Source of the DNA: Mesotaenium endlicherianum
Lineage: Eukaryota
Direction: 5' to 3'
Length of the DNA stretch: 64,000 nucleotides
NCBI GenBank assembly: GCA_009602735.1
Contig: WELA01002258.1
Coordinates: 78,746-142,745 of the forward strand
Shown here: positions 1-64,000 of the stretch, piece by piece
Position numbering within the stretch: the first letter of the stretch is position 1
Layout: each line of letters begins with the position of its first letter
Notes under the pieces: model-generated
The model's database searches: none
The model's input: only the letters and a program-made list of their open reading frames with translations
Told to the model about the DNA's origin: nothing
Made by a program: the position numbers and the translations under genes

Positions 1-782
1 GGGGGGGGGAGACTATTACGGGGCACAACTCTTTCAGTAAAGCAGGCAGGCCCCCCTGCAGACACAGCAGGGGACGCCTGCAGCCTCTCTTGCTACGCCG
101 AGGGAGCTTTGTGCCTGATGTGCTGGAAGGAAGGAAGGCAGACTGCTGCCGGATCCTGTAGCAGAGAAGAAGTAAGAGGACATTGCATTTGAGCATAGTG
201 AAGCCACGCATGTTTGGCTCTGCATGCCCTGCCCCAAATTGCATGGCTGAATGGAACTGGGGCTGGAGGTGACTGGTGTCGTGCTCTGGTGGGATCACCT
301 GTCTCGCAGCTGTGCACTGTCCTGGACCGGGGCTGGGGCCAGCGCCTGGGGCTCACATGCGGCATGCTGTTGGATACCTGTCTTCCTGGGCAGCCTGGTG
401 CTCCTGGCCTGCCCTGAGGCGAGCAGGCAGGAGTGACTCTGATAATGAGCGGTTGCTTTTCTGTGGTGCTTGGACGTGCAGTCCACCGGCGGGGCCGACA
501 GCCGTGCGGTACGTGTGCGACGCGCTGCGCTGGGTCTTCTGCTCCAAGGAGTTCCAGGTGGCGCAGGTGCTGTGCCGCGGCTTTGACTGGTGAGTGCTGC
601 GCTGCCCTGCTCTCTCTCTCCCCCCCCCCCTCTCTCTCTCTCTCTAGCGCGCTCAGGGCATGTGGTTAGGCCTACTTCAGGGAGCACTGTCAGGTCCACT
701 TGTGGCGTTACTTCCAACAGTGCTGGCAGCAATAGTTTGACGCCTGAATTCTCCCTCGCCCTCTGCTTTTGGCCGGCAACAG

Positions 783-3700
783 CTGGCGTACCTGAAGCTG
801 AGGCGGCTGGAGACGAGCGACGAGGACGACGACGCCGGGAGCTCCCTCAATTCCGACGAATCCCACTGCGGTGCCGAGGCCGGGGACGACAAGAAGGCTA
901 AGAAGCTCAGCTTTGTGGGTTGGCTCAAGGCCAAGGTGAGAGCGCGCCACCTGTCCCTTCCCCTGAGAATGACTCGCGTGAGCAAGCAAGAGTGCACGGG
1001 CCCACTTGGCCACGCTCTCACCCGACCACTGTCGCTCGTAAAAGCCTTGACGTGCCTGTGGAGCAGCCTGCATGGCCACTCATGAACTATTCATGACTCG
1101 TAAGTGAGCGTGCATCAGGGTGTTCCCTGCATGCCCAAACGAGTTTGCCTGTTGCGAATTAGCAGCATGAGCACTCCTAATCTCGTGACTGCACGTGCTC
1201 GTGCATGCATCGTGGTGTATCCTGCAGGCGCAAATGAGCCCGCAGAAGGGCAACAGCACGCCCAAGCCCAGTGCCGTGTCGGACTCGTCCGCCGCTCAGG
1301 CCAGCCCCCCGCATGGCCCAGGCCCCGGCCCCGGCCCAGGGGAGCTCCCGGGCTTTGCCTCGCCGGACTCGGTCAACACCGGTGCCAGCGGCCAACTGCC
1401 GTCGACGGTGCGCCGGAAGCTGCTGGGCGAGAGCGCAAGCAGCGGGCGCAGCATGTCAATGAGCAGCGTCACGGTGGCGCTGCAGCAGGCCAGCCAGGCG
1501 GGCGAGCTCTTCAGCGTCAAGAACAAGCGCCACTCGCTTGTGCGTCTCCCTGCCCTCCCCCCCTCCCCCTCCTCTCTCTCTCGCTCTCAGGTTGTCTGCT
1601 TCTTGTGCTGTGTGGCATGTGTTGGTGGCTCATGCTAACTTGAGTGCATCCATATCGAGGAGGGGCACTACTTGCAGCGAGGAGGTTAGAGTAAAGACTT
1701 TATTTTAAGCAATAGCAGCTAGCATCTGAGCATTGAAAAGGGCGGCCCTCTGTCTGTCAGCCTGCACCCTGGTATGCGCACTCACAATTGTAAGCTTAGG
1801 AAATTTGAGCACCTGCTTCATAACGTACGCAGGCACGCACGCAGGCAGGCAGTTTTGCAGGCCTTTGCTGCCACTGTGGGAATGCTAGCGCTGCTGCATG
1901 GAACAATGATGGGCAGCCCCATGGCACATCGCAAATGCCAGCTGTCGTGCATGTCCTTGGGGAAAACACTGTAGATGCCATCACCACCACCACCACCACC
2001 ACCACCAGCCGCAGCAGCAGCAGCAGTACCAGCACCAGCTATTCTTTGAAAGTGGGAGGACCGCGGTTTTGGGGGCGTGCAGGGGCCCATGGAGCTGGTG
2101 TCGGAGCGAGTGGCAGACCAGATCGAGCTGCTCAAGGAGCAGGTGGGCATCCTGCAATCGGAGCTGCACCTGCGCAGCAGCGCCCTCAAGCGCCTGCAGG
2201 ACCAGCCGCAGCCGCACTCCCCCGAGCACGAGCAGGAGATCCTGGTGCGCCCCCCCCCCTCCCCCCCCCCTCTTCCCTTCCTCTTCCAGGTGACAAGGCA
2301 CGGTTGCGCTGCATGATGGCCATAATGATGATGATGATGGTGCGTGGAGTTTGTGGACCCTCACTGGCCCCCCTGCCTTTCACCTCTTTCCCCTTTGGAC
2401 TTCTTGTGTATAACAGCATGATGATGTTGATGATGCTGGACGGAGTCTATGGACTTCCTGGTCCCGCTAGGAAGCATACGCGTGTGATGTGTTTGGGGTT
2501 GTGTTTAGGAGAGATCCGTGTCCGCGCTGGATCAGATTTATGCTGCCCCCCCTGTGGGCTGTCCTGTCCTGCTCACGCTGGACACCTAGGAGAATGCTAG
2601 GGCACAACGTGAAGGCCGCTGACGGGGAGCTGAGTCTGCGACGTGTGTATGTGTGCATGTGAGAGAGGGAGAGCAGAAGGTGAAGGAGGATATGAAGGAG
2701 AAGAGGCGGCAGCTCAAGTCCATGGAGAACAAGATCGAAGCCATGAGCGTGCTGCAGCCCCCGGGCGACCGCGAGGGCATGACCAAGGTCACCTATCTCC
2801 CTCCCCTCCTCCTCCTCCTCCTCCTTTTTCCTCCCCCCCTGTTCCTCTTTCTGTCGGCCATCCTCCTGGTTTCAGCAGGGAGTGCCAGCGGGGGGAGATA
2901 TACTCCCACCTGTAGCACATTGTCTGCGGGTTCTGACAAGATAGGGAGGCTCACTCACTCACTTACTCTATGTCTCTGTTTGTCTCTGCCTATCTGTCTG
3001 GGGGGGCGTGTTCTCATCGTGTACGACTTGCGCCTGTTGCAGATGGTGGCCAAGCTCAAGTCAACACTCAGTGAGAAGACATTTGACATGGAGGTGCGCA
3101 CGACTCTCTCATTCTCTCACTTTCTTTGTGGGGGAGGGTGGGCCATCGTGACCCTTGTGTGTATATATATGTATATGTACACATGTATAGATATTTGTAC
3201 ATATGTATTATATATATGCATGCACATAGCAGCCCCTGCAGCTACTGCCACAGAGTGTCTCGTTCACATTAGCTCGTGAATGATACAATCCTCTTTCTTT
3301 CTGCCCACCCTCCCTTTGGCGGTACCTGACGGCCGCGTGTCATGCCATGAGGGATGGTGGCAGATCATAAAGGCGGACAATAACATCCTCCAGGACTCCC
3401 TGCAGGCCAAGGTGAGTCAGCCGCCAACCATCCAAGCTGCTGCTGCTGCTGCTGCTGCTCGTAGGTGGCATCCTCTGGAGTGGCCTTGCGTAAATGCACA
3501 TGGCACTAGGAAAGCCGAATTTGGCTTCTCAGTTTTTGCTTCCTGCCTTCTGAGCCTGCCCGTTGTGTTCTGTATTGTCTTCTTTGCTTCTATCAAAAAT
3601 CGAGGAAGATGAAATTTTATGAAATCCATTCAACAAGGCTTCTTACCCTAAATCCTCGTACTGCGACATTAACTTTTGCTGACATCACTATTTTTTTACT

Positions 3701-6700
3701 CTTTTATTCATAAAATTTCGAGATTATTAAAAGTTTAAATTTGATTTCATAATTTTTTCTTTTTTTTTGTTCTCAGTATCCTGCTTATTGTGGTCCCCGC
3801 CGCGTCTGGCGCCGCTCCGGCTGAGTTTTGCGGGCTCCTCTGCACGTGGATGGTGTGTGCGGGTTGCAGACGAAGCTGAACGAGAAGATGATGGAGGAGA
3901 TCAACCTGCTGCGCATTGAGCTCACGCGCGCCGTCCGCGGCGGCCCCCCCGCCCCCCACGCGCTCGCCAATGGGAATGGGAACGGGAATGGCATCATGGC
4001 AAACGGAACCGTAGGTGCGGAAGAGGAGGAGCGTGCGGGTGCCGCTGCTCCCCCTGCTGCCGCTGCTGCAGCAGCTGTTGACCACCAGGACCACCACCAC
4101 CATGACCAGCATGACCACCACGGCAGTGAAAGCGACTGTGCCAGTGGAGGGCAGCATGAGAAGGGCGGTGCCACTGTCGTCCCCAATGGCACAGGCACCG
4201 ACACTGGCACTGGCACTGGCACCGGAAACATCAACGGCCTTGGCAATGGCGTGGACCTGCTGGATTCCTCCGACTATGCCCTGGCCCAGGTACGGTTCTG
4301 GTGATGTGTTGCCGGACCTTTTCCCGGCACTCTCCTCTACCCCCAGCCCTCCGTTTCGAGGGAGAAAAATGGAAGTGGATCGATGCTTGCCGGTTGCAGT
4401 CGACTTGGACGTTGACATCGGCGTCGCTGTCATTTGCATGCATCTGGTGCCTTGTGCGTTCGTCGCCACGGCAGTCGCTGCTTTGGCAATGCTTTGCTGT
4501 TGCGCTTGTGTTCAAAGGCCAGGTCTCGTCGTTGAATGCCAGGGGCTGCAGGCACTAGCAATAAGCAGGCGTTGTGCTGCACTCTGCTCTACCCTGCTCT
4601 ACTCTGCGGTGCTCTGCCGGGTGCTGTCCCCACGCCCCCCATGCAGAGGGAGGTGGAAATTCACGGCTTGTTTTCAGTGTTGCAGGTGGCGGAGATAGAG
4701 GACCTGAAGACGAAGATGAAGGCGCTGCTGGACGAGCGCCACAGCATGGCGCAGCAGCACCACAGGCTGGCGCACGAGCTGGCGCAGGCACGGGCGGCGG
4801 CTGTCGTCAGCAATCCCGCACAGTCGTCCGACAGCGAGTATCTGCCCGTGGGCTATGTGGTAGCCTCAGAGCACGCGCTGCTCCTGGAGCGGCAGGTGGC
4901 AGCGCTGGAGACGATGCAGGCGGAGCTCAAGGATGCCCGGGCGAGGAACGAGAGGCTGGAGGCGGCTGCCCGAGAACGACGGGCAGACAACACTGCCACT
5001 GGTGCTTCCGCTGGCCCCAACACAGCAACAGTTGCAGGCACAGGCACGGGCACAGGCATGGGCACGGGGGAGAGTATGAGCGGGAGCGGAGCTGAAGAGG
5101 AGGAGAGGGAGAGGAAAGAGAGGGAGAGGGAGAGGGAAAAGGAGAAGGAGAGAGCGGAGGAGGACGCTGGCAGGAGGAGGAGGCTGGCGGAGGCAGAGCA
5201 GGCGCTGCACGCCAAGGACACGGAGGTGCGCGTACTGCTGCGCCAGGTGGAGGACGGGCGCGCGCGAGAGGCCGTGCTGGAGAACGACCTGGCCACCATG
5301 TGGGTGCTCATGGCAGAGGTGCGCCTGCAGGCAGGTGCTGATGGGGAAGTGGTGCCCTCCGCCTCCTCGGGCGCAGCGGCAGGAGCAGGTGCAGACAAGG
5401 GAGCGGGTGGCGGGGCTGTGATGGCCACGCTGAGGGAGCAGCTGGCGTGGGAGCAGGAGCGGCGCGCGCAGCTGCAGGCGGAAATTCGCACGCTCAAGGT
5501 GCGCGCCCGGCTTTCTTGCATCCAGCTTCCGTGTGCCTGCGCGGCTGCTCGAGGTTGCGCAGCACTCGCTGGGTGCTCGTACAAATTGTGTGTTGCTTTT
5601 CTTCCTCTTTTTCTTTGTCTACCTCTCTTTTTTGCCGTTCCCCCCCCGCCTCTCTCTCAGTCTTTGATGGGCCGGTGTAGGTAAGGTGCAGGCTATGGAA
5701 CAAGTCCAGTATCTGAATGTTTCAAGTCCTTGCAGAAGAGCCCAAAGAATAAAATGTGCTCTTTAGGATGTGTGTCAATCTGATCACATCTCTGGTTGTC
5801 TGCACGAAACCAAATAGTGAGCTCCTCGCTAGGCCATGGCTCAGGCGCAGCGCCGCGAGGACAGCCACGGCGGCACTGGTCTCCACGTACATCCATGCCT
5901 TCACAACCAGAGGCTCAGCTGGAGATGTTGAATGTGCTATATTGTGCTATGTGTGGGTGTGTGCTATATGTGTGTTTTTTGGCGACAGGGATATGATCTG
6001 GAGAAGGCATCAAGCGCTCAGCTGGCAAGTCTGACAAGCATGCATGAAGAGGCGCTGGCCAGAATGACTCTGGCTCAGGTGACTCAGCCTGGGCTCCTCC
6101 CTGCTTGTTGCGCTACCCTTGATTATTGATGGGCACTCCATTGCTGGAAGTTTACAATTGGTCGTTGCTTATCCCATGTGGTGCATTTATCATCATGGCT
6201 TTGCATGCGTGCTCTAAATGCCTCTCTTTGTTTACAAGCTGCAGAAAAAAGTTCTCAATCATTGCCTGACAAGTCTCCTGGCTGCCTTTTCGTCTGTCCT
6301 CAGGCCGAGGTCCGGAGTGAGTACAAGGGTGCGGGCAATGCAGAGCCTCACGAAAGCTTGCCAGGTGGAGGCCAGGGAGAAGGCAAGGAGGACGAGTACG
6401 AGCCGAGCGGCACTCTCTGCAAGAACTGCTTTGACGCTGACATCAGCGTGAAGCTGCTGCCCTGCAATCACACCTGCAGTGAGGACACGTGCCCTTGCCC
6501 CATCTCGCTTCCCACACTGGCAGAGCCTCCAGTATGCGCAAAACTGTGTCTTTCTCTTTCATCGAAGATGATAGACTTGATGCTTTTGTAGAAATATACG
6601 TTGGGCGTACCAGAGGAGAACCGGCTGCGTGTTCTGTCGCGCAGAAGTTGACCGGAGCAGCTGTTGTTTGCAATGCCTAGGACTGGTGCGTCCTCCTCTT

Positions 6701-6980
6701 GCTCAGCCAGCAAGGAGGAGACCTACAGAATCCGGTCGTTTTTGCTTTCGTTTTGCACGGATTTGACGCCTGGCTGGTGCAGTGTGAGCCTTTGAATGCA
6801 TCGTCATTTAGTATAAGGAGCTTTTAGGGGCCTGGAACACAGGGACTATATGAGGTTGTTTGATAAATGAGATATCAATGGGGAGTGTTGTGTGCAGTGT
6901 GTGATGCGTGCGCGGAGGCGGCAACCATATGTCCTATCTGCTACAGCTCCGTCAGTGGACGCGCTTCCAGTTCCACTTGA
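783..6980 (+). CDS. KIN7: Kinesin-7 (plant KIN7/MKRP-like) protein, 3' part: coiled-coil stalk plus C-terminal C3HC4 RING; the motor domain lies upstream of the window
   Basis: GT-AG exons with consistent phases: 783-935, 1228-1539, 2083-2244, 2677-2787, 3043-3093, 3364-3411, 3870-4289, 4686-5498, 5989-6078, 6304-6478, 6898-6980 (TGA). Motifs match plant KIN7 tails: LAYL...GWLKAK, DQIELLKEQV, LSEKTFDME-IIKADNNILQ, LENDLATMWVL. The spliced RING reads CKNCFDADISVKLLPCNHTCMCDACAEAATICPIC. Confidence 0.85.
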
Positions 6981-9900
6981 GGAGGAGCCATGTACATCAA
7001 CGAGATACACGTCTTTGCACGTGTCGTCGCCATCATGCATGTCCAAACACTTGCAGATCACTTTGCTGCACAAGGTTGCCAAAGGTCTCGATTGGGATAA
7101 ATTATCCTATTTAACGACCGCAAGGACCAAGGTGGTTCCCTCCTAGATTGATAATCTGATAGGTACCCTCAAATTTTGCAAATTACCTTCTGTTCTACAT
7201 GTTCCTTTCATAAGCTAGGCAGGTGTGGCGTAGCCGTCAACTGTGTAAAAGGTTCTTGATACGTTTCCAAAATTCCCCTAGTAAGGACCGTCACTGTGTT
7301 ACCATGGAACACAATAGCCACTAGATTTATGGCAGTAAGTTATAGTCGCAAATAGACATGCATTTATTGTGGCTGTAGTTTCCGTCAACAAAGTATGACA
7401 CAAGTGCCCTTGAATTACAAGCTTCTTCGTACAGCTTTAATTTGCAACCACGGTCACACCTTACAGTGTCTCCTCCCTAGATCTATAAGTTTGTGATGGA
7501 AGGAGCAATCAAGTGATGCAATTGATCGACACATCCTCGCATTATATAATGTGTGCAAGGTGGAGAAATTGGATACTATAAAGAAGAAGCCTAATTGTAT
7601 TGTATTTAAAACGTTGACATGCATTTTAACCAAGAAAGGGAGCAAGCAATCTCCCCCCCAGTTGACGAGATTGGTGTCAGCGGAATCTGTACTTAGTGTC
7701 AAGAATATGACGGAAGTTACAATAAATGCGCAAATGCCTGGTCCACAATGCTTCTCATGAAAAGAAAAGTACACGTGTATGTAAATAATCATGACTCAAC
7801 TAAAATTTGACTCATCGAATACTTCAAAAATCCTTCATGTGGGACCCCGAGCTTACTGAATATGTCATAAATCGTGTGCTCAATCACCCATATTTTTTAT
7901 TATTTTGTGTCAATAAGTCCCAACAAGACTTTGTCCATTACGATTGTCTTTGACGTCGACAACGCCTGACCTGTTGTTCTTCTCGATGCTCTTTTGGCTC
8001 ACACTCCTTGTGGGTTTGAATATGAGTAGGCAACAATAGCAAGCTGAATAGTGAACTCTCGATATGAGAAGCTGGCTGAAATAGTGAAAACCTCTTGCTT
8101 TACCAAAAAGTGAGTGTTTTGAACACTTACCTCTTGTTTTATTAAGAAAGTGTGTGCATTGAAGCTGTGAAAGATTATGTACTTGGAAGCATGTCTACTA
8201 TATTGGCAAACCAAACCAACACCCACGGTGATGCCCTACATTAGCTTTTCCTTGATTCTATTGATGCTACTAGCTTGTTTACACAAATAGAAATGAAGGC
8301 AAGCACAAATTATGTTTCATAAGTGCCCCCTTGTTATGAGGATAAGCTTCAATTAATACACATTATCTTGCAAGCCTTTCTGTCGTGCACCATCGGAGCT
8401 TGAGTGGCTGATCCAAGAGGAGGGCACAGCTCTATACAACTCAGTTGTAGAGTTTGGCAATTCGTGCATGTGAGATCTAGAGCCAATCGTGACCAACGAT
8501 GTTGGCATCAACCCTCATGCAGCTCTCAATATACAAAATAAAGGGGAGCCATCCAAGCATCTTTGGGCTATTAAGAAATATATTGCATGAAAATTTAGAC
8601 ATGTTTGTATTCAAAGCAAACCGGCAAATGACAACTTTGGAGGTATCTACTTGCGAGAAGTTCTCACAATCAATAGTGGATGAAGGGGGTTAAGGCCGAT
8701 GTGGTCTTTATGGACACCTTGGCTGAGCGACTGCAATTTGAAGGCGTCATCTTTTGGGATAGTATTGATACTTGGAGGAGAAATAAGATAGCAAGGGGTA
8801 CATGAAGTTGAAAGTGCTCCGCCAGTTGACTTTTTGGTGCTACATCCTGAAAATGTGCAGGTGGAACAATGACCAAGTTCAAGTCTTAGCGCCGGCTGGG
8901 TGAGGATTTCAAACGAATCCACTTTGAAAATCTGAATATAAAAGTCCAGCAGCGATTAAGACTTCAGCAAAGAGGATTGCTGGGACTGGTTGGAGCAAGT
9001 TTGGAAAAACAAAAGTTTTGAATCAGAAAGTCTTCCCTTATCGACGGTGTTCTAAGTGTTGAGAAGTTGTCAAAATATGGACAAAAACCTTAATGTTTGA
9101 CTTTTTGTTTTTAAAAGGTCAATAGCAATGGTCAATCGTGTGATTGGCCTGTAAGATCTGACCACAAATGAAGCACGTTGCCGATTGCATCAAGGTTCTC
9201 AAATGCGAAGCAAATAAATTATGATTTTGTCCGGTGGAGTTTTGGGCTTTATACTCGATATGTCAAATTTATGAACCCCACCAGTGCGTGGAGTGATTGA
9301 ACTCCACCCCTTGCCAGAATCTGCTAAATTAACTTATTCTAAGTTTTCAGCAACTTGAAGCTTTCATGTGTTTCCATGGGAAAGCCGGAGCATATACTCA
9401 TTACAAATTTTGTTGTCCTCAAGGAGTCTCATGGATTCCTTCGATAACTTTGCCTAATGAATCTTTTGAATGTGGGTAGAATAAAGCAATTGGATGGATT
9501 GAATCCGTAATTGAAAATCTCGGACGGGTCCCAGAGAACATCAATGGCAGGGGTCCCAGAGCAAGTCGTATGGAAACCCCATACGTTATTGCTTTGCGCC
9601 ATGGACCACTTTCAGGGTGTGGAACATAAATCGGGACGGCATCAACATATTATATATACCACGTTTGTATATGTATACCAATGTTACGTGCACTTACTTT
9701 TTGGTGGTACACAAAGTGAACCTTTTTTCCAATCGTACGCGGGAAAGGTGAACCTTCGAGGTACTCTTAGTGGTACGCGAAAAATATAAGAAAGGTTTGC
9801 TAGTAAGTGGTACGTAAAAATGAAGCCTCCAAGAAAAATTTTAGTTAGAACGCAAACTGTCACGTACAGAGGTACGGCATAGTAACATGCATGGTGAGCT

Positions 9901-10472
9901 TCAAGCTAGAGTTACGCCGAAGTGAACCTTTTAACTCCATGTTTTTTTCTTTTAACAATCAAATGCGAAGCACCACGTCACGGGTTCTGACGGCTTCAGC
10001 TGAAGTGGAGAATCGTTGTATTGTCAACCATTAGCTGCCGTCAGCAGTCTTCTGTATCAGTCTTCGCTGGTCTTCTTGCCATTGCCCACTGCTTCCTGCT
10101 GCTTCCTCCAGACCACCACATGTTGGCTACGCTTGAAGGGCGTGTGATCATTGATGACGTCCGAAGTTCAGAACCCTGGATACAGATGTTTGTGGATGTT
10201 TTGTGACGCCTTTTTCTATGCGTGTTTAAAATTGTCGAATCAGCTCTTGTCTGGGCTCCTGCCCGGCTCAACTGCAAGAAGTTGAGCTTCAGTCTCGTGC
10301 ACAAGAAGGCAATTAAGTCAGCATATGAAATCTAGTATCATCCATTCTTTACCCTCGGATGCGCATGCCGTGCATGCAGTAAGTATTTAGCAAGATTTCT
10401 GCATTTTACTAAGCAGCAATCGTGTTAAAGTGTACGTGTTGATCAGGAACCATATAATTTCACTCTTCTGTA

Positions 10473-13400
10473 ATGGCAGATAAATTTGATACTACATTGA
10501 CATCTTTGCTTAAGAAAGCAGCAGAGAAGCATGGAGATAATTCTGCGCTAATAGTAGCTGAAGGAGGACCATCCGTTACTCATGCTCAGCTGCAGGTTCG
10601 TGACTGATCACTACCTCGGAAATGACTTGTTACCTTTTTATCCATGAATATATGGTCTATAGGACGTTCGGGTCTTGATATAGACAGAGTCTTTAGCATT
10701 GAAGCTTTGAGTTCTTGCTGCGTCAAATGGGAATATTGGGACTGTCTCCACTTCGTGATGATTGTTGTGGGCAGAAATTTCCTGAGTTAAAGAATTGGTT
10801 TCATCGTATGTACTGAACGTATTTGGTCCGACACATGAGTCTGCTGATATTGTGAAAACATATTGGTTCGTGTGGAAGCGAGTAGTACAATTATTTCTGG
10901 TCAAAGACAGGGCGGACCTAAAGTTTCAACACTTCTTGTTATTTTTTTCGGTGTCAAGAAGCGCACCCAAAATTGTGGAAGTGTTCTTGCTACAGTGTCA
11001 CTGTGTCTATTGCTGTCTCCGTGTAATTTTGACTCATGCTCATTGACTACCAGCTCGTCCCCACAAACTGTGCAGCTCGTGGCTGACTAAGTGTGAGATA
11101 TTTGAAGGCCGGGCAAACTGTCATCAGCTCTGAGCTCAAGCGCAGCCAGGCATTAGTTGACAGCAGTTGCTCCTATGCTTCTTCCTGTAATTCGTTCTGG
11201 TTCTGAGCCAGCGCTACTGGGGCTTTAATTGATATAGCAGAGTTGGGTCCTCCTTTTCCTCTGCTTTCTTTTCGGGAGGCGCAGAACGCCACAGCCCCAG
11301 AAGTAGGCCATAATCACCCAATTCGACTAGAAACGTTGTTCTATGTGTCAATGCCTGTACCCTCAGATCCGTGTCACGTGTATCAAAACAAAAGGTTAAA
11401 TCTGTAGGAGGGGTAAGCAGATAGCTGCTGGAGCCATCTACAGCAGAAGGTTCAGGATGTTTGCAGTTTAGTTCAGGCTTATTTAGCGGGCCAGGCTGTC
11501 CATGGCAGTCAATGACCACCAAGAGGAGGTGGGTGGATGAATCAAACTTTGCATCATCATACTTCCCTCGCCCTGTAACCTCATAGAATAGTCTGCCTGA
11601 GGCCTGGGGCCTGGGGCCTGCCTCTCCCGCTCTGGCTACTCCTACTTCTTGGGAATGCATGGGGCAGGGGGCAGGGGGCAGGNNNNNNNNNNNNNNNNNN
11701 NNNNNNNNNNNNNNNNNNNNNNNNNNNNNNNNNNNNNNNNNNNNNNNNNNNNNNNNNNNNNNNNNNNNNNNNNNNNNNNNNNNNNNNNNNNNNNNNNNNN
11801 NNNNNNNNNNNNNNNNNNNNNNNNNNNNNNNNNNNNNNNNNNNNNNNNNNNNNNNNNNNNNNNNNNNNNNNNNNNNNNNNNNNNNNNNNNNNNNNNNNNN
11901 NNNNNNNNNNNNNNNNNNNNNNNNNNNNNNNNNNNNNNNNNNNNNNNNNNNNNNNNNNNNNNNNNNNNNNNNNNNNNNNNNNNNNNNNNNNNNNNNNNNN
12001 NNNNNNNNNNNNNNNNNNNNNNNNNNNNNNNNNNNNNNNNNNNNNNNNNNNNNNNNNNNNNNNNNNNNNNNNNNNNNNNNNNNNNNNNNNNNNNNNNNNN
12101 NNNNNNNNNNNNNNNNNNNNNNNNNNNNNNNNNNNNNNNNNNNNNNNNNNNNNNNNGGGCAGGGGGCAGGGGGCAGGGGGGCGGGCGGCCTTCAGACTGA
12201 AGATATGAAGAGCCTTTGGCATTGACTGCACAGCGCCTCGCAAGTTGAGACTCTAAGCCACGTGGTCATTCCTTCTTCCTTCTGAGGGGCAGGCTGCGAT
12301 CGATGCTGCAGCTGCCCAGATAAAGCGGGCAGGGGTGAAGCCGGGCGACCTCGTCTCGCTGGCCTTTCCCAACACGCTTGAGGTGGGCTCCATGCGGCTC
12401 ACCTGCTCTCCCTGGTCCTGGGGCTGGCTTCAAGCGGAACCAATTCAGGGGCTGTGTGTTATGGGCTTCCACCTTCTTCTTGGAAAGTGCACCTGCCCCT
12501 CGCATGGGACTGCAGAAAGCCCCTCTTTTCTGTGAGAGCGCCAAGTGTCACGAACTTTACAGCATGCATGCATGGGCATCACTCCTCCCTGGGCTTCTTG
12601 GCTGCTCTCTGCCTTCTCTGTCAAAAATTCGATATAGTGACACTAGATTGCTTGTGTTTGTAGTAAGGGTGCTGCTTGCCCCTGTTTCTCCAGGGACTCG
12701 CGTGTCTCAACCCGCTTAGCTTCCCTCCCCCCAACACTAATGTCCGCTTGTGTGTGTGTGTGTGCGTGTGTTGGGGGGGAGGGGAGGAACAGTTTGTGGT
12801 GCTGTTCTTAGGGGTGGTGAGGGCGCGGGCGGTGGCAGCCCCGCTGAACGCGGCCTACACGCAGGATGAGTTCAAGTTCTTCATGGAGGACGCGCACAGC
12901 AAGCTGCTGCTGGTGCCCGCAGCCTCCGGCAACCCGGCGGCGGAGCAGGCTGCGGCTGCTCTGGGGGTGCCCGTGGCCGGCGCTCTCGACTGGGCCGCCC
13001 AGGTGGGGGGCCCATCCACTCCCACTATGCCCGCGCATCCTAGTAGGCTACGCTGGGAGTGGTGTGTTTCGGGCTATTAGGGGCTGGGGCTGAAGCTGGG
13101 CCTGGGGCTGGGGCTGGGGAGTTGGAGTGCGGTGGTTCTGAGGAGTTGGGTGTGCACCGTATTGCTATGGCTCTGGAGACTGGGACCACCCCACCCCACC
13201 CCAGCCTCCTCCTCGGGTCTTCCTCACTCCCCTTTCCAGGTTGCTTCTTGGGGCGGAGAGAGGAAGAATCTCAAAGCACCCACACCTGTACATTATCGCC
13301 TGCAGGCGCTGCCACACACGTACCGACACCCACAGCTGGGAAGTGGGTTAAATATGACAGGTGTGCACAGGGTGTGACGCCTCTCCCTCCTCCTCCTCCT

Positions 13401-16400
13401 CCTTGTGCTGCTGCTGCTGCTGCTGCTACAGGGGGTGGTGCTGGAACCGCGAAGCGGCCTCGGCCTGGCCCCAGAGGGCTCGCAGGAGCCGGGAGAGGAG
13501 CCGCAGGCGGCGGATGAGGCGCTGTTTCTGCACACGTCCGGCACCACCAGCCGCCCCAAGGGCGTGCCGCTGACACATGGCAACCTAGCGGCCAGCGTGC
13601 TGAACATCATTGCCACGTACGAGCTCTCGCCTGCCGACAGCTGCTACTGCGTGATGCCGCTGTTCCACGTGCACGGCCTTATGGCGGCGCTGCTGGCCTC
13701 GCTGGCGGCCGGCGGGGCCACGGTGCTGCCGGCATCGGGCCGCTTCAGCGCGGGTTCCTTTTGGGGCGACGTGGCGGCGCACGGGGCCACATGGTACACG
13801 GCGGTGCCCACCATCCATCAGATCCTGCTGTCGCGCCACCGCAGCAAGCAGCCCAACGAGGTAGGCATCCTCGCTGCTGCCGCTACCACTGATGCTGCTG
13901 CCTCCTGCCCGCCGACCTGTCTGTGTGCCAGCTCGTGCCTGCCGCCTGCTGCCTGCTGCCTCCTGCGTGCTCCCCAGTCCACCTGTCCGCCTTGTCCAAC
14001 CCAGCCCAGCCCACACTGGAGTTCAGGCAGGCCAGCAGTGGCCGGGCTTCTGCTTTTGCCTAAGCTTCTCTTCCTCTTTCACCTCGCACGCAGCCACCCT
14101 CTCTGCTCACCGGGCTCCACGCTAAAAGTGCGCACGTGGGAGCGGGGACCTGGGAATTGGGCCCTGGGGGCTGGGGCTAATTTAAGGAGGGGGGTGGGTG
14201 TGCAGCCATACCCGGCGCTGCGGTTTGTGCGCAGCTGCAGCGCGTCCCTGGCGCCCGCCGTGCTGGAGGGCCTGGAGGGCGCCTTTGGGGCACCCGTACT
14301 GGAGGCGTACGCCATGACTGAGGCGTCGCACCAGATGTGCGCCAACCCCCTCCCCGCGCACGGCCCCCACAAGCCCGGGACAGTCGGCAAGGCCACGGGC
14401 ATCCAGCTGGCAATCCTGAGCGAGGAGGGCGAGGAGCTGCCGTCGGAGAGCGTGGGCGAGGTGTGCATCCGGGGCCCCAACGTGACAGCGGGGTATCGCG
14501 GAAACCCGGCGGCCAATGAGGCGGCGTTTGCGTACGGGTGGTTCCATACGGGGGACCAGGGCAAGCTGGACTCCGACGGGTACCTGACCCTCACGGGGCG
14601 CCTCAAGGAGCTCATCAACCGCGGCGGTACGCTTGCTCACGAGCACACACCCCACATGCATGCACGCACCCATACGCATGCGCACACACATGCAGTGCAC
14701 AGGCCTGCAGACACACACATACACCCTCACATGCATGCACACATACGCACACGCTCGCCCCAGCACACATGCACACATACACCTAGACACAGTCGCACAT
14801 GCACGCATGCACTCATACACACACGCACATGCACACGCCCTGCACGCACACACAGACGCGCACACTTTCACACAGAGACATACCTGCACACGCTCACACA
14901 AACACGGAAACACCCGCACATGCACACGCACACGCACACACACACACTTACACACACACACACACACACACTCACACGCATGTTAATAGCCCCTCTGACC
15001 GGGCTGCACAAGACTAAGGGTTTGCAAGCAGCTTCATGAAAAGAGTGGTATGGTCCGAGGTTGCTCCCTCTCCGCCTCACAGACATTGACATGCCGACAT
15101 GTGCACACGCACACGCACATACAGACTCTCTCTTTCACACACGCACACACACACACACTCACACGTAGCCTCTGCGCCCTTGGCATATATAGCCCACATG
15201 ACAATGAGGAACAACGGGTGTACATGCTGCCCGTCATGGGCTGCTGAACGGAGGGCGGCACCAGTGCTAGACTGCAGTGGCCCCTGCTCGCCCTCGTCGT
15301 CCCGGAAGGCTGGCTGACCATTTTCCGCTTGCTCCGCTGAGAGTCCGTGCGCACATTACCGTTAAGTGACGCGTCCTTTGCGTCTGTCTGTGCATGTGTA
15401 TACGCGTGTTTGTGTATACCAGTGTGCATGTGTATTCATGCGAGAGCGCGCGCGCGTGTGTGTGTGTGTGTGCGTGCATGTGTGTCTATGCTAATGCGCG
15501 CGAGCGTGTGCGCTCAGTATGTGTCTTGAGGCGTTTCTCTCTGTCTCAGGAGGGACTGGGCGGCAGAACCAGGAGTGAGCACGTGGAGGCTGACAAGAGT
15601 GGATTGAGTATCCTTCTCTGTGGGGCCTGCAGGAGAGAAGGTGTCGCCTGTGGAGGTGGACGCCGCCATGCTCAGTCACCCGGCCGTGGCAGAGGCCGTC
15701 GCGTTCGGCGCTCCCGACGAGAAGTACGGCGAGGAGGTAGGCCTGACGGTCATGCACTCTCACACGTGAAGAGCTCAATCACCACACCCTGTGTTGCTTC
15801 CTGCTCGATGTTCCAAAGAGCTCTCCTGCTTGTGTAGGTGCTTTGGATGGGGAGTGGCCGAAGAAGGCGCAGCTCCCTTGCCTGGGCTGCCTTGATGCGC
15901 GCTGCATACTTCGCCACCCGGCACACTTTCGGCCCAACCCCTGGCAAGAGGGTAGACTGTTCAGTGTGCGTGGCAGCGCTTGCCCACAGAGAGCGGTATC
16001 GGGTCTTTGTCTGTCTGGCAGAGGGCAAAATTGCTGCAGCATCGATCTTGCACTCACTCACTCACCTCACTCTCTCTCTCTCTCCCCCCACTCACTCACA
16101 AACACCCAGCCACTCTCTCGGAGGGCTACAGCATTGGTGAGCAATATGCGCGAACCTGAGCCGCCTGCCCGTCAGCTCGGTAACACCGCTGATAACCTCG
16201 CCCGCCCACCCTACCTCCCTTCTAACCTCTCCGCAAGGGGGCGTCTGTGTGCGCGTGCGCACGCCTGCAGGTGAACGCAGCAGTGGTGGTGCAGGCGGGG
16301 CAGGAGCTCACGGAGGAGGGCCTCAAGGACTTCCTCAAGCGCCAGCTGGCGGCGTTCAAGATCCCCAAGCGCGTGTTCTTCGCGGACTCGGTGCCGCGCA

Positions 16401-16504
16401 CGGCCACCGGCAAGATCCAGCGCCGCTTCGTGGCCGAGCACTTCCTCCAGCCGCCGCCCGCCGCCGCCGCTGCTGCCGACGCCCCCCCCTCTGGTACCCC
16501 CTGA
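10473..16504 (+). CDS. AAE3: Oxalate--CoA ligase (acyl-activating enzyme 3-like, ANL superfamily); possibly the N-terminal half of a fusion with the downstream decarboxylase
   Basis: Exons 10473-10595 (MADKFDTTLTSLLKKAAEKH), 12293-12382, 12793-13002, 13432-13860, 14206-14626, 15633-15736, and 16271-16504 (stop) or -16493 (donor). Motifs: PLNAAYT, FLHTSGTTSRPKGVPLTH (AMP-binding), PLFHVHGL, RSCSASLAP, LEAYAMTEASH, WFHTGDQG, KELINRGGEKVSP, PRTATGKIQRR. Confidence 0.92.
11661..12181. repeat. (GGGGGCA)n G-rich tandem repeat flanking an assembly gap (N 11683-12156) in AAE3 intron 1
   Basis: GGGGCAG units on both sides of the N run. Confidence 0.7.
14640..15490. repeat. Degenerate (CA)n/(TG)n microsatellite tracts in AAE3 intron 5
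   Basis: Long CACACA/GCACAC arrays followed by TGTGTG arrays. Confidence 0.85.
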
Positions 16505-17930
16505 ACCTTCTTCTCGTGGGGAGGGGGGAAGGGGAGGGGGGGAGGGGAAGACTGCCAGGAGGGGAGAAGGACGCAGTTTTGCACGTGTGCACGCGTGTAC
16601 GCGTGTGCGATCCCCACTTTCTGGCCATTGGCTCGCTGCTTCTTGGAAGGCGACTGCTCTTATGGGTGGATCCCTCTGGGCCCACGCCGTCGTGTGTAGG
16701 TGTCAGATTGTCACCGCCAGCTTGTAGACGTGCAGAGCGTAGATTATACATTAACATCCCTCCCCATCCAACCCCTTTCTTATTCTCTCCCTGTCTTGGG
16801 CTCCTGACCCCACCCAGGTAGGCAGAAGGTAGCAGCAGCGCTAGTAGGAGTGGCAACCGGGAAGAGGCACCTGCAGGGGTAGTACTGCTAGCCTAGGCCA
16901 AGTACCTGTGGTGGCGCTCGGCCCCCTGAGGCACAGGTCTGAGCCTCCTGCTGTACCGCCACCTTTTATAGTGGAAAAAAACCGATGAAGAATGACCTGT
17001 TGCCGGCTTCTTTGGGCTCAATGTTCTGCCTCTTTCTGAGTGCCTATTTTGACTATCCACTGAAGGCGTCAGCAGCAGCACGCATGCTCTTGTGGTGATG
17101 CCACCTGGTTATCTCGTTGCTGGGATTGGTTGTATGGCCAGTGTTGAGCTTCAAGTAAAGAGTAGCGGGCACACGTGATTGCTGGCTGCCACGCAGAAGA
17201 AGCTCTGTATCATATCTGCTGAATGGGTGGGCAGGAGAGCACGTGCCTTACAAGTAGAGTGGGTATGATGGAGCAGTCTGAGGGCCTGGAGGCTTTGTTC
17301 GGCTGGTCCTCCGCTTGGAGGTGGTGCGCGCACACATGTGCGTGCGTGTGGGCATACCTATGTGTGTGTGCGCGCGTGTGTGTGTGCAACGTCTGTGTAA
17401 GCACGTTGCCTGTGTCGCCTCTCTTAGTGAGCAGGTTTGACTACAGCGTGTCTGATGTGGAGGCACCTTCTAGATCTCGTCAGATGAGCTAACCCCTTGT
17501 TGCAGACCACTTCTCAATATAGCGAAACTGGAGGCAGCGAGAGTGCACAAGTGCCAGGTCAATAGCATGTCATACCGGGACTTTCTGTCCATGTGGCGTC
17601 CTCGTCTGCCGCCAGCGTGGCGTTGGCCTCGAGACATTGTGCCGCGTGTATAATACAAAGTCCACCTGGCAGCATCAGCATGATCATTGGTAGTGCCGCT
17701 CTGCTGCCTTGTGCCAGCTGCTGCCATACCGCCAGGAGCACTCTGGGTGTGCCGGGCCCGTCCCTCACTCGCCAAAGACGAGTGTTGGCGCGTGAGTTGC
17801 AACTCCCACGCATGCATACACTGCATGCAAATCTTGTGTACGTTGTTTGTGTGCACGCGCTCGCTCCTTTGGGCTTATGTGAAACATGCGTGGGCCTGCT
17901 GGCGTCGTCGTATCCAAACGTGTGCAACAG

Positions 17931-20900
17931 CACCGCCAGCAGCCGCGCCACTTGTGGACGGCAACGCAATGGCGGCGCGCGCGTTGGCGGCAGCCGGCGT
18001 GCGCTTCATGTTTGGCGTGGTGGGCATCCCCGTCACGCAGCTGGCCACGGAGGCCCAGAAGGCCGGCATCCGCTTCATCGCCTTCCGCAACGAGCAGGCG
18101 GCCGGCTATGCCGCGGGCGCCGCCGGGTACCTCACGGGGGTGCCGGGGGCGCTCCTGACAGTGTCGGGGCCCGGGTGCGTGCACGGCCTGGCGGGGCTCA
18201 GCAACGGAATGATCAACACGTGGCCGCTGGTCATGGTGTCCGGCTCCAGCGTGCAGGCCGACCGCGGCAAGGGCGACTTCCAGGAGCTAGACCAGCTGGC
18301 GGCCGTGCAGCCGTTCGTCAAGTCGGCCGGTGAGGGCGGCTTTCCCGCTGGGGCCTGCCTGCCTGCCTGCCTGCCAGCTGACTTCCTGTGTTCTTGGCGC
18401 TGTTGTGCCATCTTGCAAGCGCTGCTGTAAATGCTCTCCTTGTCAATGCGTCAGAGCTCACAAGGAGGGAGGGATGGAGAGAGGGAGAGTGAGAGGACGG
18501 TGGAAATTGATTTGAGCACTTTCGTGAGCACCTTTTCATGCTTGCACGAACAGCCTCGCTTACACGGGATAATGGAGGGACCTGCCTGCTGGTCTCCTGG
18601 GCGGGCGGGTGAATGGGTGGCGTGCAGGCCAGGCGAGGAGCGTGTCCGAGATCCCCCAGCTGGTGGCCAGCCAGGTGGCGGCCGCCTGCAGCGGCAGGCC
18701 GGGCGGCACCTACTTAGACCTCCCCTCTGACATCCTCCACGAGACTATCACCGAGGACGAGGCTCAGGCCCTGCTGGCGGAGATCTGGCCGTCCGTGCCC
18801 TCCTGGGCGGCAGAGGGGGCACAGGCGGCAGGGGCAGAGGCAGCTCCGGCGCCAGCGGCGCCAGGCCATGCCCGGGGGGAGGCGGAGCAGGCGCGGGTGG
18901 ACGAGGCCTTTGAGCTTCTCAGGGCCGCCAAGAGCCCCCTGGTGGTGGTGGGGAAGGGCGCGGCGTACGCGCGCGCGGAAGAGCCCCTGCGCGAGTTTGT
19001 GGAGGCCGCGCGCATCCCGTTCGTGGCCACGCCCATGGGTAAGGGGGTGCTGCCGGATGCGCACGCGCTGTCGGCGGGCGCGGCACGGTCGCTGGCGCTG
19101 GCGGCGGCGGACGTGGTGCTGGTGGTGGGCGCGCGCCTCAACTGGATGCTGCACTTTGGCGAGGCTCCGCGGTGAGGAAGAGAGGCAGACGCACGCTCGC
19201 TCGCTCGCTTACTCTCCCTCTCTCTCGCTCTCACACGAACACTCTCTCCCTCGCTCCTCCGTCAGTGACTATCTTCCTGTCGATTCTGCTTTGGTTTGTC
19301 GACCTCTCTTGTTCTGTCTCTCCTTTAGACTTGTCTGCCTCTCCGTCTGTCTGTCTGTCTGTCAGTGTCTCTCGGGCTGCACCTGCGGCAGTCCCTTGCG
19401 CCCACTCCTCAGTGCTTTATTTTGGGGCACCCCTTGGCTCATTCCCACGCCCTCATTCACTTGTGCTTAGCACTCCGTCACAACAACAAGCAGCACAGGG
19501 TACCGGAGTTGAGCCAAGACCAGAGCCAAGCTGACCCGTGGATGCATGGAGCAAGTGCCGGAGCCAGAGGGCCGCTCGCACTGCCCAGCCCTCGGCTGCT
19601 TGCGCCGCCTGCTCCGCGCCCGGTGGCGTCCGCCCTCTTCTCTGCTTCGGCTTCCGCCTACCTTGCTGCATCATTCCCACATCCACATCCACATCCTGCA
19701 GGAGCGCTAGCACCAGCGCTCTTTGGCCTGCGCTCCGCGTGCAGCTCCGCGCCCCGCCTTGTGCGCTCCATCATGACTTCGAGGTGCTTAGCGCCCTTCA
19801 CTCCATGCTCCTGTCTCATCTCCTCTCACTGACCCTCTCGCATGAGAGAGAATGTGCTGACATCCTCCCCCTCGCACGCCCCTCCCTTTCTGTCTGTCTG
19901 TACCCTCTCTGTATTTCTGCCAGGTGGAGCCCGTCGGTGAAGTTCATTCTGGTCGAGATAGACGAGGGCGAGGTGGCGCTCCGTAAGCCTGCGGTGGGGC
20001 TGGTGGGTGACGCACGCGCCGTGATGCGCCAGCTGTCCCTCAAGCTGCGCGCGCTGCCCTTCTCTCTGGGGCAGGACTCCCCCTGGCTCACCAAAATCCA
20101 GGTAGGGCTCGTATTTCAGGAGCTTACCTCTTGTGAGTGTCCTGCATAGAGAGGGATGGATAGGGAGATAGGGAGGGGGAAAGGGAGAGATTGGGGGGAG
20201 GGCGGGGGAAGCAACTTTGCACCTGCTCTCTCTACATGGCTGTTGCCGTCGACACGGTGCAGGGAGCACTAAGCACACAGCATTCTCCTCGTCTCACTTG
20301 CCAGCCCCTGACGTGTGTGATATCTCAAAGGAGAAGCCGCAACTGCATGGTGCCGCACCACTGTGTTGCAAGGGTTGAGACGAGTGCTGAGCTGCGGATG
20401 GGGGGGGGACCCGGTGGGGCGGGGGAGGGGAGAGCAGGAGAAGGTGCGCGTGAACGCGGAGCGCATGGCCGCCAGCCTGGCGCGCGACGTGGTGCCGCTC
20501 AACTTCCAGTGCTCCCTGCGCATCATCCGCGACGCCATCGCCGCCGTCGGCTCCCCTTCGCCCATCCTCGTCTCCGAAGGTGCCTCCCTCTTCATGCGCG
20601 CGCGCACGCACGCACGCACACACACATACACACACACACACCCTCATGCATCACCCTCCCTAATCAAAAACACAACCCACGTAGATGAAGGGAGACGACA
20701 ACCGCTTGGATTAGAAGCGGGCATGCCCCGCTAGACACAAGTGTGTGTTTGACGTCAGCCCACCCTGCTCACCTCTGTGTCTCGAATTTCTTCTTGCTCC
20801 TCTTTCCGTTCGTTCTGCCTGCATGCGAGACAGTATCCCGGTGCCACTAAGCTGGGCGGCAGATGTTATCAGATGTATGGAAGCTGCCGAAAGTCTCACC

Positions 20901-22396
20901 GTACCTCCCCCCCGGGGCCTGACATGGGGGTGCATACCGCATACCATTGCGACGTCTTAGCTGACTTGGAGCATGCAGTCACGCCCTAGGAGCCCACACA
21001 CTGCTCTCCTCGCCCTGGGAGATCACGTCACGAAGCAGCTGGAGAGCAGTCGCAACTCCGATTGCAGCTGCTGGACCGCTCCAGCAGCTCCAAGCGCCAG
21101 AAAGCAGACAGAGGGTGGGAGGGAGAGGTAGGGAGAGGCTTGCTGTTTGCGCATGCCACGCCATGCCCACGCCTGGTGCCTCCTGGAAGCGGGTGCAGGT
21201 GCCAACACCATGGACGTGGGGCGCTCCGTGCTGGAGCAGACGGAGCCGCGCTCGCGCCTGGACGCCGGCACCTGGGGCACCATGGGCGTGGGCATGGGCT
21301 ACGCCATTGCGGCAGCTGTCACGCAGCCAGAGCGCCTGGTGGTGGCCGTAGAAGGAGACTCCGCGTTTGGCTTCAGCGGGCTGGAGGTGGAGGTGAGCAT
21401 GCGCGTGCTACACAACCACATATACACAGGCAGGCCCCCTTGTGCGCGTGCACGCTCGTGCACCTGTGGCCCAAATGGTGGTCAATTCTGGTCCGCACTT
21501 CGTGTGTTGCGTTCCCGCCCACCCGCCCATGCCAGCGCATACCCCCCCCCCNNNNNCCTCCCCCCCCTCCCCTCCCCGGGCGCCCCCTTCGTGTGGGCAG
21601 GGGCTGCTTGTTTGCCCCTTGCAGGTCAACGCGTAAGAATAGACGCCGCTTTGTTTTTCTGTAAGGCATGTAGGCAGAGGGCCGGTTTGATCAGACGGGC
21701 AGCTTGCTTTTCTTTGCTTCAGGCTGGAGAGCCGCAGCTTTCTGCTGCCTAGTTGCTGCGAGCTCGTGAATGGCGTTGAAGAGCAGTGAGGATGCGTGGC
21801 CTCTTTTCTTGGCTCTGTAGCTGTGGGAGAGCTAAGCTGGAATGAACGCACTCGACGTCTGTGTCGCAGCTGGTCTGCTCCCCTCTTCATTAAAGAAGCC
21901 AAGATAGCATGCACATTGATAATGTACTTCCAAATACGTTATTGGTGCCCATGCCTCTGTCTTGGACTGCTGGAAGTGTGCAGCGTCACATTCGCCTCTG
22001 GCACAGTGGGCCTGAAAGAAAAGCAACATCCTTTTTGTTGGTGGGAACTCATACAACCCTTCAACATCTGCGTGCTTGCAGACGCTGGTCCGCTACAAGC
22101 TGCCCGTGGTCGTCATCGTGATGAACAATGGAGGAGTTTACGGAGGTGACAGGAGGGGAGCAATTGACCTGCCAGAGGCGGTCCGAAATGACCCCCCACC
22201 TACTTCCTTTGTGCCCAAGGCTCGATATGATCTCCTCATTGAAGCCTTTGGCGGGAAAGGGTACTTCGTGCACACGCCCGAGGAGCTTGCTGAGGCTCTC
22301 CATGAGGCTTTCTCTGCTAAGAAGCCGGCAGTCATTAACGTGACCATCGACCCCATGGCTGGTGTGGAGAGTGGCCGGATGACGCATAGGAACTGA
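17931..22396 (+). CDS. HACL1: Oxalyl-CoA decarboxylase / 2-hydroxyacyl-CoA lyase (ThDP-dependent); no in-frame ATG between the 17930 acceptor and the conserved N-terminal VDG motif
   Basis: Exons 17931-18329, 18628-19171, 19924-20101, 20438-20579, 21199-21392, 22082-22396 (TGA), all phase-compatible. Motifs: [79 protein letters not shown], ThDP motif GDSAFGFSG...NNGG. C-terminus ESGRMTHRN resembles plant HACL/OXC. Confidence 0.92.
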
Positions 22397-23754
22397 CAGC
22401 TCTCTGTGTGCACCCTCCTTCCTCCTCTGTCTAAGTTAGGCCAACCATCGGAATGATGATATGGTTCATGACACTTGAATAGCAATTCTGGATGTGATTT
22501 TGTATTCCTTCTAATAATAGCATGACAGTGCGATTGCTTATATGGGACATATAAGTTGTAGGCATTTGCAGATTTGGTTTGCGATGTCATTGGGGGATGC
22601 ATATCCAACATGTAAGTGCTGTGTCTCATGAGGACTAGCTAGTCTTATTTGAAAGGCGTTTTGAAAAGATGGTATGCTGTGCTTGTCACTTGTCCCAGAG
22701 CCCAAGAGTTACAATGCTGCAAGTCAACAATCTGGTAGAAAAGAAAGTAATGATGTACTCATCTTCTGTCACGATCTGCTAATACTTGGATCAAAGTCTC
22801 ATTTCAACAAATCTATAAATTAGTTGCACACAAGAATGCCTCTTGGCGTAACAAAGGCCACCTGTCCGAGTTGATGACATGAATGTTCTTCTATCACGGT
22901 CATGAAGGATGACTCTGAAGACAGTACGTCGGACTACAGCATAGAGAGTAACACCAATCAGTTATCGACTAGATGTGAAGAAAAAAAGCTAAGAAAAGTT
23001 GTTGTGGTCCTTTGGCAATATGGACAAAAAACAATGAGAATAAGGTGCAGCTTATTCAACCAACATTTTGCGTCAATGAGGGAGACCGTGTAGTTGCAAA
23101 TGAAGAGAAAGCGGCTTGTGGAAATCCACATGTGCGATTATTGCATACTATGATGAGGGGTCACAATGTTCAACTCCTACGTCCGAGCCTCATATCTAAA
23201 TTTTTAAACGCCACGTTCGCTGCTTGCACGTACAGTGCATCTCCACATCCGCGTACATCTCAAAGTGCCTCCATGGCAAGTATTCCTTGTCTAGTGCGTT
23301 CATATTCCTCTCATCGGCGTATTCGTTGGTAAACATCCAAAATAAAGCATATCGGGCACATGCAAATACTCGTGTTATTTTTGCCAGACCTTGACTTTTT
23401 GCCGCAAATTCGTGGGGCACTCTTTTGCAACGTGGTTATATTGCTTGTTCTCCTTCGGGAGATACTCCAATGTGGGCCAAAGTGTTTTGCGTTATATCAA
23501 CCAAGCCTTCAGTATTTTTGGTATTTGAAACTACTCTAATATTGTGCATGATTTCCCCCAATCTTGATCTCTCCCCCCAGAAATTAGTGAAAATTCAATA
23601 AGGATCGTTGCTCAAACCAACTCTTCTTGCTTCACTATGGGGCAAACTAATGGGAGGGGTTGCAAACCCTGATCTCACAAAGCGGCACCAAACAATAACA
23701 ACAAATGAAGCATCAGAATAATTCGATCCGTCAAAGTACAAATATCTTGATTCT

Positions 23755-24584
23755 TGTCATGATTTATTGCGTCGAGGTTGTCATATAAAAACCAAGCTCC
23801 ACATGTGCGGAACATCAACCTAGGAAGGCCGACTTTGCATTGACTTTACGCATCCGTATGTTGACCTTTTCTAGATTTCCGAGTCACCAACGTGTAGCGC
23901 GTCAAAGCATCTTCCAAATGACACCAATTTCGCGTCATTTGGTCAAGTATCGAGCGAGATAGGTGCGATCTAGTCCGCGTCACCTACCGGTCCCTAGCGG
24001 AACTTTCCCAAGGCCTAATTTGTGACTCAATGTCCCCAAAGGTGACATTGTTGGCTCTTCGTGACCCCAAGCTTTGTGCGCACATATCCGCGAGCCCCTT
24101 AGCCTACATAAGCTTTGCATTTCCATAGTATATGTGCATCATTGAGGCTATAACTGCATCACCTACTCCTAGAGGAAGCTTCCTCAATTTTCAGATCCAC
24201 TTTTGAGGCGCTATCTAGGTAGAATCACCCAAGGTAAGCTCGGCCAATGAGGGACACGTAGCATATCCTACGCACCTTGCTTTGATTGGTTAGAGTTATG
24301 CTTAGCCTATAGGAGTGCTAGTACATGCATTAGTGGACATAGGAGAGCCTCCTAGAGTGACTACATGCATCGGATCCGCCGCATACCCCGCCGGATTTCC
24401 AGGAGTATAAGTACTAGAGATGTCCCTAGAAGAGACATCTTTTAGAAGTCCATTATGCCAGGTGTAAGTAACAGAGATTATCAATAAAGCTTACACTTTT
24501 ATCTCTTGTGTTTTCAGGACCACTTAGTTACTCTCTTGTGAAGAGCAAGCCCTCCACGCTTCCAGTCACTTGAAGAACTTCACA
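23755..24584 (+). repeat. 5' LTR of element A
   Basis: TG...CA ends, TATAAGTA at 24406, AATAAA at 24483, followed by AG-TGGTGAG (PBS-like). The first 382 bp recur at 35916-36296 with about 9 differences. The 3' end is inferred from the PBS only. Confidence 0.75.
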
Positions 24585-24586
24585 AG

Positions 24587-24600
24587 TGGTGAGCAAAGTC
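24587..24600 (+). promoter_or_regulatory. Putative primer-binding site of element A (TGGTGAGCAAAGTC)
   Basis: TGG 2 nt after the LTR-terminal CA. The same TGGTGAG start occurs in element B. Confidence 0.55.
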
Positions 24601-24786
24601 ACAGCTTAAGCCCTTACCATAGGACTACTCTGAAGATCATGATGTGCTTCCAGTGATGTTTTGGGCCATACTTCATTGGTTGTTTTCCTACCAGATTACA
24701 GTCTTGAGGTGCTCACTCTGGAGAGTACACATCCCTTACTTCTAAAAGATGTCTCTTTGCCTGCAAGCAATTAGAACCTTCAGCGT

Positions 24787-27777
24787 ATGCCTACCCGTAG
24801 TGGGCTTTCTTATCAGCCATACTACGAAGGGGTTAGTGGAGAAGACTCGGACTCAGATCTCAGCACTATCACTGAACCCGCCGAAGAAGAGCAACCTGCT
24901 CTCCAGCACACAGCAGTTGCTTATGAGCCATCTCCCCAGTGGGCTCACTACGATTTCTGGTATCCCATGGCAGGTGACCACGAGGTCAGGACTGACAGGT
25001 CTGCCTACCGCTTCAGCGATAGGCCAGGCACCTGTGATCGGGAAGATACCATCTCGGAGTTTCAAGCTGACTTCGCGGCTGCAAAGCTCAAGACATCCAC
25101 GGTGACTAAGCGCGACGTCTTCGACACGCTTATGCGCTACCTCTCGCACGAGGCCCGCGACACCTTCCGTGAGAAGGAGGCCAAGCTCCGGACCCGCACT
25201 GAGCTTGTGGGTGACCCACCAGTGGCGACCCTGCTAGCTGATCCAGTGCAAGCCTTCTGGAACATCCTGAAGACAGAGTTCCAGGCTGCAACTGAAGAGA
25301 AGGTGTACGAGCTGCACCATTTCTTCCGACGCAAGAACGAGACTATCCGCATGATGTACCGCCGCTTGGTGCACCTCCGCCGCGATGTCGGCACTGTCAC
25401 TGACCGAGAGGCCGCGGAGATCTTCTTGCGCGCCGTCGAGCCGCGTCTGAGGGAGAGGGCCGTAGTCCCCCTCATCGACCGCCACGGTTCAGAGTATTCT
25501 CTGGAGCAGGCCTACCTCTCCGTTGAGAAGCAGAGCTTGGCCGCCGCACGGAGCAACATTAGCGATCGTGTGGGCTTAGCATCCACGGGCGTGCGCCAGG
25601 AGGCCTCAGTGCTGCCGTCTTCTACGACGCGCACGACGCCTGCCCGCCAGCCCCAGTCGCAGCAGCAGCAGCCTCAGCGCTCTCAGCTGCCCCAGCAGAC
25701 GCAGCAGCGCGGAGCTACGCGTGGCCGCATTTCCATGGCTGCCACTACGAGCGATCCCTGCTGGTCCTGCAGGAAGACGGGCCACTCACGCCAGCACTGC
25801 ACTCTCGCGCAGAATGGCAAGCCCGGCGACTGCACCTATTGTGGCAAGGCCGGCCACCTGCAGATCGTCTGTCTGCAGAAGAAGCGCGACGTCGAGAACG
25901 GACGCGCTCGCAACGGCCCTACGCCTTCAGCAGGACAGCGAGGCGCACGCAACCCTCGTACGGGTGGCCGCCCCGCGATGACAGCAGCTACGGCCACGAC
26001 GGACGCCGCATTGATGCCTGGAGCCAACGACTGCAGCTTCGACGACGTCAGCGACGCCCTCGTGGAGGCCAACGCGGAGATCGCTAGACTCCGTGGCCTC
26101 GTCGACGTCGATGACTATGACGCGTGCGGAGCACTCCTCGCGTTCGCTCCACCGTCCTACGCCACAGAACTGACAGCTGGCTCACGCACAGCTTCAGCGT
26201 ACACATCAGGCTCAGCGGCAGCGCCGCAGCCCCGCGCACGTCCGCGTTACGACGTAGCGCCCGCTGCCAGAGCTGCAGGCGCTCGCACAGGCAGCTCTGC
26301 TAGCCTTGTGCGCACCGCTCTGACAGCTGTCAGCAGCGACAGCCGGAGTCCCGACAGACTGCCGGATGGAAGGCTGCACGACTGCGCGGTTGCGCCATCT
26401 CCCGGCGCAAGCTCGCGCGCACGCGGGCCAGCCCGCGCGCCAGCCAAGGCCCCGACAGAGCCCCTGGCTTGCGCTTCCCTGCTGGCACCAGCAGGCCTCC
26501 CGTCGGCCCGCGTAGCGACAGCTGGCAGGCAGGGACGGGGGCACCTGGCGGCGTGCACGGCTACAACTGGGCCGGCCGCAGCCTCCCTCTTCGTTCGTGC
26601 GGCACTCCCGTGCGCAGCTCTGCGCACAGGCAGGGACAGCCGGTCCCCGCTGGCTGCTGCAGACAGCAGGCTCCAGCAGAACCCGCCACATGGCACGTGC
26701 ACGGCAGGCGAGGCCGCCTCTGCCGACAGCAGCATGCACGCACGCACGCTGGCTCACACGCGCGCCCAGCGCACTGCGCTGCCAGGTCCACGGCACACCC
26801 GGCGACGCCACGCCGTCGTCACAGCGGCAGCTGCAGCTGCGCAAAGCAGCTGCACCCACGCGCTGCCAAGTGGCGCGTGCGCGCAGGTCTGCACGGCCAG
26901 CGCAGCGACGGCCGCAGCGGCCGCCACCCTCGGTCAGCAAGGGGGGGTCCTGACTGCGCTGTGCGGCCGGATCGCCGGCAAAAGCGCCGACAGCGCACCC
27001 GCAGCTGCGCACATCCAGGGCTCAGCCCCTGCCGCACACGTGCTGCCACTTGGCACGCGCGCATGGCCCGGCTCAGCCCGTACAGATCCAGCGGTCGGAG
27101 CAGCCACCCGCAGTCAGGGGGGGGCTATACCCACTGCGCCACGCGGCCGGATGTTCGATCGCGGTGCCGACGGCCCGCGCACGGTTGCGCACAGCCAGGG
27201 CCTAAACCCTGGCTGCGCACAAAACCCCGGCAGCAGCCCAACGCAGGCTGCCGGGGGGCCGGTTAGCCCACGCATCGGGGGGAGGGCGCTGCGATCTTCG
27301 CCCGGGGCAGCCGAGATAGACGGCGCCACCGGTCCAGTGACCCTGCCCCTCGGCCCCAGCAGCCACCAGGGGGCGCCACCTGGCAGCCTCCTGGCAGCCC
27401 CGACCGCGCCAGCAGCTGCAGCAACTGCTGCAGCCGCGGCCGCACACGCGCCGGGGTCCGCAACTTTTGCGGCCGAACCCGCGACCGGCTGCACGGCAGG
27501 CCTTGCGGCAGGCTGCGCAAGGAGTCCTGCGGCAGACAGTGCGGCAGTTTGCGCGGCAGGCTGCGCAGCAGGCCTCGCGGCGCGCCCTGCGGCAGACAGT
27601 GCGGCAATCTGCGCGGCAGGCTGCGCGGCAGGCGCGACGGCAGTTCCCGCCACCGGCTGCGCGGCAGGCACGGCGGCAGATCTTGCAACGGGGGGGCTAT
27701 CCCGACTACGCCACGCGGCCGGATGTCCGATCGCGGTGTCGACGGCCCACGCACTGCTGCGCATTGCCAGGGCCTAA
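24787..27777 (+). CDS. gag: Gag of element A (capsid-like region, two zinc knuckles) plus an Ala-rich spacer; frame broken by an internal duplication
   Basis: MPTRSG start; knuckles CWSCRKTGHSRQHC and CTYCGKAGHLQIVC at ~25759-25872. Confidence 0.8.
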   Translation: MPTRSGLSYQPYYEGVSGEDSDSDLSTITEPAEEEQPALQHTAVAYEPSPQWAHYDFWYPMAGDHEVRTDRSAYRFSDRPGTCDREDTISEFQADFAAAKLKTSTVTKRDVFDTLMRYLSHEARDTFREKEAKLRTRTELVGDPPVATLLADPVQAFWNILKTEFQAATEEKVYELHHFFRRKNETIRMMYRRLVHLRRDVGTVTDREAAEIFLRAVEPRLRERAVVPLIDRHGSEYSLEQAYLSVEKQSLAAARSNISDRVGLASTGVRQEASVLPSSTTRTTPARQPQSQQQQPQRSQLPQQTQQRGATRGRISMAATTSDPCWSCRKTGHSRQHCTLAQNGKPGDCTYCGKAGHLQIVCLQKKRDVENGRARNGPTPSAGQRGARNPRTGGRPAMTAATATTDAALMPGANDCSFDDVSDALVEANAEIARLRGLVDVDDYDACGALLAFAPPSYATELTAGSRTASAYTSGSAAAPQPRARPRYDVAPAARAAGARTGSSASLVRTALTAVSSDSRSPDRLPDGRLHDCAVAPSPGASSRARGPARAPAKAPTEPLACASLLAPAGLPSARVATAGRQGRGHLAACTATTGPAAASLFVRAALPCAALRTGRDSRSPLAAADSRLQQNPPHGTCTAGEAASADSSMHARTLAHTRAQRTALPGPRHTRRRHAVVTAAAAAAQSSCTHALPSGACAQVCTASAATAAAAATLGQQGGVLTALCGRIAGKSADSAPAAAHIQGSAPAAHVLPLGTRAWPGSARTDPAVGAATRSQGGAIPTAPRGRMFDRGADGPRTVAHSQGLNPGCAQNPGSSPTQAAGGPVSPRIGGRALRSSPGAAEIDGATGPVTLPLGPSSHQGAPPGSLLAAPTAPAAAATAAAAAAHAPGSATFAAEPATGCTAGLAAGCARSPAADSAAVCAAGCAAGLAARPAADSAAICAAGCAAGATAVPATGCAAGTAADLATGGLSRLRHAAGCPIAVSTAHALLRIARA

Positions 27778-28261
27778 ACCCTGGCTGCGCACAAAACCCC
27801 GGCAGCAGCCCAACGCAGGCTGCCGGGGGGCCGGTTAGCCCACGCATCGGGGGGAGGGCGCTGCGATCTTTGCCCGGGGCAGCCGAGATAGACGGCGCCA
27901 CCGGTCCAGTGACCCTGCCCCTCGGCCCCAGCAGCCACCAGGGGGCGCCACCTGGCAGCCTCCTGGCAGCCCCGACCGCGCCAGCAGCTGCAGCAACTGC
28001 TGCAGCCGCGGCCGCACACGCGCCGGGGTCCGCAACTTTTGCGGCCGAACCCGCGACCGGCTGCACGGCAGGCCTTGCGGCAGGCTGCGCAAGGAGTCCT
28101 GCGGCAGACAGTGCGGCAGTTTGCGCGGCAGGCTGCGCAGCAGGCCTCGCGGCGCGCCCTGCGGCAGACAGTGCGGCAATCTGCGCGGCAGGCTGCGCGG
28201 CAGGCGCGACGGCAGTTCCCGCCACCGGCTGCGCGGCAGGCGCGGCGGCAGATCTCGCAAC
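27118..28261 (+). repeat. 572-bp near-perfect tandem duplication containing GCGGCAGGC minisatellite units
   Basis: GGGCCTAAACCCTGG at 27198 and 27770 (offset 572). The same peptide appears in two different frames. Confidence 0.9.
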
Positions 28262-28863
28262 GGGCCCCGCGGCAGGCCTCGCGGCAAGCTGCGCGCACGG
28301 CGCTGCAACAGGCCCCGCGGCAGAATGCGCGGCAGGTTTGCCGGCTGCGCCAGCAGCGGCCATTCTGGCCTGCTGCGCACGCGCGCAGCCACTCGGCAAC
28401 CGCTCCGCAGTCGGGCGCGCGAGCCGCGAGCACACGCTCGCAGCACCGGTCAGTCGGCCCGTTGTTCCGCAGAAGCGCGTCGGGCCAGACCAGGGACGAC
28501 GGACGGAGGAGGCACCGCGGTTGCCTTGTTCCTTCCGCATCCTAGAGCCCTCCACGACCTCAGCAAAGCCGACGCCACATGCGCTCACTTCGCCTATGAC
28601 GACGGTGCAGCTCAGCGCCGAGGTCATCTCTCTAGCACTGCACCGCATGCCGGCGGTCTCCTTCGCAGAGCTCGGCGTCTCCATGGAGGCAACGAGGCAA
28701 GCCGCTCAGCTAATGCTCCAGTCGCGCAGAGCCACGCTGCGCACCGCCGCCAGGAGGCCGATGGCCGATGCCGCCACCGCGGTGCGATCCACGCCCGCGC
28801 GCCGTGCGCATGAGCGCAGGATGATCAGCACTCCTAACGCCGCGTTTTTGGATAATTCGCAAG

Positions 28864-29230
28864 GGATTGTGCTCGTCAACACCCAGGCGATGCAGCGCAT
28901 CATGTTCGACACAGGCGCGCAGCCAGTTCTCATCAGCTTCCGCTACTTCCGTCAGCTAGGACTCTCTTCCGCTGACTTGGAGGACTCTCCGACGCGCATT
29001 AACACCGCCGCCGGCACGTCCGAGACCGTCGCCAGTCGCACGAGGTTGGCGCTACTGTTCACTCTGCACCCAGGCACGGCAGACGAGACAACCATCCATC
29101 GGCACGCACTCGTCACTCCTTCCGAGTCCTTCGATGTGCTCCTAGGGCAGGACGTGCTCTTTCCCATTGGCGCCGCGGTCGACAACTGGGCAGAGCGCGT
29201 CTTCTATCGTCCCGACTGGAGGACAGGGGA
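28864..29230 (+). pseudogene. Aspartic protease domain of element A
   Basis: IMFDTGAQPVLIS (DTG at 28908) and FDVLLGQDVL. Confidence 0.85.
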
Positions 29231-31266
29231 ACGCGCACCGCATCCTTGCCCCTTGACATTGCCGATCGCCGCCCAGCAGTGTCCAGCTTCATGGGGCTGG
29301 ACGATGGCCGGCCAGTGGTCAAGACCAATAAGGACGGGCCCGAGGACGAGGAGATCTCTGTGGGGGTGGACCTGCTTGAGCCACAGGACGAGGAGCCGGA
29401 CCTACCTAGTGCCGAGCTCCACCTCACGCCGCAGCAGCAGGCGGATGTCCTGGCAGCCCAGGCCAGGGAGCAGATCCGCATCTGCACTGCCCCACAGCGC
29501 GATGATGCGGCAGATGGCGGACGATGCCACTGAGGCCCTCGCCACGGCTAGCACAGCCATCGCTGCCGCCGCCCTTGCTCGCGGTGCGGTCGCAGCGCCT
29601 ACAACTCATCAGGGGGTCTCGCCCTCTCGCCGCAAGCCGTCTGCGAGGACCGACGTCCGCGTTCGCCACGACGTGCCTGTTGGCGTGGCCATTCAGTACA
29701 GTATGGACTCTCAGCCGCCCCCTCACGACGCCTCGCATCAGACCGGAAAAACCTGGCCTCGCACCACGGCATCCGAAGACGAGGCCATGCGGCAGGCAGC
29801 TTATCCTGGCAGATCCGACGACCAGTCCCTCAAGAGTGAGGAGGAGACGCAGTGGGAGCGACTGCCAGAGGCATCCGTTGAGGTACTCAGCGCGGCGCCT
29901 CCAGAGGAGCCCCCGCCAGCTGCGCCTACGGCACGCAGGCAGCGCGCACCTACTAGTCCGCCCGGCTACAGCGCACCCAGCCAGCCCATGACACACGACT
30001 GGCCCAGCAGGGCTCGCACCGACACCGCTGGACCCAGCCGTCCAGTGTCACACGACTGCTCAACGAGCCACGAGTGTCGCCGCATCGCACATTTGTTTAC
30101 GACAAGCCGGGCTGCCGTGGCCTCCTCTAGCGCTGGCACACACTCCATACAGCAGCCAGCGCCCAGGCTCAGCGTCCGCGAGCCACCCCGCACAACCCCG
30201 TCTATCTGCGCCCATCTGACCTACGCACATCGCACTTGGCCGACCATTGGACCCGCTCGAGAGACCACTCCTCTCCGCGAGACGAGCCGCTCCCGATCGC
30301 TCACACCCCTTTGCGAGACGCGAGAGGTGACTCCCCTCCGTGAGATGCGAGCCCGCTTCGTCACGCCACCCTACGACGACAAGGAGCGCACACTTCCTTA
30401 CGACGACACGCGGGCCCGCGGGGACACGTCGCCATACGACGACACTCGAGACCAACGCCGCACTCCGCCCTTCCGACCCCTCTCAGCTGGCGACAACGCT
30501 CAGTCTTCTTCCGAGGCGCATTTCGTGATGCTGGCCCCTACAGCTCCGCGCGCCAGCGTCCCTCGCAGCCACATCGCTGGCAACGGTCCCTCCGGGTCAC
30601 CTCCTCCCAAGGTGGCCCGCACCGACAGCAGGCCGCCCAGTCGTCACCCATTTACGGCCGCCGCACGCACACGGCTCATGTCTAGTCTCCGGCAGCCCCG
30701 AGACGCGCCCGTCCCACGAGGGCAGCCCCGGCCGCGAGTCCAGCTGGCCCCTCGCCGGCTAGTTCGGTCCCCGCAGGAGGTCAAAAGCTTCGAGTGCTCC
30801 GTCTGCACAATCCCCTCTGCAGACATGCGCGCACGCCAGCGGGCCTACTTCGACCCGCACCCCTACTTAACTCAGCGTTCCGTTATCGACCAGCTGGCCC
30901 ACGTGGCCTCGCACCAGACTGACCACGCCCAGCGCGACAGGTGGCAGCAGCTGTGCGTGGCCTCGGCCCGACGTCAGGCCCGCGCTGTCTCCCCGACAGC
31001 CCTGCAGGATGCGCGCCTGCGGTGGCGCACCTACCAGGACCACGTACGGGAGGAGCGTCCGCAGCCGCTCACTGACCGCATCCCCAGCCTTACGCGTGAC
31101 TACGCAGACCGTGCTGTGGCCGCCCTCCGCATGGCGCCACATCAGCACAGCGCCGAGCGTACCTTCCCGCCGCCCGCTCAGCCCGGCACCCCCGCAATGG
31201 GGTGTCGCCCACTTCCGACTCCTATCTGCGTAGACTCTCTAAGACGGTCTGGACGAGCGGCCCGGC

Positions 31267-32216
31267 GGCATCGTCCTCGTCAAGCTCTTCGCCGGCATCG
31301 CCACCGGGTTGCTCGCGACCTTACAGGCCGGCATCCCGGTGCGCCGCTACGTGTACGTCGATCCCGATCCTGAGGCCCAGCAGGTGGCCCGTCGGCAGAT
31401 GGCGTTGAGCCACGAGCGGTTCCCTGACCTCCTTCCCGCGCACGCATTCCGCCGCGCTCAGACGGACTGGCCCATGGACATCCGCGACATCACCGTCGAG
31501 CATGTCACCCGACTTGGGCCCATTGACCTCGTCATCGCCGGTTGGGAGTGCCAGGGCTTCTCCAGAGCCGGGCGTGGCAGGGCGCTCAGCGATCCCCCAC
31601 GGCCCTCTTCTGGCACTTGCTCCGCGTCCTCAACATTGGTGAGGATCGCCAGCCGCCACACACCCTCGCGTGGGTCCTGGAGAACGTGGCCGCGCGCCAC
31701 GATCGCCGTCCCGATGTTAGCGCCGACTTCGCTCTTTGCAGCAGCTACGTCGGCCGCGAGGCCGTCATTGACGCTGCCCAGATTGGTTCCTTCGCGCACC
31801 GCGTCCGCGCCTACTTCACGAACCTGGCGATGCCAGGTACTCTCGAGGCGTTGGCCGCCTCTCATCCACGTCACCCACGCACCGTCGACTCCATCCTCGA
31901 TGCCCCTCGCCTGGCCCAGCGCGTGACTGCACTACCACATCCCTCCATGGCGCAGTGTGAGGTCCTGCATGACGTCACTCGCGCGCTGCCGACTTTTGTC
32001 AGCCGCTACGACAGCGACGCCTTCGTCGGAGATCAGCGCGGGATGGTCATCGACCTGGAGACTGGCATGTTTGACAGGCCGCGCCCTGCGGAGATGGAGC
32101 GTGCCATGGGCTTCCCGCCGCATCTCACACAGGTGGACGGTCTCACTGAGGTGAAACGCATTCGCCTCTTGGGGCAGGCGATCGACGCCAACGTCCTCAC
32201 GTGGATTCTCCTGCAG
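31267..32216 (+). pseudogene. DNMT3-like C5 cytosine methyltransferase domain of element A (1-nt frameshift at ~31597)
   Basis: Motif I LVKLFAGIATGLL, motif IV GPIDLVIAGWECQGFS, motif VI WVLENV, motif VIII AHRVRAYFTNL, motif IX EMERAMGFP, motif X RIRLLGQAI. These parallel DNMT3 LSLFDGIATGLL / GPFDLVIGGSPC / ENV / AHRARYFWGNL / EMERVFGFP / RQRLLGRSW. Confidence 0.88.
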
Positions 32217-32664
32217 ACGCAGGCCTTGGCGCCTCTCTACGCCGCAGCCCGCCATTCCGAGCTGCCTTGGCCTGCCCACGATATGGACGATGACTCCATC
32301 GACGATGACAATCAGGCCCCGCCCGGCACGACGTGGCATCCTCAGCGCGCAGGGCCTGCACCGCCAGCGCGCACCCGCCCCCCCTCCCCCCCGCCGCACA
32401 GGGAGGACTCTGGTTCGCTGGGGGGGGGCCGGCGGAGAGAGGAGTCCTCACAGCGACCCAGGCCGTCCCGGTCACCTTTTCTTTTTCCTCGCTCGCAGGC
32501 AGACGGTGCCAGGCAGCTGGCCGCAGATGCCACAGTGCAGGTACCCGCGGCAGGCCGAGCGCCAATTGCTGCAGGGCAGGTGACACTTGCAGCACTACCG
32601 TCTACCCCAGCGGCAAGACAAAAGACTCCAGCTGCAAGCCAGGCGACGCCACCAGCCCCACCGA

Positions 32665-35600
32665 CATGGAAGCTGGGGGGGACACTCACCAAGGCACAGG
32701 CTGCACAGTTGACGGCACTGCTGGACGGGAGGCGCAGCACCAGCTTTGCCAGCGGCATGCACGATCTTGGGCGCTATAGGGGGGACCCCATGCGGATTAC
32801 TCTCACGTCGCAGGAGCCCATTTTCCTGAAGCGTTATCGCTATAGCCAGTTCGAGGATGGCTTGATTAGCGCGCAGACAGGCAAGCTGGAGGACAGTCGG
32901 CTCATTCGGGAGTCCTCCTCTTGCTATGCCGCACCCACGGTCATGCCAGCCAAGAAGGATGCCTCGGGCAACTTTTCCGAGAAGAGGATGTGCGGTGACT
33001 ATCGTAGGCTGAACGAGGTCACCGAGCAGGACAGATATCCTATGCCGACGCTTGGCGAGATCTTTGACGACATTGGCACGTGCACTTGGTTCTCAGTGCT
33101 GGATCTACGTCAGGGCTTCAACCAGATTCCTATCGCCGAGGAAGGACCAGCATAAGACGGCGTTCTGGGGAGCACAGCGCCTCTACGAGTGGGTGGTGAT
33201 GCCGTTTGGGTTGAAGAACGCGCCAGCTACCTTTCAGAGGGTGATGGATAAGGAGCTGGCCGGGCTGTCCTTTGCCCGATGCTACATCAATGACGTGCTC
33301 GTCTTCAGTCAGACGTTTGAGGAGCACGTGGCGCACATCACTGCTGTCCTGGACCGCTTGGAGGCCGCTGGGCTCAAGTGCCATCCAGGCAAGTGCACTT
33401 TTGGGACCCGCGAGGTGGAGTACCTTGGCCACCTGCTCTCTTCCAGCGGCTTGGCACCCCAGCTGGCGAAGATCTCGGCCATCACAGGCATCCCACCTCC
33501 TACAAATCTCTTGCAGCTGCGGGCCTTCCTCGGCATCGCCAACTACTACCGCCGCTTCGTGCCAGGGTTCAGCGAGCTAGCCAAGCCGCTCAAGGACTTG
33601 CTCCGCAAGGGCGTTGCCTACGTGTGGGGACCAGAGCAGCAGGCGGCATTTGATACGCTCAAGGAGCTGCTGGTGAGCACTCCTATGCTTTGGCGTCCTG
33701 ACTACACGAAGCCCTTCATCCTCCACACCGACTGGTCGCAGGCAGGGCTGGGCGCTGTGCTGGTGCAGGAGCATGACGGCTTCGAGCATGTGGTGGCCTA
33801 CGCCAGCCGCAGCAACAACCGCGCGGAAGGCAACTACGGCTCCTACGAGGGGGAGTGCCTGGCAGCGGTCTGGGCGATCGTGCACTTCAGGCACTATCTC
33901 TACGGCACGCACTTTCGCCTGGTCACCAACCATCAGCCACTTAAGTGGCTCATGACGTCGGAGCGCTTGAGCGGCAAGTACGCACGGTGGGCGCTTATCT
34001 TGCAGGAGTACACCTTCGACGTGCACCACCGTCCAGGCTCGACCAACCTGGACGCTGACGGTCTCAGCCGTAACCCGCTGCCCTCCTTGAGGGATCTCAC
34101 TGTGGCCCGCCACGATGAGGATGAGCCGGTGGCCTGGCACGCGGCGGCCTTCCTGGCCTTCACCGTGGACGGCGATGTGCGGCCCGCAGGGCTCACTAGC
34201 CTGGACATGGTGACCGTCATCACTCGGCAATTTGCCCTGGCAGCGGCAGAGGATCAAGACAGCTGGCAGCGCGGTCCCGAGGACGTGTGGGACGACGCCC
34301 CAGTGCTGCAGTACGTCACGGCCAAGGAGTTGGCACCCGATGTCAGCGCACGCGAGCGCGACCGCATCCTCAGGCGCAGCCGCGACTTCATTTTCATGGA
34401 CCGGCGCGTGCGGCGCGTGATGGCGGACGGCTCCGTCCTGGTGGTCCCTGAGCCTGCCATACGCAGTCAGCTGGTGCGCCGAGTGCACGAGTCCCTCGAA
34501 CACTTTGGTGTCAAGCGCACCCTTAGTCTTCTTCAGGCCGAGTACTGGTGGCACGGCATGACTAAGGTCGTCGCCGCTGTCGTCAGCAGCTGCACTCTCT
34601 GCGACCGTGTGCGCTCGAGCTTCACAGCGCGCACCGTTGCCCTCAGCCCCCTTCCTATTCAGGGGCTGATTTACAGGTGGTCACTTGACTTGGCTGGAGA
34701 GCTGCCCAAGTCTCGCCAGGGCAACCTCTACGTCTTGGTGATGATTGAGCACATGTCCAAGTGGATCGAGCTCGTGCCCTTGCCCAGCAAGGCCAGTGAG
34801 GGGATCGCTCAGGCCTTCCTCAATCAAGTCCTCAGCCGTTTTGGCGGCTGCGCTGAGGTGCTGACCGACCAGGGCAAGGAGTTCCAGGGCAGCTTTCAGA
34901 AGCTGCTGGAGCGCTCTATGATCGACCACCGCACCACCTTTTGCGTTCATCCTCAGGCTGACGGCCTCGCCGAGCGCATGGTGCAGACCGTCAAGCTAGG
35001 GTTGCGGAAGTACTGCCTTGCCCACGACCGTACCCACTGGGACGACGCCCTCCCTTGGCTAGCGATGGGGTACAAGATCAGTAAGCAGGCCTCCCTGGCC
35101 TCGCACTCGCCCTACTTCCTTCCCTACGGCCGACAGCCCATCCTGCCAGCAGCAGCCAGGATTGTGGCCGAGAACGTCTTGGACTTGGACAGTCCCGAGA
35201 CATGGAGTGCTCTTGTCGGGCAGCGTGCTCAGCTCTTTCGGCGCCTGATGCCCATGGCCATGGATAACCTCAGCATCGCACAGCATCGCGACACACTGAG
35301 GTACGCCATGACTTGTGGAGGAGCCTATCATCCGCGGGTGTTGCAGTTTTCCGCAGGTGACTTCGTGTACCTGCGACGTCAGACGAAGAACACCCTCGAC
35401 ACCAGCAGCTCGCCGGTCATCCTACGCGTCAAGCGTGCCTTGGCGTTAGGAGTCTTGGAGCTGGAAGGCGCAGATGGCCGTCTTCACAAGGACCACACAA
35501 AGAACTGTGGGCCGTGCCACCTTCCTAACCTTGACTTGCAGGTCCGTCCCCGCGACGCGCGGCCGCCCAAGGACTGGGCGTGCCAGATTTGTCACAGCAC

Positions 35601-35757
35601 TGGCCAGGTCACCAAGATGCTGCTCTGCGACAGCTGCAACCTCGGCTTCCACATCGGCTGCCTCGACCCGCCGCTGGCCCGCGTGCCAGCTGAAGACTGG
35701 TTCTGCAGAGATTGCACTGAGCTAGCCTTAGGCAGCGTACACAGCTCATCAGCTTGA
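32665..35757 (+). pseudogene. pol: RT-RNaseH-integrase-PHD part of the element A polyprotein (frameshift at ~33144; catalytic YIDD changed to YIND)
   Basis: RMCGDYRRLN, YPMP, PFGLKNAP, YIND, HTDWS, TNHQPL, HHCC (HESLEH...CTLC), DDE (LDLAG, TDQG, AERMV). C4HC3 PHD finger CQIC...LLCDSC...HIGC...WFCRDC at 35581-35715. Confidence 0.92.
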
Positions 35758-35915
35758 GGCTGAGAGCTGGGGGGGGAATTAAAACATTTTCGACTTGACT
35801 CTTTTTTTGGCTATAACGCCACATGTATTATAGACTCCATTGCAGCACAGCCTGCTTGCCTATGATGTGTTGCTTATGCCTATGATGCGCACTCGACCTC
35901 GTAACGCACGACAGT

Positions 35916-36296
35916 TGTCATGATTTATTGCGTCGAGGTTGTCATATAAAAATCAAGCTCCACATGTGCGAAACATCAACCTAGGAAGGCCGACTTTGCA
36001 TTGACTTTACGCATCCGTATGTTGACCTTTTCTAGATTTCCAAGTCACCAACGTGTAGCGCGTCAAAGCATCTTCCAAATGACACCAATTTCGCGTCATT
36101 TGGTCAAGTATCGAGCGAGATAGGTGCGATCTAGTCCGCGTCACCTACCGGGCCCTAGCGAACTTTCCCAAGGCCCAATTTGTGACTCAATGTCCCCAAA
36201 GGTGACATTGTTGGCTCTTCGTGACCCCAAGCTTTGTGCGCACAAATCCGCGAGCCCCTTAGCCTACATGGGCTTTGCATTTCCATAGTATATGTG
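35916..36296 (+). repeat. Truncated 3' LTR of element A
   Basis: Matches 23755-24136; similarity stops abruptly at TATGTG (36296). Confidence 0.9.
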
Positions 36297-37249
36297 TGCA
36301 GCGTGCTTGCTGCCTTAGCCACTTCCTTTTCCTTGTGCTGTCGAGCGTCTGCTTCCAGCAACTGCTCCATGATCTGCCTTGTAATGGATTCAGCTGTCTG
36401 ACTAGCTAAGCCCTGCTGTTGCCCCTAGCCTGCGGCTCTGGGCTCATCAAGGCAGGTGTTATAGATAATTTCTTGTCCAACTCCTCCGGGCGTTCTTGAA
36501 TATCACTTCAAGGCATATGGTCTTTGCGGCCCTCCAGAATCTCCTGAATTTTGGCTACTCTCTTCAGCCCATTCACCAATATTGCATTAGCGTTCTCGCC
36601 CTAATACTTGGTTTAGATTATATCCAATTTCTTCAGGCGTTGGCTCTGGGGTCTTATTCTCAGACTCTTCTGACATGTCTTGTAACGGCGCTTGCTCTGG
36701 TGAAGACAATGGACACTTTTGGTTAGCTTCCCAACTACTTGAGCTTTCCTGCCAGTAGTCTCCGTGCCCAGCTGCTCTTGGGCTGAGGTGGGTATCATAC
36801 TTTGATATGGCATCTTCTGGAGTCTCCTCACGTCTTGATGTTGTGGCTCCGGAAGGTGGGCTCCCAAACATCCGACTGTGAGTGGCGTTTCTCACAGATG
36901 ATGGGGTGTCCTGCGTATCGTCTTCTACTCTTGGCAGCGGCGTTGCTTGCTCAGGTGCCTGGTCCCCCTTTGGTGTATCCTCTCTTTCCAGAGGTGCTTG
37001 TAATTCATTGGTCCCGGTATCGATCTGGTCCAACAGATCCTGGCATCTCATCAATTCAGCCACCCTAGCTTCCCTGAATGCTCTGTCTCTGGCAGCTTTC
37101 GCTGCGTCTTTTTGCACACCGGATTCTTTTTGTTGCTGATGTGCCGTCTTGATAGCCCTTTGATTAGATGTTGGCACCACATGGGCCCCAATTGTCACTG
37201 GTCTTGGCCTCAACATAGGCTTGTCAGTGAAGGTCAACTGCTGCCACGT

Positions 37250-38215
37250 CATGATTGTTTCCACCAACCAAGTCATAGAGTGCTGCCCAATCATGTTGCC
37301 GAAAATCTTTGCAGCTTCATCTGACCCTACAGCACCGGCTACATGCCAAGCTATGGTGTCGGGTATTCCAAGGCATTTGCCCTTCTCCACCGCTGTAGGC
37401 TCTCTCCAAACGGCGTCTCTTTTATGCATGTCTTTGACCATTCCTTGCCCACCTTCTATGAAGGCTCGGGATCTTGGATATGTTGTGAAGGTGGGCAGTA
37501 CCACCCTTGGCTGACCTAGTTCGTTGATGACACACTTTGGATAGGAATCCCTCCTGGCCACTGGTTTGGTATGCACCGCCAGCGCCTCTACCACTGTCAA
37601 TGCCGTTGGTTATCGCCGTGTAATGTCCTCCATCTCTCTCAGGATCTCAATAGACATGCCGTTGGTCCAAAATACTCTGGCCCTATGGGATAATCCTCCG
37701 TGCTTGGCGTCGTTGATTAGCACATGATGGCCCAAAGTGACGTCGAAAATCAGCCATGGTTCTCCTGGCTTCATCTGCTTGTAATCCATTCCCGGATGCA
37801 CATTCTCAATCACAAACACTGGTGGGTAGAAGTGCCGTCGTTCCCGCAGCATGCTGATGATTGTCACCATCCATCCCCAGTGTTGTGCTCGTGGATCACT
37901 GAATCCCCTCCTGTTTCCACCTTGAGAAAACGGTTGACAAGGAAATCCAACAAAGGTCCAATCAATTTTTTAGTCATACAGGCCTTCAGGCTTCACATCA
38001 ATAAAGTTGCCTCCGGGGATGCGCTTGACATTGCTATATGCGAGCACCAACCCTTTAAAATGATGCATTTGCCGCATCTGACTCATGACTTCTCTGAATG
38101 CTAGAAAAGCGTGGTTGTCATTGTCCACATACAGGACTTTGGCCACCTGTATTCCTCGCTGGATCAATGCTATAGTCCCAGACCCAAGTCCGGCAAATAA
38201 TTCCAACACCACTAC
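37250..38215 (-). pseudogene. C5 cytosine methyltransferase domain of element B (two in-frame TAA stops at 37970-37972 and 37610-37612)
   Basis: One continuous frame: VVVLELFAGLGSG...LYVD, *KIDWTFVGFPCQPFSQGG..GFSDPR, VIENV, HRARVFWTN, WREPTAVEKGKCLGIP, FGNMI. Confidence 0.85.
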
Positions 38216-38519
38216 TTCCCTTTTGCGAAAAGGATCTTCCATCCTGACAATGCCTTGCGGCAACGGCTCAACTCCAGGCATCAGATTTGCAGTGGAGGTA
38301 ACTGGGTGGGGTACTAACAGCAACTCTTGCGGGCCGCGGTCCCTATTACTCACAGTTTCCAGCTGCTTCATGATCCGGGGTTGCCATACCAAGGGTGTTG
38401 GCATGTTGATGCTCGTATAACTTTCCTCTTTTTGCTTCATGATGTTGTTGCAGGCTTTTGGGTACCTGTCGTTAACGCAGCAGTCTAGCAGTCCATAGTT
38501 TGGTTCTCTTGTGCAAACC

Positions 38520-40957
38520 ATCTTCACAGGTATTTCTCCTGCCGACTGTCGATCTGTTGACTGGTAAGTCACCCTCCGCTTCCGCAGATCAATGACCATA
38601 CCCAAGGAGATCAGCGCTTTTGTTCGCAAGAGAACATCATAGTTCTCTGCATCCGTCACTGTGCACTCCATGAGAAGTGACGCCTCTTCAAGTTTCCCTG
38701 GCTTTACTGTGATTTTCACAGGCTTGCGGGTAATCCCGCAAGACTTTGAGACTTGTCTTGAGGCAATTCTGAACTGGAAAGGACTCTCTTTCAGGTCCCT
38801 TGCCGTCAATCCTAGAGCTTTCACAGCTCGCTTTCCCAAGATGACTGGCTGTGCGCCTGTATCCAACAGAATGTTGGGAGCTACCCAATTGTTGAAGATT
38901 AATGCACCATCCCAATTTTGCACTCTCACGGTGCTGAAATTGATGGGCAATGAGGCGCTATTTGCACCTTCTCCAGCTATATCCAGCTGATGTCCGGCTT
39001 CTTCAACCGTGCACGGGTAAGTGATATGCAAATCAGCGAGAGAAAGCAAAGAAGCATGCTGGATCTGGTGTTCCACCACGGCCTTCAGCTTCTCCAGCAA
39101 AAAACTAAATGTCTTACGCGTCCCGGGCCTGGCTTGTCGTAGCTGCGAGATCTCATTTTCATCCAGAGTGATCCGAAAAGTCTGAGGAAGCTTCCCAGCG
39201 TTCCTTGGCACCAGACGGTTGTGATCTGCTTGCTCGGCAACCGTTGCGTCCACAGCCTTTTCAAGCATCAGCTTCTCGCCTTTGCAGACGCTCTTTTCTG
39301 CAATATCTGCATCATAGTAGACATTGGGCGCATTTAGTTTCGCAAACTGAGCTTTTAACTCAGAGATTTTTACACTCATAGCTTCATACTTCTGGTTACC
39401 CTTGCCACCCTTTTCTTTCCTTTTTTCCTTGTTTGCCTCTTTCAAGGCAGCATTTGCCCATGGCGATTTTTGGGTTCTTAGACCAGCACTCATCTTGTGA
39501 GTGTCCCTTCTTGCTGCAATGTGCACATATCTACGCCTTGCTAGCAGATAGTTGCTTAGCATCTGGTTACGAACAATCCCTCTTCTGATGTCCTGATTTC
39601 CTGCAATTCCAACAGTGTTGGCATGCTTAGCAAACTTATTGAAAGACCCGCTCTTTTTCTTAAACTGAAAATTAGAGCTGTTGGCCTTAGACGGAGAGGA
39701 TTCCTACCTCCTCTCAGGAGCCATAAGCGTCCTGGAAGCCACTTTGTACGACACTCTACCTTCTTCAACATTGCGTGCTATTTCAGCCGCCTCGTCGCTG
39801 TCCCAGTCAATCCCGTGCTTTGCGGACAGATGTGGCCTGACTTCACGATCTGTTTCCTTGCCCAAGCACAACAGAAACTTGTCAGCCACTATTTTGGGCT
39901 CGTATTTTTTGCCTTTTTGGCGAGGTCTACCAATCGGGATTTAACCTCCATGACTGTCTCGTTCTTCTGACGGACAAAATGCACATAACGGTGCACCTTA
40001 AGATTGCGATCTTTTGGGAATCGTGCTTCACGCAACTTAAAGAAACGACGCAGACAATGCTCGGGGTCTAGCTAGTCATCCCCAGCCTCCATATCCTTAC
40101 AACAGCTAGCCAAGCCTTGCGCATGGCTTGCCTCTGTCGTGGCGCTATCACCTTGCTGACCCTGAAGAGGTGCAGCTCTGCGTGTTACTCAGCAATCTTT
40201 TCAGACAATTTTGCACACACCTTTCGCAATTCTGCGACAGAGCCGGCATCATCGTTCTGAGTAGCAACCCTTTGCTGACCCTCAGTGAGTTGCCTCATGG
40301 CCTCTGTTAATTCTTGTGTTAGTGCAGCTAAGTCTATGCTCTCAACAGGTGCAATTGGACTGCTCTTCCTGAAGATAAAGCAGACATTTGGGCTTTCGCA
40401 GCCTCTTCCTGGATTTTCAAATCCCTAGCCCTTTTTTGTTCTCCAATTGCCCATTCCTGGGTGAGATCCTCATTCTTCCGGAATTGGCGATATAACAGCA
40501 AGGCATCCTTGTCCAAGTACTGAACCAAGCCTATAAATGCGACAGGTTGCGTATAAGAAGAATCCTTCCGAATCTTCTCAAAGAATTCTGCCCAATAGAT
40601 CTCATCAAACTCTTCGAAAGTGAGACCGTTTCCACTGGTTCGTCCGCTAAAACACTTTGCAGACAGCTTGAACTTAGGATTTTCATCCCGATCATCACCC
40701 GCCATTTCGAACGGTGACGAGGACTCACTAACTCTACTCCACACGTCTTGCTCTCTGCCCAAATCAGGTGCAAAAGCTCGTGTGTTATCCGGGTTCTCAC
40801 CGCTTGCGGGGATATGACGAGACTCGTCGCTCGACGGTTGCTCACTCCACCGCTTGTCAGTATGCTCAGACGTCTCACCTCCTGGTGGACTTTGGCTAGA
40901 ATCAAAACCTTCTGCAGACTCCACAGAGGGGCAGAGTCTTCCACTCCTGAACCGCAT
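38520..40957 (-). pseudogene. Degenerate gag and aspartic protease of element B
   Basis: MRFRSG start at 40957. VQYLDKDAL and HFVRQKNETV align with element A MRYLSHEAR and HFFRRKNETI. Protease ILLDTGAQPVILG at 38863. Several stops and frameshifts. Confidence 0.75.
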
Positions 40958-41286
40958 ATACAGTTGGATTTCTCCGGGTCCCCTTCCAGGTTGAACACCG
41001 GCAGCCTTCACAGGCCTCAATCTCCAATTGACTCAAGAATTCTTGTTTACTTGAACCAATCAATGAGTTCTCAAAAGTAAGGCAGCGTCTTACTTCCACA
41101 CAGGCTTTCACCCAAGTTCAGGATTTACAGAATGAAAAAATATTGTGGTTTGCAGAAATCACATCTAAGCAGCTTAATTGGCAATGCCGCATTCAAAGAA
41201 AATTGCCCTTCAAGGCTTTCGCTTAACTTCCACAAGTCACAGCTTACAAAACTCTGAAATGGCACATCTATGCTGGCCTGGTCTGA

Positions 41287-42030
41287 TGAATTGAATCGAC
41301 TTACCAAATAGGCGATTAACAATTAATAAAGATCCTTATATCAGCAAGTAATCTTATGGTATTTCCGTTAACTAGTTAAACGGCAAAGGACAATACACTA
41401 GCAGGGAATAATACTCGTAAGTCAAATACGAGTAAACTAGCATCAATGATGCAAATCAGTAAACTCATACATAAGCAAGGTTAGAAGACAGTGCGTATCA
41501 ATGGCTTCTCGCCTTGGATTCAGAGTTCTCTCAGTAAGCTGTACAAGAGAGTTGGCCTCGTTTCCGAATGCCGAACTCGAGAGCAATGCCTAGCGTATGT
41601 ACATGGAATGAGTTTACTGTTCAACGGTCAGTGCGATGGCACCGCCTACCCGGGAGTTAACCACGTTGGTAGGACCTCGGTTAACCAAATCCACCGCCAT
41701 CTCCCATCATCCCGAATAGCCATCCATCATAGGGATGTCATCTGGCCATTCATCTAGCATATCGCACTTAGATGCATATCAAGGCAGTTCGCTGCTACCG
41801 AGTACGGAAGTCAGCTGGCTGTCAAAGAATGTGTCAGCAAGCTGACTTAAGTTGACTTCAGCCTGCTGCTTTTGGCCGAGTCATTAAACTGATAATTATG
41901 TAAAGTCCAGCAGACTGATTATTAACTAAAGTTCAGCAGGCTGAATACTAACTAAAGTTCAGCAGGCTGAACTAAATTAACTATTATATTTAAATGAATA
42001 TTATATCTACTAATATACTGATTCATTACA
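41287..42030 (-). repeat. 3' LTR of element C (744 bp, with an extra ~25-bp tandem unit at ~41924-41973)
   Basis: High-identity copy of 49386-50105. Confidence 0.95.
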
Positions 42031-42143
42031 ATCCCTCCAACTTAACTTGTTGTCGCCTCGACAACATTAAACTGCAAAAGCTTTAAATAAAGAAACTGAC
42101 CCTGACCAGCCTCCCTTACTGACTATCTTTTCAGCCTGTCACC

Positions 42144-43820
42144 TTAAGGGGTGGTTCCTGGGGCTTCAGGATCAGGGGACGGAGATCTGGACCTAGATCT
42201 GGACAGCCCTCTAGGTCTGTCAGCTGGCCTTCTAAAGAACCCGGTTTGCTCTAAAGTTGGACCTCGAGGAGAACGAAGGATGGTAGCCTGCTCTTCAACC
42301 ACTTGGGTGTTGATGCCCACATAGACAGGCATTCCAGTAGGATGCTGAAATACATTGGCTAGAGGTACATGCCCCTGAGCGGAGGGGGAGGCTGGCATAC
42401 CTCTGGCCCACCCGCGTGTCCCTCTTCTGGCACCCCTGTCCTCTGGGGATTTCTGTCTGTGTCTGCTGCCCAGTACAGTCAGATCAGCTTCTTCCCCTGC
42501 TTGGGCAGGTGGGCTGGGGGAGCGAGCGCGGGGTCCAGTTGTCGCCATAACGGGGATCACATTCCACACACCTGATCGTGGTTCTTTAGGAAGTGCCACT
42601 GCCTGTCCCTGGGTATCCTGAGTACCTGCTGCTGATGCTTCTCCTCTGCCTTGTTCTTCTTCCTCATCCTCCTCATCCTCCTCCTCGGAGAGAGTAGGGG
42701 TCTCGTCCACTAAGTCGTCCTGCTCCCTAGTAGACATGGAGTAGTCTACCGACCTCCCTTTCTTAGGGCGCGCTGGAGGTTGCTTGGCCTTCAGCCTACT
42801 GATATCTATCCGGCCTGCATTCTTTGCCCATTTGACAAAGGCATGCTTTCCCTTAGAGAAGTAGTCTCTTCCCCTCCTCCTATGTTCCTTGGTCTCTGCA
42901 TTCATATTGCTCAGGCATCCATTCAGCCTGGGGTCCCAAGGGGCAATGTGAGGTGGTAGGATGAGATAGCCGTCTAGGCCATAGTGGAAGTCATCCGGTT
43001 GGGCTCGGTCACACTCCTGCTTCTTATTTGTGACGGTCATCCACCTCCAGTCTGTTGGCTGCTGGTAGTACTGGGGTCCGTGCTCAGCCTTCCTCAGTTT
43101 ACACGGGAACCAGTGGGGAGAGAACATCTGCTGTCCTGCTTCCCTGGCCAAGTACTCCCAGCTCCTTCTCTCAACTTCATTGTAAGCTGGCAGGAGTGTG
43201 AGGTAGAATACCGTATCCTTAAAGCTATCGGGCCGCATGCTCACCATCCGGATGAGTCTCTGATCTCCCACTATTCCCGGTATGGGGACCGGCTTGTCCT
43301 CTGAATCATCTGCGAGATACCGGGCCTGCTCTGCTGTATAGCCCACCATCTTAGCATAATCTTCGTAAAGGACCACGCCGGTGTGTGTCTCGATGTACCT
43401 GTCCAGTGCTGTAGCTCCTTCCTTCTGTAGCAGTGTTGTCTGTTCCAGCCTGTTGATCTCCTGGGCTGCCAGCAATGCTTCCTTCAGGTTATCGAAGTTT
43501 TGGCCACCCACCACAGTATACCTGTAAGTGGCCAAGCTCTTCTGTCTGTCCGCTTCAATCTTTTTTCTTTTCTCCTCTTCTGCCGCTGCCGCTTCTTCTT
43601 GCTGTTTCTTCTGTCTCTCCTCCTCAGCCTTCCTGAGGTTTTCCGCTTCCTGATCCTTCTTCCTCTGTGCCTCTTCTGCCGCCTCTTGTTGTTTGCGGAC
43701 CCTTTCTTGTTCTCTCCTGGTGAGGGACGTCGCCGCCAGCTCCTTCTGGTATTGCTCCATTGTCCTCCTGGCTTCTTCTGCCTTGCGCTTTCTGTCCTCC
43801 TTTTGTGTGGTGGGCGCCAT
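42144..43820 (-). CDS. Element C ORF3, 558 aa, unknown function (E/K/R-rich helix, globular core, basic and acidic tracts, SR-rich tail)
   Basis: Uninterrupted ORF between pol and the 3' LTR on the element strand. ATG at 43820 lies 1 nt after a TACTAAC...TGCAG acceptor. Confidence 0.75.
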   Translation of the reverse strand: MAPTTQKEDRKRKAEEARRTMEQYQKELAATSLTRREQERVRKQQEAAEEAQRKKDQEAENLRKAEEERQKKQQEEAAAAEEEKRKKIEADRQKSLATYRYTVVGGQNFDNLKEALLAAQEINRLEQTTLLQKEGATALDRYIETHTGVVLYEDYAKMVGYTAEQARYLADDSEDKPVPIPGIVGDQRLIRMVSMRPDSFKDTVFYLTLLPAYNEVERRSWEYLAREAGQQMFSPHWFPCKLRKAEHGPQYYQQPTDWRWMTVTNKKQECDRAQPDDFHYGLDGYLILPPHIAPWDPRLNGCLSNMNAETKEHRRRGRDYFSKGKHAFVKWAKNAGRIDISRLKAKQPPARPKKGRSVDYSMSTREQDDLVDETPTLSEEEDEEDEEEEQGRGEASAAGTQDTQGQAVALPKEPRSGVWNVIPVMATTGPRARSPSPPAQAGEEADLTVLGSRHRQKSPEDRGARRGTRGWARGMPASPSAQGHVPLANVFQHPTGMPVYVGINTQVVEEQATILRSPRGPTLEQTGFFRRPADRPRGLSRSRSRSPSPDPEAPGTTP

Positions 43821-44087
43821 CCTGCACATGTAACCAGGGCACAAGTTAGTAGGATATGGACCTTTGTCATAGGGATTGCAGGAAGTATGTTAGTATTTAG
43901 TATAGTGGCTTCGCTGCTGTTTACCTTACAGGATGATTGCTAAAAGTTGACGTAGTTGCGATGCGCTACACATAAACGTATGAGTGTGTTTTTATCGCTC
44001 TCGCTCACTAACTGTCATATATTTTCCCCTCCAACTTAAATGGAGACAGGACCGCCTGTCACCTTCCCGTGTCAACTGAAATGACAG

Positions 44088-47000
44088 TTATGGAGGGACT
44101 CCAGCGGCCCGAAGGTGGAACCGTGTCAACGCCCCTTTGGCATTGGTCAAGTGGTCCTTAAACTCCCAAGTGTCCCCAGAGGCATCGTAACCCTTCCATC
44201 GAATGAGGTATTTCATGACATATTTAGACGATCGACGGACCGAGCGAGCGTCTAAAATCTCATCGACCTCATATTCCTCAGGGTCGCCGTCCCGGACAGC
44301 GGGGACCGGTCCCGGTTGGACAGGGAACCGACCTGTGAACAGTGTATCACCTTTGATGTACGGTTCCAGGAAGGAGACATTAAAGACCGGGTGCCCCTTG
44401 TATTCAGCTGACATGTTCAGTTTGTAAGCATTCTGACCGACACGACGGACCACCGAATATGGACCGACCCAGACAGGGCCAAGCTTTTTCTTGACCACAC
44501 CAGGGAGGTACAGGTGCTGAGAATGCAGTTTGACTAAATCCCCCTTGGAAAATGTCAGTTCCCGACGGTGTTGATTAGCGTATTTTTGTTGGTTTTCTTG
44601 GGCCGTGTGCAAGTTTCGTTGGACTTCTGACAGGGTGTCAGCAAACTCCTGAGTTAACTGGAGGGAGACCGGGTTGTCAATCCCTTCAGGGTGAGTTAAA
44701 GATTCCCCTAGCACATCTAGAGGAGACTTAGGGACTCTACCCAGGCTGAGTTCAAAAGGAGTTTTGCCCGTTGACGCGTGCACCGCACTGTTGACCGCAA
44801 ACTGAATTTGAGGCAACAGGTCATCCCAATTATCTTGTTTTTGGTTAATATATGCTCTCAGCACCTCCTGCAGAACTCGGTTAGTTCTTTCAGTCTGCCC
44901 ATCAGTCTGAGGGTGGTTTGCTGTGCTGAGCAGCTGTTTGACTCCCATTAACCCCATTAAAGCTCTCCAGAACTTAGAGGTGAATTTTGAGTCTCTGTCT
45001 GAGATGATATTAGAAGGGAGCCCATGTTGGCATACTACATGGTTGTAAAACTGTCTCGCTGTTTCGAGTGCAGTCACTTTGACAGTTGTGGGGATAAAAA
45101 TGACCATTTTTGTCAGTTTATCCACGACTACCAGTATTGAATCATGCCCGTTGGCAGTTCTTGGTAGTGAGACCACCCAGTCCATGGATATAGTTTCCCA
45201 GCGTCCCGCTGGGATGGGTAGCGGTTGCAAGAGACCTCCGGGTGGTGTGTGCCGAGACTTATTTCTCTGACACTGGTCACAGGACTTGACATATTTCAAG
45301 ACCTCCCGGGGTAACCCCTCCCAATGATAATGTTTTGCCAGTTTGCCAACAGTTTTGGCCTGCCCCAAATGTCCACCCAGGAGACTGTCATGAGCTTGAC
45401 TCAGTAAGAGAGACCTTATTTCCAAATTATTAGGAATGACCAGCTTCAGCCTGCCTGAAGTGGTTTCAGTCACCCAGACCCCTCCCTTGAGCTTATACCC
45501 GAGTGCGGTAGCACGACACATACCAGTAGTGGGGCTGGGCTCAAATGTTGGGTCAGAAAGGTAGGCTTTCCTAAGTTGTTCAAGGAAGGACTTTTTCACC
45601 TTTAGTGAAGTGAGTGCACACAGGACTTTATCTACAGCATGCTGACTAAAGTTCCTTTCTTGCAAGTCAGGTCTTCTAGAGAGTGCATCAGCAGGATTCA
45701 ACTTCCCTGGTTTGTAGTCGATCTGGACTTGGAACTGCTCCAGCATCTGGCTCCAGCGGTTCTCCCTCCTCGACAGCTTGGACTTCTTCTGAAAGTGGGT
45801 CAGAGCTAGATGATCTGTAATCACCTTAAAAGCTTTACCATGTAAGTATGCTCTCCACTGTTTGAGTACATGAATGATAGCTAGCAGCTCTTTATCATGC
45901 ACTGAGTAATTAATCTCCGCTGGATTAAATTTCATAGACTCATACAACACAGGATGCCACTCCTGCCGTACCTTACCATCCTTTGTGGTTTTGTCAGCAG
46001 GCTGCAACAAAATAGCACCCATGGCAAAATCAGAGGCATCAGTAACCACCTGCACCGGTTTGCTGGGGTCATACACGGCTAGCACTGGGGCAGAACAAAG
46101 GGCATCTTTAAGGGTCTGGAAGGCAGCCTGCTGCTCTTCCCCCCACACATACCCGATGTCTTTCTTAGTAAGGTCAGTCAGTTTACTGGCCTTTGTGGAA
46201 TAATTCTCAATAAATCTCCTATAGTAGTTAGCCAACCCGAGGAAGGATCTAACTTCAGAGACAGACTGTGGTACTGGCCAGTCCCTTATGGTCTGGACTT
46301 TCTTAGGATCCACACTGATGCCCTCTTTACTGACAACGTGGCCTAAGAATTCAATACTTTCCTTAAAGAAATCACACTTGCTCATTTTAGCATACAAGTG
46401 ATTTTTCCGCAGAGTGTCCAGCACTTTCTTTAAGTGTTCAGTGTGCTGAGCTTCATCTTTAGAGAAAATTAAAATATCATCCAGGAAAACTTGCACAAAC
46501 TTATCCAAATAAGGTCTGAAAATGTCATTCATAGCACCCATAAAGGTAGCAGGAGCATTAGTCAGTCCAAATGGCATCACGTTGAACTCATAGTGTCCAT
46601 AACGTGTGCGGAAAGCAGTCTTGTGTTCATCCCCCTCAGCAATTCTGATTTGATGATAACCACTCTTGAGATCTATCTTACTGAACACCTTAGCGCCAGA
46701 CAGGGTATCAAGCAAGTCCTCGATTCTGGGTAAAGCATACTTGTTCTTTACTGTAATTCTGTTCAGGGCTCTGTAATCCACACACATCCGCATACTGCCA
46801 TCCTTTTTCTTAACAAATAGGATAGGTGCGCCGTACGGTGATTTACTGGGAGAAATGTAACCATTTTCCTCCAGCTCTGCAATCTGTGTTTTCAACTCCT
46901 CACTCTCCAAATAAGACAAGCCATACGTGCGTTGCCAGGGTGGCTGGCTACCAGGTAATAAATCAATCCTATGATCTACTTCCCGCTTAGGGGGTAGTCC

Positions 47001-47897
47001 TGGAGGCATATTAAACACATCCGTGTACTGAGCAACAATGTTTGCAGCAGTAGGGTGTTCCGGAGGGTGTACCTTTTTCTCAACCACTTCTTCAGGTTGA
47101 GGAGGTACCTCTCTTAGCAGCAGACAGAACATTCTGTCTTCCTTCTGGTTCCAGCTTTTGACGAACTCCATTGCATTCAGCAACTTGCATCCTTCTGGAA
47201 GCCTCTTCTTTTCCTTCATTTGCCATCCACACAGGACAAGAGGAAGAGCACTGGTGGGTGCCAAGTCAGTCTGCCCATCACTGGCTCCTCTCACTTTAAC
47301 TGTACCTCTGCTCCAACACACTTCAGCTTGATGTCTATTAAGCCAGGACCTGCCTAGCACGAGATCATAAAAGCCAGTGTTGAGTACCTCAAATGTAAGC
47401 GTTTCAGTTAGAACTGCAATGCCAGAACCTAACTGGACCTCAATAGGCTTGGTTATAACTCCTCCCGGGATACTTGAGGCATCTCCAAGGAATATTTTTC
47501 TATTCCCTTGGGTGACAGTAGGCAGCCTTAGCCGCTTAACTAAGTCCTTGTGAATAAAAGTATGTGACGCCCCTCCGTCAACAAATGCCCTCACCTTCCT
47601 ACCTGCAATCATGCAATGCAGTAGGATAGGGGGGACTGTCTTTTCCTGACTTTCGCATTGTTCTCCTGACGTAGCAAAGAAATGTTGGACATCAGGTGGA
47701 ACAAGAGCATCCAGAGTGTGCACTCTCTGGACGTCTATATTGCTGATGGTCTCCTTTATCTGGTTGTCAGGCATGCATAGTGAATCCAGTTCAGCAGGAC
47801 CCATAATACCTGCTACGAGGGCAGCTAGTGACGACTCACTATCTCTAGCATCCTCACAGTCAGTAGACTGGATTACTGACTGTTGCTGTCTTTTAAA
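44088..47897 (-). CDS. pol: Pol of element C: protease-RT-RNaseH-integrase-chromodomain, entered by -1 frameshift
   Basis: [36 protein letters not shown] (MDWV, SDRD, TERTN), GPY motif, chromodomain YEVDEIL...[16 protein letters not shown]. No stops. Confidence 0.96.
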
Positions 47898-49351
47898 GGC
47901 TGGTCTTTTCTCTCGACCTTAGGCAGGTGCTTGACCGGACACTGTTCTCTGTAGTGGCCTTTCTGCTGACAATGGTAGCAAGTAGATTTTGCTGAGGCTG
48001 GTCTCGGCTTAGTCCTACCACCACCCCTTCCATAGCCACCTCGAGAGGGACCACCTCTACCTCTAGACTGAATAGCATTGTACTCATACTCATATTCATC
48101 ACCCTGATTATCCTCAGCCTGGTCTCCTTCAACTGCATTGTAGGAACCGTGGGGCTTTTTGACAATCTTTGACACCAAAGCGTTACTCTGGCGCTTGTGA
48201 TTGAACTGCTGCTGATCCCAGGCGTCAGCATCCTGGATCAAGTCAGCCAGTTTCTCATACTTTTTCTCAGCAAAATGACCAGAGACCTCGGATTTCAAGC
48301 CATACCTGAAGTATGCTATCCTATACCGTTCTGGCAAATCAGGCTGCTTCATCATGTTCTCTTGGAACTTTTGAGCAAACTCAGCAACTGAAGTGGTCTG
48401 CTTCAGTGTCAGGGAGATCATCGCATAGATAGCTTTCTCCTGCTGGTTGATGACATCAAACTTCTCATGCAACTTCTCGACAAACTCTACCCACGTAGGG
48501 TCACCGAGTTGCCGAGCCTTACGCTCTTCCTTCCAGTAAAGCCACCAGTCTGCGGCACTGCCTTTCAGTAGCGCACCGGTGTGCCTGACCTTCTCGTAAT
48601 CTTGCAGTTCTGGGTAGTTCTCCAGCCACTGCTCAACATCCGCGAGAAACTTGATCAGGTAATATTTTCTGTTTCCCTCAGGATCATAGTCCTGGGGAGG
48701 TTTCGGCTTGGGCTTACTAGGCCCTCGGCCACCACCACTAGTGGTGTGAGACCCCAGTTGGTCTCTGTCCCGGAGTAGGGACATTATGATTCTTTTGTCC
48801 TCCTGCTGGGACTGATACATGGTCGCCATTTGCGACTGCATCTGAACGAACAATGCTCCCAAGTCTACATTTTGGGGTGGTAGATTAGCAAATGCAGCAG
48901 CAGCATTGGCATCTACTCGCTGAGTAGTGTCCTCAACAATCCCTCTTGCTCCTGCAGCAGCAATTCCTGCCGCATTCAGCCGGTCACGTATTTGACCTAG
49001 GGGTACATTGAGTTGTACGGCAGGAGGTGGGTTCAGAACATTGGCCCTTGATGCCATAAGTTCTTCAACAGTGCGCTCGTCAGCTGGCTGTCCTTCCCTC
49101 CTTTGTATATCTTCAGCGGCCTTTGCTACTTGTTCAGCTTCTAGTCTGGCTATCTCCTCCTCAGCTTGCTGAGCTGCGACTGAGGCAATAGCAGCTGCCT
49201 CATCTGCAGCCTCCCTAGCTGCAGTATCCGCTACTGCTTCCGAATAGGTACGGTTTCCCGCTACATGGCTTTCCGCCTGGTTTTCGACATTCTCGTTATC
49301 CTGGTTCTCCATGTCTCGGGAGTTGCTAGTTTGAGACCTTGTCCTTACCAT
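47873..49351 (-). CDS. gag: Gag of element C
   Basis: MVRTRSQ start, capsid-like LKGSAADWW / SVAEFAQKF / FRYGLK, knuckle [14 protein letters not shown]. Confidence 0.93.
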
Positions 49352-49372
49352 ACAAAGAAGACTGTGATAACT

Positions 49373-49384
49373 GCTCCGATACCA
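49373..49384 (-). promoter_or_regulatory. Primer-binding site complementary to the initiator tRNA-Met 3' end
   Basis: TGGTATCGGAGC, one mismatch to the canonical TGGTATCAGAGC, 1 nt after the LTR end. Confidence 0.9.
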
Positions 49385-49385
49385 C

Positions 49386-50105
49386 TGAAATGAATCGACT
49401 TACCAAATAGGCGATTAACAATTAATAAAGATCTTTATATCAGCAAGTAATCTTTATGGTATTTCCGTTAACTAGTTAAACGGCAAAGGACAATACACTA
49501 GCAGGGAATAATACTCGTAAGTCAAATGCGAGTAAACTAGCATCAATGATGCAAATCAGTAAACTCATACATAAGCAAGGTTAGAAGACAGTGCGTATCA
49601 ATGGCTTCTCGCCTTGGATTCAGAGTTCTCTCAGTAAGCTGTACAAGAGAGTTGGCCTCGTTTCCGAATGCCGAACTCGAGAGCAATGCCTAGCATATGT
49701 ACATGGAATGAGTTTACTGTTCAACGGTCAGTGCGATGGCACCGCCTACCCGGGAGTTAACCACGTTGGTAGGACCTCGGTTAACCAAATCCACTGCCAT
49801 CTCCCATCATCCCGAATAGCCATCCATCATAGGAATGTCATCTGGCTATTCATCTAGCATATCGCACTTAGATGCATATTAAGGCAATTCGCTGCTACCG
49901 AGTACGGAAGTCAGCTTGCTGTCAAAGAATGTGTCAGCAAGCTGACTTATATGGACTTTCAGCCTGCTGCTTTCGACTGAGTCAGCAAACTGATAATTAT
50001 GTAAAGTCCAGCAGACTGATTATTAACTAAAGTTCAGCAGGCTGAACTTAATTAACTGTTATATTTATATGAATATTATATCGACTAATATACTGATTCA
50101 TTACA
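49386..50105 (-). repeat. 5' LTR of element C (720 bp)
   Basis: TGTAATGAATC...ATTTCA on the minus strand; adjacent to PBS and TSD. Confidence 0.95.
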
Positions 50106-50412
50106 TCTGAGCTCGTCACTCAACCCCGCGCCTTAACAGCTCTTCACTGCTCGACTGGGCTCACTCAGTTCTTCACTGAGAGCTTTTCTTGTTAAGACTA
50201 ATCTTGCTATCAGCAATTCAACAATTGAGACTTTTGAGAACTTGGAAACTAACACAGCACTCACCATTTTAAGTGACCTTCGCACTCTTGTGGCGTTCGA
50301 CCCAAATCTGTGCTAATCCCCTAACAGATTCTATTATGCAACTCTCTACTTTCTACCAGCGAGGTCCTTTCTTGGGAACTCCTAAGGTCTAATCTTTCTA
50401 TGATACACTTAG

Positions 50413-51132
50413 TGTAATGAATCAGTATACTGGTTGACATAATATTCATTTAAATAATATAGTTCAATAAGTTCAGCCTGCTGAACTCTAGTTAACAATC
50501 AATCTGCTGGACTTTATACTTAATATCAGTTTAATGACTCAGGCCGGAAGTAGCAGGCAGAGGTCACCTTAAGTCAGCTTGCTGACACATTCTTTGACAG
50601 CCAGCTGACTTCCGTACTCGGTAGCAGCGAACTGCCTCCATATGCATCTAAGTGTGGTATGCTAGATGAATGGCCAGATGACATCCCTATGATGGATGGC
50701 GATTCGGGATGATGGGAGATGGCGGTGGATTTGGTTAACCGAGGTCCTACCAACGTGGTTAACTCCCGGGTAGGCGGTGCCATCGCACTGACCGTTGAAC
50801 AGTAAACTCATTCCATGTACATATGCTAGGCATTGCTCTCGAGATCGGCATTCGGAAACGAGGCCAACTCTCTTGTACAGCTCACTGAGAGCGATCCGAA
50901 TCCAAGGCGAGAAGCCATTGATACGCACTGTCTTCTAACCTTGCCTATGTATGAGTTTACTGATTGTATTATACATGCTAGTTTACTCGCATTTGACTTA
51001 CGAGTATAATTCACTGCTAGTGTGTTGTCCTTTGCCGTTTAACAGTTTACGATAAATACCATAAAGATTACTCGCTGATACAAAGACCTTTATTAATTGA
51101 TAATCGCCTATTTGGTAAGTCGATTCATTTTA
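50413..51132 (+). mobile_element. Solo LTR of the element C family
   Basis: Full-length LTR homolog; TSD CTTAG at 50408-50412 and 51133-51137; terminal CA mutated to TA. Confidence 0.92.
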
Positions 51133-52145
51133 CTTAGGAACAAATCTTCCAGCGTCGGTAGAAGCGTGGCGTCTCGGCTCTTCTATGGCCTTGGGAACTC
51201 CTCCTTCTTCATGCTCCTTCTGCTCCTTCAGCTTCCTTTGACAACGATGCAAGCAAGAATGAGGCAGCTTCAGGCAGGACTCGTGCCTTTCACAGGCACC
51301 ACACATTATCCTCTTTCAAGCATGCCAGTGCTTAGTCACAGTGCTTAGCTTGCATGCCGTCCTTACCTAGCAGCTCTCACACGGCTTAGGAGTTCTCATT
51401 CAGCATGCATGCATGCCTTGGGATTGTCGCGCGTGACTTCTTAGCCTTTCAGCTGACAATCATATCTATGTGGCTGGCTGGCGACGTTTAGGATGAATGC
51501 TCAAGCCGTGACTAGTCACCTGAGGGTTTTGGCCGAGGTGGCACACAGCTCCTCTGCAACTTCCCTGCTGTACTTGGCTTAGATAGCCAATTGATCAGTA
51601 CCTTTCCGGGCACTTGCTGGTTCCATACCCCTAGCCTTTCGGCTGACTACTCCGTCCAAATCCCCATCCATCCTTGGGTGTGGGTTTGACGTGTCGTGAC
51701 CACTTTGACAATGTTAACGACTTTGACATGACCGCTGACTGAGATAACTCGGTCCTTTGGCCGGTGAGTCACCACTGACTTCCTGTACCTGGGCAGCCGT
51801 GGCTTGCGCTGTGCGTGCGGCACCGTCAAGTGGATAGCAATTGCGACAGTGCTTGGATAATAATTATTTTCTAGTATACAAGGATATAATTAGTCAACGT
51901 CTTCTATAGCATAATCTTTCAACGACTACCTGAGGCAAATTCACCAACGACATCTAGAGTAGAACGCGCCACATTACATTCTAGAATAGCTTAAGTTACA
52001 CGACCGTTAACCTTTTGTCCGTTAAAGACAATGACTATATAAGTCGTCCAAAACCGTTGTATATTTATTTGATATTCTACAAATAAATTCTTTTTTCCTT
52101 CATTGAAACAATCTTCTATTTTCTCGCTTCCGCCATCTTTCCGCA

Positions 52146-55100
52146 CAGCTCAGGTGGGCTGCTTCTCCGACGAACAGCTTCCCCTTTTCAGGTCGAATTC
52201 CCCGCTAAAAACCTTCAAAATCGTCGCTGCCCCTCCTGCCTCCTTTCACTCGCCATGCTGCCCACTCGACTAATGCAAGTGTTGGCACCTCTCGCTCTCC
52301 AGCGGACGGCCTACACCACGAGCTGCGACGAGGAATTGAACAATTTTACCAAAATTGTTCAAGAGCGTGCGTCCAGCCATGGCACGAAACGCATTGTGGT
52401 CAATCTTGGTCGTTACAAGCACGAGAGACATTTAACCGGGGACTGCCGTCAGGACCCGTCACGTGTCCCGACGGGAGAAAACGTGCAAGCGTGTGGCAAA
52501 GTACATAAACCGACGTCTGCTCAAGCGTGGGAAGTAAACGTTTCCGGTTACTATGCAACCAAGCATGAACAATTCAACAAGAGCATGCAACTTCCATATC
52601 ATTGGGCTTTACCAAACATTTAAGTAACAAAAATGAGATTATCATACACAATCTTAAGACAGGGGCACAATTGACCAAAGCTTGTTGTGGTCATGGTTAA
52701 AGGAGGCATTGTCAAATATTTACCAATTATTGAATATGAAGGTACTTGCGATGAGGACAGTCTTTGGACAATGCAAAAGACATCAGCACATAGCTTTTAT
52801 TCCATACCATAAATTGATATTTATTATTTCAATTCATGATTGAAGCCACCAAAAGGGCCAATTCACTTTGCCGACTCGTAATATTGCTCATCCAAATGCT
52901 CCTTCTAAGATTAAAATTGGAAAGACGATACAAAAATTGCAAAAAAAAAATAAAATCACATATTTTATCAATATTGACACCATTCGCCACCATTCGCGCT
53001 TTCATTGACGTTCATCAACATGTATCTTGATCCTAGTTTTAAAAAAATCACGCATCGGCCAAACTTGCCGTACCAATATTCTGTATCGCATACATATACG
53101 CATGAACATTAAACTTGAAAAATAGTGGTCCGTTCTATCCGTTTAATACCAAAATAAGATTTTCTCTTGTACAGGCTGATGGTTGACATACTTCCTTTTT
53201 TGACCATCTATTATTGACGCGCTCGTCATGCTCTACCTAACGTGATCTGTTTCAAACTTTTTAAAAGTCACAGTCGCAAACAACTTTCTAACAATTTCAC
53301 ACGCTTGGCGTATTTTGGCGTATTTTACGTACATTTTTGGCACAACCATATATACTTATCCGTACTTATCTCGTGTCGATTGCATCCATATTTTTACATT
53401 ACGATCTCGATGGAGGTCATTTAAAACGATATGAACTCAAAGGGTGAATAGAAGACTCAAACTTATCATATTTGCCTTAACGATAGTGGCAAAATACGTG
53501 AGGTGCTTCATTCTACAAATCACCACTTAAAAAATACCACAAATAATACAATTTGCCAATATCCACTAAACCACTTTTTGCCAATCACATAAAACATAGA
53601 GAGCTTACAATACGTTAGAGTACAATGATCAACATATAGAAAGAGAATATAAAGTTATTCGCAATCATACATTCTTTACTCGATTGCAAACTTGCATTCC
53701 ATACGGAAAATTAATTGAACAAACAAGAGATACATAAGAAAGAAAGTTCACATCCCCATCACACACTCTCCCTCTCCCTTCTTGCCCCCCCNNNNNNNNN
53801 NNNNNNNNNNNNNNNNNNNNNNNNNNNNNNNNNNNNNNNNNNNNNNNNNNNNNNNNNNNNNNNNNNNNNNNNNNNNNNNNNNNNNNNNNNNNNNNNNNNN
53901 NNNNNNNNNNNNNNNNNNNNNNNNNNNNNNNNNNNNNNNNNNNNNNNNNNNNNNNNNNNNNNNNNNNNNNNNNNNNNNNNNNNNNNNNNNNNNNNNNNNN
54001 NNNNNNNNNNNNNNNNNNNNNNNNNNNNNNNNNNNNNNNNNNNNNNNNNNNNNNNNNNNNNNNNNNNNNNNNNNNNNNNNNNNNNNNNNNNNNNNNNNNN
54101 NNNNNNNNNNNNNNNNNNNNNNNNNNNNNNNNNNNNNNNNNNNNNNNNNNNNNNNNNNNNNNNNNNNNNNNNNNNNNNNNNNNNNNNNNNNNNNNNNNNN
54201 NNNNNNNNNNNNNNNNNNNNNNNNNNNNNNNNNNNNNNNNNNNNNNNNNNNNNNNNNNNNNNNNNNNNNNNNNNNNNNNNNNNNNNNNNNNNNNNNNNNN
54301 NNNNNNNNNNNNNNNNNNNNNNNNNNNNNNNNNNNNNNNNNNNNNNNNNNNNNNNNNNNNNNNNNNNNNNNNNNNNNNNNNNNNNNNNNNNNNNNNNNNN
54401 NNNNNNNNNNNNNNNNNNNNNNNNNNNNNNNNNNNNNNNNNNNNNNNNNNNNNNNNNNNNNNNNNNNNNNNNNNNNCCCCCCCCCCCAAGAGAGGAAGGG
54501 GGGGAGGAAGGGGGGGGGAGGGAAAGTGAATGACGGGCATTTAAATTGTTTTTTTATGTATTTCTTGTGTGTTAATCTTGTTTGTTAAGCTCTACAACAG
54601 CCTTGGACTACAACAGCCTAGCAAAACTTTTGCCTTCGCATTATGGTTCGCGCGTTCGAAGCGCTAGACATCACCTACTCGCTTAGCGCAAGTAATCTGC
54701 AGGTTATATGGGGCTTCTCGAGCTCTTATGCTCTCGGAGCTAGCTAGGAGAAGAACACTAACTATAACTCTCGTAAAGGTTGATCACACGTTTATTGTTG
54801 ACTAGCAAATCCCTGATGTACAATTGGAATTGATATAACTATAGCATTAATCTTGAGAAGACGCTCGAAACCTCTCATTGTTGCTGGGTGGGGCGGGTCA
54901 TTGAATCTGGGTTGCTATCAATATGCATGAATTCATGTTTGATTTTAGTGGTTCGTGGCTGCTGCCGCTGCGAGGTCGTAAGCCAGGACCTCTACCCTTG
55001 GAAACTCACTTGTTTGTGCTTACCTTTTAGTCTCTTCTTTGATGTTCTGGAGCTTGCTTAGCTTCAAACGATTTGATGTTGATTGCGCTTGATAAAAGAC

Positions 55101-56293
55101 AATTCTATGCAACAACCACGGACTCTAGTGTTAGACAATGGACATGGAGGCTGGAGTGCACAAATTAGAAATTGCAATTATATTGAAACTCTTACCCAAG
55201 CAGTCATCATTTCCTTTGCGTCCTCCTTTCATGGCCCAGGTAGTACGCTTTCCTCATGATCAACCATGAGGTTTAGGGTGGCTGTCAAGACACCCTATTA
55301 GTCAATTACCTCTTGTAATGACTCAATGTATTGTCTTACATATTGATTGGAGTTTAATATTATAGTTATTATGTTTCATCCGTTGAACTGTTGTTTATTT
55401 TCAGTCGACTGAACTTTGGGTAATATTTAGTCAAGAGTAGCACGCTGAATTCCAGTTACATCAGCTTATCAACATATTCTTTGACAACCAGCTGACAGCC
55501 TTAAGCAAAATTAGCGAGTGGCCAAACACTGCATCTGTTGTCATATGCTAGATGAATGTCCAGATGAAGTTTGAGATGGATGGCGATTCGGCTCCATGGG
55601 AGATTGATGTGGATTTGGTTAGCTGATGTCCTACCGACGAGGTCAAGTCTCGGGTAAATGGGGCCATCGCACTTGCGATTGAACAGTAAACTCATTCCAT
55701 GTACAAATGCTAGGATTGCTATCGAGTTTCGCATCAATAACCAAAGCCAGTTTTTCGTACAGACTACTAAAACTATATCTGAATTGAAGGCTGCAAGCTG
55801 TTACTACCCTAATTATGGAATACGTATTTGGAGAATTCGTAAAACAAATACGCATTGCGAGTTTACGTGTAAAAATGAAATCATGTGTGTATTACGTTTT
55901 TCCAAGGTTCTCGGAAAAATTGGCAGGGCTGTTAACTTTCAAATTGCTTAGAAACTTCGAGCGCGATTGGTCGCAAATGGTAGAGGACTCAGTTTGCTAT
56001 GATATAAAGGTGGTGAAAGTAAAAAATTCATTGTTACATATTCAAATCGCCAAATTTTCATTTTCACCTTGTCGAGACGCGTATTTTGCGTATTTTAAAA
56101 ATACGGGGAAATACGTGGTGTTTTACGTCACTCTCGGACCAATACGCGCGAATCCCATAACTAGGGTAACTACAAATTGCTTACTAACTTTGCTTGTGCA
56201 TTAGTTCGCCCAATTGTTTACTTGATGCTCGTTACTTGCATTTGACTGGTGAAAGTTACTTGCGCCAGTTGTGTGGTATATTGCTCATAAGTT
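52146..56293 (+). repeat. Segmental repeat, copy 1 (paralog of 60578-64000); contains N gap 53792-54476
   Basis: Collinear similarity from CAGCTCAGGTGGGCTGC (52146/60578) to GACACCCTATTAGTCAAT. After a deletion in copy 2, 56234-56293 matches 63941-64000. Confidence 0.88.
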
Positions 56294-56372
56294 TACCAAA
56301 AACAACCCTGAAGATTACTTCTTGTTATAAACATCTTTCATTAATTGAATTGTTTTTAAGTAAGTCATTTCA
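55314..56372 (+). mobile_element. Old, diverged solo LTR of the C family with a ~390-bp internal insertion
   Basis: TGTAATGAC...ATTTCA; conserved GAACAGTAAACTCATTCCATGTACA block; imperfect TSD CCTCT/CCTTT. Confidence 0.7.
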
Positions 56373-57185
56373 CCTTTATGTCGACCTCGATGAAATCGGC
56401 ATAGACAAAAGCATCAGACTTAAACTATGAGTAGGTTGGTGATGCATGTAGTATAATATGTTACATATATGATTTGACTATGTCTTAGGCGATTGACGAA
56501 TCAATTTGACAATTTTGGTTTGCCTTGATCCTAGCAATGTGGTTAATTCTCAAGTAGGCAATGCCATTGTTTTGCTGTTGAATAGTAAATAAATTCCACG
56601 TACATAACTTTCAAGAAACCGTCTCTCCTCCAAGAAGCTCCCACTTGTGTTCAAACATCCTTTTTTTAAAGCTTATATATTAAATTTTTCCAAGTACTTA
56701 TCTATCTGTTACACTACACCAAACGTTCACAGATAGCACACTCAAATGACCTTCTCAAAGTACTCCTTGCAGATGAAGTAACCTATGACTTTGCTTACCA
56801 CTTGCGTAATTCTTTAAGTGACTGGAAATCGACCAAGAAGACGTCGGATTGCTTTGCACTGATAAGCGTGTCATCTACATGCATACGCACGCTATAGTCC
56901 CTTATACTAATCACTTTAAATTGAGGGAGCTATGCAACCCATTGATTGATGTAACTATCCATATATATTTGCTAATCATGGAAATCTACATACAACGGGT
57001 GGGTAAAAACCATCTCTAATAAGAGGAATAGCCCACATCTTATGACCTGTACATGTGAAAAGAATACTGGAAGTTTAGACTGGACGCTACTGGGCAGCTG
57101 TACAATCAATCACAAAGTGAATAATACGCTATGAAACCTAGGACTAGGAGCACGGATAAGCAAGCTACGACTAAGACAAGTGAGC

Positions 57186-58125
57186 TTTATTGAATTGATA
57201 TTATTGATAGTGTAAATTCATGTAAATATAATAATTTATTAAAGTTTAATTAGCTAAAATTTAAGTAATAGTAAGTCTGTTGGACTTTTAGAAATGTTGA
57301 ATCTCTTGGATGGGTAGGACAGAGGATGGAGAAGTAGGAATCGTGAGGAACCCGGTAGGACAGAGCGCTTTGGTAGGAGTTTTGGCCCGCAAAAACAATC
57401 ACTATTCCAAGCACGCGGAAGAGGGCCTCATAAATTCTAGTTGGATCCTCGAAAAAGTCAACATGCGAATAAAAAAAGTCCTACCCAATCCGGGAATCCA
57501 TGCAGTATAACGACTCAGCCAAGAGCAGCAGTCTAGTATTGGTCAGCTATTGGCTGAAGTCTACTATTGATCAGCTTGCTGACACATTCTTTGACTGTCG
57601 TACTCGGTATTAGTGAACTGCCTAGTTGTGCATCTAAGAGTGATATGCTAGATGAGTGGCTAGATGACACCCTTGGGGTGGATGGCGATGCGGGACGATG
57701 GCAGATTGCTATGGCTTTAGTTGACCGAGGTCCTACCGACGTGGTTAACTCCCGATTAGGCGATGCCATCGCACTTGCCGTTAAACAGTAAACTCATTCC
57801 ATGTACATAGGTTAGGTCATGCTCTCGAGTTCGGCATTAAAAAACGAGGCCAACTCTCTTGCACCGCTTACTGGGACTTGGGAGAGATTCGAATCCAAGG
57901 CAAGAAGCCATTGATACGACTGTCTTCTAACCTTGCTTATGTGGGAATTTACTGATTGCATGATTGATGCTCGTTTACTTGCATTCGGTCGGTGAGTATT
58001 GTAAAGCTAGTTGTGGAGCCTTAAGCTGATCACTAAGTAAGCAGGACACACCCTAAAGATTACTTGTTGATATAAAGATCTTTAATTTTGTTGTTAATCG
58101 CCTATTGGTAAGTCGATTCCTTTCA
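57186..58125 (+). mobile_element. Diverged solo LTR of the C family with a ~210-bp insertion (~57300-57510)
   Basis: 57515-58125 aligns with the C LTR; flanks TGAGC/TGAGT. Confidence 0.75.
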
Positions 58126-59317
58126 TGAGTTAATAATGTGAGAAGAATGTCCTTAGGTGGGTTAGCGATGTTATGGCGGGCTTCGGGTCTGAGAGACTAC
58201 CTACGAACGGATCCGTCGCGAATGAGGCTATTGTGACGCCTCACTAGAAAGAGTGAGGTAGCAAACAAGCACGATCGCATAAGGAGGCCGTGAATAAGGT
58301 CTCAAGGAAAGTCATTATTGAATATAGAAGCATGAATTGACACACAAACGCTAACACATTAAAAGTGTTACTTCGCTACCTAAATAGCATGGCCACGGTC
58401 CAGCCCAACGCAAACATGGAAACAAACAAACCTACCTAATTGAGTGACACGCTAATGCATCATATCAACAAAGGGTGACTCACTGACTAGAAATGTAATG
58501 ATCGACATAAATTGAATTGGGACGTGCAAACCGATACGACCACTCCACTCTTACAAATGAACTCGTACACTCCCTAAACCCCTAGCAATCTCGTGGGCAT
58601 ACCCGGCGGGATTGCCTAAAGTACATAACGTCCAAGTAATGGGCGACTCCAGCTCCCATTTGGTACCAGCGCCAAGTGTGAATAGATACTTCAGTGACTT
58701 GGTTCATGTCCTTTGAACCTTCTGAGGCATTTTCGAAGTTAGAGGAAGGACCTAGAAAAACTCCATGTGGAAAAAGTCAAATGTGCCATTTTTAGGTCAA
58801 AAGGACATGTGTACATTATTCTAGAAAGAGGTGGCAAGTTTTGGGATGTGTTGGGTGCCAACACATCAACATGCACATTCCTAAAAATTATTTATGTAGC
58901 AAGTATATAAACAAGAGCTAGAACGTAGAGACATTCCAGAATTACTCTTGTACGTGCCAAATTCCAGAAATACATTAACTTTCAAGAAGTCATCTCTCTA
59001 TCAAGAAGCTACCACTTGTGTTCGAAGATCCTTGTCTTGAATAGATAAAGTATTCTATTTTACTAAGTACTTTATCTATCTGTTTCAGTACAGAAGGTGA
59101 GGGGAATGGGCTGAATCAAGGCAGAACCTCACAGCTGCTCAACAGCAAAACCTCGTGAGCGATAGGTCCACGTTTTTGCTGTAGCCGTTTGTGAGCTAGG
59201 TCGTCCTCACCTACCACCCTAACCCGACTACCACTGACCTATCAGCACTTACCACCATTGACCACTCTGACCAGAAACACACACAGAGAGGACCTGACAG
59301 CATCAAGTACGACAAAG

Positions 59318-59321
<4 letters not shown>

Positions 59322-59390
<69 letters not shown>

Positions 59391-59391
59391 N

Positions 59392-59423
<32 letters not shown>

Positions 59424-60579
59424 GGAAGAGGGAAAGTGTGTGACGGGGATGTGAACACAATTCTGTATGGGTTTTTTTTGTGTTTTTGTATTCATTGCGA
59501 GTTTGCAAGTGAGTTGAGAATGCATGGTCACGAATAAGTTTCGTTTTCTAATTCATATGTTGATATTTGTACCTTAACATAAAATAAGCTCTCTATGTTT
59601 TCTATAATTGGGAGAAAGTGGTGTAATTAATATTGACGATTCATATTTTGTGAAATGTGGTGATTTGTAAAATGAATCACATCACATATTTTGCCATTAT
59701 AGTAGAGGATAATGTGATTTTGGGTGATCCATTCACCAGTTTGAGTTGATTGTCGTTTTGGACAACCTGAACTGAGATATATGTTGATGAACGTCGATGA
59801 AATTGCAAATGGTGGCGTCAATATTAACAGAATACGTAATTTATATTTTTTTTACAATTCTTGTAGTATCTTTCGAAGCTTAAACATAAAAAGTGCATTT
59901 GGATAATCAATGTTATGGGTTGGCAAAGTAAAGTGGCCCTTTTGGTGGCTTCAACAATTAACCGAGATATTAAATATCTGTTCATAGTATGGAAGAAAGT
60001 CTTAGGTGCTGATGTCCTTTCCAGTGTCTAATTAGTGTTCTCTCCGCAAGTACTAGGATCTTTAACAATTGGAAATTTTTTGGCATCGCCTCCTTCAACA
60101 ATGACCACAAGTAGTTTTGGTCAATTATGCTCCTGCCTTAGATTGAGTATGATAATCTCTTTTTTATATCATTTTTCAGTACATTGATATGGAAGGTTTA
60201 TATGCACTGTTATAAAATTCATGCTTGGTTGCATATTAATAGGAAATTTGTAATTTCCACGCTTGAGCGGACGTCAATCTCTGGACTTTGCTACACGCTT
60301 CAGATGATGTGTAACGCACTTGCACGTTTTCTCCCGTCGGGACACCTAACGGGTCCTGACGGCAGTCCCCGGTTAATTGTCTCTCGTGCTTTTAACGACC
60401 ACAATTGACCTTGATGCCTTTCGTGCCACGGCTGGACGCACGTTTTTGAACAATTTTGGTCAAATCGATCAATTGCTCGTAGCAGCTCGTGGTGTAAGCC
60501 GTCCCCTGGAGAGCAAGAGGTGCGAACGCTTGCATGAGTCGAGTGGGCAGCATGGCGAGTGGAAGGAGGCAGGAGGGCA
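59322..60579 (-). repeat. Inverted copy of the segmental repeat head, ending in (GA)n
   Basis: 60316-60579 is the reverse complement of ~60658-60934. More diverged homology extends to 59430 vs 62210. (GA)n at 59322-59419 mirrors (CT)n at 62230-62403. Confidence 0.85.
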
Positions 60580-62232
60580 GCTCAGGTGGGCTGCATTTCT
60601 GACGAACCGCTTCCCTTTTTCAGGTCGAATCCCCCGCTAAAAACCTTCAAAATCGTTGTTGCCCCTCCTACCTCCTTCCCAGCTCCTTCCACTCGCCATG
60701 CTGCCCACTCGATTCATGAAAGCGTTCGCAACTCTCGCTCTCCAGCGGACGGCTTACACCACGAGCTGCTACGAGCAATTGACCGATTTGACCAAAATTG
60801 TTCAAAAGCGTGCGTCCAGCCGTGGCACGAAAGGCATCGAGGTCTATCTTGGTCGTTACAAGCACGAGAGACATTTAACCGGGAACTGCCGTCAGGACCC
60901 GTCACGTGTCCCGACGGGAGAAAACGTGCAAGCGTGTGGCAAAGTACATGAACCGACGTCTGCCCAAGCGTGGGAAGTATACATTTCCGCATGAACAATT
61001 CAACAAGAGCATGCAACTTCCATATCATTGGGCTTTCCCAAACATTTAAGAAATACAAATGAGATTATCATACACAATCTTAAGACAGGGGCACAATTGA
61101 CCAGAGCTTGTTGTGGTCATGGTTAAAGGAGGCAATGTCAAATTTTTACCAGTTATTGAATATGAAGGTACTTGCGATGAGGACAGTAATTGGACAATGC
61201 AAGGGACATCAGCACGTAATTTTTTTTCCATACCATGAATTGATATTTATTACTTCAATTCATGATTGAAGCCACCAAAAGGGCCAATTCACTTTGCCGA
61301 CTCGTAATATTGCTCCTCCAAATGCTCCTTCTAAGATTAAAATGGGAAAGAAGATACAAAAATTGCAAAAAAATAACAAATCACATATTTTGTCAATATT
61401 GACACCATTCGCCACCATTCGCGCTTTCATTGACGTTCATCAACATGTATCTCGATCCTAGTTTTAAAATACTCACGCATCGACCTAACTTGCCGTACCA
61501 ATATTCTGTATCGCATACATATACGTATCAAATTTAAACTTGAAAAATAGTGGTCCGTTCTATCCGTTTAATACCAAAATAAGATTTTCTCTTGTACAGG
61601 CTGATGGTTGACATACGTTCTTTTTGACCATCTGTTCTTGACGCGCTTGTCATGCTCTACCTAGCCTGATCTCTAAAATTAACAATTTGAAACTTTCCAA
61701 AAGTTACAGCTGCAAACAACTTTTTAACAATTTCACACGCTTGGCGTATTTTGGCGTATTTTACGTACAGTTTTAGCACAACCATGTATACTCATCCATA
61801 CTTATCCTGTATAGGTCGTATCCATATATTAAAATTACAATCTCAATGGAGGTCATTTAAAACAATATCAACTCAAAGTGGTGAATAGATGACTCAAACT
61901 TATGACATTAGCCTCTACTATAGTGGCAAAGTATGTGAGGTGCTTCATTCCACTCATCACCACCTAATAAACACCACAAAAAATACGATTCGCCAATATC
62001 CACTAAATCACTTTTTGCCAATCACATAAAACATAGAGAGCTTAATAAATGCTAGATTACAATGATCTACATATTAAAAAGAGAATGAAAGATATTCGCC
62101 ATCATACATTCTCAACCCGATTGCAAACTTGCATTATGTACAAAAAAACTACTAGAACACACAAAAGATACATTAAAAAAAACTGTCCACATCCCCATCA
62201 CACACTCTCCCTCTCCCATCCTGCCCCCTCTA

Positions 62233-62285
<53 letters not shown>

Positions 62286-62354
62286 ATATCTTCTCTCTCT
62301 CTCTATCTATCTTCTCTCTCTCTCTCTCTCTATATATATATAGATATATATATA

Positions 62355-62406
<52 letters not shown>

Positions 62407-64000
62407 CCCCAAGAGAGGAGGGGGGGGAGGAGGGGGGGGGAGGGAAAGTGAATGACGAGTATTTGATAACTATTTTTTATGTATTTCTTGTGTGTTAATC
62501 TTGTTTGATAAGCTCTACACCAGCCTTGGACCATCCTAGCAAAACTTGTGCCTTCGCACTATGGTGCGCGCGTTTGAAGCGTTCGACGTCACCTTCTCGC
62601 TAGCATACGTTTTCTGCAGGCTATATGCGGCTTCTCAAGCTCTTACGCTCTCAGAGCTAGCTTGGATAAGAACACTAACTATAAATCTTGTAATGTTTGA
62701 TCACACGTTTACTTCTGTTGACTAGCAAATCCTTGATGTACAATTGGAATTGGTATAGTTATAGCATTAATCTTTAAGAAGACGCTCGGAAGCTCTCATT
62801 GTTGCAGGGTGGGCCGGGTTATTGAATGTGGGTTTCCATCAGTATGCATGAGTTTATGTATAATTTTAGTGGGTCGTGTGCGATGAATCAGTATATTGGT
62901 AGATATAATATTCATTTAAATATAATTGCTAGTTAAATTCACCCAGGTGAACTTTAGTTAATAGTTAGTCTGCTGGAAATATTAACATTATCTGTCTAAT
63001 GACTCAGCCGGGAGAAGCAGGCTAAAGTCAACTTAGGTCAGCTTGCTGACACATTCTTTGATAGCCAGCTGACTTAAGTACTCGGTAGCAGCAAACCGCC
63101 TAGATATGCATCTAAGTGTGGTATGCTTGATGAATGGCCGAATGACATCCTTAGGATGGATGGCAATTCGGGACGATGGAAGATGGGGGTGGATTTGGTT
63201 AACCGAGGTCCTACCAACGTGGTTACCTCCCGGGTAGGCGGTGCCATCGCACTTGCCATTGAACAGTAAAATCATTCCATGTACATAGGCTAGGTATTGC
63301 TCTTGAGTTCGGCATTTGGAAACTCTCTTGGACAGCTTACTGAGAGGTATCTGAATCCAAGGCAAGAAGCCATTGATATGCACTGTCTTCTAGCCTTGCT
63401 TATGTATGAGTTTTCGATTGCATTATTGATGCTAGATTACTTGCATTTGACTTGCGAATATTGCCCACTGCTAGTGTGTTGTCTATTGCCGTTTAATCAA
63501 TTAACAGAAACTACCATAAAGATTACTCGCTAATATAAAGATTTTTATTAATTGCTAATCGCCTATTTGGTAAGTCAATTCATTTCATCGTGGCTGCTGC
63601 TGCTGCCAAGGCTTAAGCCAGGACCTCTACCTTTGGAAACTCACTTATTCGTGATTACTCTTTAGTCTCTTCTTTTATGTTCCGGAGCTTGCTTAGCTTC
63701 AAACGGTGTGATGTTGATTGTGCCTGATAAAAGACAACTCCATGCAACAACCACGGACTCTAGTGTTAGACAATGGACATGGAGGCTGGAGTGCGCAAAT
63801 TACAAGTTGCCATTGTATTGAAAATCTTACCCAAGCAATTTTAATTTCCCTTGCGTCCTTCTTTCATGCTCGGGCAGCACGCTTTCCTCATGATCAGTCG
63901 TGAGGTTCAAGGCGGCTGTCAAGACACCCTATTAGTCAATCACTTGCATTTGACTTGTGAAAATTACTTGCGCCGGTTGTGTGGTATATTGCTCATAAGT
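60578..64000 (+). repeat. Segmental repeat, copy 2 (runs off the window)
   Basis: See copy 1; includes a (CT)n/(AT)n tract at 62230-62403 where copy 1 has an N gap. Confidence 0.88.
62879..63587 (+). mobile_element. Solo LTR of the C family
   Basis: TG...CA ends; TSD TCGTG at 62874-62878 and 63588-63592; empty paralogous site with a single TCGTG at 54953-54957. Confidence 0.93.

What the first reader, a model, noticed from the sequence alone, without database searches (positions are those of the whole stretch)
10473..22396. Probable single-gene fusion of oxalate--CoA ligase and oxalyl-CoA decarboxylase
Seen: an AAE3-like gene and an OXC/HACL-like gene lie on the same strand only ~1.4 kb apart. 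The last ligase exon runs into a Pro/Ala linker (QPPPAAAAAADAPPS) with a phase-1 donor G|GTACCC at 16493/16494. The first decarboxylase exon starts at a phase-1 acceptor CAACAG|CA (17930/17931) with more linker (APPAAAP). Its first ATG (17969) lies downstream of the conserved VDG motif. Direct joining gives 3372 nt, an open 1123-aa protein. Established: these enzymes perform steps 1 and 2 of the CoA-dependent oxalate pathway (oxalate > oxalyl-CoA > formyl-CoA) and are separate genes in Arabidopsis and maize. Inference: a bifunctional enzyme that may channel oxalyl-CoA. I cannot say whether such fusions are already recorded in algae or bryophytes.
Basis: partly seen in the sequence, partly recalled or inferred. 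Interest (0 to 1): 0.8.

Follow-up and report, generated by a model that had tools for sequence, protein, structure and literature searches.

The report
Fused oxalate ligase-decarboxylase gene, two outputs
One 13-exon gene of this green alga is spliced into a single messenger that joins an oxalate-CoA ligase to an oxalyl-CoA decarboxylase (predicted to carry out two successive steps of oxalate breakdown), and it likely also gives a shorter ligase-only messenger; the fusion itself is already on record in many algae and mosses, so it is real but not new.

Summary
The coordinates, splice sites, phases and the 3372-nt/1123-aa open frame are all as stated. RNA-seq reads from 4 runs of 3 studies (36 reads) join 16493 to 17931. 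No RNA lies in 17094-17819, so the decarboxylase has no start of its own here.

The fusion is not new. An identical fused gene model for this locus is public (P0003, 1100 aa). Of the 120 related protein clusters listed, 52 carry both the ligase and the thiamine-enzyme domains. They come from zygnematophytes, Chlorokybus, liverworts, Sphagnum, many chlorophytes, Galdieria and Chromera. Trees place the separate vascular-plant enzymes inside the fused clade, so the split state looks derived.

Three details appear to be unrecorded. RNA depth runs on past the donor and the TGA at 16504 to about 16985, and decarboxylase exons have only about 0.3-0.6 of the ligase-exon depth. The gene therefore likely also makes a 536-aa ligase-only mRNA by polyadenylation inside the linker intron. 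The public model misses 23 residues holding two core ligase motifs. Eight literature searches found no paper on the natural fusion. Catalysis and channelling are untested. Interest is moderate.

The parts
10473..10595 (+). Exon 1 (ATG at 10473; residues 1-41 of the ligase)
   Evidence: Exact match to P0003 residues 1-41. Donor CAG|GTTCGT. The N-terminus aligns with the fused homologues. GC is 0.42, unlike the other exons. No RNA was laid here.
12293..12382 (+). Exon 2
   Evidence: Intron 1 holds the 474-N assembly gap at 11683-12156. The alignment shows no missing residues.
12793..13002 (+). Exon 3
13432..13860 (+). Exon 4 (holds TSGTTSRPKG, residues 176-185)
14206..14626 (+). Exon 5, ending ...WFHTGDQ...GRLKELINRGG. 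The public model P0003 ends this exon wrongly and loses these motifs.
   Evidence: Loose ends at 15632 in all 4 runs (53, 76, 13 and 96 reads) read ...GGGCGCCTCAAGGAGCTCATCAACCGCGGC, which is the end of this exon. Donor GCG|GTACGC. Compared with P0003. A gap against PDB 5ie0 falls at the same place.
15633..15736 (+). Exon 6
   Evidence: Joint 15734>16269 (cut +2), GT..AG, in all 4 runs..
16271..16493 (+). Exon 7: end of the ligase (PRTATGKIQRR) and first half of the Pro/Ala linker; phase-1 donor G|GTACCC
16494..16504 (+). Read-through codons (G)GT ACC CCC TGA, which would end a 536-aa ligase-only protein in ...APPSGTP*
   Evidence: Sequence; length and 55.7 kDa. That this frame is translated is inferred.
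16505..16985 (+). Likely 3' untranslated region of the ligase-only mRNA, lying inside intron 7. RNA depth equals or exceeds exon depth in 3 of 4 runs and falls to near zero by about 16985.
   Evidence: Depth table and same-strand orientation. The stretch is unique within the window. Poly(A) tails were not seen in the rows shown, so the 3' end is inferred from the depth profile.
16494..17930 (+). Intron 7 (1437 nt), removed in the fusion mRNA
   Evidence: 36 junction reads. Zero depth in 17094-17819 in all 4 runs. No internal repeats.
17931..18329 (+). Exon 8: second half of the linker (APPAAAP), then the start of the decarboxylase (LVDGN..., NEQ glutamate). ATG 17969 lies inside it.
   Evidence: Joint 18328>18627 (cut +1) in all 4 runs.
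18628..19171 (+). Exon 9
19924..20101 (+). Exon 10
20438..20579 (+). Exon 11
21199..21392 (+). Exon 12 (GDSAFGFS thiamine-diphosphate motif)
22082..22396 (+). Exon 13 with the stop codon; the protein ends ...GRMTHRN, with no peroxisomal SKL-type end

Best explanation
A single 13-exon gene (10473-22396, + strand) is spliced into one mRNA whose 1123-aa product joins an AAE3-type oxalate-CoA ligase to an oxalyl-CoA decarboxylase through a Pro/Ala linker, and it is predicted to turn oxalate into formyl-CoA and CO2 on one polypeptide. Shown: the exon structure, the open frame, the domain content, and the exon 7-exon 8 junction in RNA. Also shown: no independent decarboxylase start appears in the four runs laid. 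Likely: the same promoter also yields a ligase-only mRNA. When intron 7 is not spliced, the frame stops 11 nt later at TGA 16504, and the RNA ends about 480 nt further on, which would give a 536-aa stand-alone ligase. The choice between splicing the linker intron and cleaving inside it would then set the ligase:decarboxylase ratio, with the decarboxylase never made alone. Inferred from established knowledge of the two families: the ligase half adenylates oxalate and forms oxalyl-CoA, and the thiamine-diphosphate half decarboxylates it. The decarboxylase half would form the oligomeric core, as solved OXCs are recalled to be tetramers, with ligase domains tethered by a flexible linker of variable length. 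Proximity may favour hand-over of oxalyl-CoA. The fused state is old: it occurs in green and red algae and in bryophytes, and the separate genes of vascular plants appear to derive from it.
For: Junction: loose ends at 17930 in 4 of 4 runs (10+12+3+11 reads, agreement 0.9-1.0) equal the unique window sequence 16463-16492. Depth is 0 in 17094-17819. The sites are GT-AG and both phase 1, giving 3372 nt and 1123 aa. Domains: AMP-binding 4.8e-80, AMP-binding_C, and TPP_N/M/C. Nearest solved proteins are 5ie0 oxalate-CoA ligase (2.6e-171) for the N half and oxalyl-CoA decarboxylases for the C half. NCBIfam equivalog NF006721 oxalyl-CoA decarboxylase scores 616.3 bits against a cut-off of 557. Core ligase motifs and the NEQ, GDS...NN motifs are present. 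Conservation: 52 of 120 listed clusters carry PF00501 plus a TPP domain, and 55 of 231 held proteins have both halves by BLAST, 54 in the same order. Transcript-derived fused ORFs exist in other taxa: P0004 from Trinity, Polytomella, and Gloeochaete. Ligase-only output: in bins 16610-16851, depth is 62-70 (X9), 98-102 (X10) and 26-57 (X15), against 43-49, 123-130 and 19-23 in the ligase-exon bins. The orientation is the same and depth falls to 0.3-1.5 in 16973-17093. Mean depth of six fully exonic decarboxylase bins is 0.34-0.59 of that of two ligase bins (my arithmetic). Two of the runs are poly(A)-selected. Polarity: unfused lycophyte, fern and seed-plant proteins nest inside starred (99) clades that also hold fused liverwort, Sphagnum and zygnematophyte proteins, in both half-trees.
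Against: No enzyme activity, protein product or channelling was tested. No poly(A)-tailed read was among the loose ends shown, and 7 rows were not shown. The tool masked repeats at 16441-16491 and apparently around 16519-16573, so unbroken reads from exon 7 into the intron are not directly displayed. Depth in bin 16489-16609 is low (7-30). In the non-poly(A) run X12 the intron-7 stretch has only about 0.35-0.4 of exon depth. No ligase-only protein with the ...APPSGTP end is in the protein collection. TIGR03254 (oxalyl-CoA decarboxylase) scores 581 bits, below its cut-off of 739. The trees are 'quick' searches on rows that I chose, and some 'unfused' rows are truncated or split gene models.
Confidence: 0.8

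Rival explanations
1. Two neighbouring genes with occasional read-through ('conjoined') transcripts. On this view the ligase gene normally ends at TGA 16504 and about 16985, the decarboxylase has its own promoter and start (for example ATG 17969, or the in-frame ATG 17825), and the fusion mRNA is a minor by-product.
For: Strong RNA depth runs on after TGA 16504 to about 16985. An in-frame ATG lies at 17825 upstream of the acceptor and another at 17969. Some public models of close relatives are split, such as Sphagnum balticum at 581 aa.
Against: Depth is 0 in 17094-17819 and at most 1.4 per orientation (at most 2.2 with both summed) in 17820-17940 in all 4 runs. Reads crossing 17931 carry the end of exon 7 with agreement 0.9-1.0. 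Decarboxylase exons are well covered (12-43 mean depth), so their RNA must come through this junction. The same fused order is kept in 54 proteins across green and red algae. LVDGN upstream of ATG 17969 is conserved.
Confidence: 0.05
2. The fusion is real but acts on another acid. The thiamine half would be a 2-hydroxyacyl-CoA lyase or synthase and the ligase would activate a different small carboxylate, so the pair would serve alpha-oxidation or formyl-CoA condensation and not oxalate breakdown.
For: Sources name many relatives '2-hydroxyacyl-CoA lyase'. Solved HACL/HACS enzymes score nearly as well as OXCs (8vzd 8.7e-146, 6xn8 6e-137). TIGR03254 is below its cut-off.
Against: The best solved match of the N half is the oxalate-CoA ligase 5ie0/6qjz, at 1e-162 to 1e-171, far above malonyl-CoA and other ligases. 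NF006721 OXC passes its cut-off, whereas the HACL equivalog NF058623 scores 226 against 600. The abstract and passages of PMC8004701 report that the Arabidopsis protein AtOXC decarboxylates oxalyl-CoA and is co-expressed with AAE3; AtOXC itself was in none of my searches or trees, and its belonging to the seed-plant clade next to the window's C half is recalled. A fusion of two enzymes of one pathway is itself a hint of coupled function.
Confidence: 0.1
3. The RNA over 16494-16985 is not a mature ligase-only mRNA. It would instead be unspliced precursor, a stable intron fragment, or a separate small transcript on the same strand.
For: No poly(A) tail was displayed. Reads appear cut at 16518 and at 16574-16582, and depth dips in 16489-16609. 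X12 shows less depth here than in exons.
Against: A precursor would cover the whole intron, yet depth is 0 beyond about 17094. Depth equals or exceeds exon depth in the poly(A)-selected runs X9 and X10. The cut points fit the tool's own repeat masking. Lower depth on the decarboxylase exons independently requires transcripts that end before exon 8. Ligase-only ORFs that stop inside the linker sit next to fused liverwort and zygnematophyte proteins.
Confidence: 0.2

Closest known systems
Arabidopsis AAE3 (oxalate-CoA ligase, PDB 5ie0/5ie2/5ie3), Lathyrus oxalyl-CoA synthetase (6qjz), and Arabidopsis AtOXC
   Same: The two chemistries and their order in the CoA-dependent oxalate pathway are the same. 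The N half matches 5ie0 at 2.6e-171 over its whole length. The C half lies in the same starred clade as seed-plant OXC-type proteins (AtOXC itself was not a row). There is no peroxisomal end, in line with the cytosolic AtOXC and AtAAE3 (PMC8004701, passages read).
   Different: Here there is one 1123-aa chain, and the decarboxylase is not expressed on its own.
Database-recorded fused ligase-decarboxylase proteins of algae and bryophytes. Examples: Sphagnum fallax BDL97_09G066300, Marchantia paleacea Mapa_006291, Calypogeia fissa, Closterium spp., Chlorokybus Chrsp75S07584, Chlorella sorokiniana, Coccomyxa sp. Obi ('probable 2-hydroxyacyl-CoA lyase at C-terminar half'), Galdieria sulphuraria and Chromera velia.
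   Same: They share the domain order, a length of about 1090-1160 aa, and a low-complexity linker. The spacing from motif A10 to GVVGIPVT is 38-94 aa with a median of 54.5; the window's is 50. Identity to the window's protein is 45-65% over 95-100% of its length. The window's own locus is among them as P0003.
   Different: Chlorophyte and Chromera members end in SKL/SKM/AKL-type tripeptides, whereas the window's protein and other streptophyte members end HRN/HKN. No paper on any of them was found. Whether they also give a ligase-only mRNA is unknown.
Bacterial oxalyl-CoA decarboxylase (Oxalobacter 2c31, E. coli 2q27)
   Same: It has the same thiamine-diphosphate fold and motifs. E-values are 7.8e-133 and 4.7e-144 over the full length of the C half.
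   Different: Bacterial OXC is a stand-alone protein and, by recall, works with a formyl-CoA transferase and not an ATP-dependent ligase.
Gloeochaete wittrockiana (glaucophyte) transcript P0160
   Same: The same two enzymes sit on one 1127-aa ORF.
   Different: The order is reversed (decarboxylase 15-547, ligase 644-1104) and it ends SRL. It is likely a separate fusion event. It rests on a single assembled transcript that I did not check further.

Membership tests
AAE3 / oxalate-CoA ligase (adenylate-forming ANL superfamily) | AMP-binding and AMP-binding_C domains | tested here: met
   PF00501 4.8e-80 at residues 14-381 and PF13193 3.2e-18 in P0003.
AAE3 / oxalate-CoA ligase (adenylate-forming ANL superfamily) | Core motifs for ATP binding, hinge and catalytic lysine (TSGTTSRPKG, WFHTGD, GRLKELINRGGEK, PRTATGKIQRR). 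The motif roles are recalled, not tested. | tested here: met
   All are present in the 1123-aa model, at residues 176-185, 396-401, 415-427 and 501-511. The second and third are missing from the public 1100-aa model.
AAE3 / oxalate-CoA ligase (adenylate-forming ANL superfamily) | Closest characterised relative is an oxalate-specific ligase | tested here: met
   5ie0 'Oxalate--CoA ligase' 2.6e-171 and 6qjz 4.5e-162. In one search the next ligase class, malonyl-CoA synthetase, scores 2.5e-64 against 5.2e-187 for P0004.
AAE3 / oxalate-CoA ligase (adenylate-forming ANL superfamily) | Oxalate-dependent formation of oxalyl-CoA | not testable with these tools
   Needs an enzyme assay.
Oxalyl-CoA decarboxylase (thiamine-diphosphate enzyme) | TPP_enzyme_N, M and C domains in order | tested here: met
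   PF02776 at 522-634, PF00205 at 734-862 and PF02775 at 935-1083 of P0003.
Oxalyl-CoA decarboxylase (thiamine-diphosphate enzyme) | Passes curated OXC family models | tested here: inconclusive
   NF006721 scores 616.3 bits against a cut-off of 557, which passes. TIGR03254 scores 581.1 against 739.4, which fails. Both models are built for bacteria.
Oxalyl-CoA decarboxylase (thiamine-diphosphate enzyme) | Cofactor-activating glutamate (NEQ) and the GDS...NN diphosphate/metal motif. The roles are recalled. | tested here: met
   These columns are invariant in all 17 aligned sequences. They lie at residues 585-595, 1007-1014 and 1032-1041 of the model.
Oxalyl-CoA decarboxylase (thiamine-diphosphate enzyme) | [quoted passage not shown] | not testable with these tools
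   Shown for AtOXC in PMC8004701 (abstract and passages read). AtOXC itself was not in my trees.
Fused ligase-decarboxylase architecture (database-recorded) | Both halves in one open frame, ligase first | tested here: met
Fused ligase-decarboxylase architecture (database-recorded) | One mRNA spans both halves | tested here: met
   36 junction reads in 4 runs.
2-hydroxyacyl-CoA lyase (HACL) | Passes a curated HACL model; peroxisomal targeting end as in animal HACL1 (recalled) | tested here: not met
   NF058623 scores 225.6 bits against a cut-off of 600; this model is actinobacterial. The protein ends HRN.

The most novel reading that the evidence does not exclude
The locus is a living intermediate between a fused and a split pathway. 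One promoter makes both a stand-alone oxalate-CoA ligase and a ligase-decarboxylase fusion, through competition between splicing and polyadenylation in the intron that sits exactly in the linker. The decarboxylase is never made alone. This dual output is conserved in zygnematophytes and liverworts, where ligase-only ORFs also stop in the linker. It is the route by which the ancestral fused gene of green and red algae broke into the two separate genes of vascular plants.
Probability: 0.35. Interest if true: 0.55.

Novelty: new member of a known kind. Interest (0 to 1): 0.38.

Why it matters
The work on plant oxalate catabolism that I saw (search listings and abstracts; passages of PMC8004701) deals with AAE3 and OXC as two separate enzymes. 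[quoted passage not shown] They also suggest that the split state of vascular plants is the derived one. This gives independent 'Rosetta-stone' support for the functional pairing of AAE3 and OXC. It offers a natural bifunctional enzyme with which to test channelling of oxalyl-CoA. If the ligase-only isoform holds up, it is also a clear example of how intronic polyadenylation in a linker intron can set the ratio of two activities and prepare a gene for fission. In practical terms, it corrects the public gene model, which lacks two core ligase motifs, and it flags split or truncated models in Klebsormidium and Sphagnum.

Tried and rejected
1. The look-up of sequencing runs listed no holder on record as RNA. 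The RNA evidence comes only from raw-read runs of the same species label that were laid.

As a result, exons 1-5 and 10-13, the exon 1-exon 2 join across the N gap, and the exact 3' end of the short RNA were not checked against reads.

3. The genome search 'own' holds no genome for this window. A second decarboxylase or ligase copy elsewhere in the genome could therefore not be looked for.

4. My first automatic exon chaining chose wrong splice sites and gave 1062 aa. It was replaced by exact mapping of P0003 plus the RNA-supported junctions.

5. A search for a ligase-only protein ending ...APPSGTP found none. Only P0003 matched, at 97% identity. This is weak evidence, because the collection need not hold this isoform.

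6. Eight full-text searches found no paper describing a natural ligase-decarboxylase fusion. The hits for 'fusion' were GFP or His-tag fusions (PMC8004701, passages read). Subscription journals and supplements were not covered.

7. The search of earlier findings had nothing by place or by sequence. By words it returned only bacterial NRPS starter cassettes with an oxalate-type ligase, which do not bear on this locus.

8. I considered and dropped structure or complex prediction of the two halves. No claim in this report rests on a domain-domain contact.


Full report
**1. The observation**

The window is GC-rich eukaryotic DNA with assembly gaps: N runs lie at 11683-12156, 21552-21556 and two more places.
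- Exon 7 codes ...FVAEHFLQPPPAAAAAADAPPS and ends G|GTACCC at 16493/16494. If it is not spliced, the frame reads GTP and stops at TGA 16502-16504.
- Exon 8 starts after CAACAG at 17931 and codes [19 protein letters not shown]... Its first ATG is at 17969, downstream of LVDGN.
- I mapped the public protein P0003 exactly onto the window and listed the GT/AG options at each boundary. Thirteen exons then join into 3372 nt and one open 1123-aa frame. Both sides of intron 7 are phase 1.

**2. RNA evidence**

No run is on record as an RNA holder of this stretch. Raw RNA-seq runs with the same species label could nevertheless be laid. I laid four runs from three studies on 15400-19000.
- Two ordinary junctions appear as joints in all four runs: 15736^16271 and 18329^18628.
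- The junction in question appears as a loose end, because the tool masked the repeat at 16441-16491. Reads whose aligned part starts at 17930 carry, upstream, the letters GCCGCCGCTGCTGCCGACGCCCCCCCCTCT.
- Read counts were 10, 12, 3 and 11, with agreement of 0.99, 0.9, 1 and 1.
- That 30-mer occurs once in the window, at 16463-16492, even when 2 mismatches are allowed.
- Since 16493 and 17930 are both G, the join is 16493^17931 under the GT-AG rule.
- Depth is zero in every run from 17094 to 17819, and at most 1.4 per orientation (at most 2.2 summed) in 17820-17940.
- An in-frame ATG at 17825 upstream of the acceptor is therefore not used in these samples. The decarboxylase exons (mean depth 12-43) are reached only through exon 7.

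**3. A second output**

The same table shows RNA of the same orientation running on after the donor. The rows below give summed depth of both orientations.
- X9: 43-49 in the ligase-exon bins, 62-70 in 16610-16851, 22 in 16852-16972, 1.5 in 16973-17093.
- X10: 123-130, then 98-102, 38 and 1.1 in the same four ranges.
- X15: 19-23, then 26-57, 13 and 0.3.
- X12 (apparently unstranded, not poly(A)-selected): 65-74, then 23-27, 10 and 1.5.

A retained intron would be covered to its end, and this one is not. The mean of six fully exonic decarboxylase bins is 0.35, 0.34, 0.51 and 0.59 of the mean of two ligase bins (X9, X10, X12, X15; my arithmetic). The ligase bins are only about 80% exonic, so the true ratios are lower. 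More than half of the transcripts that hold the ligase exons must therefore end before exon 8.

The simplest reading is cleavage and polyadenylation inside intron 7 at about 16.85-16.99 kb. That would give a 536-aa, 55.7-kDa ligase ending ...APPSGTP, beside the 1123-aa, 116.9-kDa fusion.

Limits of this reading:
- No poly(A)-tailed read was among the loose ends shown.
- The dip in 16489-16609 and the apparent read ends at 16518 and 16574-16582 fit the tool's repeat masking, but they prevent a direct view of unbroken reads.
- The stretch 16505-16990 is unique in the window.

**4. What the protein is**

- Pfam gives AMP-binding and AMP-binding_C, then TPP_enzyme_N, M and C.
- The N half matches the solved Arabidopsis oxalate-CoA ligase 5ie0 at 2.6e-171 and the Lathyrus oxalyl-CoA synthetase 6qjz at 4.5e-162.
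- The C half matches solved oxalyl-CoA decarboxylases and 2-hydroxyacyl-CoA lyases at 1e-122 to 1e-147.
- No solved chain covers both halves.
- NCBIfam NF006721 (oxalyl-CoA decarboxylase) passes its cut-off. TIGR03254 does not, and the HACL equivalog is far below its cut-off.
- The ligase core motifs, the NEQ glutamate and the GDS...NN motif are present. Their roles are recalled from the literature on these families.
- The Arabidopsis decarboxylase is reported to act on oxalyl-CoA, to be cytosolic and to be co-expressed with AAE3 (PMC8004701; abstract and passages read).
- The window's protein ends HRN, without an SKL-type end.
- Activity, oligomeric state and channelling are inferred, not tested.

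**5. Already on record**

A search with exon 8 alone returned a 1100-aa protein that is 100% identical and carries all five domains. It is labelled jgi/Mesen1/...ME000129S00316, a label I read from memory as Mesotaenium endlicherianum. Five further fused proteins were among the 120 rows listed.

A search with the whole protein listed 120 clusters.
- 52 carry PF00501 plus a TPP domain, and 3 more carry AMP-binding_C plus TPP domains.
- They come from Closterium, Chlorokybus, an SM0000... model, Sphagnum fallax, Marchantia paleacea and Calypogeia fissa. They also come from many chlorophytes (Trebouxia, Myrmecia, Coccomyxa, Chlorella, Micractinium, Botryococcus, Chlamydomonas eustigma, Polytomella, Ostreobium, Chloropicon, Auxenochlorella and Picochlorum), from Galdieria, and from Chromera velia.
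- By BLAST, 55 of the 231 proteins then held have both halves, 54 of them in the same order.
- Several are transcript-derived ORFs: P0004, Polytomella and Gloeochaete.
- The linker is low-complexity and of variable length. The A10[10 protein letters not shown] spacing is 38-94 aa with a median of 54.5, in 50 of 56 rows.

The fusion is widely recorded, although sources mostly name it '2-hydroxyacyl-CoA lyase'. I found no paper about it in eight full-text searches.

**6. Direction of change**

I built a tree of the decarboxylase half and a tree of the ligase half.
- Decarboxylase half: 61 rows that I chose from the 192 proteins with a hit, quick search.
- Ligase half: 48 rows.
- In both, the unfused lycophyte, fern and seed-plant proteins lie inside starred (99) clades that also contain fused liverwort, Sphagnum and zygnematophyte proteins.
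- Fused Chlorokybus, chlorophyte and Galdieria proteins lie further out.
- This fits an old fusion followed by a later split on the line to vascular plants.

Some apparently unfused models are artefacts.
- The Klebsormidium 618-aa model begins MPRTATGKIQRR, which is the tail of the ligase.
- A 581-aa Sphagnum balticum model is 99% identical to residues 524-1102 of the fused S. fallax protein.

Three ligase-only ORFs on 1.7-2.0-kb contigs sit next to fused liverwort and zygnematophyte proteins and stop inside the linker. P0263, for example, is 86.6% identical to the Calypogeia protein over residues 1-524. This is a lead that the dual output may be conserved. It is not proof.

**7. The public model**

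P0003 differs from my model only at the end of exon 5. There it lacks 23 residues net, including WFHTGD and GRLKELINRGG. RNA loose ends at 15632 in all four runs (53, 76, 13 and 96 reads) read ...CTCATCAACCGCGGC and support my version. The gap in the alignment of P0003 to 5ie0 falls at the same place.

**8. Verdict**

The fusion is a member of a database-recorded family. What may be new is the likely ligase-only isoform from the linker intron, the corrected model, and the inference that the split state of vascular plants is derived. Interest is moderate.

Noticed in passing
window 24775-35754 (+) and 42147-49399 (-): Long uninterrupted ORFs of two Ty3/gypsy-type retrotransposons. The + copy has a protease, RT, RNase H and integrase, with a PHD finger at its end. 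The - copy has gag, protease, RT, RNase H, integrase and a chromodomain.
   Followed up: partly
window 10473-10595 and 22082-22396, against exons 2-12: Exon 1 has GC 0.42 and exon 13 has GC 0.57, while exons 2-12 have 0.64-0.74. The flanks of the gene are 0.39-0.45 GC. The gene body thus sits in a GC-rich island whose edges cut through the first and last exons. This is unexplained.
   Followed up: no
P0160 (Gloeochaete wittrockiana transcript, not in the window): The same two enzymes are fused in the opposite order (decarboxylase 15-547, ligase 644-1104), and the protein ends SRL. It is likely an independent fusion in a glaucophyte, or else a chimeric assembly.
   Followed up: partly
C-termini of fused relatives: Chlorophyte and Chromera fused proteins mostly end in SKL/SKM/AKL/ANL-type tripeptides, which resemble peroxisomal targeting signals. 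Streptophyte, Chlorokybus and Galdieria ones end HRN/HKN/SHN. This hints at a change of compartment between lineages.
   Followed up: no
P0121 (Klebsormidium nitens, 618 aa) and P0022 (Sphagnum balticum, 581 aa): Two public 'decarboxylase-only' models look like cut-down fused genes. The first starts with the ligase's PRTATGKIQRR tail. The second is 99% identical to residues 524-1102 of the fused Sphagnum fallax protein.
   Followed up: partly
P0263, P0264, P0266 (Logan contigs of 1.7-2.0 kb): These ligase-only ORFs of 521-560 aa are close to fused liverwort or zygnematophyte proteins and stop 10-25 residues into the linker. They may be ligase-only isoforms like the one inferred here.
   Followed up: partly
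window 15632-16339: A few reads show joints that 'go back'. One runs 16339>15664 (3 reads in X9, 1 in X12). Another runs 16310>15632 with 11 letters of the end of exon 5 in between (6 reads in X10). They may be mate-overlap or template-switch artefacts, or a back-splice. This is unexplained.
   Followed up: no
window 14640-15600 and 17330-17400: Introns 5 and 7 carry long imperfect (CA)n/(TG)n-like tracts, which translate as runs of H/T or C/V. A G-rich run lies at about 16519-16550, just after the ligase-only stop.
   Followed up: no
window 18102: C>G appears in 4 of 8 reads of run X15 only. It is probably a strain or allele difference.
   Followed up: no
P0125, P0126, P0128 (Closterium, 1606-1634 aa): These fused models have about 500-650 extra residues after the point where the BLAST match to the decarboxylase half breaks off, at position 391 of 586. 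They are possibly merged or mis-joined gene models.
   Followed up: no

Follow-up and report, generated by a model that had tools for sequence, protein, structure and literature searches.

DNA methyltransferases (DNMTs) encoded by retrotransposons have been reported from dinoflagellates and charophytes (de Mendoza et al. 2018, PMC5890265), a precedent that a preliminary description of the locus analyzed here had cited correctly. The elements described there include SymbioDIRS-Dnmt3 and SymbioLINE-Dnmt in Symbiodinium and KnitGypsy-Dnmt3 in Klebsormidium nitens. Domains of SymbioDIRS-Dnmt3 performed de novo CG methylation in yeast (PMC5890265). For KnitGypsy-Dnmt3, purifying selection on the DNMT was reported, with Ka/Ks below 0.2; methylation in yeast was undetectable, a result that the authors considered inconclusive, human DNMT3B having failed too (PMC5890265).

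The stretch of 64,000 nucleotides analyzed here (the window) comes from Mesotaenium endlicherianum. Its positions 23755-36300 almost certainly represent a Ty3/gypsy LTR retrotransposon, hereafter element 1, with a DNMT3-like C5-cytosine methyltransferase inside its Pol polyprotein. One host exon in the window is 95% identical to a protein labelled jgi/Mesen1 and 73% identical to K. nitens, in line with a Mesotaenium-type zygnematophyte as host. The Gypsy-DNMT3 design has been known from Klebsormidium since 2018, and element 1 is a further example of this known kind. As far as the two can be compared by description only, the closest described element is KnitGypsy-Dnmt3: both are LTR Gypsy elements of streptophyte algae, from different hosts, and both have an intron-less, non-rearranged Dnmt3-type domain within the Pol ORF (PMC5890265). 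Searches for relatives brought up none with an NCBI name. The repeats of KnitGypsy-Dnmt3 are DIRS-like according to the legend of Fig. 4, whereas element 1 has plain direct LTRs, and the Klebsormidium element is described as having fewer copies, whereas the copy number of the element 1 family looks high (PMC5890265). Similarity to the Symbiodinium elements lies in a retrotransposon coding region with a DNMT and, for SymbioDIRS-Dnmt3, in a Dnmt3-type domain and a reverse transcriptase (RT) within one Pol ORF; they belong, however, to the DIRS (tyrosine recombinase) and LINE classes and to a different eukaryotic supergroup (PMC5890265). The EpiLTRs of Euglena gracilis and Cymbomonas are likewise Ty3/gypsy-like LTR elements with a cytosine methyltransferase and a chromatin reader. 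As described, they carry a DNMT sister to DNMT4, a Dam-like adenine methyltransferase and a chromodomain, whereas element 1 has a DNMT3-like enzyme, no Dam and a PHD finger (bioRxiv 10.64898/2026.05.21.726589).

Pfam and motif searches place the domains of element 1, all on the forward strand, in the order gag, protease, DNMT, RT, RNase H, integrase and C-terminal PHD finger. This is the Ty3/gypsy Pol order of protease, RT, RNase H and integrase with the DNMT inserted between protease and RT. Its two LTRs were recognized as direct repeats (23754-24136 and 35915-36296), and pairwise alignment sets their TG..CA ends at 23755-24138 and 35916-36300. Along some 384 nt the two show 8 mismatches and 2 indels; their flanks (ATTCT and GCGTG) show no target-site duplication. 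In the leader, other copies have 8 extra bases (ACTTGGTG) behind position 24152. The gag (24787-26100, in an ORF at 24775-27777) matches no Pfam family; it contains two CCHC zinc knuckles (25759-25800 and 25831-25872) and is 26% identical to the gag region of L012-L014. A low-complexity stretch follows (27118-28383), composed of a 572-bp tandem duplication (copies at 27118-27417 and 27690-27989) and 12-nt repeats, and the switch from the gag to the protease frame falls within it. The aspartic protease (28872-29159; gag-asp_proteas, E 2e-7, 31.9 bits against a cut-off of 28.2) is separated from the DNMT by a linker of about 2.1 kb (29160-31263), compared with only about 300-400 nt in relatives. 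This linker is mostly Pro/Arg/Ser/Thr-rich, has an unsure reading frame, gave no match in the Pfam search and shows one-base indels among other copies at 29225, 29490 and 30964.

Downstream of the DNMT lie the RT (32979-33432, RVT_1), which is broken in frame near 33142 so that the family RT-RNase H (RT-RH) HMM matches in two pieces (32979-33143 and 33142-34032), RNase H (33625-34011; RT_RNaseH 124.9 bits, RT_RNaseH_2 115.8 bits), and an integrase with H2C2 zinc domain and catalytic core (34453-34938; Integrase_H2C2 57.2 bits, rve 49.6 bits). Pol ends in a PHD finger (35581-35715; E 6.2e-11, 42.6 bits) whose best solved matches are the PHD fingers of KMT2D/KMT2C, CHD4, UHRF1, PHF12, KAT6A, PHF21A, ATXR5 and AIRE. 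Chromoviruses, the Gypsy elements whose integrase ends in a chromodomain, also place a histone-tail reader behind the integrase; in element 1, however, this reader is a PHD finger. Pfam domains, DNMT3 matches and the family HMM thus bear out the initial reading of a Gypsy polyprotein with a DNMT3-like methyltransferase between protease and RT. The copy is also frameshifted as first noted, with several breaks rather than one: near 31593, 33142 and 31240 and in the gag/protease interval 27267-27777. Element 1 is a dead copy of an autonomous retrotransposon family, and the enzyme cannot be encoded from it.

The methyltransferase is split into an N half (31264-31596), with motif I FAGIATGLL at 31288-31314 and motif IV GWECQGFS at 31540-31563, and a C half in a different frame (31578-32234), with motifs VI (VLENV), VIII (AHRVRAYFTNL), IX (EMERAMGFP) and X (RLLGQAID), the break lying near 31593. 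Read in the order I-IV-VI-VIII-IX-X, the motif strings are FAGIATGLL, GPIDLVIAGWECQGFS, VLENV, AHRVRAYFTNL, EMERAMGFP and RIRLLGQAID, so that all strings quoted in the preliminary description recur in the order given there. The motif order is not rearranged, unlike that of DRM, and no intron interrupts the domain. Conserved in element 1 and in intact relatives are the catalytic Cys, the ENV Glu, HRxR, the FxGxxxG cofactor loop and the GQ/GN of motif X. In the proposed check, this copy falls short of the Pfam PF00145 threshold: the N half reaches 19.7 bits, under the cut-off of 22, and the C half is unmatched. PF00145 gives 39.2 bits on the relative P0006, and just 5 of the 22 long relatives scanned have a match at E<=1e-6; among the Atlas feature matches for the C half, 27 of 30 are PF00145 clusters. 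A family HMM built from L001, L007, L011 and P0006, the window sequence being excluded, detects the N half with 105 bits (i-E 1e-33) and the C half with 153 bits (i-E 3e-48).

For both halves, DNMT3A/B/C are the best matches among solved structures, and the resemblance exceeds what chance would give. In phmmer searches the N half matches DNMT3C (E 3.5e-7) and DNMT3A (1.2e-6), and the C half DNMT3A (2.1e-5). With the family profile A4, scores are 69-83 bits for DNMT3A/B/C (E 2e-22 to 5e-18), compared with 44-50 bits for DRM, 43-45 for DNMT2, 45 for M.HaeIII, 37 for M.HhaI and 20 for DNMT1. The structure that AlphaFold predicts for L001, an intact relative (pLDDT 75.6, pTM 0.80), retrieves DNMT3A, 3B or 3C in all Foldseek matches listed, the best of these being 8te4_A (E 1.2e-17, target-normalised TM 0.79), at about 20-22% identity between the model and the cellular enzymes. 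By sequence, then, the domain is nearer to DNMT3 than to DRM, DNMT1, DNMT2 and bacterial enzymes in a nearest-neighbour test among solved structures. The cellular DNMT3A/B/C catalytic domain is its best sequence and fold match and shares the motif order and the FxGIATG cofactor loop; the element domain differs in being part of a retrotransposon polyprotein, in lacking PWWP and ADD and in having E-C and not P-C in motif IV.

Mapping onto 22500-38500 recruited 9655 contigs of run X1, the likely source DNA, and some other copies read through the two breaks of element 1 near 31593 and 33142: one more base is present behind 31593 (3958 of 7763 depth in X1, 9.9 of 9.9 in X13) and one base fewer at 33142 (540 of 5266 in X1, 14.6 of 14.6 in X13). 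Summed depth in X1, which is not the same as copy number, is 55.8 in the single-copy flank; it rises to 14,277-18,954 in the DNMT bins and to 14,044-28,151 in the first RT bins. The copy number of the family looks high in this run.

Element 1 adjoins a second, truncated DNMT-carrying element at 36300. This element 2 lies on the reverse strand (36301-41032) and comprises a gag-like ORF (41032-40334), a protease (~38896-38552) and a DNMT (38224-37235) in a single frame with two TAA stops (37970-37972 and 37610-37612), the base at 37970 differing in other copies; no RT follows its DNMT. Motif IV of element 2 is the canonical FPCQ, and its DNMT is 30% and 23% identical to that of element 1 in the two halves. 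Element 2 is older than element 1 and deeply diverged from it. Also in the window, 5 kb off, is an ordinary chromovirus (41287-50105) without a DNMT and with a 5-bp target-site duplication, TCTGA.

Relatives are abundant in public data. Among 585 pattern matches in metagenome contigs, 25 DNMT loci were confirmed; 22 have the protease-DNMT(-RT) order (19 protease-DNMT-RT, 3 protease-DNMT) and 3 the order RT-RH-DNMT-IN. Intact copies, which the preliminary description had suggested looking for, do occur: 3 of the 25 loci keep the whole DNMT in one open frame, in ORFs of 3609, 1369 and 2153 aa. A profile search of 1.84 billion representatives returned 481 clusters at E<=1e-30. The top 150 of these, each with at least 255 bits, are all family members. 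In most cluster relatives the DNMT stands between RNase H and integrase, with the RT in front and the PHD finger last, and in the 22 long representatives RT/RH and integrase surround the DNMT in 21 and a PHD finger is present in 19. The subclades of the DNMT tree recur in the RT-RH tree. The one-off capture considered at the outset is contradicted by a DNMT found in the high-copy family of X1, in element 2, in 25 metagenome loci and in at least 150 clusters. The suggested dN/dS analysis was performed on close but decayed metagenome copies, deeper pairs being saturated. The DNMT ratio of 0.50-0.97 exceeds that of RT-RH in the same pairs (0.27-0.57), which points to weaker constraint on the DNMT than on the RT, not well shown. 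The range of 0.50-0.97 that stands against the Ka/Ks below 0.2 reported for KnitGypsy-Dnmt3 comes from decayed metagenome copies. We regard it as possible, though rather doubtful, that Gypsy-DNMT3 elements make up an old and extensive Ty3/gypsy lineage, for the most part unannotated, with a DNMT3-like enzyme and a PHD reader, an E-C variant, either protease-DNMT-RT or RNase H-DNMT-integrase as domain order, and two deep branches in one zygnematophyte, one of them at hundreds of copy-equivalents.

A distinctive feature of the family concerns motif IV, in which the P-C catalytic dipeptide is near-universal. Element 1 has E-C, with Glu in place of Pro. In the best 150 of the 481 clusters the residue before the catalytic Cys is E in 76, P in 44, S in 3 and C in 1, with no pattern match in the remaining 26. 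Both L001 and L011, which are intact, have E at this position; E-C is a family trait that is present in long intact ORFs too. On the DNMT tree the E/P state changes at least three times, and a topology that unites all E-bearers in one clade is rejected (p-AU 4e-6). Since P-C is kept in 44 of 150 and the state switches both ways on the tree, two working variants fit better than one decayed form. We know of no assay of the E-C variant.

Intact family copies probably encode an active cytosine methyltransferase. We favor, with moderate confidence, a reading in which the DNMT of intact members would be packaged and travel with Pol and then methylate cytosines in freshly made cDNA or at the new insertion. 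The PHD finger may steer integration to nucleosomes with unmodified H3 tails, as chromodomains steer the integration of chromoviruses. That the element's own DNA is the target is the less secure part of this reading, and we consider it slightly less than an even call. Long-term CG methylation is expected to erode CpG. Observed/expected CpG is 0.93 in element 1 overall and 1.10 in its DNMT, against depleted values of 0.59 in element 2, 0.49 in the neighbouring chromovirus and 0.76 in a host gene. The absence of depletion in element 1 counts against long-term CG methylation of its lineage, although codon and amino-acid usage could mask erosion. Methylation of new cDNA or of the insertion site was also proposed by the authors of the 2018 study (PMC5890265).

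Alternatively, the domain could have lost methyl transfer and persist in Pol to bind DNA or nucleosomes or to mediate oligomerization. The Glu for Pro exchange in element 1 and 76 of the best 150 relatives, the low PF00145 scores across the family, the undepleted CpG of element 1, the dN/dS of close copies and the absence of detectable methylation by KnitGypsy-Dnmt3 in yeast (PMC5890265) all fit such a module. We nevertheless consider it unlikely, given that the catalytic Cys, ENV Glu, HRxR, FxGxxxG and GQ/GN of motif X are kept in element 1 and its intact relatives, and that 44 of the best 150 relatives retain P-C and the state switches in both directions. Somewhat less likely still is an active enzyme with another target, be it flanking host chromatin, RNA or an RNA:DNA intermediate, that mimics gene-body CG methylation or guards against host editing, options raised by the 2018 authors (PMC5890265). 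A PHD finger matching H3-tail readers suggests chromatin rather than naked cDNA, and the undepleted CpG of element 1 is compatible with an enzyme that acts elsewhere than on the element itself. The position of the DNMT inside Pol beside the RT, however, fits action on cDNA, and DNMT3-type enzymes with the same motif set are DNA enzymes.

The window belongs to a draft scaffold with N runs and element 1 has no target-site duplication, which could indicate an assembly artefact or a one-off chimera of a host DNMT3 fragment and a Gypsy element on a single scaffold. This explanation is extremely improbable: contig depth over the DNMT and recurrence in metagenomes refute it. The DNMT is covered by thousands of contigs, about as deeply as the RT; 19 independent metagenome loci have the protease-DNMT-RT order as well, and 3 others have protease-DNMT; element 2 shows the same protease-DNMT order in the same window; and the DNMT domain is intron-free.

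Zygnematophytes are the algal group closest to land plants, and cytosine methylation is the main host route to transposon silencing. A transposon with its own de novo methyltransferase would therefore reverse the usual arms race. This idea has been in print since 2018 (PMC5890265). With the present locus, the Gypsy-DNMT3 design is known from two classes of streptophyte algae, in the second of them at high copy number, and the locus holds two deeply diverged versions, nested. Relatives are far commoner in public data than the literature suggests, as the 481 clusters at E<=1e-30 illustrate, and Pfam-based surveys overlook most of them. The family commonly pairs the E-C dipeptide with a PHD finger. 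It thereby raises the biochemical question of whether an E-C DNMT3 works and offers a starting point for studying the choice of chromatin by such elements.

The DNMT-carrying Gypsy element (element 1) occupies 23755-36300 of the window on the forward strand, bounded by two direct repeats of 384-385 nt that start with TG and end with CA and differ, in a gapped alignment, by 8 mismatches and 2 small indels. Its first part is a gag-like ORF with two CCHC knuckles, followed by a low-complexity stretch made of a 572-bp tandem duplication and 12-nt repeats, and by an aspartic protease (Pfam, 31.9 bits against a cut-off of 28.2). Between the protease and the C5-methyltransferase domain (DNMT, 31264-32234) lie 2.1 kb in which no family was recognised; downstream of the DNMT, Pfam identifies reverse transcriptase (RT), RNase H (RH) and the zinc and core domains of integrase. 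A PHD finger lies directly ahead of the 3' LTR (Pfam E-value 6.2e-11). The element is of Ty3/gypsy order plus two additions. No target-site duplication was found at its flanks, and the predicted folding of the leader was no different from that of shuffled sequences (z 0.41). The preliminary description had called this copy frameshifted, and the frame changes at four places: between gag and protease (27267-27777) and at about 31240, 31593 and 33142, the third of which falls within the DNMT. The copy is dead. N runs at about 11680-12150 and about 21600 identify the window as a draft scaffold with gaps.

All the peptide strings quoted for the DNMT in the preliminary description are present, and the motifs follow in the order I, IV, VI, VIII, IX and X. 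The domain is divided over two frames at about 31593. The check proposed in the preliminary description, a match to PF00145, would have failed if taken literally: in Pfam, the N half scored 19.7 bits against a cut-off of 22 and the C half gave no match. When all solved structures were searched with phmmer, the N half best matched DNMT3C (3.5e-7), then DNMT3A and DNMT3B, and the C half DNMT3A (2.1e-5), with DRM ranking far behind DNMT3 for both. The profile of the family's DNMT scored 69-83 bits on DNMT3A/B/C, compared with 44-50 on DRM, 45 on M.HaeIII, 43-45 on DNMT2, 37 on M.HhaI and 20 on DNMT1. An HMM built from the relatives only reached 105 and 153 bits on the two halves of element 1, and PF00145 clusters appeared in 27 of the 30 Atlas feature matches of the C half. 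AlphaFold modelled the DNMT of L001, an intact metagenomic relative, with a pLDDT of 75.6 and a pTM of 0.80; DNMT3A, 3B or 3C entries appear in all Foldseek matches listed for this model, the best having an E-value of 1.2e-17 and a target-normalised TM of 0.79. Judged among solved structures, the domain thus appears clearly DNMT3-like, a label based on its nearest solved relatives, DNMT3A/B/C, and on the un-rearranged motif order. These results confirm the original observation of a DNMT-carrying Gypsy and support its structural interpretation.

The window contains a second DNMT carrier. Directly after the 3' LTR of element 1, on the reverse strand, lies an older, truncated element (element 2, 36301-41032), whose DNMT (38224-37235) comes after a protease and a gag-like ORF (41032-40334). 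Protease and DNMT share one frame with two TAA stops, at the first of which other copies of the same family have a different base, and motif IV is the canonical F-P-C-Q. This DNMT is 30% and 23% identical to the two halves of element 1 and forms the most divergent row in the trees. No RT belonging to element 2 was found, including left of 23755; the whole window has two domains each for DNMT and RT, the second RT being part of a chromovirus. This complete chromovirus (41287-50105, reverse strand) is inserted upstream of the element 2 gag with a 5-bp duplication, TCTGA. Its LTRs (41287-42030 and 49386-50105) align over 746 columns, of which 22 are mismatches and 28 gaps. The chromovirus encodes gag and a Pol with protease, RT, RH, integrase, SH3 and chromodomain. 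An extra Glu/Lys-rich ORF of 581 aa without a Pfam match (43889-42144) is situated between its pol and 3' LTR.

A host gene at 13300-21700 (forward strand) comprises AMP-binding exons resembling oxalate-CoA ligase, then thiamine-pyrophosphate enzyme exons resembling oxalyl-CoA decarboxylase or 2-hydroxyacyl-CoA lyase; in zygnematophytes, liverworts, mosses and some chlorophytes, the related proteins are fusions of about 970-1630 aa with both Pfam sets. One of its exons is 95% identical to a jgi/Mesen1-labelled protein, with 84% of the query covered, and 79%, 77% and 73% identical to an 'SM000001S...' protein, to Closterium proteins and to a Klebsormidium nitens protein, respectively. This points to a zygnematophyte host resembling Mesotaenium. 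The region from 50106 to 64000 is AT-rich, with units 8.4 kb apart (52146-55233 versus 60578-63868) that are 83-94% alike; all six frames stay open across 53665-54588, which is thus a simple repeat.

The preliminary description had considered that the DNMT might be a one-off capture, absent from other copies of the family. The depth of the DNMT in contigs of the probable source DNA, the second DNMT element in the window and the relatives elsewhere show that it is not. Logan contigs of four sequencing runs (X1, X5, X9 and X13) were aligned on 22500-38500, with a likeness of at least 85% for those of X1, which is probably the source DNA run and contributed 9655 contigs. Summed depth in X1 was 14,277-18,954 in the DNMT bins and 14,044-28,151 in the first RT bins, against 55.8 in the single-copy flank; such a summed depth is not a copy number, and the one reading we give it is hundreds of copy-equivalents of the element 1 family, DNMT included. 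Contig indels coincide with two of the frame breaks, so that other copies read through at both: one extra base behind 31593 accounts for 3958 of 7763 depth in X1 and 9.9 of 9.9 in X13, one base fewer at 33142 for 540 of 5266 and 14.6 of 14.6. Cover was low throughout in X13 and next to nil over 28.4-34.2 kb in X5 and X9.

All four runs also contain a deletion derivative, in which 16-39 unrelated letters link about 24731-24738 to about 35794-35806. It retains the LTR, the leader and roughly the last 100 nt ahead of the 3' LTR, and looks like an abundant non-autonomous relative; summed depth in X1 peaks by far in the bin 24102-24635, at 150,914. Contigs of X5, X9 and X13 show a GT..AG joint of 284 nt in the leader (24231-24516) that is absent from the DNA run X1. 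It may be a leader intron that is spliced out in the element 1 family or in its non-autonomous derivative.

Relatives elsewhere show two domain orders. Word-based protein searches returned three fragments in which the DNMT C half precedes RT, at 35-47% identity (P0001-P0003; 5 matches among 7996 candidates), and a 1919-aa polyprotein with RT, RH, DNMT, integrase and PHD finger (P0006; 1 match among 1184 candidates), on which PF00145 scores 39.2 bits. A metagenome scan confirmed 25 loci out of 585 pattern matches. According to tblastn domain maps, the DNMT is followed by RT in 19 of the 25, three have protease and DNMT without an RT in the locus, and three (L001, L008 and L011) show the order RT, RH, DNMT, integrase. 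A PHD finger is present in 12 of the 25, many contigs ending short of its position, and only three loci hold a whole DNMT in one open frame, the remainder having stops or frameshifts. In a profile search of 1.84 billion representatives, 21,146 proteins passed E<=0.001; the number falls to 3418 at 1e-10 and to 481 at 1e-30. Among the best 150, all of at least 255 bits, RT-RH lies ahead of the DNMT in 75 and the DNMT ahead of RT in 3, while in 72 the DNMT stands alone in the predicted protein. Pfam scans of 22 representatives picked by length found RT/RH and integrase in 21 and a PHD finger in 19; PF00145 was detected at E<=1e-6 in only 5, and neither DNMT copy of the window lies above its cut-off. 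Single proteins carry further domains, namely a Tudor-like domain after the PHD finger (P0139) and a G-patch between DNMT and integrase (P0173).

A small DNMT tree (28 of 32 rows, four with fewer than 190 filled columns having been dropped) unites the RT-RH-DNMT-IN type in one clade (SH-aLRT 100; UFBoot/SH-aLRT 100/99 in the careful run) and places element 1 on a long, poorly resolved branch. The RT-RH tree, built from 23 of 27 rows and rooted with the chromovirus of the window, recovers the same subclades as the DNMT tree and sets the two architectures apart (96/95 and 88/89). In a large DNMT tree (172 rows, six representatives dropped) they are split by one branch with a support of 94, and no row is more than 42% identical to element 1. 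Given a single outgroup and DNMT trees restricted to the family, this pattern fits, but does not prove, one old acquisition of the DNMT followed by one move within Pol. Among close but decayed copies, the DNMT has a dN/dS of 0.50-0.97 and RT-RH one of 0.27-0.57; pairs at greater depth are saturated. That the DNMT is under constraint is suggested chiefly by its persistence, motifs included, in very long open frames of deeply diverged relatives.

To our knowledge, nearly all C5 methyltransferases have a proline in the P-C dipeptide of motif IV. In element 1 this motif reads G-W-E-C-Q, with glutamate in place of the proline. The exchange is no lesion of this copy, since it also occurs in many clusters and in the intact relatives L001 (a single 3609-aa ORF) and L011 (2153 aa). 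Of the best 150 representative clusters, 76 have E before the catalytic Cys, 44 have P, 3 have S and 1 has C; 26 gave no pattern match. The codons, GAA/GAG versus CCA/CCT, lie two base changes apart. The E/P state switches at least three times on the DNMT tree, and a single clade of E-bearers, a group named after a first tree had been seen, is rejected (p-AU 4e-6). Such recurrent switching within long open frames points to both forms being functional; we know of no assay of the E-C form.

Intact copies would produce the DNMT as a segment of Gag-Pol, and it would enter the particle alongside RT and integrase. Its most likely role would be to methylate cytosines of the cDNA or of the new insertion. 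In their 2018 paper, de Mendoza et al. drew the same inference for DNMT-bearing Pols; CG methylation in yeast is shown there for the SymbioDIRS-Dnmt3 domains only, and the negative yeast assay of KnitGypsy-Dnmt3 is called inconclusive (PMC5890265). Element 1 is not depleted in CpG (observed/expected 0.93), which argues against self-methylation at CG; element 2, the chromovirus and the host gene have ratios of 0.59, 0.49 and 0.76, respectively. The PHD finger matches those of KMT2D/C, CHD4, UHRF1, PHF12, KAT6A, PHF21A, ATXR5 and AIRE. For most of these the ligand is the unmodified H3 tail, and we infer that the finger may tether integration to nucleosomes that carry such a tail, as chromodomains do in chromoviruses.

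The precedent cited in the preliminary description holds, this kind of element having been in print as KnitGypsy-Dnmt3 since 2018. A 2025 paper restates that report (PMC12344493) and a 2026 preprint names 'streptophytes (Gypsy-DNMT3)' among known transposon DNMTs (10.64898/2026.05.21.726589). Our literature search found no paper combining Mesotaenium, DNMT3 and retrotransposon, the term 'Gypsy-DNMT3' turned up in just two papers, and titles and abstract beginnings on Zygnematophyceae, DNMT3 and transposable elements report no such elements. The peptide strings of element 1 have 0 occurrences in three supplementary files of the 2018 paper. KnitGypsy-Dnmt3 and element 1 are compared here by description, and the architecture in Fig. 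4c of that paper and its Supplementary Figs 13-14 may bear on novelty. What is added to the known kind is a second algal class, a high copy number and two nested deep lineages, together with the PHD finger, two domain orders, the E-C loop and weak detectability by Pfam. PF00145 is a poor detector of this transposon DNMT family, and surveys that count domains with it would undercount such elements.

What the first reader, a model, noticed from the sequence alone, without database searches (positions are those of the whole stretch)
35560..35757. Integrase ends in a PHD finger, pairing a histone reader with the DNMT3-like writer
Seen: a clean C4HC3 PHD finger (CQICHSTGQVTKMLLCDSCNLGFHIGCLDPPLARVPAEDWFCRDC) sits where chromoviruses such as neighbouring element C carry a chromodomain. 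Established: PHD fingers with LLCD...H..C..PPL..VP...W.C (KDM5-PHD1, BAZ2, CHD4 type) usually bind the unmodified H3 tail, and cellular DNMT3 uses its PHD-like ADD domain to read H3K4me0. Inference: the element rebuilds DNMT3 reader-writer logic inside one polyprotein, steering integration (and possibly methylation) to H3K4-unmethylated chromatin.
Basis: partly seen in the sequence, partly recalled or inferred. Interest (0 to 1): 0.7.

Follow-up and report, generated by a model that had tools for sequence, protein, structure and literature searches.

The report
PHD-tipped integrase of DNMT3-carrying retrotransposon
A broken copy of a green-lineage jumping gene ends its integrase with an intact PHD zinc finger and also carries a DNMT3-like DNA methyltransferase; the finger likely binds the histone H3 tail and likely helps dock new insertions, and the element likely belongs to a family that is already described.

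Summary
The PHD finger is real: all eight zinc ligands are present at 35581-35715 (Pfam E 6e-11), closing the RT-RNaseH-integrase frame of a decayed Ty3/Gypsy copy. The copy also carries a frameshifted DNMT3-type methyltransferase and fits KnitGypsy-Dnmt3 (PMC5890265), including its DIRS-like repeat layout. PHD and DNMT are co-inherited across one large RT clade (43 of 49 long polyproteins found by an RT-only query carry both), with rare clean losses each way. The finger keeps the H3R2-binding Asp (209 of 220) and never has the K4me3-cage Trp (0 of 220), so binding to the unmodified H3 N-terminus is likely; strict K4me0 sensing is open. The 'DNMT3 reader-writer in one polyprotein' reading is weak here: the domains lie over 1,000 residues apart, the DNMT has moved within the clade while the PHD stayed on integrase, and some relatives put a stop codon between them. 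Best reading: a chromatin tether for integration, with a separately acting methyltransferase. PHD fingers in retrotransposons are known, and this scan noted the same pairing three times on other genomes. A side lead looks newer: chlorophyte-type relatives read DNMT3-integrase-PHD-Tudor-like-methyltransferase-like.

The parts
23754..24738 (+). 5' terminal repeat block A
   Evidence: 23754-24136 is 97.65% identical to 35915-36296; depth jumps from single-copy flank at about 23754 and reads or contigs of other copies leave the window at 24738 into block B
24775..27777 (+). Gag-like frame with CCHC-like knuckles, running into low-complexity sequence
   Evidence: tblastn of intact relative P0137 hits 25231-25905, E 1e-6; no Pfam hit
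27118..28264 (+). internal tandem duplication of about 575 bp
   Evidence: self-BLAST 97.7%
28854..29222 (+). aspartic protease
   Evidence: Pfam gag-asp_proteas E 2e-7; family profile 94 bits
31258..32210 (+). DNMT3-type C5 cytosine methyltransferase, split by a frameshift just after the catalytic-Cys motif
   Evidence: two profile hits in two frames; PDB hits DNMT3A/B/C for both halves
32847..33447 (+). reverse transcriptase, split by a frameshift; the YxDD motif reads YIND
33685..34044 (+). RNase H; one acidic motif residue reads Asn
   Evidence: Pfam RT_RNaseH E 2e-36
34453..34617 (+). integrase HHCC zinc-binding domain
   Evidence: Pfam Integrase_H2C2 E 2e-15
34654..35160 (+). integrase catalytic core with D, D, E
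   Evidence: Pfam rve E 5e-13; Foldseek top hits foamy virus and Ty3 integrases
35362..35514 (+). predicted SH3-like beta barrel of the integrase C-terminal domain
   Evidence: strands at model residues 305-355, pLDDT 87-94; the name SH3-like is my reading of the strand pattern
35581..35715 (+). C4HC3 PHD finger, the subject of the finding
35769..35778 (+). polypurine-tract-like G run after the stop codon
   Evidence: sequence; role inferred
35777..35914 (+). 3' repeat block B
   Evidence: loose ends at 35777 and at 24738 join the end of block A to the start of this block in other copies
35915..36296 (+). second copy of block A, cut short after 382 bp
   Evidence: loose ends behind 36296 continue as 24137 onward in other copies

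Best explanation
This is a broken copy of a Ty3/Gypsy retrotransposon, likely of the Gypsy-DNMT3 family, whose integrase ends in an intact PHD finger that is predicted to bind the unmodified start of histone H3 and likely tethers the integration complex to nucleosomes, while the DNMT3-type enzyme likely acts as a separate protein. Shown: domain order, intact finger, DNMT3 type, clade-wide conservation, fixed spacing to integrase, decay of this copy. Inferred: the protease releases integrase with its SH3-like barrel and PHD as one protein; the finger grips H3 A1 and R2 and disfavours K4me3, biasing insertions away from active promoters, the role a chromodomain plays at the same position in chromoviruses; the DNMT is released or translated separately and most plausibly methylates the element's own cDNA, as proposed in PMC5890265. 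The two domains would serve one strategy (land in quiet chromatin, arrive marked) without the allosteric link that ADD gives cellular DNMT3.
For: Finger intact and well modelled. Same slot as element C's chromodomain, 140 against 146 residues after the core. Spacing from integrase core to PHD is 135-164 residues in 158 proteins, in both layouts, while the DNMT sits either before RT or between RNase H and integrase. Mean pairwise identity of the PHD is 0.46 against 0.24 for a spacer and 0.49 for the integrase core, 111 proteins. Of 228 C-terminal PHDs, 220 parsed: Asp after the third Cys 209, Trp two before the His 0 (Gly 196), Pro four before the core Trp 176, an acid five or six before the third Cys 139; PMC3214078 and PMC5415848 tie these positions to H3R2 binding, the K4me3 cage, the A1 pocket and the acidic wall (my mapping is by the UHRF1 alignment). 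Best PDB hits are KMT2D, KMT2C, UHRF1, CHD4, KAT6A, ATXR5, PHF21A, KDM5-PHD1 and BAZ2 fingers. Separation from the DNMT: 1,027-1,145 residues; in L082 a stop followed by CAA TCA, which fits the CAR YYA readthrough context of PMC2754532; DNMT kept with PHD cleanly missing in P0401 and P0422; PHD kept with DNMT missing in P0217 and P0157.
Against: No binding, structure-of-complex or insertion-site result exists. A mirror-tree test did not favour this reading: PHD similarity tracked DNMT (partial r 0.20) and RT (0.26) rather than integrase (-0.03); the pairs are not independent. Losses of either domain are rare (2 of 45 informative for DNMT; 2 clean PHD losses among 46 informative), which also fits functional linkage. 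The second R2-binding acid of UHRF1 is present in only 27 of 220, an acid two before the first Cys in 5 of 220, and this copy has no acid at the acidic-wall slots. This insertion lies about 1.3 kb from the end of an expressed host gene, which says nothing for heterochromatin targeting. Protease cleavage sites were not mapped. The Klebsormidium DNMT showed no activity in yeast, called inconclusive by its authors (PMC5890265).
Confidence: 0.58

Rival explanations
1. Coupled reader-writer: the PHD reads H3K4me0 and brings the DNMT to the same chromatin, so each new copy and its flanks are methylated on arrival. The link would be non-covalent in this layout and possibly covalent in chlorophyte-type relatives, where the DNMT directly precedes integrase.
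For: 43 of 49 clade polyproteins from an RT-only query carry both domains, 4 end before the PHD slot, 2 lack the DNMT; 0 of 39 outside the clade carry either a DNMT3-type domain or a C-terminal PHD. From the DNMT side, 83 of 85 informative proteins and 43 of 46 have the PHD. In 170 proteins the DNMT ends 161-429 residues before the integrase core. Catalytic Cys motif in 57 of 62 and EN motif in 60 of 62 full-length DNMTs. Partial r PHD-DNMT 0.20.
Against: One clade, so one ancestral pairing. No finger next to the DNMT in 273 domains. Stop codon between them in L082. Each lost alone at times. 11 outgroup elements have a similar PHD before integrase without DNMT3, 8 of them with Dam.
Confidence: 0.17
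2. The finger is a general nucleosome anchor of the UHRF1 kind: it grips H3 A1 and R2, tolerates K4 methylation, and raises integration efficiency on chromatin without steering it by K4 state.
For: UHRF1 fingers fill many of the top PDB hits; UHRF1-PHD binds K4me3 only about 3-fold more weakly (PMC3214078, passages). The conserved family positions are those for A1 and R2; the acids that would hold K4 are variable.
Against: An acidic-wall residue is present in 139 of 220, and PMC5415848 links that feature to loss of binding on K4 methylation in BAZ2, DPF3b and MOZ. The family lacks UHRF1's extra N-terminal zinc site as far as the sequences show.
Confidence: 0.17
3. The finger binds something other than H3 (a host protein, nucleic acid, or the element's own Gag or integrase).
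For: Some PHD fingers, including KMT2C/D tandem fingers, bind non-histone partners (recalled, no call); these are the two best PDB hits. Met three before the third Cys (190 of 220) and Trp or Tyr before the His are more fixed than histone binding alone would need.
Against: The R2-binding Asp and the A1-pocket loop are conserved at 209 and 176 of 220.
Confidence: 0.08

Closest known systems
KnitGypsy-Dnmt3 of Klebsormidium nitens, 'Gypsy-DNMT3' of streptophytes (PMC5890265; name reused in 10.64898/2026.05.21.726589)
   Same: Gypsy domain order with a DNMT3-type domain in Pol; DIRS-like A-coding-B-A-B repeats; K. nitens proteins KFL_009030040 (PR-DNMT-RT-RH-IN) and KFL_015960010 (IN-PHD) are among the relatives and KFL_009030040 lies on the same side of a 99-support RT split.
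   Different: The paper's text and three supplementary files never mention a PHD (no hit in the listing or; its Fig. 4c could not be seen). The family found here is much wider (Marchantia, Calypogeia, Haematococcus, Volvox, Monoraphidium, Chlamydomonas eustigma, Chromochloris) and has three layouts.
PHD-bearing Chlamydomonas retrotransposons, Gypsy-7a_cRei and REM1 (PMC9940879 section 13; PMC8557442 and PMC6673714 passages)
   Same: A PHD finger in a Gypsy polyprotein, already proposed to guide insertion; Gypsy-7a_cRei inserts in intergenic DNA 2.6 times more often than chance.
   Different: No DNMT is listed for Gypsy-7a_cRei and its legend lists PHD before integrase. I did not have its sequence, so kinship is untested. 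REM1 could not be read; that its PHD lies in a separate antisense frame is recalled.
Chromoviruses (e.g. neighbouring element C, 41287-50105, minus strand)
   Same: A histone-reader fold at the integrase C-terminus after an SH3-like domain, at nearly the same distance from the core.
   Different: PHD instead of chromodomain; the RT groups apart from element C.
Cellular DNMT3A/B with its ADD domain
   Same: DNMT3-type catalytic domain; a PHD-type reader predicted to prefer unmethylated H3K4.
   Different: ADD is adjacent to and inhibits the catalytic domain (recalled); here a canonical PHD lies over 1,000 residues downstream. Plant and algal DNMT3s have no ADD (PMC12344493, passage), so nothing was inherited as a unit.
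EpiLTRs and DAM-LTRs (10.64898/2026.05.21.726589, section 7 and passages)
   Same: Gypsy elements combining methyltransferases with a chromatin reader.
   Different: EpiLTRs have a chromodomain, Dam and a DNMT4-sister enzyme; this element has PHD and DNMT3 and no Dam. The preprint's only 'PHD' hit is a fellowship.

Membership tests
KnitGypsy-Dnmt3 / Gypsy-DNMT3 | Ty3/Gypsy order PR-RT-RH-IN | tested here: met
KnitGypsy-Dnmt3 / Gypsy-DNMT3 | Unrearranged DNMT3-type domain inside Pol | tested here: met
   both halves hit DNMT3A/B/C first, in normal motif order; single-frame relatives such as P0137 map colinearly; no DNMT tree with cellular outgroups was built
KnitGypsy-Dnmt3 / Gypsy-DNMT3 | DIRS-like repeats A-coding-B-A-B | tested here: met
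   this copy shows A-coding-B-A(cut); other copies continue A into B (loose ends); no single full-length copy was seen
KnitGypsy-Dnmt3 / Gypsy-DNMT3 | RT groups with the K. nitens element | tested here: met
   29 rows against 17, SH-aLRT 99, quick tree only; no supported closer tie
KnitGypsy-Dnmt3 / Gypsy-DNMT3 | Methyltransferase activity | not testable with these tools
   motifs conserved in relatives; this copy is frameshifted
Chromovirus | Chromodomain at the integrase C-terminus | tested here: not met
   no PF00385 in this frame; present in element C
Chromovirus | RT groups with chromodomain-bearing elements | tested here: not met
   element C, P0231 and P0237 fall on the other side of the split; no reference lineage set was used
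Unmodified-H3 reader PHD (KDM5-PHD1, BAZ2, UHRF1 type) | C4HC3 cross-brace ligands | tested here: met
Unmodified-H3 reader PHD (KDM5-PHD1, BAZ2, UHRF1 type) | No cage Trp for methyl-K4 | tested here: met
   Gly here; Trp in 0 of 220
Unmodified-H3 reader PHD (KDM5-PHD1, BAZ2, UHRF1 type) | R2-binding Asp after the third Cys and Pro-containing A1 pocket loop | tested here: met
   present here; 209 and 176 of 220
Unmodified-H3 reader PHD (KDM5-PHD1, BAZ2, UHRF1 type) | Acidic residue holding unmethylated K4 (N-terminal Asp or acidic wall) | tested here: inconclusive
   139 of 220 have an acidic-wall residue, 109 an acid three before the first Cys; this copy has the latter only
Unmodified-H3 reader PHD (KDM5-PHD1, BAZ2, UHRF1 type) | Measured H3 binding and K4me sensitivity | not testable with these tools
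   needs peptide binding; the complex predictor was not available
DNMT3 ADD-catalytic reader-writer module | Reader directly upstream of the catalytic domain | tested here: not met
   0 of 273; 1,027-1,145 residues downstream instead
DNMT3 ADD-catalytic reader-writer module | ADD fold rather than a canonical PHD | tested here: not met
   Pfam calls PHD only; no DNMT3 or ATRX chain among the 60 of 85 PDB hits shown
DNMT3 ADD-catalytic reader-writer module | H3-relieved autoinhibition | not testable with these tools
   biochemistry needed
EpiLTR | Chromodomain plus Dam plus DNMT | tested here: not met
   no chromodomain or Dam hit in this element's frames

The most novel reading that the evidence does not exclude
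The clade couples insertion and methylation: the PHD docks the integration complex on H3K4-unmethylated nucleosomes and the DNMT3 travels with it, covalently in the chlorophyte-type layout where DNMT3, integrase, PHD, a Tudor-like domain and a second methyltransferase-like domain are contiguous, so each new copy writes its own chromatin state on arrival. That would be a transposon-built analogue of DNMT3-ADD targeting and a third kind of multi-enzyme epigenetic LTR element.
Probability: 0.15. Interest if true: 0.72.

Novelty: new member of a known kind. Interest (0 to 1): 0.33.

Why it matters
PHD fingers in retrotransposons have been assumed for twenty years to guide insertion, and the papers read here cite no binding test. 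This clade offers hundreds of intact, conserved fingers, natural losses of either domain, and three layouts (one frame, stop-separated, DNMT next to integrase), which makes the question directly testable. It also widens Gypsy-DNMT3 from one alga to much of the green lineage. The window's own copy is dead and adds no function.

Tried and rejected
No host genome was held, so copy number, insertion sites and chromatin context could not be mapped. Single-sequence folding failed (pLDDT 33.8). Foldseek on the 435-residue model listed only integrases, so it says nothing on the finger. The metagenome locus scan gave 1 distant locus; of 67 loci scanned with my profiles (L001-L005, L082-L143 range as held then; the 76 loci L006-L081 were left out as distant) only L082 held DNMT or PHD. 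A histone search in 5 contaminated genomes found nothing over the cut-off. The careful IQ-TREE runs did not finish; trees are FastTree or quick IQ-TREE, midpoint-rooted. The mirror-tree test was uninformative. No RNA holder was listed. In two polyA runs (6% and 12% read) the DNMT region had no reads and the few integrase-PHD reads were mostly 90-95% alike and ran on unlike; repeat block A had reads; this shows no full-length transcript and does not prove silence. CpG observed/expected gave no self-methylation signal (DNMT region 1.12, RT-RH 0.79, element C 0.44). Rejected: chance motif; a host PHD gene fused by accident (conserved clade-wide); K4me3 reader; ADD domain. Literature: ten searches found no text describing PHD plus DNMT3 in one Gypsy clade; figures, bioRxiv supplements, Repbase, the Craig thesis, REM1 and Iyer 2011 could not be seen and may show it.
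Full report
Observation. Pfam scores it as PHD at E 6.2e-11 and finds RT, RNase H, the HHCC finger and the integrase core in the same frame. The pattern occurs once in the window and never in 100 local shuffles. An AlphaFold2 model built from 82 sequences (mean pLDDT 85.4) shows the HHCC domain, core, a long helix, a beta barrel and the finger at pLDDT 78-94; Foldseek returns foamy virus and Ty3 integrases. The finger starts 140 residues after the core, and element C's chromodomain 146 residues after its core.

The element. It spans 23754-36296: Gag-like frame, protease, DNMT, RT, RNase H, integrase, PHD. Both halves of the DNMT hit DNMT3A/B/C first among solved structures. The copy is dead: DNMT and RT are each split by a frameshift, the RT motif reads YIND and an RNase H acid reads Asn (relatives have DD in all 76 parsed RT hits, 83 not parsed, and Asp in 143 of 160 RNase H hits). 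The matched repeats are 97.65% identical. Contigs of a DNA run that matches the host flank without a difference cover every bin of the element in thousands of variants, so the family is multicopy in this species (summed depth is not a copy number). Loose ends show that block A (23754-24738) runs into block B (35777-35914) in other copies, and that the second A is cut at 36296 here. That gives A-coding-B-A-B, the DIRS-like layout reported for KnitGypsy-Dnmt3 (PMC5890265, parts 1-4 of 7 read). The host was not identified; named relatives are all green algae or liverworts.

The family. A search with integrase plus PHD gave 186 hits, 120 listed, 110 with the Pfam PHD mark (biased by the query). 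An RT-RNase H query with neither PHD nor DNMT gave 574 long proteins, 120 listed; 88 had a single RT, RNase H and integrase in order and 32 were dropped. On the RT-RNase H tree one side holds the window element and every DNMT3-bearing protein (29 against 17 rows at SH-aLRT 99 in the reduced quick tree; midpoint root only). On that side 43 of 49 have both domains, 4 have the DNMT and end before the PHD slot, and 2 have the PHD without DNMT. On the other side 0 of 39 have either in these forms, but 11 carry a PHD before integrase, 8 of them with Dam. From the DNMT side, 107 proteins gave 83 with integrase and PHD, 4 ending early, 2 without a scored PHD (one has a divergent Cys/His finger by eye) and 18 without integrase in the frame. 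The best 150 of the representative search gave 43, 9, 3 and 95; two of the three lack the finger cleanly. These sets overlap and favour long open frames. The pairing is thus the rule, but it is one ancestral pairing.

Three layouts. In the window's layout the DNMT precedes RT, 1,027-1,145 residues from the PHD (11 proteins). In a second, the Gag-protease-DNMT frame stops: L082 has one in-frame UAG followed by CAA TCA before RT, matching the CAR YYA readthrough context (PMC2754532, passages), and 13 related proteins end shortly after the DNMT. In a third, seen in chlorophytes, the DNMT lies between RNase H and integrase; this group is one branch at 99-100 support in both the RT and DNMT trees (45 of 126 such DNMTs were sampled). 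Throughout, the PHD stays 135-164 residues after the integrase core. The DNMT moves; the PHD belongs to integrase. No DNMT has a finger just upstream (0 of 273). A mirror-tree test did not back this up: PHD similarity tracked RT and DNMT slightly and integrase not at all after correction; with 45 residues and non-independent pairs I give it little weight, but it is against my reading.

What the finger reads. The PHD is as conserved as the enzymes (0.46 mean identity against 0.24 for a spacer). Using the UHRF1 alignment and residue roles from PMC3214078 (passages) and PMC5415848 (section 6 and passages): the R2-binding Asp is kept in 209 of 220, the methyl-K4 cage Trp is absent in all 220, the A1-pocket Pro is kept in 176, and an acidic-wall residue in 139 (8 of 228 not parsed). 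This copy has the first three features and lacks the acidic wall. Binding to the unmodified H3 N-terminus is therefore likely. Whether K4 methylation blocks it is open, because UHRF1-PHD loses only about 3-fold on K4me3. The complex prediction could not be run.

Mechanism. Most likely (0.58) the mature integrase carries the finger as a nucleosome tether that disfavours K4me3 chromatin, and the DNMT works as a separate protein, plausibly on the element's cDNA. Polyprotein cleavage is general Ty3/Gypsy knowledge and was not mapped here. Rivals: a coupled reader-writer (0.17), a K4-tolerant anchor (0.17), a non-histone partner (0.08).

Comparison. Gypsy elements with DNMT3 are published (PMC5890265; preprint 10.64898/2026.05.21.726589, section 7 and passages; PMC12344493, passages). 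PHD fingers in retrotransposons are published and already proposed to guide insertion (PMC6673714 and PMC8557442, passages; PMC9940879, section 13; preprint 10.1101/2021.11.30.470311, section 10 and passages). PMC6317226 has no PHD or methyltransferase hit. Ten searches found no text on the clade-wide PHD-DNMT3 pairing, but figures and several sources were out of reach, and K. nitens itself encodes an integrase-PHD protein of this family, so the 2018 figure may show it. This scan noted the same pairing on three other genomes; those notes agree with my reading and are not evidence.

Verdict. Observation confirmed; interpretation partly supported. A new, dead member of a known family; interest 0.33. 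The more novel material lies in relatives: the stop-separated layout and the chlorophyte layout with DNMT3, integrase, PHD, Tudor-like and methyltransferase-like domains in a row (leads only).

Noticed in passing
Relatives P0048, P0181, P0193, P0065, P0218 and others (not in the window): Chlorophyte-type members (RT-RH-DNMT3-IN-PHD) run on past the PHD into a Tudor-like stretch (Atlas leads to PTM/DIR17-like Tudor, score 0.88) and a SAM-methyltransferase-like domain resembling phage adenine methyltransferases (score 0.87, TM 0.7 by target), with an altered catalytic motif. 101 of 162 such proteins match my tail profile, which was built from 96 tails. Pfam gives no hit. Both Atlas scores are leads only. 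Together with the DIRS-like repeats this hints at a DIRS donor.
   Followed up: partly
L082:3480-3500: Gag-PR-DNMT frame ends in a single in-frame UAG followed by CAA TCA, then RT-RH-IN-PHD; this fits the CAR YYA readthrough context. 13 related proteins end 90-149 residues after the DNMT. The DNMT would be made at Gag level. One locus only. The contig is filed under a cyanobacterial assembly and looks like eukaryotic contamination.
   Followed up: partly
Relatives P0161, P0162, P0164, P0165, P0170, P0172, P0195, P0219: A separate Gypsy clade with Dam between protease and RT and a PHD between RNase H and integrase; the DAM-LTR preprint does not mention PHD.
   Followed up: partly
window 36587-41032, minus strand: Element B: a second, divergent protease plus DNMT-bearing element (DNMT pieces at 37262-38227, motif GFPCQ), broken, with no RT in the window. 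The junction at 36296 cuts element A's 3' repeat.
   Followed up: partly
window 41287-50105, minus strand: Element C: chromovirus with open Gag and Pol frames, chromodomain, and repeats 97% identical; related repeat copies lie at 50413-51130, 55429-55734, 57552-58129 and 62883-63589.
   Followed up: no
window 42144-43889, minus strand: A 581-codon open frame between element C's Pol and its 3' repeat, with no credible Pfam hit.
   Followed up: no
window 22090-22395: Last coding part of a host gene that looks like a thiamine-dependent lyase (my reading of the sequence, not searched), with polyA reads to about 22635; element A begins about 1.3 kb downstream.
   Followed up: no
window 52146-53789 and 60578-62228; 59775-60581: A 1.6-kb repeat pair (88%) and an inverted copy, with N runs at 53792-54476; not classified.
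   Followed up: no
L144-L159: Viral contigs encode histone H3-like proteins with a canonical N-terminus and divergent tails.
   Followed up: no

Follow-up and report, generated by a model that had tools for sequence, protein, structure and literature searches.

The 64,000-nucleotide stretch of Mesotaenium endlicherianum contig WELA01002258.1 analysed here (the window) carries three retroelements, designated A, B, and C, and a solo LTR (Table 1). ORF analysis showed that element B contains a single minus-strand frame extending from 39703 to 36587, with TAA codons at 37970 and 37610. The stop-to-stop ORFs 37970–39703, 37610–37969, and 36587–37609 all share this frame, and reading through with X gave 1038 residues with exactly two TAA codons, thus three ORFs that an earlier note on this DNA had regarded as one broken frame do belong together. 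The same note had placed the catalytic GFPCQPFS in the untranslated gap, and the motif was indeed located at 37948–37925, within 37871–37969. The frame encodes a protease and a predicted DNMT3-type cytosine methyltransferase (DNMT), while RT and RNase H are missing from the copy. The methyltransferase is unrearranged, motifs I–X following each other in linear order: ELFAGLG, VDND, GFPCQPFS, ENV, HRARVFW, and EKGKCLG / FGN, which we take to be motifs I, II, IV, VI, VIII, and IX–X, respectively. The catalytic residues are retained (FAGLG, PCQ, ENV, and HRARVFW are all present), and Pfam DNA_methylase scored 50.6 bits on the read-through (cut-off 22). The protease motif DTGAQPV is common to element B (LLDTGAQPVILG) and element A (MFDTGAQPVLIS).

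Table 1. Features of element B and its neighbours in the window
Feature	Position	Strand	Evidence
Element A: gag-PR-DNMT-RT-RNase H-integrase-PHD, frameshifted	23755..36300	+	384-bp TG..CA terminal repeats
Element B post-DNMT tail, about 220 codons to third TAA (36587), broken frames beyond	36301..37249	-	Public-run family contigs cover tail
Element B predicted DNMT3-type C5 cytosine methyltransferase	37250..38215	-	Motifs, Pfam, profiles, fold model
Element B premature TAA, stop 2	37610..37612	-	Absent from other copies
Element B premature TAA, stop 1	37970..37972	-	Absent from other copies
Element B aspartic protease (DTGAQPV)	38561..38923	-	Pfam gag-asp_proteas E 4e-4, below cut-off; 32% to A protease, E 2e-15
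Element B gag remnant, three frames, two CCHC zinc knuckles (39629-39414) at end	39414..40709	-	Three-frame translation, profile, tblastn to A
Element B 5′ leader, split by element C, resumes at 50111	41033..41281	-	TSD TCTGA flanks C; contig ends
Element C: DNMT-free chromodomain Gypsy LTR element, nested in B leader	41287..50105	-	TSD TCTGA both sides
Solo LTR, C family, inverted relative to C	50413..51132	+	TSD CTTAG

The gag pieces of element B are scattered over three frames from about 40709 to 39414, none of which is the protease–DNMT frame, and the two knuckles also lie in a frame different from that of the protease. Since the gag sits in other frames, the ATG at 39562 is not its start. 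The Pfam scores of the gag with CCHC knuckle followed by the aspartic protease were below the cut-offs (zf-CCHC on the knuckles, 17.5 bits), but this arrangement is backed by homology to A and to relatives, and a gag profile made from 11 relatives matched B at 40053–39862 (19.4 bits) and 39629–39414 (20.9 bits). At the other side, the copy stops at 36301, abutting the terminal repeat of element A. No LTR, PBS, PPT, or TSD was found for element B, whose 3′-end is lost and whose 5′ leader is split by two insertions, and neither leader nor end sequence is repeated elsewhere in the window. The contig loose ends at 41281/41286 resemble the sequence just beyond 50110. An RT–RNase H profile run over the window detected elements A and C only, therefore this B copy is devoid of RT, RNase H, and integrase, and its Gypsy label, proposed in the earlier note, rests on the Gypsy layout of its relatives and of element A. 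We concluded that the locus is an ordinary dead copy, decayed and 3′-truncated.

The 384-bp terminal repeats of element A show 372 matches and 11 mismatches, and no TSD was found for the element. Repeat A of the scheme A-coding-B-A-B is present twice at its termini, the contigs diverge at 35913–35916, and there is no second repeat B in the window; these ends seem partially compatible with the split repeats described in the available part of the report on KnitGypsy-Dnmt3 (PMC5890265). Insertion of element A into B was rejected, as TSD is lacking and six-frame searches of the left flank (22400–23755) for Pfam domains and RT gave nothing convincing. One frame of this flank starts with YLYFDGS. 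The LTRs of element C show 696 matches and 22 mismatches, and this element contains an extra ORF at 43889–42144. The solo LTR has probably also been inserted in the B leader.

Gag, knuckles, protease, and DNMT of elements A and B are homologous and stand in identical order. By tblastn, the identity was 32% over 121 aa for the protease (E 2e-15), 31% for the N-half (E 4e-9) and 23% for the C-half (E 6e-7) of the DNMT, 31% for the knuckles (E 1e-5), and 27% for the gag (E 0.018). The claim that the layout of B matches that of A thus holds for content and order, but not for the frames, as the B gag lies outside that of the protease. The lack of evident nucleotide similarity and the much lower GC content of B were confirmed: the top blastn match was 25 bp long (E 0.015, word size 7), which is no real match, and GC is 48.9% in B vs. 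66.0% in A (GC3 0.53 vs. 0.74–0.85). The observed/expected CpG ratio is 0.59 in B, 0.94 in A, and 0.42–0.50 in the DNMT-free C; as it does not follow the presence of a DNMT, CpG depletion was rejected as a sign of self-methylation.

Other copies of the family were found in a public sequencing run. At the site of stop 1, 13 contigs with a summed depth of 2620/2620 had another letter and no stop, and the same was seen for stop 2 in 26 contigs (15379/15459). Consequently, both premature stops are private to the B copy of the window and the family is multi-copy, so the idea that premature stops had hidden the family was not upheld, the other copies being open at these sites. A single-base assembly error may also account for a given stop, but the copy has 14 private differences within 461 bp. 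An alternative code in which TAA specifies a residue was rejected, since the Pol of element C stays open for 1276 codons and the B stops are absent from other copies. The differences among the copies were synonymous at 17 of 25 polymorphic sites, compared with 3 of 14 sites private to the window copy (Fisher p 0.008) and with an expected share of 0.28 (p 3e-5); these counts come from 461 bp and one run, which may be the window's own source, by summed contig depth without a control region. Because the differences among copies are mostly synonymous, the DNMT core is under purifying selection, while the 14 private differences of the window copy in the 461 bp follow a neutral pattern. The selection for the methyltransferase that the earlier note had deduced is therefore seen in the B core, and the same inference is already in print for the retrotransposon DNMT of Klebsormidium, where Ka/Ks < 0.2 was reported (available part of PMC5890265). 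In three RNA runs, of which 6–24% each was searched without a control gene, 2 partly fitting, 0, and 0 reads fell over 37560–38020.

With B as query, relatives amounting to 420 representatives were gathered at E <= 1e-3, 151 of them also passing E <= 1e-10. The DNMT follows the protease or precedes the RT in 25 of the 155 proteins examined, among them P0016, which is gag-PR-DNMT-RT-RH-INT in a single protein, and the named relatives with protease–DNMT order come from Closterium, Klebsormidium nitens, and Mesostigma. In most relatives the DNMT is placed after RNase H, and a DNMT of the same kind lies inside one non-LTR element, thus the module can move. The Gypsy–DNMT3 group extends well beyond the one species published: it includes hundreds of 50% clusters and more than one domain position.

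A profile of 145 relatives, built with A and B left out, scored 340 bits with A and 204 bits with B over the whole domain, including the target-recognition region, vs. 41–52 bits with four bacterial enzymes. With a profile of B and 56 relatives, DNMT3A reached 96 bits, DRM2 53, and HhaI 46. The structure model of the B DNMT (pLDDT 86.6) had DNMT3C/3B as the top four Foldseek matches, with a narrow margin over HhaI. Judged by its sequence, the B DNMT belongs to the retrotransposon DNMT3 family. A separate gain of the domain by B, either from an enzyme of bacterial or viral origin or by a module swap from another retroelement, could be read from its end branch (1.62, one of the longest among 151 rows; identity at most 30%), from its grouping with the bacterial outgroup under FastTree (25/170 DNMT-bearing proteins, under 250 aa, were left out), from bacterial HaeIII being the best single-query PDB match (E 4e-6; DNMT3 E about 0.5), and from the mobility of the module. 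However, the tool flagged the outgroup join as a meeting of long branches, the B protease is likewise a long branch (1.06 vs. a median of 0.62), and position and flanking domains are the same as in A. Together with the full-length profile match, these make a separate gain very improbable, and the profile scores support that the A and B DNMTs are not independent captures from unrelated clades, an outcome that the earlier note had named as refuting. Searches with the B DNMT yielded 16 pattern matches, none confirmed, in metagenome contigs and none in viral contigs, and the word-indexed protein searches gave 0/1406 candidates and 2/7991 in another; a further one gave 4/1164 distant full-length matches, used as the bacterial-type outgroup.

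For 15 elements, the protease tree agreed with that of the DNMT above chance (Mantel rho 0.40, 33/2000; 6/19 near-duplicates removed), as regards the protease–DNMT part of the congruence check proposed earlier. RT and DNMT trees, with A but not B and with near-duplicate cluster members removed, gave rho 0.51 (0/1000). The A DNMT is nearer to those of Closterium, Mesostigma, and even Scenedesmus (33–37%) than to that of B (23%), and an A+B clade was not recovered, yet not rejected (p-AU 0.175; P0018 left out). An old capture retained through diversification is accordingly backed as far as the shared DNMT family and the selection in B are concerned, but neither strict vertical retention, given the other places of the module, nor an A/B split inside the host lineage was shown.

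The missing RT could also mean that family B is a non-autonomous gag–protease–DNMT element that never had one; it would depend on a partner such as A for RT and integrase, and would itself supply an intact methyltransferase. No RT follows the B DNMT for at least 280 codons, while the DNMT-to-RT gap is 120–155 aa in P0016, P0007, P0087, and P0125. Only 2 of 22 protease–DNMT proteins reach RT in the same protein, and the two best B matches, P0010 and P0009, with which B clusters weakly (38/81), have terminal tails of about 160 and 480 aa that contain no RT. Nevertheless, the end at 36301 is not natural, since the copy is cut there without TSD, the DNMT–RT linker of element A is also long (about 230 codons, with frameshifts), and early ends are common in proteins predicted on decayed or cut contigs. 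The B tail gave no Pfam match and resembled the tail of no relative in the tail comparison. We therefore consider a non-autonomous family B unlikely and prefer truncation of an element that once continued into RT.

It was also considered that the domain is kept for something other than catalysis, for instance to bind DNA or chromatin on behalf of the integration complex or to shield the cDNA. Motif IV has E-C in 78 of the 145 relatives and in element A (GWECQ), the CpG ratio does not follow DNMT presence, and KnitGypsy-Dnmt3 showed no activity in yeast, a result that its authors deem inconclusive (available part of PMC5890265). On the other hand, B retains P-C, like 45/145 relatives, as well as ENV and RxR; across the 57 rows of the alignment, the catalytic Cys and Glu and both Arg (C108, E152, R193, and R195) show no variation or at least 90% conservation, and the related SymbioDIRS-Dnmt3 domains methylate CG (PMC5890265, same part). 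A non-catalytic role thus seems improbable, and methyl transfer remains the preferred function.

The published counterpart is KnitGypsy-Dnmt3 of Klebsormidium nitens, a Gypsy-type element whose Pol contains a DNMT3-related domain (de Mendoza et al. 2018, PMC5890265) and, as far as the available part of that paper describes it, shares with B the DNMT3-type domain, conserved catalytic residues, and purifying selection among copies. In K. nitens, the protein GAQ93235 (P0013) is likewise arranged as gag-knuckle-PR-DNMT; it matches B across protease and DNMT (E 2e-32), but with just 26% (DNMT) and 27% (protease) identity. Unlike KnitGypsy-Dnmt3 as described there, B occurs in one genome together with a further family (A) that is just as distant, its AT content is far above that of A, and RT and termini are missing from its copy. 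In Symbiodinium, SymbioDIRS-Dnmt3 and SymbioLINE-Dnmt, with many subfamilies and congruent RT and DNMT trees, similarly represent old retrotransposon-borne C5 DNMTs under purifying selection; in the same part of PMC5890265, however, they have a DIRS or LINE backbone without aspartic protease–DNMT fusion, and their CG activity is demonstrated, while that of B is predicted. The EpiLTRs of Euglena and Cymbomonas are also LTR retrotransposons with a DNMT domain, but in the available part of the preprint (bioRxiv 10.64898/2026.05.21.726589) this DNMT is sister to DNMT4, stands alongside DAM and a chromodomain, and is set apart from the streptophyte Gypsy-DNMT3, the type to which the B domain is assigned; no Pfam match to DAM or chromodomain was obtained in the remaining part of B. 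No description of the RNase H-DNMT-integrase-PHD layout turned up in the openly readable literature searched, in which PMC5890265 was covered without its Fig. 4c. Against the published descriptions available, B is a new, very divergent member of the KnitGypsy-Dnmt3 type (PMC5890265).

Considering these results, B is probably best explained as a decayed copy of a multi-copy family, likely Ty3/Gypsy, with a DNMT3-type methyltransferase right after the protease. The identity part of this explanation is highly probable, while for catalytic self-methylation the chances appear evenly balanced. The DNMT would go back to a single, ancient entry into this retrotransposon lineage, with A and B stemming from distinct deep branches. 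Intact B members would continue into RT–RNase H–integrase as A, P0016, and P0007 do, the 3′ half of the present copy having presumably been lost by a deletion where element A ends. Produced within Pol and freed by the protease, the DNMT would be packaged in the particle and would, around integration, methylate the cDNA at CG, its likely role being methylation of the element's own new DNA copies. A broader scenario, which we find rather doubtful, is that one DNMT3 module entered green-lineage retroelements before the streptophyte/chlorophyte split, was kept under selection, and was relocated (after the protease in A and B, as RNase H-DNMT-integrase in a large clade that bears PHD, and next to a PCIF1-like adenine methyltransferase in a non-LTR element), B being the deepest surviving branch and possibly an RT-less helper that supplies active methyltransferase to partners.

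The wider question is why retrotransposons retain a cytosine methyltransferase of their own. B keeps the canonical P-C motif, which is E-C instead in A and most relatives. As one genome harbours B (multi-copy and selected), A (a GC-rich DNMT family without CpG depletion), and the DNMT-free C, the three families lend themselves to a natural side-by-side comparison in methylome and activity tests.

The earlier note had read three ORF-track entries in B, an element encoding a protease and a DNA cytosine methyltransferase (DNMT), as a single frame broken by two TAA codons, and this observation is real: the stop-to-stop ORFs share one frame, and translation through both stops (X at each TAA) gave 1038 residues. 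The catalytic GFPCQPFS was located, as claimed, in the gap left untranslated by that note's ATG-based ORF track. On the read-through protein, Pfam DNA_methylase scored 50.6 bits and three Pfam aspartic protease models matched weakly. The family itself is not hidden by premature stops, as had been proposed, since other copies lack both. Copies were compared using contigs matching the stretch from four public runs of two studies, and at 37560–38020 both stops were missing in 13 contigs (2620/2620 of the depth) and in 26 contigs (15379/15459). Two runs covered 30/30 bins, and the summed contig depth over B, which is not equal to copy number, was ~7,000–52,000 compared with 45–82 for single contigs, indicating many copies, 80–99% alike; run X1 is possibly the source of the window itself. 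Among the 39 differences listed at 37560–38020, the 14 near-fixed against the window copy (3 synonymous, 11 not) matched the neutral-decay expectation, while the 25 that vary among copies included 17 synonymous ones (p 0.008 by Fisher test, and p 3e-5 by binomial test with 0.28 as the expected proportion), and a rough omega of 0.18 was obtained for the DNMT core, both on 461 bp from one run without a control region. The suggested selection for the methyltransferase was thereby favoured over neutral evolution, and we concluded that the window copy is dead and that the B family kept its DNMT under selection.

Features of B, its neighbours and the rest of the window
Feature	Position	Strand	Remarks
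A	23755-36300	plus	gag-PR-DNMT-RT-RH-INT-PHD
A internal duplication	27118-28264		572 bp
A end	35779-36300		PPT-like run, 138-bp block, 384-bp repeat
B gag pieces	from ~40709	minus	spread over three frames; gag not in the protease frame
B CCHC knuckles	39629-39414	minus	two, end of gag
B stop-to-stop ORFs	37970-39703, 37610-37969, 36587-37609	minus	single frame
B motif GFPCQPFS	37948-37925	minus	passed over by ATG-based ORF track
B post-DNMT tail	third TAA at 36587, then to 36301	minus	broken frames, no known match
C extra ORF	42144-43889	minus	581 codons, after Pol; no credible Pfam match
Decayed frame	23200-23753	minus	starts YLYFDGS, RNase H start-like by eye; no Pfam match
Oxalate-CoA ligase-like host gene	~12300-16650	plus	PDB 5ie0 match, E 2e-107
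TPP enzyme gene	17900-22396	plus	directly downstream of the ligase-like gene
AT-rich 1.6-kb repeat family	52146-53789, 59316-62228		several copies; inverted pair centred near 60600

C, a chromodomain Gypsy element without DNMT, is located in the leader of B and flanked by the target site duplication TCTGA, and contigs from other B copies pass from 41281 into sequence resembling that at 50111; B is therefore older than C. At 36301, B abuts the 384-bp terminal repeat of A, the neighbouring DNMT-carrying element, without target duplication. Insertion of A into B was disfavoured, as there is neither such a duplication nor a continuation of B beyond A. The contigs diverge at 35913–35916, the last block of the A end has no second occurrence within the window, and this end may be of split-repeat type. 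An RT–RNase H profile built from relatives matched only A and C within the window and nothing for B, whose 3′ half was probably lost by deletion; that B represents a helper family devoid of RT appears unlikely. Elsewhere in the window, the TPP enzyme gene presumably encodes an oxalyl-CoA decarboxylase/2-hydroxyacyl-CoA lyase-like protein, in which case it and the adjoining ligase-like gene would supply successive steps of oxalate breakdown.

The resemblance of A and B in gag, protease and DNMT position held in tblastn (protease 32%, DNMT halves 31% and 23%, knuckles 31%, gag 27%, order conserved), as did the lack of evident nucleotide similarity (best blastn match with 7-mers 25 bp, E 0.015) and the much lower GC content of B (48.9% vs 66.0%). 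In A, protease and DNMT lie ~670 codons apart. A phmmer search of 1.84 billion representatives gave 420 matches at E <= 1e-3 and 151 at <= 1e-10. Regarding the possibility that the two DNMTs fall in unrelated clades, a profile of 145 relatives excluding A and B, although collected with B as query, covered both over the full domain (A 340 bits, B 204, four outgroup enzymes 41–52), and a separate capture of the B DNMT is very improbable. When B was combined with 56 relatives in a profile, DNMT3A (96 bits) ranked above DRM2 (53) and HhaI (46), and the top four Foldseek matches of the AlphaFold model (pLDDT 86.6) were DNMT3C/3B, with HhaI close after; contrary to DNMT3-type placing, B as a single sequence scored best on HaeIII and was pulled toward the outgroup as a long branch in the DNMT tree.

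The B DNMT does not exceed 30% identity with any sampled sequence and shares 23% with the A DNMT, for which identity to Klebsormidium, Closterium, Scenedesmus and Mesostigma domains is 31–37%. The requested comparison of trees revealed supported groups common to protease and DNMT (rho 0.40, 33/2000) and agreement of RT and DNMT over 45 elements, B not among them (rho 0.51, 0/1000). An A+B clade was neither recovered nor rejected (p-AU 0.175), and neither element was placed firmly. Together these results support an old DNMT capture, as the earlier note held, but not an A/B split inside this host.

The layouts of 155 proteins comprised protease then DNMT (22), DNMT then RT (3 more), DNMT after RT or RNase H (56), DNMT then integrase (15), DNMT alone (56, including 4 distant bacterial-type enzymes) and other (3). 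Organisms were named for 8 of the 30 relatives looked up: DNMT after protease or before RT occurred in Closterium (4), Klebsormidium nitens and Mesostigma, protease only in Coleochaete, and DNMT after RNase H in Scenedesmus, where Scenedesmus sp. PABB004 was the sole named cluster of its layout. Judging by this set of relatives, the host is probably a streptophyte. The 79 DNMT-after-RT/RNase H rows formed one clade of the DNMT tree (98) containing 0 of 25 protease–DNMT rows, and in the RT tree one side consisted of 41 such elements (95). A frequent form among them is RT-RH-DNMT-INT-PHD (proteins P0063/P0169 of PABB004, P0026, P0030, P0079 and others). Four proteins (P0144, P0200, P0202, P0204) are non-LTR-type polyproteins, OTU-RT-PHD-PCIF1-like adenine methyltransferase-DNMT-RNase H, whose DNMT belongs to this family, giving two methyltransferases in a LINE-like element; the available text of PMC4738411 mentions PCIF1-like domains solely in DIRS1 elements. 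The DNMT module is thus mobile: a large clade carries it behind RNase H, and it also occurs in this non-LTR polyprotein. KnitGypsy-Dnmt3 of Klebsormidium nitens is described with conserved residues and Ka/Ks < 0.2 (de Mendoza et al. 2018, PMC5890265), and streptophyte Gypsy-DNMT3 is treated as known, distinct from the Euglena/Cymbomonas EpiLTRs, in a 2026 preprint (bioRxiv 10.64898/2026.05.21.726589) and again as known in PMC12344493 and PMC6338049. In the openly readable text of the literature, some supplements excepted, neither the coexistence of deep families nor a layout with the DNMT behind RNase H was found described. B is a new, very divergent representative of the described type.

The DNMT would be translated as part of Pol and released by the protease, and would then methylate CG in the element's own cDNA, a scheme that we favour and to which we give about an even chance. 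CG methylation is suggested by the conserved catalytic Cys, Glu and two Arg, the selection on the DNMT core and the CG methylation by related dinoflagellate domains reported in yeast (PMC5890265). Against it count the inactivity of the Klebsormidium domain in yeast reported there, motif IV being E-C in most relatives, and CpG o/e (B 0.59, A 0.94, C 0.42–0.50), which does not track DNMT presence; a non-catalytic role of the DNMT appears unlikely. A itself is GC-rich beside CpG-depleted neighbours, and its motif IV is GWECQ, E-C being the commonest family form (78/145). For the family as a whole, it is tentatively conceivable that the retroelements of the green lineage share one ancient, relocating DNMT3 module, of which B would be the deepest branch.
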